DNA of 64,000 bases from Phyllobates terribilis. Lineage: Eukaryota. Position 1 is the stretch's first letter, and each line of letters begins with the position of its first letter. A program made the translations under genes and the position numbers. The notes under the pieces are model-generated. The model saw only the letters and a program-made list of their open reading frames with translations, was not told the origin of the DNA and searched no databases. The DNA is taken from assembly GCF_046119375.1 (NCBI RefSeq), contig NW_027362771.1, forward strand, positions 546,654,001-546,718,000. The letters are read 5' to 3'. This document shows positions 1-64,000 of this stretch, in pieces.

Positions 1-305
1 GAAGTTATCAATACCATGGATGGCAAGAAGGAACAAATAAATAAATTTTGGAACAAATCAAGCCATATATGTCACTCAAACCAAGGATCACCAAGCTACA
101 ACTTGCCTACTTTGGACACATCATACTAAGAGAGCAATCACTGGAGAAGGACATTATGGTTGGAAAAATAAAAGGAACCAGGGGAAGAGGAAGACCAACA
201 ACCCGATGGCTTATTATCTATCTCGGCTTGCACAAGCTTGCGCTTCCTACAGAGCATTCATCCATCAAGTCGCCATGGCTCAAGATCGAGCTGAAGGCTG
301 TTAAA
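1..305 (+). mobile_element. 3' end of an RTE-clade LINE (ORF C-terminus remnant)
   Basis: ORF 48-308 reads SLEKDIMVGKIKGTRGRGRPTTRW, the typical RTE/BovB C-terminal motif (SLEK.IM.G..EG.R.RGRP..RW). An A-rich tract follows. Confidence 0.75.
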
Positions 306-642
306 TAATAAAATATATAAAAAAAAAAAAATTAGCCACAAAATGTTGTTTACAAACGTTTTCTCTTTATCAAAGTTTTCGATTTGTTCATAAACTTGAG
401 AATTCTCCAATCAGTGAGGTGTTAGTCAGTTTAGTCTTCTTTCGGGCGATAGTAAACTGTTTATTTTTTAATAAACATTTTTTCTATTAATATTCCATTT
501 ACTTTCAGATGATCACTGTTGAAAACAATTTGACTTTTTTATCAAGATCACTTAAAAATTCTGTGCAGATTGTTTTTTTTAATACACCTTTATAATAGTG
601 CTATGTCTGAGATCTTCTTTTCTATTTTTTTTTTATATATAT

Positions 643-880
643 ATCAAGAGAATGCCAAGAGTGTGCAAAGCAGTCATCAAAGCAAAAGGTGGCTACTTTG
701 AAGAACCTAGAATATAAGACATATTTTCAGTTGTTTCACACTTTTTTGTTAAGTATATAATTCCACATGTGTTAATTCATAGTTTTGATGCCTTCAGTGT
801 GAGTGTACAATTTTCAAAGTCATGAAAATACAGAAATTTCTTTAAATGAGAAGGTGTGTACAAACTTTTGGTCTGTACTG
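643..880 (+). mobile_element. Tc1-like transposon 3' terminal fragment
   Basis: Encodes ...RMPRVCKAVIKAKGGYFEEPRI* and ends CAAACTTTTGGTCTGTACTG|TA. Nearly identical to 6250-6481. Confidence 0.85.
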
Positions 881-889
881 TATGTGTTT

Positions 890-1735
890 GGCCAAGATCA
901 AAGAGCTGTATAAGGACCCCAGGACCAAAATTGTAGACCTGCACAAGGCTGGGATGGGCTACAGGGCAATAGGTAAGCAGCTTGGTGAGAAGGCAACAAC
1001 TGTTGGTACAATTATTAGAAAATGGAAGAAACACAAGATCACTGTCAATCTTCCTCGGTCGGTCTGGGGCTCCATGCATGATCTTTCCTTGTGGGGTAAG
1101 GATGATTCTGAGAAAGGTCACAAATCAGTCCAGAACTACACGGGAGGACCTGGTCAATGACCTGTAGAGAGCTAGTACCACAGGCTCAAACATTACTGTT
1201 AGTAACACACTACACCATCACACAAGGTCCTTCTGCTCATGCCAGCACATGTCCAGGCCCTTTTGAAGTCCGCCAATGACCATCTGGATGATCCAGAGGA
1301 GGCATTGGAGAAGGTTATGTGGTCAGATGAGACCAAAATAGAACTTTTTGGTATCAACTTCAGCTGCCGTGTTTAGAGGAAGAAGAAGGATAAGTACAAC
1401 CTCAAGAACACCGTCCCAACCGTGAAGCATGGTGGGGGAGACATCATACTTTGGGGGTGCTTTTCTGCAAAGGGGACAGGAGGACTACACAGTATTGAAG
1501 GGAGGATGGATGAGGTCCTGTATTGCAAGGTTTTGGCCAACAACCTCCTTCCCTCAGTAAGAGTATTGACAATATGTCGTAGCTGGGTCTTCCAGCATGA
1601 CAATGACCCTAAACACACAGCCAAGGCAACTAAAAAGTGGCTCCGTTAGAAGCATTTCAAGGTCCTGGAGTGGCCTAGCCAGTCTCCAGACCTGAACCCA
1701 ATTGAAAATCTTTGGAGGGAGCTGAAACTCAAAAG
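890..1735 (+). pseudogene. Degenerate Tc1 transposase
   Basis: Frameshifted pieces [48 protein letters not shown] and [12 protein letters not shown]. Confidence 0.85.
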
Positions 1736-1749
1736 ATTGTGACAGTAAG

Positions 1750-2480
1750 GCATCCAAGATGGTGCCTCCTCACAGCATACTGGCCAGAGAACTGGCGACT
1801 GAGATAACTGCAACTAAACTGGAGTGATTTGTGAGGGTGATGGAGGATTCCTTCGCACACTCAGGGGGATATTCATCCTGCAATGTAGCTGAGGGACGGG
1901 TGACTGGGAAAATAACACGAGGACATCACAAGGCTTAAATGTGCCCCTCCCCAGCAGCAGTTGAGAGAGCCCTTGACAGAACCCCTGAGAGGACAAACAA
2001 CGGGTCCAAACAATGTACTCGCAGAAGAGGAAAAAGCAACTCTTAGAGATGTATACTCAGCCATTAATGGCTGCAGCTCTTTCCTGGATGTCCTTAGCAT
2101 GCAAGTTGGAGGACTTAAAGAAGATATTAACCGCATTAGACATGCTATGCAAAAATCAAATGAAAGAATGGGGGAAGTGGAAAGTAGAGTGGGTGCTTTG
2201 GAGGACCAAGTACCATGCATGCAGAAAAATGTTAAAATAAATAAGCAAAATATCTGGATGATCTGGAAATTGGGCTAAGACTAACCTACACATAGTAGGG
2301 GTACTGGAGAAGGTGGAAGGTCAGGACCTGATGGTATATATTGAAGCCTGGCTGCTGGAAAACTTTGACAAAGATGCCCTATCCCTCTACCCCCTTCTTT
2401 GCCCCAGAACATGCCCATAGGGTCCCCACTCGACCTGGACCACCTGGTCAGCCATGTCCTTCTATCATACCCTGAAAGGA
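1750..2480 (+). mobile_element. L1/Tx1-like LINE 5' UTR and ORF1 fragment
   Basis: Coiled-coil-like KEDINRIRHAMQKSNERMGEVESRVGALEDQV, then frameshifted DLE...NLHIVGVLEKVEGQDL, resembling the ORF1p DLENRSRRNNLRIVG motif. Confidence 0.6.
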
Positions 2481-2489
2481 TGTCACAGT

Positions 2490-2777
2490 GTAGAGGGATC
2501 ATCCTTTATTCTCAATTGTTTCTTCATTTCCATGTGCAATGGAATGAAACTAAATGGGAAAAGATACAGATTAGATATGAGAAAAAACTTTTTGACAGTG
2601 AGGGTGATCAATGAGTGGAACAGGCTACCACGAGCGGTGGTGAATTCTCCCTCAATGGCAGTCTTCAAACAGAGGCTGGACAGACATGTCTGAAATGGTT
2701 TAGTGAATCCTACATTGAGCGGGGGGTTGAACCAGATGACCCTGGAAGTCCCCTCCAACTCTAACATTCTATGATTC
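2490..2777 (+). mobile_element. CR1 LINE 3' end
   Basis: RYRLDMRKNFLTVRVINEWNRLP...FKQRLDRH, then the CR1-type 3' UTR ending CCAACTCTAACATTCTATGATTC. Confidence 0.85.
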
Positions 2778-4034
2778 ATTTTCCTCTGCCTTCCACCCTG
2801 AAACCAACAATCAGACTGAGAGGACAAATCAATCTTTGGAACAAATTTTAAGGTGCTTTGCGGCAGCTTGGCAGGAGGATTGGTCTTCATTTTTACTGCT
2901 CGCTGAGTATGCCTTTAACAAACGGGTAAATCAGGCTGCAGGAACATCACCATTTTTTCGTAACTATGGTTTTCCATCCCCATTTTGGTGAGTTTTGTAT
3001 GATTTGTTTTGGTTGTCCTGGATTGGAGGTCGCTGTGCAGAGACTTGGGGATGTCTGGAGGTAGGCTGAAAGAATATTGGGACTGCTCAGATTCGCCAAA
3101 AATGGAAAGCCGATTAGCTGTCATCCAGAAACATCAAGCTTAAGGTAAAATCGGCGTAGTTGGGTCCGAAGTCCATCAGTCCATATGAAATTCTGGACGT
3201 CGTCAATCCGGTGGCCTTTAGGTTGAAGCTTCCTCCATCTCTCTGCATCCCTGACGTTTTCCATAAATCCCTGTTGAAGGAGTTTGTCTCCTCGGTGGTG
3301 TCACCCTTGTCCCTACCTCCTCCGGTTGCTGTTAATGGCAGTTGAGAATATGAGGTTCAGAGAGTTGTTGAATCTCGTAGGGTCCGAAATTCCCTCCAGT
3401 ATCTCATCCACTGGAGGGGATACGGACCTGAGGAGAGATCCTGGGTCCCAGTTTTAGATGTGAAGGTCGAGCGGTTAGTCAGAGCCTTCCATATGAAGTT
3501 TCCTGGGAAACCTGGGGGTCCAGTGAGTCCTCCTAGAATAGGGGGTACTGTAGCGATTCCACCCCTCAGTACTGAGCTGTCTATGCAGTGATGTGACAGC
3601 TCAGTTGTCCAGTCTGATGCCGGTGCATGCTGAGCTGTCTGTGTTTTTATTGACAGCTCGGCCGTCCAATCTGAGACAGGGAGGTGCTGAGCTCTCATTG
3701 GGTGCTCCTGCTTTCCTTGACTGTTCCGCTACATAACTGAGCTGGTAGTCTCAGCTGTCAGCCGTAGCTTCAGTGAAATGTGATTGTTTACTCTGTGCCA
3801 TGTATTTTGCTTGTTGATGTATCACTGCCTGACCTTGGACCTTGTTCTGACCATCTGTCTGTTTAACCCCTTTGCTCTGATCTGCTATCCTCCTGGTATT
3901 TTGACCTCGGACCTTTACCTGACTACGACTCTGTCTCTTCCCTCTGTTTATGACGTACCCTCCTGGCTATTGACCTTGGACTCTTCGACTATCCCAACTC
4001 ACAGCTTGTCCGTGAGAAGTGACTCAGCGTCACA
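2778..4034 (+). mobile_element. Ty3/Gypsy chromovirus 3' fragment (integrase C-terminus, chromodomain, PPT, 3' LTR 3549-4034)
   Basis: FSSAFHPETNNQTERTNQSLEQ, PYEILDVVNPVAFRLKLP and chromodomain [32 protein letters not shown]. Purine tract AGGGGGTAC precedes an LTR TGTAGCG...CGTCACA. Confidence 0.85.
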
Positions 4035-5385
4035 AATCCTTTGCAGGCAATGACTGCCTGAAGTCTGGAAGCCATGGATGGTACCAAACTCTGGTTTTCT
4101 TCCTTTGTTATGCTTTGCCAGACCTTTACTGCAGTTGACTTCAGTTGTTGCTTGTTTGTGGGTCTTTCTGCCTTGCGTTTTGTCTTGAGCATGTAAAATG
4201 CTGCTCAATGAGGTTGAGATCTGATAATTGACTGAGCCATTGAAGAATATTCAATTTCTTTTCCTTTAACTCCTGGGTTGCTTTCGCAGTATGTTTTGTG
4301 TTATTGTCCGTCTGTACTGTAAAGCGCTGTCCAATCAACCTTCCTTGTTTGAATCTGAGCAGAAAGTATAGCACTGTACACTTCAGAATTCATCCTGGTG
4401 CTTCTGTCTCCAGTCACATATCAATAAACACTAGTGACCCAGCGCCATTGGAAGCAATGCATGCCCATGCCATCACACTGCCTCCACCATATTTTACAGA
4501 GGAAGTGCAGTGCTTTGGATCATGAGCCATTCCAAGCCTTCTCCATACTTTCTTCTTCCCATCATTCTGGTATAAGTTGATCTTAGTTTAATTTGTCCAA
4601 AAAATACTTTTCCAGAACTGGGCTGGCTTCTTTAGATGTTATTTTCCAAAGTCTAATCTGGCTTTTCTATTTTTAAGGCTGATTATTCGTTTGTACCTTG
4701 TGGTGAACCCTCTATATTTGCTCTCATGAAGTCTTCTCTTCATGGTAGACTTAGATATTGAAACACTGACATCCAGGAGAGTATTCTTCACTTGGATGGA
4801 TGTTGCGTATGGGTTTATCTTCACCATGGAAAGGATTCTGCGATCATCCACCACTGTTGTCTTCCTTCCGTGGATGTCCACATCTTTCTGAATTGCCAAG
4901 CTCATCAGCGCGCTTTTTATTTGCAGAATGTACCAAACTGTTGATTTGGCTCGTCCTAACATTTCTGATATCTCTCTGATGGATTTCTGCTTTTTTTCAG
5001 CCTAATGATGGTCTGTTTCACTTTCATTGACAGCACCTTTGAACTCATGTTGTGGGTTCACAGCAACAGCTTCCAAATGTCACACGTGGAATCAGCTCCA
5101 GATCTTTTTCCTGCTTAATGATGGATTAATGACGGAAAAGCCCATGCAACCCATTATAGAGCTTTTAAGATAATTGTCCAATTACTTTAGTCCCTTGAAA
5201 AAGAAGCTGCTACATATTAAAGAGCTGTTATTATTAAACCCTTATTGCAGTTAGGATGTGAATACTCTCAAATCAAAGCTGAGAGTCTGTACTTTAAGCA
5301 CATATTGATTATATAACTGTATCTTGAATATGTTTTAGTAAACAGGTAAAACTTATCATTGTCCAAATATTTCTGGACCTAACTA
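4035..5385 (-). mobile_element. Degenerate Tc1 element
   Basis: Minus-strand ORF pieces (LGRAKSTVWYIL, DNNTKHTAKATQE, SRLQAVIACKGF) and a TIR-like end near 5360-5385. Confidence 0.8.
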
Positions 5386-5405
5386 ACCATATAAAAATAT
5401 ATATA

Positions 5406-5570
5406 CAGGGTGGGCCATTTGTATGGATACACCTAAATTAAATGGGAATGGTTGGTGATATCAACTTCCTGTTTGTGGCACATTAGTATATGGGAGAGGG
5501 AAAACTTTTCCAGATGGGTGGTGGCCATGGCAGCCATTTTGAAATCAGCCATTTTGGATCTTTCTTTTTT
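5406..5570 (+). mobile_element. Tc1/mariner-type terminal fragment
   Basis: TA|CAGGGTGGGCCATTTGTATGGATACACC is a TIR-like start. No coding part is present. Confidence 0.45.
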
Positions 5571-5574
5571 TTAA

Positions 5575-6481
5575 TCCTGCTTCTGAGGATAAGTTTATCC
5601 GAGTCACCAGCCTCAGAAATCGCAGGTTAACAGCAGCTCAGATTAGAGACCAGGTCAATGCCACACAGAGTTCTAGAAGCAGACACATCTCTACAACAAC
5701 TGTTAAGAGGAGACTTTGTGCAGCAGGCCTTCATGGTAAAATAGCTGCTAGGAAACCACTGCTAAGGACAGGCAACAAGCAGAAGAGACTTGTTTGGGCT
5801 AAAGAACACAAGGAATGGACATACCTGGTTCCTACCGTGAAGCATGGAGGAGGAGGCGTGATGGTGTGGGGGTGCTTTGCTGGTGACACTGTTGGGGATT
5901 TATTCAAAATTGAAGGCATACTGAACCAGCATGGCTACCACAGCATCTGCAGCGGCATGCTATTCCATCTGGTTTGCGTTTAGTTGGACCATCATTTATT
6001 TTTCAACAGGACAATGACCCCAAGCACACCTCCAGGCTGTGTAAGGGCTATTTGACCAAGAGGCAGAGTGATGGGGTGCTGCACCAGATGACCTGGCCTC
6101 CACAGTCACCAGACCTGAACCCAATCGAGATGGTTTGGGGTGAGCTGGACCGCAGAGTGAAGGCAAAAGGGCCAACAAGTGCTAAGCATCTCTGGGAACT
6201 CCTTCAAGATTGTTGGAAGACCATTTCCGGTGACTACCTCTTGAAGCTCATCAAGAGAATGCCAAGAGTGTGCAAAGCAGTCATCAAAGCAAAAGGTGGC
6301 TACTTTGAAGAACCTAGAATATAAGACATATTTTCAGTTGTTTCACACTTTTTTAAGTATATAATTCCACATGTGTTAATTCATAGTTTTGATGCCTTCA
6401 GTGTGAATGTACAAATTTCATAGTCATGAAAATGCAGTAAAAACTTTAAATGAGGTGTGTCCCAACTTTTGGTCTGTACTG
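5575..6481 (+). mobile_element. Internally deleted Tc1 element
   Basis: Transposase C-half FQQDNDPKH...[12 protein letters not shown] (ORF 5974-6324), a deletion junction near 5821, and a right end ...GGTCTGTACTG|TA. Confidence 0.85.
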
Positions 6482-6489
6482 TATATAAT

Positions 6490-8050
6490 TAGCTCTGTCA
6501 AAAATTAAGAGACCTCTGCACAGTTTTCTAAACATCACCATCTCTTCATGTCTGACAGCCATTTCATTCCAGTGTCAGTTGAATTCCAACCACAGTCCAC
6601 CTCATTCTACTTAATGTGCTTCTGATTAGGTGATCACCTGAACCGAATCTTATGTAACGAGGGAAAGTATAAAAAACACTACTGTGGTCTTCACAATCCT
6701 CTTGCAATAGGACAAGCTGGATGGCAAAACAAGTGCTAGGAAGAGCCCAAAAGTAATTTGAATGAAAAAATAACTTGTAACCATACCAAAGGAGCTGAAA
6801 AGAAAAGTCTTGAGTGAGGAAAAGAAGGGCTCAATTCTGGCTTTACTAGCAGAGTGATACAGTGAGCGTCATGTTGCCTCCATCCTTTAAAATTTCAAAG
6901 ACGGCAGTCCATTACAACAAGGTCAAGCAGCAGACATTGGGGACAACAAAGCTACAGACTGGCAGAGGGCTAAAGCGACTCTCCACTGACCGGGATGACC
7001 GTCATCTTATTCGAATGTCACTCAGCAACCGCAGGATGACATCAAGTGACCTACAAAAGGAATGGCAAATGGCAGCTGGGGTAAAGTGCATGGCAAGAAC
7101 AGTTGGCAACAGGCTCCTAGAGGCCACAAGTCATGTAAAACTAGAAAAAAGCCTTTCATCAATAAGAAGCAAAGGAGAGCCAGGCTGAAGTTTGCCAAAG
7201 ACCATAAGGATTGGACCATAGAGGACTGGAGTAAGGTAATCTTCTCTGATGAATCTAATTTTCAGCTTTGCCCAACACCTGATCATCTAATGATTAGACG
7301 GAGGATCAGTGATGATCTCTGGGTGCTTCAGCAAGGCTGGAATTGGGCAGGGTAATCTTTGCGAAGGACGTATGAATCAAGCCGCATACAAGGTTATCCT
7401 TGGAAAACACTTGCTTCCTTCTGCTCAGGCAATGTTCCCCAACTCTGAGGACTGTTTTTTCCAGCACGACAATGCCCCATGCCACACAGCTAGGTCAATC
7501 AATGTGTGGATGAAGGAGCATCACATCAAGACCCTGTCATGGCCAGCCCAATCTCCAGACCTGAACCCCATTGAAAACCTCTGGAATGTAATCAAGAGGA
7601 AGATGGATAGTCAAAAGCCATCAAACAAAGAAGAACTGCTTAAATTTTTGTGCCAGGAGTGGCATAAGGTCACCCAAAAGCAGTGTGAAAGACTGGTGGA
7701 AAGCATGCCAAGACGCATGAAAGCTGTGATTAAAAATCATGGTTAGTCCACCAAATATTGATTTTTGAACTCTTCCTGAGTTAAAACATGAGTATTGTTG
7801 TTTCTAAATGAATTTGTTTTCTTTGCATTATTTGAGGTCTGAAAGCACTGTTTCTTTTTTTATTATTTTGGCGATTTCTCATTTGATGCAAATAAATGCA
7901 AAATTTTTAGCTTTGAATTTCTTAGACATGTTGTCAGTAGTTTATGGAATAAAACAACAATGTACATTTTACTCAAAAATATACCTATAAAGAGAAAAAT
8001 CAGGGAAAATGAAAATTTTTGCAGTGGTCTCTTAATTTTTGCCAGAGCTG
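6490..8050 (+). mobile_element. Near full-length Tc1 element with disrupted transposase
   Basis: TIR pair TAGCTCTGTCAAAAATTAAGAGACCTCTGCA / TGCAGTGGTCTCTTAATTTTTGCCAGAGCTG. The ORF is split across 6862-7746 ([23 protein letters not shown]). Confidence 0.9.
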
Positions 8051-8149
8051 TGTGTATATATAAGTCGATTTGAAAATTAGTGGGTTTTTGGCCATCTAAA
8101 ATTTTTCAAAAACAGAATTGGAATACTACAGAATAACTCAAAGATGAGA

Positions 8150-8640
8150 CGTTCACCTGACTGATTTTTACTCCATTACTAACCTGGGCTTCATGTAAGC
8201 TGCCAATACTGCCAAGGCTGACATGAACCCCAACCCTATTACCCCACTTTCCCCAGCACCAGTGTAAGTGGGAAAAGTTAAGGCTAAGCGCCAGATTTAG
8301 CGCATCTTATGGATGCGCCATTTCTGGGGCCGCTGAGAGCTGATATTATTAGCCTCGGAGGTTGCCAGGATCCCTTCCCTGGCTATTAATATCAGCCCGC
8401 AGCTGTGTGCCTAGTCTTTGCTGGTTAGATTTTACAGCGGGACCCTATGTCAATTTTTCTGGGGTCCCCCTGTAATCTAACCAGTAAAGGGTAAGCAAAC
8501 AGTTGTGGACTGTTGTTAATAGCCAGGGAATATTTCTGGCTAATGGTCCCTTCCCCGGCGAGTAATATCAGCCCCTAATGATTGGCTTTCCCTTTGCTGA
8601 TTACGAAAATGACGTGGGAGCCATTTTTTTTTTCATTCAA
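8150..8640. repeat. Partial copy of the fold-back core also found at ~13900-14400
   Basis: Shares CCATTACTAACCTGGGCTTCAT...GCTGACATGAACCCCAACCCTATTACCCCA with 13913-13980. Confidence 0.7.
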
Positions 8641-9006
8641 GAGTATGTGCCCACGATCTGGACGTAGCAGCACTTTGGACGCAGCATATTCTTGCTGCGT
8701 CCAAAGCGCTGCGTTCTATGTGTTCACTGAACCATGCGGAGTTACCGCATTCAATGCATTCTAGTGGTCAAATTTCTGTTGTGGAGACTAGCGACTATGC
8801 ATGAGAAATTGACATGCTTCAGTCCTGAAAGACGTGCCGCATGTCGGTGTCTGCAAGTGATCTGCAGCCTCAGATGCACGGATAATGGACATGGGATTTC
8901 TGGAAATACCATTCACTATGCTGTAACATCTGGCCGCTGCGGGTTTGATGCAGCATAAATACACAGCGTCAAACCTGCCGCATTTCCTGATCATGGACAC
9001 GTACTC
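8641..9006. mobile_element. PIF/Harbinger-like MITE
   Basis: Terminal inverted repeats GAGTATGTGCCCACGATCTGGA / TCCTGATCATGGACACGTACTC. Non-coding. Confidence 0.6.
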
Positions 9007-9191
9007 AAACTTACCCACAGCATGTGAATTTCCTTAGTGGAGATGCTAGTCTCCTCTGTAGATTTTGACTGATTGAAATATCATTACATGCGTTGTTACC
9101 TTTTTAGTCAGCTGAAAACTGTTAGCTTTTTCAATGCTTCTGGTTTTTAATGCTATTATGGCTTTTTCTAGATTCCGCGGTTGCATTATCT

Positions 9192-9242
9192 ATGGGACTG
9201 ATGTCTAAGTTGAAGCTACATATGGATTCTTTGCTCCGAGAG
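9192..9242 (+). CDS. KRAB-ZNF start exon (MGLMSKLKLHMDSLLRE)
   Basis: Acceptor CTTTTTCTAG|9172, ATG at 9192, donor GAG|GTAAGA after 9242. Phase 0 matches the KRAB-A exon. Confidence 0.7.
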
Positions 9243-10224
9243 GTAAGATGCTGTGCAGAGTGCTGCCACTTCCCACAAAGTTGTCCATCCTAAACCATAT
9301 GTTCTTCATAGTAACCGGTTTAATTTATTCATTCATACGTCCTAATAGGGCCACTGCTGCGGAGTTGCCTACTTGTTACAAGCCCCTTTAAATGTTAATA
9401 AGTGCCATCTTCACATGTTGTGTCAAGGCATATGAAGTTGATAGATGGGTCTGCCTGCTTTCTGTCAGTGAATTTAAACATTGTTGATAACATCTAGAAA
9501 GCCTTTTCTAGAAATGTCCATAGCCATTAATATTTGCATTAGTTTAATTTGCATCGGGGCTCTGGATCTTTAAGCCAAATCTATCTCCAGATTTCACAAC
9601 ATACGTTATTGAATAGATCTCCTAGTCTTGATATGGTTGGTGTCAGAATGAGTCCAAGTGTATTCAGTCTCTGCCTGACTGACAGCTATTCAGACTCCAC
9701 CCTCCCAGTTTAACTGACAGCTGCAGTTTGTACAGAGCAGCATGAGATCTCAGCACTAGAGAGGAGGGACACTAAGGAACTGCCAATCAGGATAGGTGGG
9801 CAGAAATTTAGCTTTACATTTCAAGATACATTATACATCCATTCTAATATTAATTGTCAAAATAGATGCACCAGCCTCATCAGGTCTAAGAGATCTACTA
9901 TGCAAGGGTGTATCCATCGCAGTCACAGATGATGCAAACGTCCGTGCGGGTGTGGGCCCATCGATGCCATCACTGAGGACGCACATTCAGCTGAAGTGTA
10001 TTACAGTGCAGAGACCCTCCTGCTCTCTGCACTGCAGTACACTCCACCATCCACCAGCCATTCAGAGGCCGGAAGCTGATGTCGACGTGCCCGTCACAAG
10101 CGGCACATGGCAGAGACGTCATATGCTGCTCATGGCTGGCCGAAGTGAGAAAAGGTTATAGAAGAGGAAGCCGAAGCTGTGGAAGGTAAGCAGATTTTTT
10201 TTTTGATGTGTTGGAAAAGTGATA

Positions 10225-10548
10225 GAAAGGACATTATACCAGAAAGGGGCCCAAGATGAGGGACATTATACCAGAAAGGGGCCCATGATGGCGGACATTA
10301 TATAAGGAAGGAGCCCAGCATGGGGGACATTATATCAGGAAGAGGCCCAGGCCCATTATTACAGGATGGGTGCTTGGATGTGGGACATTATTATAGAAAA
10401 GGGCAAGGAGGGGGACATTACTACATGTAGGGTGAACACATATGTTTAGAACACTGCAAAGGCCCATACATATGACCAACATTGGGGTGGGGGCCCAGGT
10501 CCAAATTTTGCACCAGGGCCCATCGGACTCTAGTTCCACCACTGCTAC
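10225..10548. repeat. ~31-bp minisatellite inside a Harbinger-like MITE end
   Basis: Repeats of GGACATTATACCAGAAAGGGGCCCA.GATG, then GGGCCC...CTAGTTCCACCACTG as a terminal motif. Confidence 0.55.
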
Positions 10549-10554
10549 TATGTA

Positions 10555-12151
10555 CAGTTGAAACCAGAAGTTTACATTCACTATATAAAAAGACACATAT
10601 GCATGTTTTTCTCAATATGTGACTTGAAATCAGAATATACCCTTCCCGTTTTAAGTCAATTAGGATTAACATAATTTTTAATATTTGCCAAATGGCAGAA
10701 TAATGAGAGAGAGAATGTTTTAAGGCATTTTTATTACTTACTGTGAAGTCAAAAGTTTACATAAACTAAGATTACTATGCCTTTAAACAGTTCTGGACTG
10801 CCCATATGATGATGTCATGTGTTTGGAAGCTTCTGATCTGTTTTTTTTGGCAACATCTGTGTTAGAGACACATCTTTTGGATGTCTCTAATTAAACACAC
10901 TGCTTCTTTGTGTAGTATCATGGGAAAGTCTAAAGAAATCAGCCAAGTTATCAGGAAGAGAATTGTGGACTTGCACAAGTCTGGCTCATCCTTGGGTACA
11001 ATTTCAAGATACTTGAAGCTGCCTCGTTCATCTGTACAATTAATTATACGCAAGTACAAACAAGATGGGAATGTCCAGCCATCATACCGCTCAGGAAGGA
11101 GACGGGTTCTGTGTCCCAGAGATGAATGTGCTTTGGTCCGACGTGTGCATATCAACCCAAGGACAAACGTAAAAGACCTTGTGAAGATGATGATGAAAGC
11201 TTGTAAGATTGTGTCAATATCCAAAGTGAAACGAGTACTGTATCAACATGGGCTGAAAGGCCACTCTGCCAGGAAGACGCCATTACTCCAAAAGAAACAT
11301 AAAAAAGCCAGATTAATGTTTAGAAATGCACACAGGAACAAAGACCTTAATTTTTGGAGACATGTCCTGTGGTCTGATGAAACTAAAATTGAACATTTTG
11401 GGCATAATGACCATAGTTCCGGTTGGAGAAAAAAGGGAGAAGCTTGAAAGCCTAAGAACACCATCCCAACTGTGAAACACGGGGGTGGCAGCATCATGTT
11501 GCGGGGTTGTTTTGCTGAAGGAGGGAGTTGTGCGCTTCACAAAATAGATGGCATCATGAGAAAAGAAGATTATGTGGAAATACTGAAGCAACATCTCAAG
11601 ACATCAGCCAGGAAGTTAAAGCTTGGGCGGAAATGGGTCTTCCAAATGGACAATGACCCGAAGCATACTGCCAAAATGGTAACAAAGTGGCGTAGGGATA
11701 ACAAAGTCAATGTTTTGGAGCCCTGATCTCAATCCTATTGAATATTTATGGGCAAAGCTGAAAAGGCAGGTGTGAGCAAGGCGACCTAAAAACCTGGTTC
11801 AGTTACACCAGTTTTGCCAGGAGGAATGGGCCCAAATTCCGACCAACTATTGCGAGAAGTTTGTGGAAGGATATCCCAGACATTTGACCCAAGTCATTCA
11901 GTTTAAGGGCAATGGTACCAAATCCTAATGAAATGTAAGTAAACTTTTGACTTTTCAGTAAGTAATAAAAATGCCTTAAAACATTCTCTCTCTCTCTCAT
12001 TATTCTGGCATTTGGCAAATATTACTCTAATAATTATGGTAATCCTAATTGACCTAAAACGGAAAAGGTTTATTCTAATTTCATGTGAGATATTGTGAAA
12101 AACATGAATGTGTCTTTTTATATAATGTATGTAAACTTCTGGCTTCAACTG
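10555..12151 (+). mobile_element. Sleeping Beauty-like (IR/DR) Tc1 element with inactivated transposase (10920-11928)
   Basis: TA|CAGTTGAAACCAGAAGTTTACA...TGTAAACTTCTGGCTTCAACTG|TA with an inner DR near 10743. Protein MGKSKEISQVIRKRIVDLHKSGSSLG... follows SB transposase. TGA at 11445-11447 and a deletion removing WPSQS. Confidence 0.92.
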
Positions 12152-12238
12152 TATGTAGCTTATATTATTTAATCTGGTGACAGATCTGCCTTAAGCTATT
12201 GTTCCTTTAGTAGTCATCCTTGTTTCTTTATATCTTAG

Positions 12239-12365
12239 GTTCCAATCAGGTTTGATGATGTGGCGGTGTACTTTTCGGCAGAGGAGTGGGAGAGCTTGGG
12301 AATGGGGGAAAAGCTGATGTACATGGATGTCATGCTGGAGAATTACTACACCCTTTTTTCTCTTG
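12239..12365 (+). CDS. KRAB-A box exon
   Basis: 127-nt exon VPIRFDDVAVYFSAEEWESLGMGEKLMYMDVMLENYYTLFSL with the DV and MLE motifs intact. Acceptor TCTTAG|, donor G|GTAAGA. Confidence 0.95.
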
Positions 12366-12789
12366 GTAAGACTCTATGGTCAAAATGAGAACTTTTATGG
12401 CTTTTATGGACACTTAACCATCTGCTTTCCTCTTCACACATTTCAAGCCTTGTCGGGAGTCTGAGATCTGTTTGGGACAGGTGACACTGATCTGATAACT
12501 GGAGATATGGAGGTAGTTGCTAAAATTTTATACAAAAGCCCATGAAGGAGAAACTCAAGATCATCCTTTTCATCCCTGGAGACCCTATATTATACCTCGC
12601 CTTCTGCTACCTACAGCTGCAATTAAAATTATTCAAGCCCAGTTGCCCAATTACAACTCTGGCTTAGTTGCAAAATTCACAAACTTTCTGCTGCTTGTCC
12701 TTGTTTCCTTGGTTAATTGAAATGTAAATAACCCAACTAATATAACAAGTGGTTTCTCCAAATTCTGCACAAAATGCCACTTTTACTGA

Positions 12790-15545
12790 CTACTGCAGTC
12801 TCAAAATTATTCAACCCCTTCATGACAAGTGTCTTTAGTACTTAGTAGAGTTCCTCTGGCTGCTATGACTAGAAATGAGCGAACTTGTTCGGAAAACGTT
12901 CGGTAATTTAAAATTCGGCATGAACATTGTACATTCGGATTCGTGTTCGGATTCCCGAGCATTTTGCTCAAAAGTCGGTCGAGCCCAAACCCGAACATCC
13001 CTGGTTTCCCACGCTGTCATCTGCGTGACAGCGTGGGAAACAGTGACTCTGATCATTGGTAATATCATTACCACGGGTCAGAGCGCTGCAGGATCACGCT
13101 GTCAGATGTCAGAGTGATCCCACAGTTGTGACAGTGACCGGCGGTAAAAAGCTCCCCAATGGTCACAGGCGTTGGCTGGTGACACTACTACCCCCATTAG
13201 CCGATGCCTGCTGTCAATGTAAACAGCGAGCGCAGGTGCCGCTGATGGGAGAAGTAGTCTCATCAGCCAGCGCCTGTGCTCACAGTGTAAAAAAAAAAAA
13301 TTAAAATAAATAGATATTAAAATAAAAAACACATTATACTCACCTATCCGCCGTAATCATTTGTCCCCTGGCAATCAGATCAACCGGCAGCACTCTATAC
13401 ACTGACAATATATAGTGCTGAGCTGCCGGGAGAGAGGTCACATGAGTTCATCAGCTGATTATCAGCTGCTCCGAATTTTCTCACTCAGTGGTGGTGCAGT
13501 AAGTGAGGTCACCGGAGCTCATCAGCTGATGAACTCATGTGACCTCTCTCCCGGGAGCTCAGCGCTATACACTGACACAGGAGCGATTTACACTCCTGTC
13601 AGTATATAGCCGACTGTCCTCTAGAACAGTCACATCAATGATTGCTGATGTGACTGCTCTAGAAGTGACCCAGATCTTCGTGGGACACTCTGGACTATGT
13701 CATCATGTCGGTCAGGTGAGGGATATGGTGGTTTTTTATTTTTGTTTTTTTACAGGTGACAATGGCTTTAGCGGATTAGGCGTTAGGTGAGTATACTGTG
13801 TTTTTTATTTTTAAATAAATGATTAAAACCGTGTGGATTTTTTTTTAAAATAAAGGATTTTTTTCAGGCTGTGTGTTTATTTATTATGGGGGTGTCTTAT
13901 AGGCGCCTCTCCATTACTAACCTGGGCTTCATATCAGCTGCCAATACAAGGCTGACATGAACCCCAACCCTATTACCCCATTTGCCACCGCACCAGGGCA
14001 AGTGGGAAGAGCGAGACTAAGTGCAAAATTTTGGGCATCTTATTGTTGCACCGTATTTGGGGTGGCTGAGGGCTGATGTTATTAGCCTCGGAGGGCGCCA
14101 GCTTCCAAGACCCCTTCCCTGGCTACTAATACCAGCTCACAACTGTCTGTAATAATATCAGTCCTCAGTGGCCCCAGAAATGGAGCATCAATAAGATGTG
14201 CCAAATCTGGCCTTTAGACTCCGCTTTTCCCACTTGCCCTGGTGCGGTGGAAAGTGGGGTAATAGGTTTGGGGTTCATGTCGGCCTCATATTGGCAGCTG
14301 ACATGAATCCCAGGTTAGTAATGGAGAGGCGTCTATAAGATGCCCCCATTACTAACCCCATAGTCAAATTTGAAATAAATTAACACCCAGAATAAAGTCT
14401 TTAATTTTAAATATTGACACGGACTTCTTTATTTAAAAAAAAAACAAAAACACTTTTATACTCACCTGTATTCCCATTCCATTGAAGCCCATGTCTCCTG
14501 TAACGAAAGTAAAATAATAAAGCAACATAATGCTCACCTGTCCCCAATGTGAAGATAATCCTTCAGATACCCTTGTCCCCTGTAAATGAGTTAAGAAAAA
14601 AAGAAAAAACATATTCCTCACCTTTCCGACGTGCAGATAATAATCCATTTGTGTCCCGCGGCGTGTCCAGCTCTGCTACATCTGGCATGATGCTAGCGTT
14701 CAGCCTGTCAGGCAGCAGAGACACTGAACTGTGCATGCTAGCACAGCTCAGTGCCTCACGGTGCCGTCAATCACATGACCGGTGTTCATAACCAATGAAC
14801 TCCATTCACCTCAATGACATTAAGCGACCGCCATGGGAAAGTTGTCACATCGCTCGCGGTGACATCATTGAGGTCAACAGAGTTTATTATCAGCACGTCT
14901 GAAAGGTGAGGAATAGTAGTCTCATCAGCCGGCGCCTGTGACCGCGGTAAGCTTTTTACCGCGGGTCACTGCCAAAGCTGCGGGATCACGCTGACATCTG
15001 ACAGTGTGATCCCGCAGCGCTTTGACCGGTGGTAACTATATTACTGACAATCAAAGCCCTGTTTTCCACATTTCCACGCTGTCACGCAGATGATAGCTTG
15101 GGAAACTACTGATGTTCAGGGCCCCGTTTGGGTTGGGGCTTGGGTGCCCAAACACGAACCTTTTTTTGATGTTCAGGTTTAGTCGACAAACCTGAACATC
15201 AAAACGTTTGCCCATCTCTAGTTATGACCTGCTGCAAATGTGATGTATAGCCAAACACCAGCTTCTGGCTGTGTTCCTGAGGAGTCTTGGCCCATTCGTC
15301 ATGGACAATAGCCTCCAGGTCACTAATATTCTTGGGTTTGCAGCTGCACCTGCCTTCTTTACATGCCACCAAAGATTCACAATCTTCCATGACTTCTTCT
15401 CAAATCAAGTCTTGGTGTATTTTCGAGGTATTCTTGGGATGATTGTCCTGTTGGAAGGTCCAATGATGCCCAAGCTTTTAGAAGAGATTACATTTTCTCC
15501 TATGATTTCCTTTAGCTTGATTAAATCCATTTTACATCAGGGATA
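12790..15545 (-). mobile_element. Tc1 3'-end fragment split by a hAT-type insertion (12790-12869 and 15221-15545)
   Basis: TIR-like CAGTCTCAAAATTATTCAACCCC. The sequence is continuous across the insertion, and minus-strand remnants read KNISDLEAIVHDEWAK. Confidence 0.7.
12870..15220. mobile_element. Non-autonomous hAT-type fold-back element (2.35 kb)
   Basis: TIRs TAGAAATGAGCGAAC / GTTTGCCCATCTCTA and an 8-bp TSD GCTATGAC / GTTATGAC (7/8). Several nested inverted-repeat arms. Confidence 0.85.
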
Positions 15546-15649
15546 AAAAAACACACACCCCAAGAGCAGGTCTGAACCGGATTTCTCTGTGTGATATTGT
15601 AATAAGGTCACAGAAATCTCAATGCCTGTACCTACTGTTAATGCAGGTG

Positions 15650-15985
15650 ACGGGGGAAGAGCAGAGCTGTGTGCCATCACATACACCTCTTTGATTGCAT
15701 GCCAGACATGCAGCTCTGATCTCCTGGCATTTCTAATCACAAATAAAGCAGAGAGGTGTATGTGATGACACACAGCTCTGCTCTCCTCCTGGCATTTTTA
15801 ATTATAGATAAAGCAGAGAGGTGTATGTGATGACACACAGCTCTGCTCTCCTTCTGGCATTTCTAATCACAAATAAAGCAGAGAGATGTATGTGATGACA
15901 CACAGCTCTTCTCTCCTTCTGGCATCTCTAGTCACAGATTTAGCAGAGAGGTGTATGTAATGACACACAGCTCTGCTCTCATACC
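15650..15985. repeat. ~60-65 bp minisatellite
   Basis: About 5 copies of AGCAGAGAGGTGTATGTGATGACACACAGCTCTGCTCTCC..CTGGCATTTCTAATCACA. Confidence 0.7.
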
Positions 15986-16089
15986 CTACCAATAATCACA
16001 GTAGCTTCTGGCAGTGAGAGCTATGTTTTCTGCTTACACATATTAATCTTTGCAGATCACACAGAGAAAGCCTGTTGTAAGCTTTTCTG

Positions 16090-18775
16090 TGTTAGAACCC
16101 TCCTGTTAGTTTTTTCTATTTTGCTGGTCACATGAATTTTTGCCTATTTAATCCAGCTCCGCCCCCCTGGCCTTGCTGGACTTCAGTGTTACATTTACTC
16201 TTAAGCTAGCCCTGTGCCTTGTACCTTACTCTGTAGTTTTTTGGGCTACATTATCTCCAGCGAGGGCTTTGAGATGGACCCGGTGAAGGTTCAGGTGGTT
16301 CAGGAATGGCCTAGGCCTATTGGTTTGAAACCAATACAGAGATTTTTGGGTTTCGCCAATTATTACAGAAAATTCATTAAGAATTTTTCTATAATTGTTA
16401 AGCCGCTGACTGATCTTACCAGGAAAGGTGCGAATACGGTCCAGTGGACTACTGAGGCCATTGAAGCTTTTGTGTATCTCAAGGAGAGGTTCAGTTCTGC
16501 CCCCATCCTTATGCAGCCTGTTGAGACCAAGCCTTTTTTGGTCGAGGTTGATGCTTCTTCGGTGGGGGTCGGTGCTGTTTTGTCTCAGGAAAACAAGGAT
16601 GGAGTACATCCCTGTGCTTTTTTTTTCAAAAAAAATTTCTGAGACCGAACTTAATTACGATGTCGGTAATCGGGAATTGCTGGCGATTAAACTCGCATTT
16701 GAACATTGGCGTCATCTCTTGGAAGGTGCTAAATTTCCCATTCAGGTTTTTACTGATCATAAGAATCTGATCTATCTTGATGCTGCCAAGCGCTTGAATG
16801 CCTGTCAAGCTAGGTGGGCACTTTTTTTTCCGCGGTTTAATTTTTCTGTTACTTACATTCCGGGTACCAAGAATGTAAAAGCTGATGCTTTATCTCGCAG
16901 TTTTTCTCCCATGGTTGGTACCGAGGAGGAGGAGAGCATTTTACAGGAAGGTGTTGTGATAGCAGCATTGGACTCCGTTTTGGAAGATGGGATTCTGAAA
17001 GCCCAGGAGGATGCCCCATCTAACACTCCCATGGGAGGTTGTTTGTGCCTAGGAACTTTAGGAGAGATTTGTTTGTGGAGTGTCATGACTCTCGGTTGGC
17101 AGGTCATCCAGGAATTTCGGAGACTAAGAAACTTGTAGGTCGCAGTTTTTGGTGCCCTGGGTGGCAGAAGGAAGTCATTAAGTGGGTGCGTCAATGTACT
17201 GTGTATGCTAGATCTAAGTCTTCACATGCTCCTGCTGCAGGGTTGCTTTGCCCTCTGGAGGTTCCTAGTGCTCCTTGGACGCATCTTGCTATGGATTTTA
17301 TTACTGACCTTCCTGCCTCTGAAGGTTTCACTGTTATCTGGGTGGTCGTGGACCGTTTTAGCAAGATGTGTCACTTGGTTCCCTTCATCAAACTGCACTG
17401 CGCCAAGACACTCGCTAAGGCTTTTGTTAAAGAAATTGTCAGGCTCCATGGCGTTCCTACCGACATTGTTTCCGATAGGGGACCTAATTTCGTGGCTCGT
17501 TTTTGGCGTGCCTTTTGTGACAGGTTGGGAGTCCATTTGTCATTTTCATCTGGTTATCATCCTGAGTCTAATGGACAGACAGAAAGAAAGAACCAGGATG
17601 TTGAACAGTTTTTGCGTTGTTTTGTGGCTGACAATCAAGAGGGATGGTCTGAGTTTCTGCCACTGGCTGAATTTGCTCTTAACAACCATACATCCTCTTC
17701 TGCTGGGTGTTCTCCTTTTTTTTGTTGTACTGGGAGACATCCGTCGTTTGGGTTATTCTCCAAATTGGTATCGGCTGTGCCTGAGGAGGAGAATTTTTCC
17801 GGTGATTTGGAGAGAGTTTGGACTGATGTACGTCGTAACCTTCAAGAGGCTAACAAAAAATCCAAGAGGTACTTTGCCAGGAAACGTCAAGAGGTTTTGT
17901 TTACTGTTGGTGACATGGTTTGGTTGTCCTCTAGGAATCTGCGGTTGAGGATTCCTTCTAAGAAATTGGTCCCGAAGTTTGTGGGTCCGTTTAAGGTGCT
18001 TCAGGTAGTTAACCAATCTGCTGTTAGGTTGGAGGTTCCTACCTCCTGGAAGATTAATCCGGTGTTTCATGTTTCCTTATTGAAAAAAGCTGATGTTTCT
18101 GATAGGGACGCCACTGTCTCTGTTCCTCCGGTGGAGGGAGACGGTGAATTTGAAATTTCTCGCATTCTTAATTCTAGATGGCTTAGAGGGAGATTACAGT
18201 ATCTCGTCGCTTGGAAAGGTTTCGGTCCCGAGGATAACTCCTGGGTAAGGGCGGATGATGTCTCTGCTCCTAGACTTGTTGGAGCGTTTCACAGGAGGTT
18301 TCCTGATAGACCTGGGCCTGGAGGATCCGGAGGATCCTCATAGAAGAGGGGGTACTGTTAGAACCCTCCTGTTAGTTTTTTCTATTTTGCTGGTCACATG
18401 ACTTTTTGCCTATTTAATCCAGCTCCGCCCTCCTGGCCTTGCTGGACTTCAGTGTTACATTTACTCTTAAGCTAGCCAGGTGCCTTGTACCTTACTCTGT
18501 AGTTTGCTTGGTCTCTTGACCACTAGTACTTCTGTTTGTTTGTTTGTCTTTGCTCTGCTACGATTTCCGCTAGGAGGTGTCCAACTATATCCCAGTCCTT
18601 AGTTCTTGTAGGGACCCCTTCCTTATATCTATAGGTCTGCGTTCAGACTAGCTGAGGACTTAGGCGGGTCTGTCCACAAGGAACAGGTCCCCCGCTGCAT
18701 CGTAGGGAATCAGCTTAGTCCTATTGTAGGGACAGTTTTCCTATCTTTCCTTAGTGTTTGTAGCAGTTCATAACA
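16090..18775 (+). mobile_element. pol: Internally deleted Ty3/Gypsy chromovirus (truncated 5' LTR fused to pol; complete 3' LTR 18356-18775)
   Basis: 5-bp TSD TTCTG on both sides. The first ~148 bp match the 3' LTR start, then jump to FLGYIIS (late RT). RNase H, HHCC/DDE integrase and chromodomain follow with frameshifts. PPT GAAGAGGGGGTAC. Confidence 0.92.
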
Positions 18776-19187
18776 TTCTGGGTGCGTTTTCTTTGTCCTT
18801 TTTCCCAGACACATGATGTCTCCTGCTTATCTTTGAGCTACATCATACAGGGAAAAAAATAACTGCCCCTTTAAACCACCTCCTTGGTTAGAGTGGAAAT
18901 TATCATATAATCTTTCAAGCTAATGTCTCTGCAATGGAGATGAGAAATAAATAAAATAAAAACTGCCAACTTGTTTTAAAATGTGTGCTGATTTAATCTG
19001 GATCGTGGCGAGAGCTACGATCTACGACTCGTTTTAAATCTGAGGCCAAACTGTAAAGTCCCTTTCCCAAATCCCAAGCATAGCCGCAGGATGCACTGTT
19101 CGAGGTTAAGTCACTGCATCCCCTGAACTTCATGATAAACTCTATTGTAACTGCTGACATAAGATTTTATCCAATTTGCTTCCACAG

Positions 19188-19256
19188 GATTTGTCTATGA
19201 AAAACCTGAAATCATCTCGATAATTGAAGAATTTCAAGACCAATACCATACAGCAG
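19188..19256 (+). CDS. KRAB-B box exon
   Basis: 69-nt phase 1-1 exon (G)FVYEKPEIISIIEEFQDQYHTA. Acceptor TTCCACAG|, donor CAG|GTAACC. Confidence 0.85.
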
Positions 19257-19492
19257 GTAACCGATAAAGGAAATCTGGCATTTGTGTCTTGTAAATTTCT
19301 GAACTTCACAGGTTTTATGTCTTTTTGTACCATGTTCTCCATCATTATTTCAGCTCGTTCTCCACAGTTCACTTTGCAAATAGTCTCAATCTAGTAGCGA
19401 TTCCTAAAGTAATATTTTCCTAAACTAAAAATCTGGTGAATAGGGGTTAGGCAACTGACACAGTTCCTGATTGATCCATGATAAAAGCTGAT

Positions 19493-20288
19493 TGTTACGG
19501 ATCCGGGTGGTGGAACCTCTGTGCTGCGGTGCAAGGAGGGACCAGAGGGGTGTGACTAAGTATCTACTTGGCCCGACCAAGGTCGCACGGCGGCTCGGTC
19601 GACTCTGTGAACCAGGGAGGTAACGAGCAGAGGGACCAGGTGCCACTCTGGGACTGACCTTGTATGAGAGCAGGTGACTCCCACAGGTCAGAAGGCAGGA
19701 ACTGACCGGTACAGCGGATGAGCACGGCAGGCAGGCTGACGGGTGGTCCGGATAGACAAGCAGGCTGATTCAGCTGATAGCTAGACGGGTGCTCTGGGTA
19801 AGCAGGCAGGTGCTTCCAGGTAAGTGGGCTGGCGGGCACGGCAGGTAACAGGCAGGTGCTTCCAGGTAAGCAGGCGGGCAGAGCCCATAGACAGATTGGT
19901 GGACTGGACTGTAGACAGACTGTCAGGCTGGAGGGAAGTCAGACTGGCGGACTGGACTGAAGATCAGACTGGCGGACAGGACTGACTTGCAGAGGACCTG
20001 AGGGCTGAAGCAAAGTAAGTTTCACAGAACAACAACCTTGCACGGGCACCTCTATATTGGAGGAGGTGCCCTTTATAGAGAAAGTACTCTGGCCATTGGC
20101 CGGGGACTTTTTAGGATGGCGCGCGCAGCCCCTTTAAGAGGGAGGGAGCGCACGCCCTAAGCACAGAGCCAGGGAAGCTGCGTGCATCAGCAGCAGCTGC
20201 AGGGAGGCCGGAAGACGCCGGAGCAGGACTGCGGCGGTAAGGGGGACGGTGTCTCTGCCTGGCAGGGGGCAGAGACGCCGATGCTACA
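19493..20288 (-). mobile_element. Solo LTR related to the 48248-54368 chromovirus
   Basis: TGTTACGG...GATGCTACA with a 5-bp TSD CTGAT. Both ends are homologous to LTRs 48248-49401 and 53413-54368. Confidence 0.9.
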
Positions 20289-20464
20289 CTGATCCATGTC
20301 TGTCCCGTTTCAAGTGTAGTACATGGTTTCTCCATTGACATAAGGTTGGGATAAGCAAACCTAGAAATGCGGTCACATTTTCTGGGTTTCACCAGTGGTG
20401 TCACTCACCTTTGGTTCACATTTTTCCTTTTTACATGTTTGTTTTTGTGTCCAAAATAAGGTGC

Positions 20465-21434
20465 TGTGACAACACAGCTTCTAATCTTAATTAGCTATAC
20501 GTCTAGATTTGTTAGGCCAAGAGAAATACACAATTGTGTTTGTGTTGTCTTTTGATTGTATGTGTTTTTCTTTGGCTGGTTAAGAAGGACATATTAGTAT
20601 TTGTATAAACCTGATTGTCGACTAGTGACATATTGCACTAAGCCAGCTAGTTGTTGCTTTTACAAGAGCTGGGGGATACCAACTATTTAAATTAAGTGCT
20701 CAAACAATGAGACCTGAGCCCTGCACCTTTCCCCTTGACCTTTGATTGATGACCTGAGCCACAGAAAAATATAAAAAGGGATTTCTTTCGTGCTGCAAAG
20801 AGAATCAGATTCAGAGACACTCTTCAGGATAGTAGCTTGGTAGCATGGCTCGATCCAGAGGGGGTCAGATTTGGATTCTACAGGATTCCAGCCTAAGGGT
20901 ACACGGCCCTGACTGGAAGGATACTGATCTACTCCATTGACCATGAGAGAACCCATGGATACATTTGGGGAAACCAGGTTGGGACAATGAGGTCACTTGA
21001 CCCCATGGATATGTTGTTTGGGGTTTCCAGGTGGGACCCTCCGGTCGCCTGGATCCCATGGAGACGTTCGGAGAAGCCAGACTGGACCAGTTGGTTATCT
21101 GGCCCCATGGAAACTCTCGGAGAAGCCAGGATGGGACACTCGGGTCTCCTGACCTTGTACCTCGATAGAATGTCAGCTTCCTAAGCTTGCCACTACCTCT
21201 TTTCTGTGGTGGGCCGCCAAAAGCGGGGGGCCACTGGTTGAGGTAGTTGGCCCTCGAAGTCCCAAAGTCACAGTTGATCTATTCCCGGCGGGCCAAAAAA
21301 AGGGGTATTTGCTGGGATTGTTCTATCTGTTTATTGTCTGTTTGGTGGTTCAATAAAATATTGCCACACTGTGTTACCCTAACGCTGTGTTGTCTGAGTA
21401 GTATTACACCCAAGGAAGACTCCGGGTCTTCACA
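20465..21434 (+). mobile_element. Solo LTR (970 bp)
   Basis: TGTGAC...TTCACA with a 5-bp TSD GGTGC. AATAAA at 21352-21357 is followed by GT-rich sequence. Confidence 0.85.
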
Positions 21435-21450
21435 GGTGCATATTAGTTTA

Positions 21451-24400
21451 CCCCTTTAACGACCATCGATACGCATTTTTACTGTGTGATTAGCAGGAAA
21501 ACCTAAAAAACCCCGATATAAACCTGTTATCACTGTAATCACACTGACCTGAAGAACAAATCCACCTTATCACTTATCCCGCACAGCGAACCGTGCAAAA
21601 ATAAAAACAATTCTTGTACTGCTGTCTATTGGTTCATTCTACCTCCCAAAAATCGGAATAAGGCTCAGCTCACATTTATTTTTCGCTCTCCGCTGAGCGC
21701 TTACGTCGGGGTTTCTGTCTAAATTCCCCAAAACCACGATTGATAAAAAACCCAAAACGGAACCACTCACTTATAAGGCAGATGGAGTCACTTTGGAGTG
21801 GTCTGTGTTCCAGCGGTGTAGCATCATTTTTGGCATCTTCTTAGCGCACAAGTGTGGGCGACCACAGATCTGTGCACACCTAAATAGGAGGATACCACCT
21901 GAGTAGACGCCAAATGGACTCCAAAGTGTCTCCATCTGCCTCATTATGGTGAGTGGTTCCATTAGGGGTTTCATCAGAATCACATTTTTGTGGGACTTAC
22001 ATGGAAACCCCAACGTAAGTGCTCAGCGTAGAACACAATAAAGTGATCCCAGCCTTATTCTGGAAGTAGTTGAAAAATGTTATGTACCCTAAAATTTTAC
22101 CAGTAAAACCCTAATTTATCCTGCACAAAACCAGCCCCCACTCAGGTCCGTCATCTGTCACTGGAACTATAGGGGGTCCCACGTTACTGATAGGACAGAG
22201 ACTCTGTAAAAGGGACATGGCTCCCACCCCCTCAAATAAAACCCAGTGAATTCTGCGCTCCCAAATCCAAATGCCCCCCTCCTTCTGAGCCCCACTGTGC
22301 CTAAACAACAGTAAGCGGCCACATGTTTGGCATTATTGTAGTGGGGAGAGAGCACTTAACAATTTACGGGGTGTGTCTCGCCAGAAGCACAAGCTGGGCA
22401 CAATGTATGAGGGCCCTACCAACTACACTGTATGGAGGCATAAAATATGAGCACTAAACTGGCATATTTGCAATTCTCCAGGAAAAAAGCCTGGCGTGGA
22501 TGTTACAAAATAGTCACTGCAGCCGTAGAGGTGCAATTTATACAATAGGGTCACTTTTGTGGTTTTTCTGCTTTTCTGCCACCTTTAGGGTTCCGCAAAT
22601 GTCGCCTGCAAACTATTTTAGCTAAATCTGTACTGCAAAACCAAATTTCGCTCCTTCTCAGCCCTGACGTGTGGCTTAACAGTAATTTCTGACGACATGT
22701 GAGGTATCACCGCATTTGGGAGAAATTGCATAACAAATTATGGGGTCCGTTTTTACCTATTATCCATTGTGAAAATTAAAAATTTGGGGCTAAAACTACA
22801 TTCTTGTGAAAAAATTAAAATTTTCCATATGACAACCTAATGTTATCAAATTCTGTGTAGTACCTGTGGATTCAAAATGCTCACTATAGCCCTGGATAAA
22901 ATTCTTGAGGGGTGTAGTTTCCAAAATGTGGTCACTTGTGGGGGGTTTTCCACTGTTTAGGCACATTGGGGGCTCTCCAAATGCGACATGACGTCTGCAG
23001 ACAATTCCATCAAAGTCTGCATTCCAAAACGTCACTCCTTCCTTTCCGAGCCCTGCCGTGAGCCCAAACAGTAGTTTCCCCCACTTATAGGGTATTGGCG
23101 TACTCAGGAGAAATTGCACAGCAAAGTATTGTGTCCATTTTCTCTTGTTACCCTTGTGAAAATAAAAAAAATTGGGTCTGTAAGTACATTTTGTGGGAAA
23201 AATGTGTTTTTTAATTTTTTTATTTTTACGGCTCTACGTTATGGGGTATCAGCTTACTCAGGAGAAATTGCACAAAAAAATGGTATGGTGCAATTTCTCC
23301 TGTTACCCTTATGAAAATGCAAACTTAGGGGCAGAAAAACATTTTATGGGAAAAATGTGAAGATTTTATTTTTTTGGCTCAATGTTATAAACTTCGGTGA
23401 AGCACCTGGGGGTTCAAAGTGCTTACCACACATCTAGATACATTCCTTGAGGGGTCTAGTTTCCAGAATGGGGTCACTTCTGGTGGATTTCCACTGTTTA
23501 GGCATATCAGGAGCTCTCCAAACGCGACATGGCGTCTGCTCTCAATTCCAGCCATTTTTGCGTTCAAAAAGTCAAACTGTGCTCCTTCACTTCCGTGCGC
23601 CCAAACAATAGTTTTCCTCCACATATGTGGTATCGGTGTACTCAGGAGAAATTGCACAACAAATTTTGGGGTCCATTTTATCCTGGTACCCTTTTGAAAA
23701 TAAAAAAAATGGGACTAAAGTAACATTTTTGTGAAAAAAAGTAAAATGTTCATTTGTTCCTTCCATCTTGCTTCAGTTCCTGTGAAGCACCTGAAGGGTC
23801 AATATACTTCTTGAATGTGGTTTTTTAGGGGTGCAGTTTTTAGAATGGTGTCACTTTTGAATATTTTCTGCCATAGGGCCCCCAAAGTCACTTCAAATGT
23901 GATGTGGTCCCTAAAAAAATGGTTTTGTAAATTTTGTTGGAAAAATGAGAAATTGCTGATCATCTTTCAACCCTTCTAAGTTACTAACAAAAAAAATATG
24001 TTTCAAAAATGATGCAGATGTAAAGCAGAAATAGAAAAAACTGATCGGCGCTTCCAAAACAAGAAATAGATGTGAACAGGTGCTTACTAGGAGCAGCCAT
24101 CTCCATATACAACTAACAAACAAAGTAGCACTCTGTAACGCTAAGTATGCAAACATGAAATATATGAAATATAAATAGCATTACTGATGTAGAAAATAGA
24201 AATAAATGTGAAATCTAAGCGCATAAATTGGCCAATTCATGTGTACCTGGTAGCCGCGATAAGGCGTTTCTCAAAATACCAGGACCTTATCAATGTGAAT
24301 TCCTCTCTATGAGACATCTGTCTGCTTATGTGTGGGATAATAACATCCTGCTGTAATTAAAATCGCCTGTGGCATAGAGGCGGAGTGCTCAAAGCTTATA

Positions 24401-25076
24401 AGTAGAAACGGAAAAAACTGACCAGCACTTCCAAAACAAGAAATAGGTATGAACAGGTGCTTACTAGGAGCCGCCATCTCCATATACAACTAACAAAGTA
24501 ACACTTTGTTACGCTAAGTATGCGAACATGAAATATGAATAGCTGCTGTAGAAAATAGAAATAAATTAGAAATCTTAGCAAATAAATTGGCCAATTCATG
24601 TGTACCTGGTAGCCGGGATAAGGCGTTTCTCAAAATATTTTTTTTTCTGTTTCTATGTATAAGCTTTGACTGAGCACTCCACCTCTATTTCATATATTTC
24701 ATGTTCCCATACTTAGCGTTACAGAGTGCTACTTTGTTTGTTAGCAGTTGTAAAGTAGACATTGTGGAAATGTTGTTCATGCACTATTTTTTGTGAAATA
24801 ACTCTCTGGTTTAAGGGCATAAGAACAAAAAGCTTGAAAATTGCGAAATTTTTAAAATTTTTCGCCAAATTTCCAATATTTTCACAAATAAACGCCAGTC
24901 ATATTGAACAAATTTTACTACTATCATGAAGTACAATATGTCACAATAAAAAAAATCTCAGAATCACTGAGATCTGTTGAAGTGTTCCAGAGTTATTACC
25001 ACATGAAGTGACACTGGTCAGATTTCAAAAATTTGGCTTGGTCATTAAGGTTAAAATTGGCTTCGTCCATTAGGGG
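21451..25076. mobile_element. piggyBac-like non-autonomous element with internal long tandem repeats
   Basis: TTTA|CCCCTT...TAGGGG|TTAA termini. Repeated blocks such as TACTCAGGAGAAATTGCAC at ~23101, 23256 and 23640. No transposase. Confidence 0.6.
24030..24743. mobile_element. Penelope-like insertion (partial tandem plus inverted tail)
   Basis: ~375-bp unit, a partial second copy (24401-24636), then inverted copies of 24374-24417 and 24113-24168. Flanked by GCAGATGTAAAGCAGA / GCAGTTGTAAAGTAGA (14/16). Confidence 0.55.
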
Positions 25077-25527
25077 TTAATAAAACATCTTTATCAGGGT
25101 CACAGCTAAGGTGAAACATTGACAAGATATGCATTTAACACTTGCAGATTTGTGGAAATTTTTCACCTTGTCTGGATTTGGCCTTAGAGATTGTAAGGAG
25201 TGCAATTGCTAAAGCTTAGGCCCCCGTCTTGGCAAACATATTATGGCTGTGTCAACTTTTTTTTAAAATATACAGAATTGTATGTAGAGCCTAACTTCAT
25301 GGTTGCTCTGTACACTAGGAGCTAGGACCCACCTTCTCTCAACTACCCATCTCTTGCAATTAACATTTAACCCTGTGCTACTTGCTTGGAGCCCATTCTC
25401 TCATTACAAATTCTAGAAAAATTGCACTTGGCTTGTACGCCTTCTTTGCCTACATGAAGATCCCACCATGATTGGCTGCTTTTCGGCCTACAAAAAAGTA
25501 AGGTCAAATCTTGTTCTACTGTTGCAG

Positions 25528-25719
25528 ATGTGCAGCCCATCAGGGTGAAAGAGGAGCCGGAAACTGAAGTGTCCACTGCATATGGGACATCGGAGAGTTC
25601 TGTGGGCAGAAAATCGGGACGTCTGTTACATGCGCAAATGTGCAATAGAGTTGAGCAGCCGGCCTGTCACTCAGAAGCCCCTATAGGGCAAGATCTGGTA
25701 GATCAAAGTTTCTATAAAG
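25528..25719 (+). CDS. Linker exon, repeat module 1
   Basis: 192-nt phase 1-1 exon (D)VQPIRVKEEPETEVS...QDLVDQSFYK. TGTTGCAG| and AAG|GTAATA. Confidence 0.85.
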
Positions 25720-26179
25720 GTAATATGTTTTTATTTTCATTTCATTCTTCATTCATTGTACATATTTCACACTAAATATGTATAAATTACAAGAAATATA
25801 CGCATTATGCATCACCAACAACCCCAACCCTCCTTCTCGGTAGAAATATATATAATTTATGAGTTTGGTGTCCTACAAACCTCTTGTCCCAAGAATACAC
25901 ATTCCAATCCGGTTGATCCATATATCTGTACATCTGGAGAAGCTTTCCTCATTTAATTTTCATTGTTGTGTCTTATGACATTAATGACTTATCCTCAGGA
26001 TTGGTGGGGGTCTGATTCTTTGCACTCCCCACAGATCAGCTGCTATTAGCTTCAGTATTGGCGCCATTGAAGATAATAACAGCTGATCAAAGGGGGTGGT
26101 TAGTGTTGGACCCCCACCGATCCTGAAGATGAGTCATCAATATCATTGTAGTGGAACCCCCACCCTCCTTTAACCCTTG

Positions 26180-26415
26180 AAGAGACTCTGTCACCAGGTT
26201 TTGCTACCCCAACTGAGAGCAGGATAATATAGGGGCAGAGACCCTGGTTCCAATGATGTATCCCTTACTGGGCTGCTTGCTATCATTTTGATAAAATCAC
26301 AGTTTGATCTTCTGCAGATGTATCAGTTCTCTGAATGATGAGTTCTGTATAACCCCGCCCATACCCCTGATTGGCAGCTTTATGCCCATGCACAGCGTAC
26401 CCAGAAACCGGCCAA
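26180..26415. mobile_element. T2/Kolobok-type MITE fragment
   Basis: GAAGAGACTCTGTCACCAGGTTTTGCTACCCC...CTGAGAGCAG start. Homologous segments occur at 47112-47480. Confidence 0.45.
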
Positions 26416-26419
26416 TCCT

Positions 26420-26600
26420 CTTTCAAGACTACTCGGGTCTCTTCATCAGGCTCAGTGAAGAGACCTGAGTAGTCTTGAAAGCTTGCTATTTGTTACCATC
26501 TTTTCAGTTAGACATTAAAAATGTATCAACCACTAAGGACTCTCAAGTGTTAATATTTTCCTATCTATTGGCTAACATGGTATAAAGAATATATTTTTCC
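26420..26600. mobile_element. Penelope-like terminal fragment with hammerhead-ribozyme core motifs and inverted tail
   Basis: 26-bp inverted arms 26420-26445 and 26456-26481. The minus strand reads CCTGATGAAGAGAC-CCGAGTA-GTCTT-GAAAG and the plus strand continues GAAAGCTTGCTA. Confidence 0.55.
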
Positions 26601-27139
26601 TTGGTGATGAACCAAAAATTTAGCAAAGATATATAATTTTATATACCCAACACCCTTTCCCGATATCTGGAATAATTTTCGAGAAGATAAAATAATTTTC
26701 CTCAACCTGTTACACAATTTGGAGATTGATCTATATCTCTCACTTGTGTCCTACATATATTGTTTAATTTATTGTTCCCTTTCTATGAATAAATACCAAT
26801 ACAGAGTCTAACTCATCGAAATTGGAGAACAAGACTCCCATTCAAGCCCCTGAGATCTGATGTGACATGTCAGGAATACTTTCCAGTTTGAACAATGGTG
26901 ATAAGCGCACAGTGGCCGGTCTGCCTCTGAAACATGTCTTCCGATGCTTCGGAACATCTCGCCCCTTACTCTTCTTTAGAGTTAGAGCCCCTTTCCCTCA
27001 TCACCCATTATAGGAAAAGCATTCACTCTGCTCCCAGACCTCCATTGCCTACATGATAATCCCACCGTGGGTGTTTTGATCTTTACTAGGTGTATATGCA
27101 ACAAAGGTCACGGATGAATCTTCTATTCCTCTGTTGCAG

Positions 27140-27343
27140 ATATGCAATCATTCATAGTAAAAGAAGAACCTGAGTATTATTCAGAGACCGATGTGTCCAA
27201 GAGATATTTGCTGGTGGAAAGTCCTGTGTGCCGCCAACAGAAGCTTTTGGTACGATCACAAAACTGCAATGGACTTGAGAAGCTGCTCTATCATCCAGAA
27301 GACTCTACAAGTCAAGAACTGGTAGACCAAAGTTTTTATAATA
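27140..27343 (+). CDS. Linker exon, repeat module 2
   Basis: 204-nt phase 1-1 exon (D)MQSFIVKEEPEYYSETDVS...QELVDQSFYN. TGTTGCAG| and ATA|GTAAGA. Confidence 0.85.
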
Positions 27344-28773
27344 GTAAGAAAGCAATTTTTTTATTCAATTAATGTGAAAAATATAAGACTCCTACTCGTC
27401 ATACAAGTCATCCCATCACCCCAGCCCTCACCACTACCATAAAAGTACCATGGAGATAGGTGCACTCATACATGGTCACTTTTCCAACTCCTCTTCTCTT
27501 TATCAGGGTGCTATAATGGGGTCAGGACAAAATACTGCGTGATTGCGAGCCAATATATAATCTTGAAAATTACAGAATTTACCTCCCCAAAGCTCAAAGG
27601 ATCCTGATTTTAAGTATTTAATAATCAACATTACTTTCTAGTTTGTATCCCGGAAGATGAGGAATGAATCTGCAGTCTGTCTCTGAGAAGACCTGTCAGC
27701 TCTCCCATGTCTTGTTTTCTTAGACCTCTGCCTTGTGCCAATCCTCTGTTTCTCCTACAAGGAATGTATGAATAAATTGACAACCAGGTGTCAGCAATTG
27801 GGGTCAGGTGTTCCTACACAGTCCGACACTGTCCAATCAGTGCTATTACTATCAGACCTTGTAGGGGAATGGTAACACCCAGTTGTCGTACAGGAATACC
27901 AGAGGAACGGCACGATGCAGAATTAAATGACAAGATGCTCCAGGATTGTCGTTCTATGGGGAATACAGGTATTCTGGAAAACAGAAGATGTCAGGACAGC
28001 TGTTGGGTCTAATTACATGTTTTTTCCCATGTGAGGGTATATATGTCCCCCTAACCTTACTTTTCTTAGTTGCTGTTGATTTTATGCTCCTCCATTCTAG
28101 AAAGACAGTGCACTTTATGCATACAATTCCCATTCCTACAACTCCACCTTGGATGGTGCGTCGTTCCAGCTCGTCTATATCAGAATCCCACTCTGACCGT
28201 ATAGACTTCTACCCATCTTGGTGTACATACAATAAGGTTGTGTTCACACTGAGTATTTTCAGGAGTTTTTGGAATGGAAACTATTCAGAATCCTCCCCAA
28301 AAATTGCTTCAAAAAACACTTCCAAATCCTTTCTATAGGAATTCCTTGTGGCTGTTTATATGAGGAGTCTTTTAAACTTCTCTCTTTTTTTTTTAAACCT
28401 GAAGATGTTTTGGAAAACGCCTGTGGTAAGCAGGTGTATGGTAATTCTTTTGGAGCGCTGTCCAATTAAAAGGCGTCAAAAAAACTTTTTAATATATAAA
28501 AAAAAAAACCTCTTCAACAGCCTCGGGAAAAGAAAAATTGCTCCAAAACCTCCCCAAATACAGGCGTTTCTTGAAGCATTTCTGCTTGAAAACTCATGGT
28601 TTCTAAACTCCTTTAGAAAAGGAGCCGCCTGAAGAATGAGCATGTTAAAATCTATATTATAAGGCTGGATGCGTGTCTCTGTCTGAAGCCTCATTAGACT
28701 GAGCATGCTCAGTGTGGCGCCATGACGACAATATGTCCAGGACAAGAGAGAGAGGAAGAGAGAGACACATTCC

Positions 28774-31700
28774 TGAGTACACCCCTATATTATCAGTACA
28801 TTATACATACAGCGCTCAGCATAAGTGAGTACACCCCTCTGTATCCTCAGTACGTTACACATACAGCGCTCAGCATAAGTGAGTACACCCCCCTGTATTC
28901 TCAGTACGTTACACATACAGCACTCAGCGTAAGTGAGTACACCCCCCTGTATTCTCAGTACATTATACATACAGCGCTCAGCATAAGTGAGTACACCCCC
29001 CTGTATTCTCAGTACGTTATACATACAGCGCTCAGCATAAGTAAGTACACCCCCCTGTATTCTAAGTACGTTATACATACAGTGCTCAGCATAAGTGAGT
29101 ACACCCCCCTGTATTCTCAGTACGTTATACATACAGCGCTCAGCATAAGTGAGTACACCCCCCTGTATCCTCAGTACGTTATACATTCAGCGCTCAGCAA
29201 AAGTGAGTACACCCCCTGTATCCTCAGTACGTTATACATACAGCGCTCAGCATAAGTGAGTACACCCCCCTGTATTCTCAGTACGTTATACATACAGCGC
29301 TCAGCATAAGTGAGTACACCCCCCTGTATTCTCAGTACGTTATACATACAGCGCTCAGCATAAGTGAGTACACCCCCCTGTATTCTCAGTACGTTATACA
29401 TACAGCGCTCAGCATAAGTGAGTACACCCCCTGTATCCTCAGTACGTTATACATACAGCGCTCAGCATAAGTGAGTACACCCCCCTGTATTCTCAGTACG
29501 TTATACATACAGCGCTCAGCATAAGTGAGTACACCCCCCTGTATTCTCAGTACGTTATACATACAGCGCTCAGCATAAGTAAGTACACCCCCTGTATCCT
29601 CAGTACGTTATACATACAGCGCTCAGCATAAGTGAGTACACCCCCCTGTATCCTCAGTACGTTATACATACAGCGCTCAGCATAAGTGAGTACACCCCCC
29701 TGTATTCTCAGTACGTTATACATACAGCGCTCAGCATAAGTGAGTACACCCCCCTGTATTCTCAGTACGTTATACATACAGCGCTCAGCATAAGTGAGTA
29801 CACCCCCCTGGATCCTCAGTACGTTATACATACAGCGCTCAGAATAAGTGAGTACACCCCCCTGTATTCTCAGTACGTTATACATACAGCGCTCAGCATA
29901 AGTGAGTACACCCCCCTGGATCCTCAGCACTTTATACATACAGCGCTCAGCATAAGTGAGTACACCCCCCTGGATCCTCAGTACGTTATACATACAGCGC
30001 TCAGCAAAATTGAGTACACCCCCTGTATCCTCAGTACGTTATACATACAGTGCTCAGCAAAAGTGAGTACACCCCTATGTATTCTTAGTACGTTATACAT
30101 ACAGTGCTCAGCGTAGGTCAGTACACCCCCCTGTATTCTCAGTACGTTATACATACAGCACTCAGCATAAGTGAGTACACCCCCCTGTATTCTCAGTACG
30201 TTATACATACAGTGCTCAGCGTGCGTACACCCCCCTGTATTCTCAGTACGTTATACATACAGCGCTCAGCATAAGTGAGTACACCCCCCTGTATCCTCAG
30301 TACGTTATACATACAGCGCTCAGCGTAAGTGAGTACACCCCCCTGTATTCTCAGTACGTTATACATACAGCGCTCAGCGTAAGTGAGTACACCCCCCTGT
30401 ATTCTCAGTACGTTATACACACAGCGCTCAGCATAAGTGAGTACACCCCCCTGTATTCTCAGTACGTTATACATACAGCGCTCAGCATAAGTGAGTACAC
30501 CCCCTGTATCCTCAGTACGTTATACATACAGCGCTCAGCAAAAGTGAGTACACCCCCCTGTATTCTCAGTACGTTATACATACAGCGCTCAGCATAAGTG
30601 AGTACACCCTCTGTATTCTCAGTACGTTATACATACAGCTCTCAGCGTAAGTGAGTACACCCCCCCTGTATTCTCAGTACGTTATACATACAGCGCTCAG
30701 CATAAGTGAGTACACCCCCCTGTACTCTCAGTACGTTATACATACAGCGCTCAGCATAAGTGAGTACACCCTCTGTATTCTCAGTACGTTATACATGCAG
30801 CGGTCAGCGTAAGTGAGTACACCCCCCAGTATTCTCAGTACGTTATACATACAGTGCTCAGCATAAGTGAGTACACCCCCCTGTATTCTCAGTACGTTAT
30901 ACATACAGCGCTCAGCGTAAGTTAGTACACCCCCCTGTATTCTCAGTACGTTATACACAGAGCACTCAGCATAAGTGAGTACACCCCCCTGTATTCTCAG
31001 TACATTATACATACAGCGCTCAGCATAAGTGAGTACACCCCCCTGTATTCTCAGTACATTACACATACAGCGCTCAGCAAAAGTGAGTACACCCCTCTGT
31101 ATTCTCAGTACTTATACATACAGTGCTCAGCGTAAGTGAGTACACCCCCCTGTATTCTCACTATTATATATACAGCGCTCAGCGTAAGTGAGTACACCCC
31201 CCTGTATTCTCAGTACGTTATACATAGTGCTCAGCAAAAGTGAGTACACCCTCCTGTATTCTCAGTACGTTATACATACAGCGCTCAGCGTAAGTGAGTA
31301 CACCCCCTGTATTCTCAGTACATTATCCATACAGCGCTCAGTGTAAGTGAGTACACCCTCTGTATTCTCAGTACATTATACATACAGTGCTCAGCGTAAG
31401 TGAGTACACCCCCTGTATTGTCAGTGCATTACACATATAGCGCTCAGCATAAGTGAGTACACCCCCCCGTATTCTCAGTACGTTATACATACAGCGCTCA
31501 GCGTAAGTGAGTACACCCCCCTGTATTCTCAGTACGTTACACATACAGCGCTCAGCATAAGTGAGTACACCCCCTGTATTCTCAGTACATTATACATTCA
31601 GCGCTCAGCATAAGTGAGTACACCCCCTGTATTCTCAGTACGTTATACATACAACGCTCAGCGTAAGTGAGTACACCCCCTTGTATTCTCAGTACGTTAT

Positions 31701-34700
31701 ACATACAGTGCTCAGCAAAAGTGAGTACACCCTCCTGTATTCTCAGTACGTTATACATACAGTGCTCAGCGTAAGTGAGTACACCCCTATGTATTCTCAG
31801 TACGTTATACATACAGCGCTCAGCGTAAGTGAGTACACCCCCTGTATTCTCAGTACATTATACATACAGCGCTCAGCGTAAGTGAGTACACCCTCTGTAT
31901 TCTCAGTACGTTATACATAGAGTGCTCAGCGTGAGTACACCCCTCTGTATTCTCAGTACGTTATACATACAGCGCTCAGCGTAAGTGAGTACACCCCCTG
32001 TATTCTCAGTACATTATACATACAGCGCTCAGCGTAAGTGAGTACACCCTCTGTATTCTCAGTACGTTATACATACAGCGCTCAGCATAAGTGAGTACAC
32101 CCCCCTGTATTCTCAGTACGTTATACATACAGCGCTCAGCATAAGTGAGTACACCCCCCTGGATCCTCAGTACGTTATACATACAGCGCTCAGAATAAGT
32201 GAGTACACCCCCCTGTATTCTCAGTACGTTATACATACAGCGCTCAGCATAAGTGAGTACACCCCCCTGGATCCTCAGCACTTTATACATACAGCGCTCA
32301 GCATAAGTGAGTACACCCCCCTGGATCCTCAGTACGTTATACATACAGCGCTCAGCAAAATTGAGTACACCCCCTGTATCCTCAGTACGTTATACATACA
32401 GTGCTCAGCAAAAGTGAGTACACCCCTATGTATTCTTAGTACGTTATACATACAGCGCTCAGCGTAAGTGAGTACACCCTCTGTATTCTCACTGTTGTAT
32501 ATAAAGCGCTCAGCGTAAGTGAGTACACCCCCCGTATTCTCAGTACGTTATACATAGTGCTCAGCAAAAGTGAGTACACCCTCCTGTATTCTCAGTACGT
32601 TATACATACAGCGCTCAGCGTAAGTGAGTACACCCTCTGTATTCTCAGTACATTATACATACAGTGCTCAGCATAAGTGAGTACACCCCCCGTATTCTCA
32701 GTACGTTATACATACAGCGCTCAGCGTAAGTGAGTACACCCCCCGTATTCTCAGTACGTTATACATTCAGCGCTCAGCATAAGTGAGTACACCCCCTGTA
32801 TTCTCAGTACTTTATACATACAGCGCTCAGCATAAGTGAGTACACCCCCTGTATTCTCAGTACTTTATGCATACAGCGCTCAGCATAAGTGAGTACACCC
32901 CCTGTATTCTCAGTAAGTTATACACACAGCGCTCAGCATAAGTGAGTACACCCCCCTGTATCCTCAGTACGTTATACATACAGCGCTCAGCAAAAGTGAG
33001 TACACCCCCTGTATTCTCAGTACGTTATACATACAGCGCTCAGCTTAAGTGAGTACACCCCCCTGTATTCTCAGTACGTTATACATACAGCGCTCAGCGT
33101 AAGTGAGTACACCCCCCTGTATTCTCAGTACATTATACATACAGCGCTCAGCATAAGTGAGTGCACCCTCTGTATTCTCAGTACGTTATACATACAGCAC
33201 TCAGCATAAGTGAGTACACCCCCCTGTATTCTCAGTACATTATACATACAGCGCTCAGCGTAAGTGAGTACACCCCCCTGTATTCTCAGTATATTATACA
33301 TACAGCGCTCAGCATAAGTGAGTACACCCCCTGTATTCTCAGTACGTTATACACACAGCGCTCAGCATAAGTGAGTACACCCCCCTGTATTCTCAGCACG
33401 TAATACACACAGCGCTCAGCATAAGTGAGTACACCCCCCTGTATTCTTAGTACATTATACATACAGCGCTCAGCAAAAGTGAGTACACCCCCTGTATTCT
33501 CAGTACTTTATACATACAGCGCTCAGCATAAGTGAGTACACCCCCCTGTATTCTCAGTACGTTATACATACAGCGCTCAGCATAAGTGAGTACACCCTCT
33601 GTATTCTCAGTACGTTATACATACAGCGCTCAGCGTGAGTACACCCCCCTGTATTCTCAGTACGTTATACATACAGTGCTCAGCATAAGTGAGTACACCC
33701 CCCTGTATTCTCAGTACGTTATACATACAGCGCTCAGCGTAAGTGAGTACACCCCCCCTGTATTCTCAGTACGTTATACACACAGCACTCAGCATAAGTG
33801 AGTACACCCCCCTGTATTCTCAGTACGTTATACATACAGCGCTCAGCATAAGTGAGTATACCCCCCTGTATTCTCAGTACGTTATACACACAGCGCTCAG
33901 CATAAGTGAGTACACCCCCCTGTATTCTCAGTACGTTATACATACAGCGCTCAGCATAAGTGAGTACACCCCCCTGTATTCTCAGTACGTTATACATACA
34001 GTGCTCAGCATAAGTGAGTACACCCTCCTGTATTCTCAGTACGTTATACATACAGCGCTCAGCAAAAGTGAGTGCAGCTCCTGTATTCTCAGTATGTTAT
34101 ACATACAGCGCTCAGCGTAAATGAGTACACCCCCCTGTATTCTAAGGACATTATATATACAGCTCTCAGCATCAGTGAGTACACCCCCTGTATTCTCAGT
34201 ACGTTATACATACAGCGCTCATCATAAGTGAGTACACCCCCTGTATTCTCAGTACCTTATACATACAGCGCTCAGCGTAAGTGAGTACACCCCCCTGTAT
34301 TCTCAGTACGTTATACATACAGCGCTCAGCAAAAGTGAGTGCACCTCCTGTATCCTCAGTACGTTATACATACAGCGCTCAGCGTAAGTGAGTACACCTC
34401 CCTGTATTCTCAGTACGTTATACATACAGTGCTCAGCATAAGTGAGTACACCCCCCTGTATTCTCAGTACGTTACACACACAGCGCTCAGCATAAGTGAG
34501 TACACCCCCCTGTATTCTCAGTACGTTATACATACAGCGCTCAGCATAAGTGAGTACACCCCCCTGTATTCTCAGTACGTTATACATACAGTGCTCAGCA
34601 TAAGTGAGTACACCCTCCTGTATTCTCAGTACGTTATACATACAGCGCTCAGCAAAAGTGAGTGCAGCTCCTGTATTCTCAGTATGTTATACATACAGCG

Positions 34701-37700
34701 CTCAGCGTAAGTGAGTACACCCCCCTGTATTCTAAGGACATTATATATACAGCTCTCAGCATAAGTGAGTACACCCTCTGTATTCTCAGTACGTTATACA
34801 TACAGCGCTCATCATAAGTGAGTACACCCCCCTGTATTCTCAGTACGTTATTCATACAGCGCTCAGCGTAAGTGAGTACACCCCCCTGTATTCTCAGTAC
34901 GTTATACATACAGCGCTCAGCAAAAGTGAGTGCACCTCCTGTATCCTCAGTACGTTATACATACAGCGCTCAGCAAAAGTGAGTACACCCCCCTGTATCC
35001 TAAGTACGTTATACATACAGCGCTCAGCAAAAGTGAGAACACCCCCTGTATTCTCAGTACGTTATACATACAGCGCTCAGTGTAAGTGAGTACACCCCCC
35101 TGTATTCTCACTGTTATATATACAGCATTCAGCGTAAGTGAGTACACCCCCCTGTATTCTCAGTACGTTATACATATTGCTCAGCAAAAGTGAGTACAAC
35201 CTCCTGTATTCTCAGTACGTTATACATACTGCACTCAGCATAAGTGAGTACACCCCCCTGTATTCTCAGTACATTATACATACAGCGCTCAGCATAAGTG
35301 AGTACATCCTCCTGTATTCTCAGTACGTTATACACAGAGCACTCAGCATAAGTGAGTACACCCCCCTGTATTCTCAGTACATTATACATACAGCGCTCAG
35401 CAAAAGTGAGTACACCCCCTGTATCCTCAGTACATTATACATACAGTGCTCAGCAAAAGCGAGTACACCCCTCTGTATTCTCACTGTTATACATACAGCG
35501 CTCAGCGTAAGTGAGTACACCCCCTGTATTCTCAGTACATTATACATACAGCGCTCAGCGTAAGTGAGTACACCCTCTGTATTCTCAGTACATTATACAT
35601 ACAGTGCTCAGCGTAAGTGAGTACACCCCCTGTATTGTCAGTGCATTACACATATAGCGCTCAGCATAAGTGAGTACACCCCCCCGTATTCTCAGTACGT
35701 TATACATACAGCGCTCAGCGTAAGTGAGTACACCCCCCTGTATTCTCAGTACGTTATACATACAGTGCTCAGCATAAGTGAGTACACCCCCCTGTATTCT
35801 CAGTACGTTATACACACAGCGCTCAGCATAAGTGAGTACACCCCCCTGTATTCTCAGTACGTTATACATACAGCGCTCAGCATAAGTGAGTACACCCCCC
35901 TGTATTCTCAGTACGTTATACATACAGTGCTCAGCATAAGTGAGTACACCCTCCTGTATTCTCAGTACGTTATACATACAGCGCTCAGCAAAAGTGAGTG
36001 CAGCTCCTGTATTCTCAGTATGTTATACATACAGCGCTCAGCGTAAGTGAGTACACCCCCCTGTATTCTAAGGACATTATATATACAGCTCTCAGCATAA
36101 GTGAGTACACCCCCCTGTGTTCTCACTGTTATATATACAGCGTTCAGCGTAAGTGAGTACACCCCCCTGTATTCTCAGTACGTTACACATACAGCGCTGA
36201 GCATAAGTGAGTACACCCCCTTGTATTCTCAGTACGTTATATATACAGCGCTTAGCGCAAGTGAGTACACCCCCCTGTATTCTCAGTACGTTATACATAC
36301 AGCGCTCAGCATAAGTGAGTACACCCTCTGTATTCTCAGTACGTTATACATACAGCGCTCATCATAAGTGAGTACACCCCCCTGTATTCTCAGTACGTTA
36401 TACATACAGCGCTCAGCGTAAGTGAGTACACCCCCCTGTATTCTCAGTACGTTATACATACAGCGCTCAGCAAAAGTGAGTACACCTCCTGTATCCTCAG
36501 TACGTTATACATACAGCGCTCAGCAAAAGTGAGTACACCCCCCTGTATCCTAAGTACGTTATACATACAGCGCTCAGCAAAAGTGAGAACACCCCCTGTA
36601 TTCTCAGTACGTTATACATACAGCGCTCAGTGTAAGTGAGTACACCCCCCTGTATTCTCACTGTTATATATACAGCGTTCAGCGTAAGTGAGTACACCCC
36701 CCTGTATTCTCAGTACGTTATACATATTGCTCAGCAAAAGTGAGTACAACCTCCTGTATTCTCAGTACGTTATACATACTGCACTCAGCATAAGTGAGTA
36801 CACCCCCCTGTATTCTCAGTACATTATACATACAGCGCTCAGAATAAGTGAGTACATCCTCCTGTATTCTCAGTACGTTATACACAGAGCACTCAGCATA
36901 AGTGAGTACACCCCCCTGTATTCTCAGTACATTATACATACAGCGCTCAGCAAAAGTGAGTACACCCCCTGTATTCTCAGTACATTATACATACAGTGCT
37001 CAGCAAAAGCGAGTACACCCCTCTGTATTCTCACTGTTATATATACAGCGCTCAGCGTAAGTGAGTACACCCTCCTGTATTCTCAGTACGTTATACATAC
37101 AGCGCTCAGCGTAAGTGAGTACACCCCCTGTATTCTCAGTACATTATACATACAGCGCTCAGCGTAAGTGAGTACACCCTCTGTATTCTCAGTACATTAT
37201 ACATACAGTGCTCAGCGTAAGTGAGTACACCCCCTGTATTGTCAGTGCATTACACATATAGCGCTCAGAATAAGTGAGTACACCCCCCCGTATTCTCAGT
37301 ACGTTATACATACAGCGCTCAGCATAAGTGAGTACACCCCCTGTATTCTCAGTACATTATACATTCAGCGCACAGCATAAGTGAGTACACCCCCTGTATT
37401 CTCAGTACTTTATACATACAGCGCTCAGCATAAGTGAGTACACCCCCCTGTGTTCTCACTGTTATATATACAGCGTTCAGCGTAAGTGAGTACACCCCCC
37501 TGTATTCTCAGTACGTTACACATACAGCGCTGAGCATAAGTGAGTACACCCCCTTGTATTCTCAGTACGTTATATATACAGCGCTTAGCGCAAGTGAGTA
37601 CACCCCCCTGTATTCTCAGTACGTTATACATACAGCGCTCAGCATAAGTGAGTACACACCCTGTATTCTCAGTACGTTATACATAAAACGCTCAGCGTAA

Positions 37701-40627
37701 GTGAGTACACCCCCCTGTATTCTCACTGTTATATATACAGCGTTCCGTGTAAGTGAGTACACCCCCCTGTATTCTCAGTATATTATATATACAATGTTCA
37801 GCATAAGTGAGTACACCCCCTGCATTCTCAGTACGTTATACATACAACGCTCAGCGTGAGTACACCCCCTTGTATTCTCAGTACGTTATACATACAGTGC
37901 TCAGCAAAAGTGAGTACACCCTCCTGTATTCTCAGTACGTTATACATACAGTGCTCAGCGTAAGTGAGTACACCCCTCTGTATTCTCAGTACGTTATACA
38001 TACAGCGCTCAGCGTAAGTGAGTACACCCCCTGTATTCTCAGTACATTATACATACAGCGCTCAGCGTAAGTGAGTACACCCTCTGTATTCTCAGTACGT
38101 TATACATAGAGTGCTCAGCGTGAGTACACCCCTCTGTATTCTCAGTACGTTATACATACAGCGCTCAGCGTAAGTGAGTACACCCCCTGTATTCTCAGTA
38201 CATTATACATACAGCGCTCAGCAAAAGTGAATACACCCCTCTGTATTCTCAGTACTTATACATAGAGTGCTCAGCGTGAGTACACCCCTCTGTATTCTCA
38301 GTACGTTATACATAGAGTGCTCAGCGTAAGTGAGTACACCCCTCTGTATTCTCAGTACGTTATACATACAGTGCTCAGCAAAAGTGAGTACACCCCTCTG
38401 TATTCTCAGTACTTATACATACAGCGCTCAGCGTAAGTGAGTACACCCCCTGTATTCTCACTGTTGTATATACAGCGCTCAGCGTAAGTGAGTACACCCC
38501 CCTGTATTCTCAGTACGTTATACATAGTGCTCAGCAAAAGTGAGTACACCCTCCTGTATTCTCAGTACGTTATACATACAGCGCTCAGCGTAAGTGAGTA
38601 CACCCCCTGTATTCTCAGTACATTATACATACAGCGCTCAGCGTAAGTGAGTACACCCTCTGTATTCTCAGTACATTATACATACAGTGCTCAGCATAAG
38701 TGAGTACACCCTCTGTATTCTCAGTACGTTATACATACAGCGCTCAGCGTGAGTACACCCTCTGTATTCTCAGTACGTTATACATACAGCGCTCAGCGTA
38801 AGTGAGTACACCCCCATGTATTCTCACTGTTATATATACAGCGTTCAACGTAAGTGAGTACACCCCCCTGTATTCTCAGTACGTTATACATAGTGCTCAG
38901 CAAAAGTGAGTACACCCTCCTGTATTCTCAGTACGTTATACATACAGCGCTCAGCATAAGTGAGTAGACCCCCTTGTATCCTTAGTACGTTATACATACA
39001 GCGCTCAGCAAAAGTGAGTACACCCTCTGTATCCTCAGTACATTATACATACAGTGCTCAGCAAAATTGAGTACACCCCTCTGTATTCTCAGTACGTTAT
39101 ACATACAGCGCTCAGCAAAAGTGAGTACACCCCCTGTATCCTCAGTACATTATACATACAGTGCTCAGCAAAAGTGAGTACACCCCTCTGTATTCTCAGT
39201 ACTTATACATACAGCGCTCAGCGTAAGTGAGTACACCCCCTGTTTTCTCACTGTTGTATATACAGCGCTCAGCGTAAGTGAGTACACCCCCCTGTATTCT
39301 CAGTACGTTATACATAGTGCTCAGCAAAAGTGAGTACACCCTCCTGTATTCTCAGTACATTATACATACAGCGCTCAGCGTAAGTGAGTACACCCTCTGT
39401 ATTCTCAGTACATTATACATACAGTGCTCAGCATAAGTGAGTACACCCCCCCGTATTCTCAGTACGTTATACATACAGCGCTCAGCGTAAGTGAGTACAC
39501 CCCCCTGTATTCTCAGTACGTTACACATACAGCGCTCAGCATAAGTGAGTACACCCCCCTGTATTCTCACTGTTATATATACAGCGTTCCGCGTGAGTAC
39601 ATCCCCCTGTATTCTCAGTATATTATATATACAGCGTTCAGCATAAGTGAGTACACCCCCTGCATTCTCAGTACGTTATACATACAACGCTCAGCGTAAG
39701 TGAGTACACCCCCTTGTATTCTCAGTACGTTATACATACAGTGCTCAGCAAAAGTGAGTACACCCTTCTGTATTCTCAGTACGTTATACATACAGTGCTC
39801 AGCGTAAGTGAGTACACCCCCTTGTATTCTCAGTACGTTATACATACAGTGCTCAGCAAAAGTGAGTACACCCTCCTGTATTCTCAGTACGTTATACATA
39901 CAGTGCTCAGCGTAAGTGAGTACACCCCTCTGTATTCTCAGTACGTTATACATACAGCGCTCAGCGTAAGTGAGTACACCCCCTGTATTCTCAGTACATT
40001 ATACATACAGCGCTCAGCGTAAGTGAGTACACCCTCTGTATTCTCAGTACGTTATAGAGTGCTCAGCGTAAGTGAGTACACCCTCTGTATTCTCAGTACG
40101 TTATACATACAGCGCTCAGCGTGAGTACACCCTCTGTATTCTCAGTACGTTATACATACAGCGCTCAGCGTAAGTGAGTACACACCCATGTATTCTCACT
40201 GTTATATATACAGTGTTCAGCGTAAGTGAGTACACCCCCCTGTATTCTCAGTACGTTATACATACAGCGCTCAGCAAAAGTGAGTACACCCCCTGTATCC
40301 TCAGTACATTATACATACAGCGCTCAGCGTAAGTGAGTACACCCTCTGTATTCTCAGTACATTATACATAGTGCTCAGCATAAGTGAGTACACCCCCCTG
40401 TATTCTCAGTACGTTACACATACAGCGCTGAGCATAAGTGAGTACACCCCCTTGTATTCTCACTGTTATATATACAGCGCTTAGCGCAAGTGAGTACACC
40501 CCCCTGTATTCTCAGTACATTATACATACAGTGCTCAGCGTAAGTGAGTAAACCCCCCTGTATTCTCACTGTTATATATACAGCTTTTAGCGTAAGTGAG
40601 TACACCCCGCCCTGTATTCTAAGGACA
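28774..40627. repeat. 54-bp satellite array, ~220 copies, with higher-order duplications
   Basis: Consensus TGAGTACACCCCCCTGTATTCTCAGTACGTTATACATACAGCGCTCAGCATAAG (53/54-bp variants via the C run). Copy number is estimated from 11.85 kb divided by unit length. Confidence 0.97.
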
Positions 40628-41060
40628 TCTATAATATAAGGCGGGATGCGTGTCTCTGTCTGAAGCCTCGATAGACTGCGCATGTGTGACGCGCAGTCTG
40701 GCTCCTGACAGAAGCAGGCATCCAGCCGTTACAGGTAAGAGGAGTATATGGCGCCGGAGATCGTGGTATGTGTAGACACTGAACGCATACCGCGATCTCC
40801 GGCACCATACTTACATACTTACCTGACCGGGAGGAGCGTTGTCGCGGCGCCTCTCTTCGCTGGAGACCGGGGGCGGAGTGAAGACGTTGGACTGGCGCGT
40901 GCGCATTGTGCTATCCGGCGCCATTTTACTGAAGACACATTTACAGTGTGTCTTCAGCAAAATGGCGCCGGACAGCACGGTGCTCCAGCGCTGCACTCCT
41001 CCCCCGGCCTCCGGCAGAAGAGGACGCAGCAGCGCTGGAGTACAGAGAAGAAAGGTGAGT
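40628..41060 (+). promoter_or_regulatory. CpG-rich promoter-like cassette in the inner Helitron
   Basis: NRF1-like TGCGCATGTG (40677-40686), a GC box, inverted YY1-type AAAATGGCG sites in a 32-bp-arm palindrome (40908-40978), and donors CAG|GTAAGA (40734) and AAG|GTGAGT (41054). Motif-level evidence only. Confidence 0.4.
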
Positions 41061-41100
41061 ATAACTGTTTATTTTTTTTGTATGTGTGTACAGTGTGAAA

Positions 41101-42598
41101 GGGATGAGGGGACCACACATAACAGGATTGTGGGGTGAGGGGACCATGCATATATCAGGATTGGGGGTGTGAGGGGTACCACACATACCAGGATTGGGGG
41201 GTGAGGGGTACCACACATACCAGGATTGGGGGTGAGGGGTACCACACATACCAGGATTGGGGGGTGAGGGGTACCACACATACCAGGATTGGGGGTGAAG
41301 GGTACCACACATACCAGGATTGGGGGTGAGGGGTACCACACATACCAGGATTGGGAGTGAGGGGTACCACGCATACCAGGATAGGGGGGTGAGGGGTGCC
41401 ACGCATACCAGGATTGGGGAGTGAGGGGTGCCACGCATACCAGGATTGGGGGGTGAGGGGTACCACACATACCAGGATTGAGGGTGAGGGGTACCACGCA
41501 TACCAGGATAGGGGGGTGAGGGGTACCACGCATACCAGGATAGGGGGGTGGGGGGTGAGGGGTGCCACGCATACCAGGATTGGGGGGTGAGGGGTACCGC
41601 GCATACCGGGATTGGGGGGTGAGGGGTACCGCGCATACCAGGATTGGGGAGTGAGGGGTACCACGCATACCAGGATTGGGGGGTGAGGGGGGTACCACGC
41701 ATACCAGGATTGGGGGGTGAGGGGGGTACCACGCATACCAGGATTGGGGGGTGAGGGGTACCACGCATACCAGGATTGGGGGTGAGGGGTACCACGCATA
41801 CCAGGATTGGGGGGTGAGGGGTACCACGCATACCAGGATTGGGGGTGAGGGGTACCACGCATACCAGGATTGGGCGGTGAGGGGTACCACGCATACCAGG
41901 GGTTGGGCGGTGAGGGGTACCACGCATACCAGGGGTTGGGCGGTGAGGGGTACCACGCATACCAGGGGTTGGGCGGTGAGGGGTACCACGCATACCAGGA
42001 TTGGGGGGTGAGGGGTGCCACGCATGCCACGATTGGGGAGTATGGGGTACCACGCATGCCAGGATTGGGGAGTGAGGGGTACCACGCATGCCAGGATTGG
42101 GGGGTGAGGGGTGCCACACATACCGGGATTGGGGGGTGAGGGGTGCCACGCATACCGGGATTGGGGGGTGAGGGGTGCCACGCATACCGGGATTGGGGGG
42201 TGGGGGGTGCCACGCATACCGGGATTGGGGGGTGAGGGGTGCCACGCATACCGGGATTGGGGATGAGGGGTGCCACGCATACCGGGATTGGGGATGAGGG
42301 GTGCCACGCATACCGGGATTGGGGATGAGGGGTGCCACGCATACCGGGATTGGGGATGAGGGGTGCCACGCATACCGGGATTGGGGATGAGGGGTGCCAC
42401 GCATACCGGGATTGGGGATGAGGGGTGCCACGCATACGGGGATTGGGGGTGAGGGGTGCCACGCATACCGGGATTGGGAGTGAGGGATAGGGTGCCATGC
42501 ATACCAGGATGAGGGATACCATACACACCAGGATAGGGATGAGGGGTGCCACGCATACCAGGATTGGGGGTGAGGGGGGCAGCACATACCAGCATGGG
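41101..42598. repeat. G-rich ~31-bp minisatellite, ~48 copies
   Basis: Unit GGTGAGGGGTACCACGCATACCAGGATTGGGG with positionally clustered variants. Confidence 0.95.
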
Positions 42599-42822
42599 AG
42601 ACCATATACCAATAAAAATGCTCGCCCCCCCCGGGCGTAGAACGGGTTCAATAGCTAGTAAGTGATATAAGATGGAACATTTTCACAGCGATGCCGTTTT
42701 AACATTACTTTGCATCATGTTCATTTTATGGGGCGCTTTTTCTGGCGGATTGCAGGCAGATAGTGTGACCATGTGCACACAGCCTAAGCGTCACATATAA
42801 ATCCTTTGTATTTCTCTTTCAG

Positions 42823-44063
42823 CAGCACAATCCATCACAGTCAAAGAGGAGCTAGAGTATTTTTTTGAGACTGATGTGTTCCCCAGATATTGGACAACGG
42901 AAAGTTCTGTGTGCGTCAAACCGGATCTTATGTTACCAGCGCAAATGTGCAATGGAGTTGAGAAGATGGTCTGTCATTCTGGAGACTCTACAAGACAAGA
43001 CCTGGTAGGTCAAGGTTTCAATAATGGGAATAAATCTTTAGTTCAGGCAATTCGTGACCAGTATGAAGGAACGACGTGGGTTGGGTCAAGTGTCACCAAG
43101 TCTGAAGTGATGGCTGAGCGCAAATCCCATCTCACGGAGAGATCTCACAAATGCACGGACTGCGGAAAATGCTTCAACAGTACTTCACACCTATTAAGAC
43201 CGAGGAGAATCCATGCAGGTGAGAGGCTTTATTTATGTGGCAAATGTGGAAAAAGTTTCATTGATAGCGCCTAGCTTGTCATACATGGAAGGACGCACAC
43301 CGGTGAGAAGCCATATGCCTGTAGCAAATGTGACAAGAGGTTCATATGCAAGTTGCACCTTGTGAGACACCAGAGATCTCACACGGGTGAGCGGCCGTAC
43401 GTGTGCAGCAAATGTGGTAAAAGGTTTGCTCAGAGCTCCAATCTTCTCACTCACTTGAGAACCCACACGGGGGAGAAGCCGTATTCTTGTTCTTATTGTG
43501 AAAAATGTTTTATCCGGAGGTCCCATCTTGTGCGTCATCAGCGGATTCACACAGGACAGGGGCCCTATGCTTGCAGTGAATGTGAGAAAAGCTTCACAGA
43601 AAGTTCTGGTCTGCTGAAACATCTGAGAACACACTCAGGGGAAAAGCCTTATGCCTGCAGCCAGTGCCAAAAATCATTTATGGACAAGTCCGCCTTGGCC
43701 AACCATCAGAGAACTCATACAGGGGAGCGGCCATATCCTTGTAGAGACTGCGGGAAAACGTTCTCTCACAGCTCCGCTCTGGTGAAGCATGTCCGTATTC
43801 ACACTGGTGAAAAGCCGTATGCATGCAGAAAATGTGGGAAAAGTTTTTCTCAGACCTCGGCCCTTGTGAATCATGAGACAACTCACACTGGAGAAAAGCC
43901 ATTTTCATGTTCTGACTGTGGGAATTGTTTTACACAAGCGTCCTCCCTTGTAAAACACCAGCGGACTCACACAGGAGTGAGGCCATACACCTGCGGAGAG
44001 TGTGGGAAGAGTTTTACATACAGCTCCGTGCTCGTCAAACATGAGAGGACGCACAAAAAATAA
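42823..44063 (+). CDS. Terminal exon: repeat module 3 plus 11 C2H2 units, with in-frame TAG at 43272-43274
   Basis: Tandem acceptor TTTCAG|CAG|. ORFs 42876-43274 and 43353-44063 share one frame. TGEKPY-type linkers, 9 intact fingers after the stop, natural stop TAA at 44061-44063. Confidence 0.92.
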
Positions 44064-44168
44064 CACATTGCTTAAATATAAATTAAAAAAAACCTTTCCC
44101 AAACCTAAAAACACCCTTAAATTAAATGGTTTCTCCAGGAATAATGAAAGAAAGAAAATGTCATTAAG

Positions 44169-44174
44169 AATAAA
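44169..44174 (+). terminator. Candidate polyadenylation signal of the ZNF gene
   Basis: AATAAA about 105 nt after the ZNF stop codon. Confidence 0.4.
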
Positions 44175-44968
44175 TATCTTTAGTTTAGAAAATCGTATTC
44201 ATTTTGTCAGGAGGTAATAACTACAATCATCACCATCTTGTTACACTGACAGAAAACAAAATAATAGGACAGGAGCCTCTGAGCATGTGCAGTAGGACGC
44301 TCTGCTGCTGTGTCCTGGAAGGAACTTATACTATTAGCTCCAGGACACAGCAGCAGAACTGCACATGCTCCCAAACACATCTTGTGAAAGGGTTATTCCC
44401 ACACTATCAATCATGTAGGTTTTCTCTGGCCAGTTTGCACATGCTCAGTAGACGCTTGCTATTCTTCTATAATGGGTATCCTCCTCTTAAAGGGGTTGTC
44501 CGGGCATGGGAATTTGATTACTTATCTAAAGTATAGGCAATTAATAGCAGATCAGTGGGGGTCCAACTACTTTTGCCCCCACTGATCAGTTATTTTTTTT
44601 TGTTCCAGCAGCCGGGTTTAAACACAATGAATGGAGATGCTGAGCACAGCTTTGTTCAAACTGTAGCTGCCGCTGCTGGGTACTGCAGGACAGCTCCTGT
44701 TCTTTTGTATAAAACCAGTGCTGCAGTGGCCGCTACACTTTGAACAAAGCTGCGCACAGCAGCTATTTTTTGTGTTGTTGCGGAAACCCCTCTGTAGGGA
44801 GAGCTTTGGGGGAGACGCTAGGGGTCTCCACACTTTTGGCAGTCTTGACCAAATTAGGGCTACAATATACACACGTGTCTGTGTACAGAGCCTATCTGCT
44901 GGGCCTTAAAACAGGGATCCTTTTTATTATCAAGTTAGAAAAAGGAAGTGAATAACGGTAGCAACATA

Positions 44969-46604
<1,636 letters not shown>

Positions 46605-47111
46605 TATATGGGCATAAGATCATTTGAGCAGAAAGTTTATAGCTTATAAATTCAACTCTCCGGTAACCTACACTTATGAAACCAGACAATGTCTAAAACA
46701 GTTTCCCAAATTAGCAAGACTTACATACTGTCTGGTTACTTTTAAAATAAAATAAAACTTAATGCTAAGCAAGAAGTGAAAACCAAAGTTATTCTTCTGA
46801 GATATAAATTGTCTTAAATGATAATAAAAGTAAGCTAATTAAGAACAACATCTACAAGACATGAGAAAGACATGAGCCATCGTGAGGAACAGTATTGACG
46901 GACGCGTGTGTGATGGAAGTGCTGGGCCGTCTCCTGTTAGCCATGGAAATTATTATGTTTGGTTAATGGCCAGATAGTTTAGGATTTATTTTTTTAATGT
47001 TGATGTGATTTACTTTACCTCTATGAGAAGAAAATAAAGTTGATTAATTCCAGTATGAATAAAAACCTTTACTTTTGTATTGAAGTTTTTATTGAGTTTG
47101 AGTCTAAACAC

Positions 47112-47480
47112 TTAAAGGGAATCTGAAAGCAGTTTTTTTGCTATGTAATCTGAGAGCAGAATGGTGTAGAGGTAGAGAGCCTGATTCCAGAGATGTATCA
47201 CTTACTCTGCTGCTAATTGTTGTATCAAAATAATCAGTGTTTTATTTGCCGAATTATATCACTAGAGGACGTCTGATGTCCTGTAGTCATCCTGCTCCCT
47301 GTAACACCGCACCACTGAATGGCTTTCTGTGTATACTGTATATTGACAGAAAGCTGCCAATCAGGGGTGTGGGCAGGGTGGTACACAGCTCAGCATTCAG
47401 AGAGCTGGTAAATCTGCAGCAGAGAAAAAAATGATTTTATCAAAACTATACCAAGCAACCCAGTGAGTGACACATTGACC
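47112..47480. mobile_element. T2/Kolobok-type MITE
   Basis: TTAAAGGGAATCTG start. Shares internal segments with 26180-26415. Confidence 0.45.
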
Positions 47481-49371
47481 ACTGGCTCCAGGAAGTCTTC
47501 GATCAGTGCTTTGAACAGAGCAAGCTCTTACCTAGCTACTATGGAATAATTGAATTAACCTCTTCCTTCACCCATATAGGGGTGGGGGGGGACTGCCTAG
47601 CCTTGGAGTGATTACAGAACCTGCAGGCGGTGGTACACCTCATTTTCACATGTCAGATTATAAAAGTTGCATCCCCCAGAGCAGAGGGAAATGAAGTCTA
47701 TGCCCCCAGGTCTCCTGGATCAATTAAAGGCTATAATTATACTTTCATAGGCTGTTTATAAAAATGATCAAAAAAAGTAAATAACCCCATAAATTCCAGA
47801 GCCAAAGACCTGTTGAGCGGGCGTATTAGATATTTTAGTGTTTCTTTTATTTTAATACTGCCATTTGCCTCATACATCACTGTTTTTGGTATAAATTATA
47901 TTACCACATGTCAAACAATTTACCAGTTGGTGCAGTAGTTCCTAAGAAAACCATCAGAGTCCGCATTCATGATCTGCAGGTTTTTGAGTCTGTGTATTTG
48001 AATAATTAATTGAAAGGGGAGTGTTCAAAATAATAGCAATGTGGAGGTCAATTAGCGAGGTAAGTCATTCTGTGAAGAAACAGGTGTGTATCAGGTGGCC
48101 CTTATTTAAGGGTGAAGCTAGCACATGTTGTGTATGCATTTCTCCTTGAAAGCCTGAGGAATATGGGTTGTTCAAGACATTGTTCAGAAGAACAGCGTAC
48201 TTTGATTAAAAAGTTGGAGAGGGTAAAACTTATAATGAAGTGCAGACTGTAACGGGTCTGGGAGGTGGAACCTCTGAGCAACGATACAAAGGGGCAGTCC
48301 TTGTAAGGAAGCGGGTGGCTCCCAGGGTAGGTGGGCAGGTAGTCACGGCAAGTGACGGGGACAGTCTCTGGGTAGAAGGGCAGGGGGTCACGGCAAGTGA
48401 CGGGGACAGTCTCTGGGTAGAAGGGCAGGAGGTCACGGCAAGTGACGGGGACAGTCTCTGGGTAGAAGGGCAGGAGGTCACGGAAAGTGACGGGAACAGT
48501 TTCTTGACAGGCGGGTGGTCACGGCAAGTGATGGCTAAGCCTCCAGGTAGGCTAGCAGGCAGGTAGCAGGCGCACGCTCCCAGGTGAGCGGGTAAGAGTC
48601 TCTGGACAGGCAGGTGGTCACAGCACGTGACGGCAGAGCCTCCAGGTAGGCTAGCAGGCAGGTAGCAGGCGGACGCTCCCAGGTGAGCGGGTAAGAGTCT
48701 CTGGACAGGCAGGTGGTCACAGCACGTAACGGCAGAGCCTCCAGGTAGGCTAGCAGGCAGATAGCAGATGGACGCTCCCAGGTGAGCGGGTAAGAGTCTC
48801 TGGACAGGCAGGTGGTCACAGCACGTGACGACAGAGCCTCCAGGTAGGCTAGCAGGCAGGTAGCAGATGAGCGCTCCCAGGTGAGCGGGTAAGAGTCTCT
48901 GGACAGGCAGGTGGTCACAGCACGTGACGGCAGAGCCTCCAGGTAGGCTAGCAGGCAGGTAGCAGATGAGCGCTCCCAGGTGAGCGGGCAATGAGATCCA
49001 TAGACAGACTGGCAGGGCTGGTAGGCAGACTGTCGGACCGCAGGAATGCAAGTAGATAGACAAGTATCAGGCAGGTATCAAGCAGGAATCTGGCAGGTAA
49101 CTGGTAACGGGACCTGAGGGCTGAAGCTGAGTGATAGACTATGCAACAACATTGCTCGGGCACCTCCATTTTGGAGGAGGTGCCTTATATATGGTGAGGT
49201 CCTCCGGCCATTGGCCGGGGACTCCTTAGGACGGCGCGCGCGGCCCCTTTAAGAGAGGGGGAGCACGCTCGCACCCTAAGCACAGTGGCTGGGAAGCAGC
49301 GCACGCTGCCAGCAGAGCGGGAGGAAGACGCCGGGCACGGAGCAGAGATGTGAGGGGAACAGCGTCCCTGC

Positions 49372-52300
49372 CTAGCAGGAGGCAGGGACGCCGACGCTAC
49401 AGTACCCCCCCCCTTTAGGCCCCCCCTTTTTTAGGCCAGACAGAAATTTATCAAGGATGAGAGGGGCTTGGATGTTCTCCCGGGGCTCCCACGTTCTCTC
49501 CTCAGGACCAAACCCCTTCCAATCTACTAGAAAAAAGGTCTTTCCTCTTACCCTTTTGGTGGCCAGAATGTTCTCTACCTCAAACTCGTTTTCAGCGGAA
49601 ACCGGAGCAGGAGGCGTACCTGTAGACTTGGAAAAAGAGTTAAGTACCACGGGTTTGGGGAGAGATACATGGAAGGAGTTAGGGATCCGTAAGTTGGCCG
49701 GGAGTTTCAATTTATAGGCCACTGGGTTGATTTGTTTGATAACTTCCAGTGGGCCGATGAACCGAGGCCCTAACTTGTAGGAAGGAATCTTGAGCCGGAC
49801 ATACTTGGACGAGAGCCAGACTTTATCTCCAGGACGGAATTGTGGAGGATCCAGGCGTTTTTTGTCAGTGTGTCTTTTCATCCGCTCGGACGACTGAAGG
49901 AGTGCGGATCGGGTACTCTCCCAAATGGAGGAGAATTCGCTAACGAGAGATTCTGCAGCCGGATTGTCCACCAAGGTGGAGACGGGAAATGGGATCTGAG
50001 GATGCTGACCGAAGACTACAAAAAACGGGGATTTGGAGGAAGATTCGCTCTCGTGATTATTGTAAGAGAACTCGGCCCATGGTAGGAGATCCACCCAGTC
50101 CGAATGGTGGGCATTAACGAAGTGCCGGAGGTAACTGGTCAGGTTCTGATTGATCCGCTCCACTTGACCATTGGACTGTGGGTGGTAGGCGGAGGAGAAG
50201 TCCAGGGTGACGTCCAGCAGCTTACATGTGGCTCTCCAGAAGCGTGAGGTGAACTGAACCCCACGATCCTACACGATGTGGAGGGGCAGGCCATGGAGAC
50301 GGAAGATGTGGCGGATAAAGTCTTTAGCCAGCTCGGGTGCAGACGGAAGGCCCGGCAGGGGAATGAAGTGAGCCATCTTGGAAAAGCGGTCAGCGACCAC
50401 CCAAATGACCGTACAACCGGCAGTGACAGGGAGATCCGTTATAAAGTCCATAGCTATATGCTGCCACGGGGCAGCAGGTACTGGAAGAGGAAGGAGGCGA
50501 CCGGCTGGCAGATGTCTCGGAACCTTGTTGCGGGCGCAGGACACACAGGCTGAAACAAAGTCTATTACGTCCTTGTGCAGGGTAGGCCACCAGTAATGCC
50601 GGGCAATAAGCTGGAGGGTCTTTTTATGACCGGCGTGGCCAGCTAGCTTAGACGAGTGACCCCAGTGTAGGATCTTCCGATCAGGTACAGTTACGAACGT
50701 CTTTCCGGGAGGGAGACGATTTAGATTCACGGGGGCCACCTGCATTACTCTGGCGGGATCAATGATGTGCTTAGGCTCCTCCTCTAGATCAGACACCAGG
50801 AAGGATCGGGACAAGGCGTCAGCTTTGATGTTTTTGTCTGCCGGGCGAAAATGAACGAAATCAAAGCGGGCAAAAAACAAGGACCACCGGGCTTGGCGCG
50901 GGTTAAGTCTCTGGGCGCTCTGGAGGTAAGCCAAGTTCTTGTGCTCCGTGTAAATAATTACCGGGTGAAGAGCCCCCTCGAGCAGGTAACGCCACTCCTC
51001 CAGTGCCAGCTTACTGGCCAATAACTCTCGGTCTCCTATAGAATAATTGCGCTCAGAAGAGGAGAAGAGTTTGGAGAAGAAGCCGCAAGTTACCATTCTT
51101 CCGGAAGACGACTTTTGGGTAAGTACTGCTCCGGCCCCAGAGGAGGAGGCGTCCACTTCCAGGAAGAATTGTTTGTTGCCGTCCGGACGATGCAGCACCG
51201 GGGCGGAAGAGAAAGCCTGTTTTAAGGAAAGAAAGGCTTCCTCTGCTGCGGGCGGCCATTCTCTGGGATTAGTGCCCTTACGAGTGAGCGCAGAGATTGG
51301 GGCAGTCCGGGAAGAGAAGTGCGGTATGAAGAGGCGGTAGTAGTTGGCGAAGCCCAGGAACCGCTGAATAGCCTTCAACCCCTCTGGTCGGGGCCACTTC
51401 TGGATGGCAGACAGTTTCTCAGGATCCATTCGTAGGCCGGTCTGAGAGATTATGTAGCCCAAGAACGGAAGCGAGGTCTGCTCAAAGAGGCACTTCTCAT
51501 ATTTAGCGTAGAGGTGGTTCTGCCTGAGCCTGAGCAGGACCTGACGAACATCCCTCCGGTGAGTGAGAAGATCCGGAGAGAAGACCCAAGATGTCGTCCA
51601 GGTACACCACTACGCAGGAGTAGTGAAGGTCCCGGAAGATGTCATTGACCAACTCTTGAAAGACGGCGGGAGCGTTACAGAGACCGAAGGGCATTACCAG
51701 ATATTCATAGTGGCCGTCCCGGGTGTTGAATGCCGTCTTCCATTCATCCCCCTGACGGATACGGACCAGGTTATACGCCCCACGGAGGTCCAGCTTGGTG
51801 AAGATTCTAGCCCCCCTCAGACGGTCAAATAATTCCGGAATGAGCGGAAGGGGGTATTTATTCTTCACCGTGATCTGGTTAAGGCCTCTATAGTCTATAC
51901 AGGAACAGAGTGAGCCGTCCTTCTTTTTGACGAAGAAGAAGCCTGCTCCCGCCGGGGAGGTCGATTTCCGGATAAATCCCCGGGCCAGATTCTCCTCAAT
52001 ATATTCAGACATGGACCGGGTCTCAGCAGCGGACAAAGGGTAAATGCGCCCACGGGGAGGAGCAGCGCCGGGCATCAGGTCGATTGGGCAGTCGTATGGT
52101 ATATGAGGGGGTAATGTCTCTGCCTCCTTTTTATTAAAGACGTCCGCATACGACCAATAAGGAGCCGGAAGACCAGGTAGATTGGCTGGGGTAGGAGAAG
52201 GACAGACAGGATGGACGGGAACTAAACAAGTCTTATGGCAGTCCGGTCCCCAGCGAAGGACTTCTCCGGTCTGCCAATCAAGCACGGGTGCATGTTTTTG

Positions 52301-52660
52301 AAGCCAAGGTAGGCCTAGCAAGAGGGCGTGAGAGAGTCCAGGCAGAACATGAAAGAAGATGCTCTCAGAGTGCAGCATTCCCACCTGCAGGGTTATGGAT
52401 TCAGTGATGATTTGGATGGGATGTGGTAAGAGGCCCCCATCCACGGCAGCGACAGATAAGGGTACAGCCAGAGGTTTGGTGGGAATGCGGTATTTCTCTA
52501 CCAGGGACTGAGAAATGAGATTTCCGGCAGCTCCAGAGTCAAGTTGGGCTAGTTCAAATAACGGTTCTCCCCGCAGATGATAGAGACCGACAGCAACAGA
52601 GATGGAGAGGGTTTACTCTGGTCTAGGACGACCTCTCTGAGCGATCCTAGACACAGGCGT
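49372..52660 (-). pseudogene. pol: Pol (protease LDSG, RT YLDD, RNase H, integrase, chromodomain), broken by frameshifts
   Basis: ORF pieces 51503-52444, 50269-51462 and 49372-50163. Frameshifts lie just before LDSGAAGN and just after YLDDIL. Confidence 0.92.
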
Positions 52661-53399
52661 TTCCCGACCTCTCCGGGCAGGAACGGATCTGGTGCTCCTT
52701 ACTGCCACAGTAGAAGCAGCTCCCCTCGGCTCGGCATAACTCTTGACGGGTCTTGACCATCTTGTTCTGGTCGACCTGCATAGGCTCGGGTGAGTGCGCC
52801 TGGGGAGTAGCGGGAGAAGTGACGGATTTCTGAAAGGTAGGGGCTAGACGTGGAAACCTCCTCTCACGGGTGACCTCTTTGGCGCGTTCCTGGAACCGGA
52901 TGTCAATCCGGGTGGCAAGAGTTAAGTCGTCGAGAGTGGTAGGAATGTCCCGACCGGCGAGTTCATCTTTAATACGGCTGGACAGACCCTCCCAAAAGAC
53001 AGACACCAGGGCGTCGTTATCCCAGGCCAGCTCCGAAGCAAGGGTACGGAACCGTATGGCATATTGGCCCACGGTGAGATTTCCTTGATGGAGGCGTAGC
53101 AGAGATGATGCGGATGAGGTCTTCCGTCCGGGTTCGTCGAAGACTTTCTGGAAAGCCGTGAGAAAGGCTGGCAGGTTGGACACCAGGGGGTCTCCTCTCT
53201 CCCATAGAGGATTTAGCCAAGCCAGTGCCTCTCCCGTGAGATGGGACATGATGAAGGCTACTTTGGCCCGGTCAGAGATAAACTGGTGGTACAGGAGTTC
53301 AAAGTGCAGGGTGCACTGGTTTATGAAGCCCCGAGCTTGAGTGGGGTCGCCTCCGAAGCGAGGAGGTGCAGAGGGAGCTTGGGTGCCACCGGGTTCCAT
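52647..53399 (-). CDS. gag: Ty3-type Gag with CCHC knuckle (250 aa)
   Basis: PPRFGGDP...ARGFINQC...KVAFIMSHLTGEALAW...CFYCGSKEHQIRSC. Ends with GGGAAAC and TAG. Confidence 0.9.
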   Translation of the reverse strand: MEPGGTQAPSAPPRFGGDPTQARGFINQCTLHFELLYHQFISDRAKVAFIMSHLTGEALAWLNPLWERGDPLVSNLPAFLTAFQKVFDEPGRKTSSASSLLRLHQGNLTVGQYAIRFRTLASELAWDNDALVSVFWEGLSSRIKDELAGRDIPTTLDDLTLATRIDIRFQERAKEVTRERRFPRLAPTFQKSVTSPATPQAHSPEPMQVDQNKMVKTRQELCRAEGSCFYCGSKEHQIRSCPERSGNACV

Positions 53400-55653
53400 G
53401 GCCCGAGCAAACTGTAACGGGTCTGGGAGGTGGAACGTCTGAGCAACGATACAAAGGGGCAGTCCTTGTAAGGAAGCGGGTGGCTCCCAGGGTAGGCGGG
53501 CAGGTAGTCACGGCAAGTGACGGGGACAGTCTCTGGGTAGAAGGGCAGGGGGTCACGGCAAGTGACGGGGACAGTCTCTGGGTAGAAGGGCAGGAGGTCA
53601 CGGCAAGTGACGGGGACAGTCTCTGGTTAGAAGGGCAGGAGGTCACGAAAAGTGACGGGAACAGTCTCTTGACAGGCGGGTGGTCACGGCAAGTGATGGC
53701 TAAGCTTCCAGGTAGGCTAGCAGGCAGGTAGCAGGCGGACGCTCCCAGGTGAGCGGGTAAGAGTCTCTGGACAGGCAGGTGGTCACAGCACGTGACGGCA
53801 GAGCCTTCAGGTAGGCTAGCAGGCAGGTAGCAGGCGGATGCTCCCAGGTGAGCGGGTAAGAGTCTCTGGACAGGCAGGTGGTCACAGCACGTGACGGCAG
53901 AGCCTCCAGGTAGGCTAGCAGGCAGGTAGCAGATGAGCGCTCCCAGGTGAGCGGGCAATCAGATCCATAGACAGACTGGCAGGGCTGGTAGGCAGACTGT
54001 CGGACCGCAGGAATGCAAGTAGATAGACAAGTATCAGGCAGGTATCAAGCAGGAATCTGGCAGGTAACTGGTAACGGGACCTGAGGGCTGAAGCAGAGTG
54101 ATAGACTATGCAACAGTATTGCTCGGGCACCTCCATTTTGGAGGAGGTGCCTTATATATGGTGAGGTCCTCCGGCCATTGGCCGGGGACTCCTTAGGACG
54201 GCGCGCGGGGCCCCTTTAAGAGAGGTGGATCGCGCGCGCGCTCTAAGCACAGTGGCCGGGAAGCAGCGCGCGCTGCCAGCAGAGCGGGAGGAAGGCGCCG
54301 GGCACGGAGCGGAGAGGTGAGGGGAACAGCGTCCCTGCCTAGCAGGAGGCAGGGACGCCGACGCTACACAGACAATGATAGGCTGTTCAGCCAAAATGAT
54401 CTCCAATGCTTTAAAATGGAAAGTAAAACCAGAGAGATGTGGAAGAAAACGGAGGACTACCATTCGAATGGATCGAAGAATAGTCAGAATGGCAAAGGCT
54501 CAGCCAATGATCAGCTCCAGGATGATCAAAGATAGTGTCAAGTTACCTGAGTACTGTGACAGTTAGAAGACCCCTGTGTGAAGCTAATCTCTTAACAAGA
54601 AGTCCCCTGCAAAGTCCCACTGTAAAAAGACATGTACTGAAGCAGATACAATTTGACAAATAACACATCAATTGGCCTAAGGAGAAATGGAGAAACATTT
54701 TGTGGACTGATGAAAGTAAAATTGTTCTTTTTGGGTTCAAGGGCCGCATACAGTTTCAGACGACCCCCATACACTGCATTCAAGCCACAGTACACTCTGA
54801 AGATAGTGAAGAATCGTGGTGCAAACATCATGATATGGGCATGTTTATCTTACCATGGTGCTGGACCTATTTACCGCATACCAGGGATCATGGAACAGTT
54901 GCATAAATTAAAATACTTGAAGAGGTCATGTTGCCTTACGCTGAAGAGGATATGCACTTGAAGTGGGTGTTTCAACAAGACAAAGATCCTAAACACCAGT
55001 AAACAAGCAAAATCGTGGCTCCAGTCCAACAAAATTGAGGTTATGGAGTGGCCAGCCCAATCCCCGGACCTTAATCTGATATAACACTTGTGGGGTGACA
55101 TAAAAAATGCAGTTTGAGGCAAAGCCAACAAATGCCCAAAAATTCTGGGAAGTAGTCAAAGCATCCTGGACTGGAATAACAGTTGACAAGTGCCAGAAGT
55201 TGGTGAACTCCATACAACGTAGATGTGAAGCAGTTCTAAAAAACTGTGGGTATACAACTAAATATTAGGTTAGTGATTCACAGGAATGCTAAATCCTCAA
55301 AAAAGAGAGTACATATTGTGAGTTTGTAAAGCCAAATGCAGATACTGCTATTTTTTTAGAACAGCCCAATGTTCATTTTTGTTATTTTCTGTAAAGTAGT
55401 TAAAAATTCTATACAATTCTCCATGTTTTGAATTAGAAAACAGTGTTCAATGTTCCCAATGCATGGAAATAAAAACTAGTATCAAGATTTTGTGCTTGAC
55501 TCACGATTTTGAACACACTGCTATTATTTTGAACACTACAGTATGTATATAATATATATATGTCTCTGTTTAATGTGGTAAAATTAGTAAACGCAGAGTA
55601 TCATAGACAAATTCTGCAGGCTTTTGTTAGAAATTTTGTTGGTAATATTTCAG

Positions 55654-58600
55654 CACTGTATGTGTGTAACACAATTTTTGTTCCTGGGTTCTGTTATATT
55701 TCAACTGCTCACATATAAACTTGATAAAAAAAAATCACCAACATTCCTCATGAACTTTGATTTTGTCATAATGGCCTATGCTAGTTTTGTACTTAATGAG
55801 ATAAAACACAAAATTTTGACTTGTACTTGTGTTTTATCATAGAAACAATAAACATTTCACTACAAATATACAATTATTGTAACATCCCTGGCGGCGTGCT
55901 GGCATGGCTTACCATCTCCCACCATGCAAGACCGCCAACTTACCTATCAGTCCAGGCTGCACACTTTGCTCCAGTATGTGCTGTGTGCATGTCTCTTGTC
56001 TGATTGCTTAGGGCGGCGGCACTGTTACTGCTTGATTCTTAAACTTACAGTGTGCGCAGTCCTAATGCCTCCCCAGCCTATTGCTGTGAGTCACTGGATA
56101 CTTAAACCCCCTCCACCCAGTGTGTTCTGTGCAACTGAGTTGCCAGGTCCTGTCCTGTATCTTGTCTGTTTCCGCCACCCTGGGGGCTGAGTATCCAGGC
56201 CTGTTACCTGTATCTGTGACTTCTAGTCTGTTTCTGCCACCCTGGGGGCTGAGTTCCCAGGCTGGTTCCTGTATCTTGTTCCGGGTTCAGTGCCTGTCTG
56301 AACTGTGTCCTAGCCCGTTACCTGTTTGTCTCTATGTCCGTACCTGTCCTTTTCCTGCAGTGTCTGAACCTGCACCTAACTCCAGCTCGTTGTCTCTGTA
56401 CTTCCGTTTGCGAGTTTTGTGTCCACTCGCTGCTTCATTGTAAGTACCTTGTGTGTATCTGTATCTGGTTCTGCTTGTCTCGTTTCCCTGCCTCCGTATC
56501 TACCTCCTGTGTTCTAACTATCTTTCTGTGTTTCCCAGTCTGTTCCATGTGAACAGAGCCCTGTCCTGTCTGCCTGCACCTTCTTCTCAGTTCTGCCTCG
56601 CTTGTCCACCGCACCTGTGGTTTCGCCCTGCTCTGCTTATCCACAGCGCCTGCGGTTTCGCTCTGCTTGTCCACCGTGCCTGCTGTTTCGCTCTGCTTGT
56701 CCACCACGCCTGCTGTTTTGCTCTGCTTGTCCACCGAGCCCGCTGTTTCGCTCTGCTCTGCTTGTCCACCGCGCCTGCAGTTTCGCTCTGCTCTGCTTGT
56801 CCACCGCATCTGCAGTTTCACTCTGCTCTGCTTGTCCACCGCGCCTGCGGTTTCGCTCTGCTCTGTTTGTCCACCGCGCCTGCGGTTTCGCTCTGCTCTG
56901 CTTGTCCACCGCGCCTGCGGTTTCGCTCTGCTTGTCCACCACGCCTGCTGTTTTGCTCTGCTTGTCCACCGAGCCTGCTGTTTAGCTCTGCTCTGCTTGT
57001 CCACCGCGCCTGCGGTTTCGCTCTGCTCTGCTTGTCCACCGCGCCTGCGGTTTCACTCTGCTCTGTTTGTCCACCGCGCCTGCGGTTTCACTCTGCTCTG
57101 CTTGTCCACCGCGCCTGCGGTTTCACTCTGCTCTGCTTGTCCACCGCGCCTGCGGTTTCGCTCTGCTCTGCTTGTCCACCTCGCCTGCGGTTTCGCTCTG
57201 CTTGTCCACCGCGCCTGCGGTTTCGCTCTGCTTGTCCACCGCGCCTGCTGTTTGGCTCTGCTCTGCTTGTCCACTGTGCCCGCGGCTCTGTTCCTGTATC
57301 CCAGTCTGTACTGGTCCCTATCCAGCCTGCGTTCCTACCTGCCAGTATCTGCCAGTCTGCATACCAGCCGTGCCTGCCAGTACCCGCCTGTCTGCATACC
57401 AGCCGTGCCTGCCAGTACCTGCCTGTCTGCATACCAGCCGTGCCTGCGAGTACCCACCTGTCTGCATACCAGCTGTGCCTGCCCGTTCCTGCATTCCCTG
57501 GTGTGGGTCAATAGCTGTGACCGGGGTCTGACCTGGAGTAGCACCTGGGCCACCTCCCACGTCCCTCCTCAGACCACGGAGTCGATTGAGCCGCCGTGTG
57601 TTCGTGGTCGGATCTGGCGAGGCCCCTAGTCACGCCCCTCCAGGCACTCCTCGGTTCGTGGACCACTAACCACGCTCACGCCAGTCAGTCCGGGCGTGAG
57701 CGTAACATTTATTATGAAACTCGATCAATGCTATGTATAATATCTAAAAAAACTATTCTATCTTCTGGATTTGCGACCATATTGCATATCACTTTCACGA
57801 ATAAGTCCCCAAATATAGTCTCCCATCATGTTCTCGTCATACTGTCCTTGGGAACGGTGTTCAAAGTTCGTTATGTCCTGGTGAAAGCGCTCGTCTTGTT
57901 CCTCTGAATAAGCTCCCATGTTCTCTTTGAATTTATCAAGATGGGCATATAAAAAATTTAGACTTTGAGTGACGTCCTTCAGCCCATAGTTTTCGTCTTT
58001 GTGATTGCCTAGAAAACTTGGATGCTTTTCATCTAATAAGTTCCATTACTTGAGCCTTGATGTCAGAAGCTCAGCATAGGACTTGGTGAGACCAAGGTTC
58101 TTTGATCACATAGTTGAGGTCTTTTTGTTGTATGGCATCGGTTCCTCAGCTGCATCTGAAAAATTTAAACCGGGATCTTCAATGTATACCTTGGTGTCTG
58201 ACTTGCTGCTTTCTCCTGAAGGTAGTTGATCTCTGTGTGGAGGAGTTGGTAGAGGGAGCTCAGGGCAATGAAGTACTGGGGCGATGGATGAAGGACTGTC
58301 AGGATACATGACAGGTGGTGCGTTTTTGCCAGTTCTCAAAATTTTGCTAAATAAAAATCTGCCATCTAAACACACAAAATAAGGTGCCCACGGTTTGTCT
58401 TCATCCCCAACAGGCACGTCAAAGTATGCTTTGTAGGCCTCACACATCTTAGTAGATGATTTCACAGAGAATTTGAGAATTTTTTTTGCTCTTGTCTTTA
58501 TAAATTGGCCACAGACATAGCAAAATGCATCTGTCGGATGTATGCAACCTCTTGAAGCCATCTAAATTAACTGTAGCCGTGTACACAAGTTTACTTACTC

Positions 58601-58936
58601 TGCAGAAGAGCAAATGAAATGGTTAGTTTAGGATAACTGTATTTATACTGCTATGTACACTTCTGGACAATTCAAGAATGTTCTAGATAATTCTGGACAG
58701 TTCTAGGAACTTTTTGATAGTTCTCACAGTTCAGGAACCTTCTCGAAGTCTATACTCAGCACTGAATATATCACGAATATTTTTAAAAATAGATAAATTT
58801 CAAAATATCATTGTGCTGACCACAAAAGCAAAGTTTATGGGGAATAACTTTTTTTCTATTCATTTTAGGTACAAAGAATTAGGAACACACACTTGACACC
58901 TGTGAACAAAAAATTATGTATAATTGTTACATAGTG
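55654..58936 (-). mobile_element. Chapaev3-type (CMC) DNA transposon, internally deleted, interrupted by a solo LTR
   Basis: N-terminus MASRGCIHPTDAFCYVCGQF...AYKAYFDVPVGDEDKPWAP (58106-58561). C-terminal EQDERFHQDITNFEHRSQGQYDENMMGDYIWGLIRE near 57810-57910. CAC-starting termini CACTATGTAACAAT at 58936 and a degenerate match at 55654. TSD not visible. Confidence 0.7.
55878..57707 (+). mobile_element. Solo LTR inflated to 1.83 kb by internal minisatellites
   Basis: TGTAAC...GTAACA, flanks ATTAT/TTTAT (4/5). 29/34-bp repeats at ~56590-57280 and ~35-bp repeats at ~57340-57480. The 3' motif GAGTCGA..GAGCCGCCGTG...TAGTCAC.CCCCT is shared with the reverse complement of 19540-19615. Confidence 0.75.
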
Positions 58937-59380
58937 ATTTGGGCACTGTATTTTGGCATTAGTTGGCTGTAATTTTTTATTTTTTTGTACATATTTGAGT
59001 ACTATATGATGCTATTTGGGCTTTGAATATTGATATTATTTTAGTCTTCTATTGTGATTTTGTTCTGTTACCGTATTTTGAGCACTTTATATTGAACTGT
59101 ATAGTGGTATTTTGAGCACTGTATATTGGTATTAATTAGATAGGATTTTTTGGTACATATTTGGGCACTGCATGTTGGTACCGTAATTATTTCACTGTAT
59201 ATTGGTATTTTTTTCATTATTTGAGCAATGTATTTTGGCATTATTTGTGCTCTACATATAGTAATCATTTTAGTACTGTATTGTGATGTGTTACTGAGTA
59301 TTTGTTGTCTGTATTTTGTAATTTTTGTGTGAATTCTGTTTGCGTTGTCTGTATTTTGTATTTGCTGTCTATATTGTGTA

Positions 59381-60944
59381 CACCGAGTGCAGAATTATTA
59401 GGCAAATGCATATTTTGATAACTTTGATACTTTTTATACATGTTGTCCTACTCCAAGCTGCATAGGCTTGAGAGCCAACTACCAATTAAATAAATCTGGT
59501 GATGTGCATCTCTGTAATGAGGAGGGGTGTTGTCTAATGACATTAACACCCTATATAAGGTGTGCTTAATTATTAGGCAACTTCCTTTCCTTTGGCAAAA
59601 TGGGTCAGAAGAGAGATATGACGGGCTCTGAAAAGTCCAAAATTGTGAGATGTCTTGCAGAGGGATGCAGCAGTCTTGAAATTTCCAAACTTTTGAAGCG
59701 TGATCACCGAACAATCAAGCGTTTCATGGCAAATAGCCAACAGGGTCGCAAGAAGCGTGTTGGCCAAAAAAGGCGCAAAATAACTGCCCATGAATTGAGG
59801 AAAATCAAGCGTGAAGCTGCCAAGATGCCATTCGTCACTAGTTTTGCCATATTTCAGAGCTGCAACATTACTGGAGTATCAAAAAGCACAAAGTGTGCGA
59901 TACTCAGGGACAAGGCCAAGGTAAGGAAGGCTGAAAAACGACCACCTTTGAATAAGAAGCATAAGATAAAACATCAAGAATGGGCCAAGAAATATCTTAA
60001 GACTGATTTTTCAAAGGTTTTATGGACTGATGAAATGAGAGTGACTCTTGATGGGCCAGATGGATGGGCCAGAGGCTGGATCAGTAAAGGGCAGAGAGCT
60101 CCACTCAGACTCAGACGCCAGCAAGGTGAAGGTGGGGTACTGGTATGGGCTGGTATCATCAAAGATGAACTTGTGGGACCTTTTCGGGTTGAGGATGGAG
60201 TGAAGCTCAACTCCCTGACCTACTGCCAGTTTCTGGAAGACACCTTCTTCAAGCAGTGGTACAGGAAGAAGTCGGTATTGTTCAAGAAAAAGATGATTTT
60301 CATGCAGTACAATGCTCCATCACATGCATCCAACTACTCCACAGCGTGGCTGGCCAGTAAAGGTCTAAAAGAAGAAAAAATAGTGACATGGCCCCCTTGT
60401 TCACCTGATCTAAACCCCATAGAGAATCTGTGGTCCATCATAAAATGTGAGATCTACAGGGAGGGAAAACAGTACACCTCTCGGAACAGTATCTGGGAGG
60501 CTGTGGTGACTGCTGCACGCAATGTTTATCAAAAACAGATCAAGCTACTGACAGAATCTATGGATGGAAGGCTGTTGAGTCTCATCATAAAGCAAGGTGG
60601 CTATACTGATCACTAATTTTTTTGGTTTTTGTTTTTGCATGTCAGAAATGTTTATTTCTAAATTTTGTGCACTGATATTGGTTTACCTGGTGAAAATAAA
60701 CAAGTGAGATGGGATTATATTTGTTTTTTATTAAGTTGCCTAATAATTCTGCACAGTAATAGTTAGCTGCACAAACAGATATCCTCCTAAGATAGCCAAA
60801 TCTAAAAAAAACCCCACTCCAACTTCCAAAAATATTAAGCTTGGATATTTATGAGTCTTTTGGGTTGATTGAGAACATAGTTGTTGATCAATAATAAAAA
60901 TAATCCTCTAAAATACAACTTGCCTAATAATTCTGCACACAGTG
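59381..60944 (+). mobile_element. Full-length DD37E (TRT-type) Tc1-like element
   Basis: TA|CACCGAGTGCAGAATTATTAGGCAA...TTGCCTAATAATTCTGCACACAGTG|TA. Confidence 0.92.
59600..60616 (+). CDS. DD37E transposase, open 338-aa ORF with second catalytic Asp changed to Tyr
   Basis: WTDEMRVTLDG, MQYNAPSH (normally QDNAPSH), 37 residues, then SPDLNPIE. Confidence 0.88.
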   Translation: MGQKRDMTGSEKSKIVRCLAEGCSSLEISKLLKRDHRTIKRFMANSQQGRKKRVGQKRRKITAHELRKIKREAAKMPFVTSFAIFQSCNITGVSKSTKCAILRDKAKVRKAEKRPPLNKKHKIKHQEWAKKYLKTDFSKVLWTDEMRVTLDGPDGWARGWISKGQRAPLRLRRQQGEGGVLVWAGIIKDELVGPFRVEDGVKLNSLTYCQFLEDTFFKQWYRKKSVLFKKKMIFMQYNAPSHASNYSTAWLASKGLKEEKIVTWPPCSPDLNPIENLWSIIKCEIYREGKQYTSRNSIWEAVVTAARNVYQKQIKLLTESMDGRLLSLIIKQGGYTDH

Positions 60945-60959
60945 TATATTTGTGTGGAT

Positions 60960-61650
60960 CAGTGATGATGAAAGCTATGCCGTCGGCAGTCTATTTTGCC
61001 ATCAGGGACACCCGAGGTTTCATCTGAGATGTCAAACTACGCATACTGACCAGCGCCAGCATCGGCAGCAGGACGTTGCGCGATGAGGTGGTTTGTATTG
61101 ACAACATACAACGCAAATTCAGTGTGGCTCCTTCACGGGTGCCACGTTACTGCGTGGAAGAAAGGCCTGGCAATCTACTTGCGCATTGTGCCAAGAAAAC
61201 TTGGAGAGTACAACTAAAATAATTCAATATAGTGCTGGAAGATTCACCCCTAGGTCGGAAGGCACTCAACGAGCTACTGGGGAAGAGCCGCTGGTCGGCC
61301 TGAGTATGACCAATGCTCATGATAGGCCTGGATCAAAGCCGCAAGGTCATCTTGATGCTGATGTCACTTGGTCGAAAGGTAAGATCAAAACCTGCAGAGA
61401 TATCATAAAGTTCGGAATTTGGAATGTACAAACTATGAACCAAGGCAAACTTAACATCGTCAAAGCCTATATGGACAGAACAGGACTTTACTTACTCAGA
61501 ATTAGTGAACTAAGATGGACTCAATCTGGGCATTTCCAGTCAAACTAAAATGGGGTCTACTATTCTGGCAATGATAACCGAAGAAAAACCATGTCGCTTT
61601 TATCCTCAAACAAAGATTGACCGGCACTGTCCTGAAGTGCAAGGCAGTCA
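60960..61650 (+). mobile_element. RTE-clade LINE 5' UTR and APE-endonuclease N-terminus, truncated by CR1
   Basis: IKFGIWNVQTMNQGKLNIVKAYMDRTGLYLLRISELRWTQSGHF matches the RTE/BovB motif GTWNVRTMNQGKL...GISELKW. Confidence 0.8.
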
Positions 61651-64000
61651 GTAACATAGTAACATAGTTTTTAAGGTTGAAGGAAGACTAAGACCACCTA
61701 GTTCACCCCATAGCCTAACATGTTGATCCAGAGGAAGGGAAAAAAAAAACCCATGTGGCAAACACTAAGCTCCACATTGGGGAAAAAAATTCCTTTCTGA
61801 CTCCATACGACAATCAGACTAGTTCCCTGGATCAATGCCCTATCAAGTAATCTAGTATATATAACCTGTAATATTATACTTTTCAAGAAAGGCATCCATG
61901 CCCTTCTTAAATTTTAGTAGTGAATCACACATTACATTATCATGCGGCAGAGAGCTCCATAGTCTCACTGCTCTTACAGTAAAGAATCCCCACCTGTGAT
62001 TATGATTAAACCTTCTTTCCTCCAGATGTAGAAGATGCCTCCTTGTCCCCGTCTCTGGCCTCAGAGTAAAAAGATCAGTAAAAAGGTCTTTATACTGTCC
62101 CCTCATATACTTTTACATAGTAATAAGATCACCCCTAAGCCTTCTTTTTTCCACAGTAAATAACCCCAAGTGTAATAACCTGTCTTGGTATTGCAGACCC
62201 CCCAGTCCTCTAATAACCTTGGTCGCTCTTCTCTGCACCCGCTCTAGTTCAGCTATGTCTTTCGTATACACCGGAGACCAGAACTGTACACAGTATTCTA
62301 AGTGTGGTCGCACTAGTGACTTGTATAGAGGTAAAATTATGTTCTTCTCATGAGCATCTATGCCTCTTTTAATGCATCCCATTATTTTATTTGCCTTTGC
62401 AGCAGCTGCCTGACACTGGCCACCAAACGTGAGCTTGTCGTCCACCAATACACCCAGATCTTTTTCAGTGACAGTTTTGCCCAGTGTTTTACAATTAAGC
62501 ATTTAATTATACATTTTATTTCCTCTACCCAAGTGCATTACCTTACATTTATCCCCATTAAAGCTCATTTGCCATTTATCAGCCCAAGCTTCTAGTTTAC
62601 ATAGATCCTCCTGTAATATAAAATTGTCCTCCTCTGTATTGATTACCCTGCAGAGTTTAGTGTCATCTGCAAATATTGAAATACTACTCTGTATGCCCCC
62701 TACAAGGTCATTAATAAATATGTTAAAAAGAAGCAGGCCCAATACTGACCCCTGTGGTACCCCACTGTTAACTGAAACCCAGTCTGAGTGTGTTCCATTA
62801 ATAACCACCATTTGTTTCCTATCACTGAGCCAGTTCTTAACCCACATACATATATTTTTCCCTATCCCCATTGTTCTCATTTTATGTATCAACCTTTTGT
62901 GTGGAACCGTATCAAAAGCTTTTGAAAAGTCCATATACACAACATCCACTGCATTTCCTTTGTCCAGTCCGGAACTTACCTCTTCATAAAAGCGGATCAG
63001 ATTAGTTTGACAGGAACGGTCCCTCGTAAACCCATGTTGATATTGGGTCATGAGGTTATTCTTCTTCAGATACTCTAGTATAGCATCTCTTAGGAAACCC
63101 TCCAGGTTTTTACCCACAGTAGAGGTTAAGCTTACTGGCCTATAATTTCCAAGTTCAGTTTTTGTCCCCTTTTTGAATATTGGCACCATATTTGCTATAC
63201 GCCAGTCCTGTGGTACAGACCCTGTTATTATGGAATCTTTAAAGATTAAAAATAATGGTCTATCTATGACGTTACTTAATTCTTGCAGTACTTGCGGGTG
63301 TATCCCATCCGGGCCCGGGGATTTGTCAACTTTAGTGATTTTTAGACGCCGCCGTACTTCCTGCTGGGTTAAGCAAGTGACATTTAATGGAAATTTTTTG
63401 TTATCACTAATCATGTTTTCTGTCATGCGATTTTCTTGTGTACATACGGTTGAAAAAAAATCATTTAGCATATTGGCTTTTTCCTCATCCTCATCCACCA
63501 TTTCACCCAGGCTATTTTTAAGGGGGCCAACACTATAATTTTTTAGTTTTTTACTATTTATGTAGTTAAAGAATATTTTGGGATTATTTTTACTTTCTCT
63601 GGCAATGAGTCTCTCTGTCTCAATCTTTGCTGTCTTGATTTGGTTTTTACAGAATTTAATTTTCTGTATTTATTTAATGCCTCATCACTACCTACTTGCT
63701 TTAGTTCTCTAAATGCTTTTTTTTTGTCACTTATTGCGCCCCTTACCGCTCTATTTAGCCATAGTGGTTTCCTCCTATTTCTAGCATGGTTTATTCCTAT
63801 AGGGTATATATTGTGCACAGGTCCTATTCAGGATGCTAATAAATGTCTCCCATTTGCTTTATGTAGCTTTATGTCTCAGGATATCGCCCCAGTTTATTGC
63901 ACTAAGATCATCTCTCAACCATTGTAATTTTGCCTTCCTGAAGTTTAGTGTCCTTGTAACCCCTCTACTACACATCTTATTAAAGGTTACATGAAAACGT
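61651..64000 (-). mobile_element. CR1 LINE ORF2 (RT) and 3' end, with stops
   Basis: SPGPDGIHP, NYRPVSLTS, YMDFSKAFDTVPH, GVPQGSVLG, FADDTKL. The 3' tail (CTATGTTA)n lies at 61651-61667. Runs off the window. Confidence 0.95.

What the first reader, a model, noticed from the sequence alone, without database searches (positions are those of the whole stretch)
28651..42658. A 14-kb compound Helitron-like block (two 5' ends, one 3' end) acts as a satellite carrier in the last intron of a KRAB-ZNF gene
Seen in sequence: a ~56-bp motif starting A|TCTATA(T/A)TATAAGGC.GGATGCGTGTCTCTGTCTGAAGCCTC occurs directly before (28651) and directly after (40628) the 12-kb array. A single hairpin + CTAG|T end lies at 42658 and there is no TSD. 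Established: TC...CTRR ends, a subterminal hairpin and A-T insertion define Helitrons, and Helitrons in other animals are known to seed tandem repeats. Inference: an upstream copy lacking its own 3' terminator was joined to a second copy (terminator bypass, or nested insertion with deletion), so satellite, promoter-like cassette and minisatellite may have moved as one unit.
Basis: partly seen in the sequence, partly recalled or inferred. Interest (0 to 1): 0.75.

Follow-up and report, generated by a model that had tools for sequence, protein, structure and literature searches.

The report
Chimeric Helitron carrying a satellite array
A 14-kb block in a poison-frog-type zinc-finger gene intron is a gene-less rolling-circle transposon (Helitron) with two start ends and one stop end enclosing a 12-kb satellite; this is a clear example of a structure already known from maize, bats and oysters, not a new kind of element.

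Summary
The described features are all present. A 54-bp satellite (222 units, 28774-40627) is bracketed by two copies of a Helitron-type 5' end (28651, 40628). Their homology starts exactly at A|TC and runs about 80 bp, not 56. The second head opens a 2.0-kb gene-less element (two long CpG-rich palindromes, a 32-bp minisatellite) ending CTAG|T at 42658, with no target duplication and no inverted ends.

Public contigs show that everything left of about 42660 belongs to very abundant repeats, present in three species labels, while depth falls about 1000-fold in the flank. One contig has head 2 without satellite upstream.

The array stops at an A|T of its own unit, which is what insertion of the head-2 element into satellite predicts. 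The outer junctions look like one Helitron insertion. I therefore favour a chimeric Helitron that starts at head 1 and ends at the nested element's terminator. Movement as a unit is not shown, because no other copy or empty site could be fetched. Much of the 12 kb grew in place, since interior blocks are 99-100% identical.

Multi-terminus Helitrons and Helitron-borne satellites are already published. The scan has also noted Helitron-plus-satellite structures elsewhere in this genome; whether they are the same family is unchecked.

The parts
28650..28650 (+). Host A of the A|T target, left junction
   Evidence: Sequence GTTAAAA|TCTATATT; the left flank has no other match in the window.
28651..28730 (+). 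Head 1: Helitron-type 5' end (LTS-A), starting TC, with a TA-rich start and the subterminal palindrome ACTGAGCA/TGCTCAGT
   Evidence: 57 nt at 91% to 40628. Homology extends to about 80 nt. 4 of the 5 differences are transversions.
28731..28773 (+). Purine-rich linker between head 1 and the first satellite unit
   Evidence: no significant similarity to the satellite unit or to the cassette.
28774..40627 (+). 54-bp satellite: 222 units plus a 31-nt partial unit ending ..GGACA
   Evidence: TRF; unit parsing. Internal blocks are 99-100% identical and the right edge is 89-92% to the array consensus. Summed contig depth is 2-5 million in run X1, and the satellite is present in the runs labelled organisms B and C.
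40628..40713 (+). Head 2: 5' end (LTS-B) of the complete 2.0-kb element, with hairpin AGACTGCGC..GCGCAGTCT
   Evidence: The fold has z -3.2. One X9 contig carries 255 unrelated nt before 40625.
40714..41060 (+). CpG-rich cassette made of two long palindromes (about 40731-40833 and 40853-41022) with four ATGGCGCC motifs
   Evidence: DNA fold -122 kcal/mol, z -13.8. GC 0.59, CpG o/e 0.99. Motif positions. No Pfam, Rfam or tRNA match.
41101..42577 (+). 32-bp G-rich minisatellite, 46 units
   Evidence: TRF. Highly repeated in all four runs.
42578..42658 (+). 3' end (RTS): AATAAA, a weak hairpin CGCCC-CCCCC-GGGCG (42623-42637), and the terminal CTAG (42655-42658)
   Evidence: Depth falls from 3.9 million (42531-42627) to 406 (42725-42821) in X1.
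42659..42659 (+). Host T of the A|T target, right junction
   Evidence: CTAG|TAAGTGA; no TSD.
12245..12370 (+). KRAB-box exon of the host gene (context)
   Evidence: Pfam KRAB, E 6.9e-18.
42822..44063 (+). Zinc-finger exon of the host gene, with an in-frame TAG at 43272-43274 (context)
   Evidence: ORFs 42876-43274 and 43353-44063 are in one frame. Pfam zf-C2H2 in 8 stretches.

Best explanation
The block is a chimeric, gene-less Helitron.

Proposed history:
1. A complete 2.0-kb non-autonomous Helitron of a very abundant frog family (40628-42658: 5' end, palindromic CpG-rich cassette, 32-bp minisatellite, 3' end CTAG) inserted, somewhere in the genome, into an array of the abundant 54-bp satellite at one of the unit's A|T sites.
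2. Upstream of that array lay the 5' end of a related Helitron subfamily (head 1).
3. A rolling-circle transposition started at head 1 and unwound through the satellite. It stopped at the first usable terminator, the 3' end of the nested element.
4. So head 1, some satellite and the whole nested element landed together at one A|T in the intron.
5. The satellite then expanded and turned over in place to its present 12 kb.

What is shown: the anatomy; the ends; the abundance and the 3' boundary of the family; the A|T position of the inner junction; the in-place growth of the array.

What is inferred: the order of events and the joint movement.
For: Ends:
- TC after A at both heads, with homology beginning exactly there although the upstream DNA is intron in one case and satellite in the other.
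- CTAG before T at 42658, no TSD, no TIR.

Family:
- In DNA run X1 the summed contig depth is 0.2-0.5 million over head 2 and the cassette, and 3.9 million in the tail bin. It is 406 in the flank bin 42725-42821 and about 40 over the exon.
- Runs labelled organisms B and C hold cassette and satellite contigs at about 90-95% identity.
- One contig has head 2 preceded by unrelated DNA ending in A.

Two subfamilies, not a fresh duplication:
- 4 of the 5 head differences are transversions, whereas 144 of 187 differences between this copy and the contigs of run X1 are transitions. My binomial estimate is p about 0.01.
- The subterminal palindrome differs by a two-sided C:G to A:T change plus a 7-nt indel.

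Nested insertion:
- The array ends ..GTACA| where the ACAT unit variant continues with T.
- Only about 4-5 of the 54 positions in a unit are A|T. That gives roughly 12:1 for a Helitron insertion over a random break (my estimate).

Growth in place:
- 29726 and 32077 are 100% identical; 34748 and 36298 are 99.4% identical over about 0.8 kb.
- The local element differs from the family majority at 17 or more of 473 cassette sites, mostly CpG transitions.

Precedent:
- The hairpin acts as terminator, the LTS is essential, and read-through or replacement of 3' ends next to other Helitrons is documented (PMC4778049).
- 17.6% of maize helA elements have multiple 5' termini, derived from nested Helitrons (PMC3288121).
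Against: - No second copy of the compound, no empty site and no orthologous locus was seen, so joint movement is inference.
- No RepHel gene is in the window, and no autonomous partner with these ends is known to me.
- The 3' hairpin is weak: a 5-bp stem, z -0.83.
- Contig depth is not a copy number, and the boundaries are resolved only to 97-nt bins plus one loose end.
- Only 40 of 284 difference sites were listed, so 'head 2 equals the consensus' rests on a truncated table.
Confidence: 0.55

Rival explanations
1. The compound was assembled in place by two insertions. The 2.0-kb element entered the intron first. Later an element with head 1 and satellite, lacking its own terminator and ending at a de novo 3' end inside the satellite, inserted exactly at the A|T formed by the host A and the T of the resident element's TC. 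The compound never moved.
For: [quoted passage not shown] Other notes of this scan report head-to-tail Helitron junctions in this genome (unchecked). The final structure would be identical to what is seen.
Against: - It needs a hit on one particular dinucleotide.
- The supposed de novo 3' end is GGACA, not CTRR-like.
- Its break falls at an A|T of the satellite unit, which a random truncation does only about 8% of the time (my estimate).
Confidence: 0.2
2. The two heads are an in-place duplication. The 2.0-kb element was there first, and the linker plus satellite was inserted or copied in behind its first 57-80 nt with duplication of that stretch (repair or template switching). On this reading head 1 is the original 5' end and no second Helitron is involved.
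For: The two copies are direct repeats bracketing the inserted block. Their 9% divergence is of the order of twice the local copy's divergence of at least 3.6% from its family.
Against: - 4 of the 5 differences are transversions, against 77% transitions in the differences between this copy and the contigs of run X1.
- The palindrome differs by a compensatory pair and a 7-nt indel.
- The right copy begins exactly at TC after an A of the satellite unit's A|T site. A duplication has no reason to respect that.
- The satellite is a genome-wide repeat, not local.
Confidence: 0.1
3. The termini are not Helitron ends. The 2-kb repeat belongs to another or an unclassified repeat class, and TC/CTAG/A|T is coincidence. 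The block would then be satellite plus dispersed repeat joined by ordinary rearrangement.
For: - The hairpin is not better than shuffles.
- There is no RepHel in the window.
- There are no hits in any sequence library available here.
- TC, CTAG, A and T are together only about 8 specified bases.
Against: - Homology of two independent copies starts exactly at A|TC.
- The depth of the family collapses around CTAG.
- There is no TSD and there are no TIRs.
- The TA-rich 5' start and the GC-stem-plus-CTAGT 3' end resemble published Helitron ends in frogs and maize.
Confidence: 0.1

Closest known systems
Maize Helitrons with multiple termini derived from nested Helitrons (PMC3288121)
   Same: They have two or more 5' ends with one functional 3' end. 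The published explanation is nesting followed by transposition from the outer 5' end. The pseudo 5' end is indistinguishable from a true one. The helB 3' end is a GC stem (GCGCCC..GGGCGC) before CTAGT.
   Different: Here the DNA between the two heads is a 12-kb satellite rather than gene fragments. The host is a frog. Recurrence of the compound was not shown.
Helibat/Helraiser 3'-end replacement and read-through; promoter-carrying HelibatN3 (PMC4778049)
   Same: The LTS is essential and the RTS hairpin acts as terminator. Novel ends arise when an element lies next to another Helitron. Insertion is A|T without TSD. A non-autonomous family can carry a CpG-rich captured promoter with a splice donor.
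   Different: No experiment was done here. The cassette's origin from a host promoter is unproven and its form is palindromic.
Helitron/Helentron-borne tandem repeats: oyster Helentron non-autonomous elements (PMC7492417), Xenopus Heli2Xen 166-bp minisatellites (PMC12001565), Drosophila DINE-TR1 (own knowledge)
   Same: Rolling-circle elements carry internal tandem repeats that can grow into satellite-like arrays and are spread with the element.
   Different: Those arrays are mostly short and belong to Helentron/Helitron2 types with other ends. Here a canonical TC/CTAG type encloses 222 units, and it is not shown that the satellite normally travels with these ends.

Membership tests
Canonical Helitron (Helitron1), non-autonomous | 5' terminus TC | tested here: met
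   Both heads start TCTATA, and homology between them begins exactly there.
Canonical Helitron (Helitron1), non-autonomous | 3' terminus CTRR | tested here: met
   CTAG at 42655-42658. Family depth collapses within the bins around it.
Canonical Helitron (Helitron1), non-autonomous | Insertion between A and T without target-site duplication | tested here: inconclusive
   The junctions read A|TC and CTAG|T with no TSD. One other copy also has A before TC. No empty site was available to prove it.
Canonical Helitron (Helitron1), non-autonomous | Hairpin about 10-20 nt upstream of the 3' end | tested here: inconclusive
   There is a 5-bp G:C stem at 42623-42637, 17 nt before CTAG. MFE -6.1 kcal/mol, z -0.83 against shuffles. 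The family majority differs at 42627.
Canonical Helitron (Helitron1), non-autonomous | No terminal inverted repeats | tested here: met
   Heads against the reverse-complemented tail give only 5-6 nt matches.
Canonical Helitron (Helitron1), non-autonomous | Multi-copy family with shared ends at different loci | tested here: met
   Over 100 distinct contigs cover each cassette site in X1. Depth is about 1000 times that of the flank bin (42725-42821) and about 10,000 times that of the exon. The family is present in the runs labelled organisms B and C. The boundaries are only coarsely resolved.
Canonical Helitron (Helitron1), non-autonomous | An autonomous RepHel partner sharing the termini | not testable with these tools
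   There is no RepHel in the window, and no whole-genome search is on hand.
Compound (multi-terminus) Helitron that transposes as a unit | The same inner junction found at two or more independent insertion sites | not testable with these tools
   Protein-word, metagenome and viral scans were blank.

The most novel reading that the evidence does not exclude
The abundant 54-bp satellite of these frogs is spread around the genome mainly by Helitrons. A 5' end lying upstream of satellite repeatedly borrows the terminator of Helitrons nested in the arrays. Each such chimera seeds a new array that then grows in place, including inside genes.
Probability: 0.15. Interest if true: 0.55.

Novelty: new member of a known kind. 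Interest (0 to 1): 0.3.

Why it matters
The locus shows, in one clean example, how a gigantic frog genome can enlarge an intron about 15-fold. A rolling-circle transposon delivers a seed of satellite, and the satellite then expands in place. If the same chimera recurs at other sites, it would link the spread of a major satellite to Helitron terminator borrowing in a vertebrate. That link has been described mainly in plants, insects and molluscs. As it stands, it is a well-documented but ordinary case.

Tried and rejected
Routes to other copies, all blank:
- Protein word searches with the cassette ORF and the linker-satellite ORF.
- Exact scans for the 26-nt head core in the metagenome and viral collections.

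Checks for a known RNA or SINE origin:
- Rfam found nothing over the whole window.
- No tRNA is found in 28000-43000.

Ideas rejected:
- The satellite unit derives from the head or linker. Alignment scores are at shuffle level.
- The linker is homologous to the cassette. The score of 24 compares with a shuffle mean of 22.
- The ends are TIRs.
- A cryptic 3' end for head 1 lies before 40628. There is only a CTAA 6 nt short of the junction and no hairpin.
- A paralogous empty site lies in the window. The flanks match nothing else; only the exon part has paralogs, at 25560 and 27145.

Not over-read:
- The many 'skips about 1,070' joints in the minisatellite. Short-read contigs collapse tandem arrays.

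Full report
**Observation.** Tandem Repeats Finder reports a 54-bp array at 28774-40620 (222 copies, 90% matches) and a 32-bp array at 41101-42577 (46 copies). Its 26-nt core is identical in both copies and none is expected in shuffles. BLAST gives 57 nt at 91%, E 1.6e-17.

A gapped alignment shows that the homology continues to about 80 nt, with a 7-nt indel inside a palindrome. Upstream of the two copies the DNA is unrelated: intron in one case, satellite in the other. Homology starts exactly at TC preceded by A.

Head 1 is separated from the first satellite unit by 66 unrelated nt, part of them purine-rich. Head 2 abuts the last, 31-nt partial unit..GGACA|TC. The block ends ..AATAGCTAG|T at 42658, and this tail is unique in the window. 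The flanks GTTAAAA| and |TAAGTGA share no duplication, and the heads are not inverted copies of the tail.

The 3' hairpin is weak. It is a 5-bp G:C stem at 42623-42637, and it is not better than shuffles (z -0.83). The window has no N.

**Context.** A KRAB box lies at 12245 (Pfam E 7e-18). A C2H2 finger exon runs from about 42822 to 44063 on the same strand, with one in-frame TAG. So 'intron of a KRAB-ZNF gene' is plausible, but no transcript model was verified. Earlier notes of the scan place this genome among poison frogs and list many Helitron families in it. I treat those notes as leads only.

**Is it a mobile family?** I laid the contigs of four public runs on 40300-43200.

| Region | Summed contig depth in the DNA run of the same species label (X1) |
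|---|---|
| Satellite | 2-5 million |
| Head 2 and cassette | 0.2-0.5 million |
| Last element bin (42531-42627) | 3.9 million |
| 42725-42821 | 406 |
| Zinc-finger exon | about 40 |

This is not a copy number. It does show that everything left of about 42660 is highly repeated, and that the repeat ends in the bins around CTAG.

- More than 100 distinct contigs cover each cassette site.
- The local copy differs from the majority at 17 or more of 473 cassette positions. Nearly all of these are T or A here where the family has C or G, and the one site I checked (40685) is a CpG. It is a moderately old copy.
- Two runs labelled as other species hold cassette and satellite contigs at about 90-95% identity.
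- One contig of X9 has head 2 preceded by 255 unrelated nt ending in A. The head-2 element therefore also exists without satellite upstream.

**The inner element.** Behind head 2 lie two long palindromes (fold -122 kcal/mol, z -13.8). They have GC 0.59 and CpG o/e 0.99 and carry four ATGGCGCC motifs. The minisatellite follows, then an AATAAA and the tail. There is no Pfam, Rfam or tRNA signal and no RepHel anywhere in the window. It is a non-autonomous element. 'Promoter-like' is compatible with the composition but untested.

**Two subfamilies, not a fresh duplication.** Four of the five differences between the heads are transversions, whereas 144 of 187 differences between this copy and the contigs of run X1 are transitions. 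My binomial estimate is p about 0.01. The subterminal palindrome is kept in both heads but differs by a two-sided C:G to A:T change and a 7-nt indel.

**The inner junction.** The array stops at ..GTACA| where the ACAT variant of the unit continues with T. That variant is found 33 times, against 138 for ACGT. Only 4-5 of the 54 positions of a unit are A|T. A break there is therefore about 12 times more likely under Helitron insertion into satellite than under a random truncation (my estimate). Yet no satellite follows the tail, and the outer junctions look like one clean A|T insertion.

The simplest history is the one published for maize elements with multiple termini (PMC3288121) and supported by Helraiser experiments (PMC4778049). 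In that history nesting comes first, then transposition from the outer 5' end to the first usable terminator. The same final structure would arise if a terminator-less head-1 element had inserted exactly beside the resident element. I rate that lower but cannot exclude it.

**Growth in place.** The array holds blocks that are 99-100% identical at lags of 1.3-2.4 kb (29726/32077; 34748/36298, about 0.8 kb). Its edges are older: the right end is 89-92% to the array consensus and the left part 96-98%. This is younger than the element itself appears to be. Much of the 12 kb therefore arose after insertion, and '14 kb moved as a unit' overstates what is needed.

**What could not be done.** No other copy, empty site or orthologous locus could be fetched. 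The scan's notes mention Helitron-plus-satellite structures on other pieces of this genome; I could not check whether they are the same family.

**Comparison and verdict.** Helitrons with several 5' ends (17.6% of maize helA), replacement of 3' ends next to other Helitrons, promoter-carrying non-autonomous Helitrons, and Helitron- or Helentron-borne tandem arrays are all published. This is a new member of a known kind: a good specimen in a vertebrate with a giant genome. Confidence in the chimeric-Helitron reading is 0.55. Interest is 0.3.

Noticed in passing
window 42659-42665: The 7 nt right after CTAG (TAAGTGA) equal the satellite unit's letters after another of its A|T sites (GCA|TAAGTGA). 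By chance this is about 0.1-1%. There is no further similarity, and it is unexplained.
   Followed up: partly
window 42659-42821: The right flank is itself moderately repeated in run X1: 37 contigs and depth about 2100 at 42710, and 406 in the next bin, against about 40 in the exon. It could be an older repeat or paralogous ZNF introns. Such copies could serve as empty sites.
   Followed up: no
window 42531-42627: The last part of the minisatellite plus the pre-tail has about 10 times the depth of the cassette in all four runs. The 3' part may be shared with other families.
   Followed up: no
window 25560-25736, 27145-27351, 42828-43034: Three copies, 66-75% identical, of the exon-like stretch that opens the zinc-finger exon (..VKEEPE..). 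This suggests duplicated exons or neighbouring gene fragments.
   Followed up: partly
window 43272-43274: An in-frame TAG splits the zinc-finger exon into ORFs 42876-43274 and 43353-44063. The exon is nevertheless covered at higher depth than the intron in run X9, which may be RNA.
   Followed up: partly
window 45306-46385: An uninterrupted 359-aa Tc1/Sleeping-Beauty-type transposase ORF (HTH_SB, HTH_Tnp_Tc3_2, DDE_3) lies between inverted repeats at 44966-45104 and 46469-46607. Further Tc1 fragments lie at 10881-11447 and 59600-60616.
   Followed up: partly
window 16214-18343 (+) and 48230-53958 (-): Ty3/gypsy-type retroelements are present (gag, RT, RNase H, integrase, chromodomain). The second is flanked by matching 45- and 99-bp tandem repeats at 48248-49088 and 53413-54055.
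   Followed up: partly
window 56579-57512: Two adjoining 35-bp tandem arrays (CTGCTTGTCCACCGCGCCTGCGGTTTCGCT.. and CCTGCCAGTA..).
   Followed up: no
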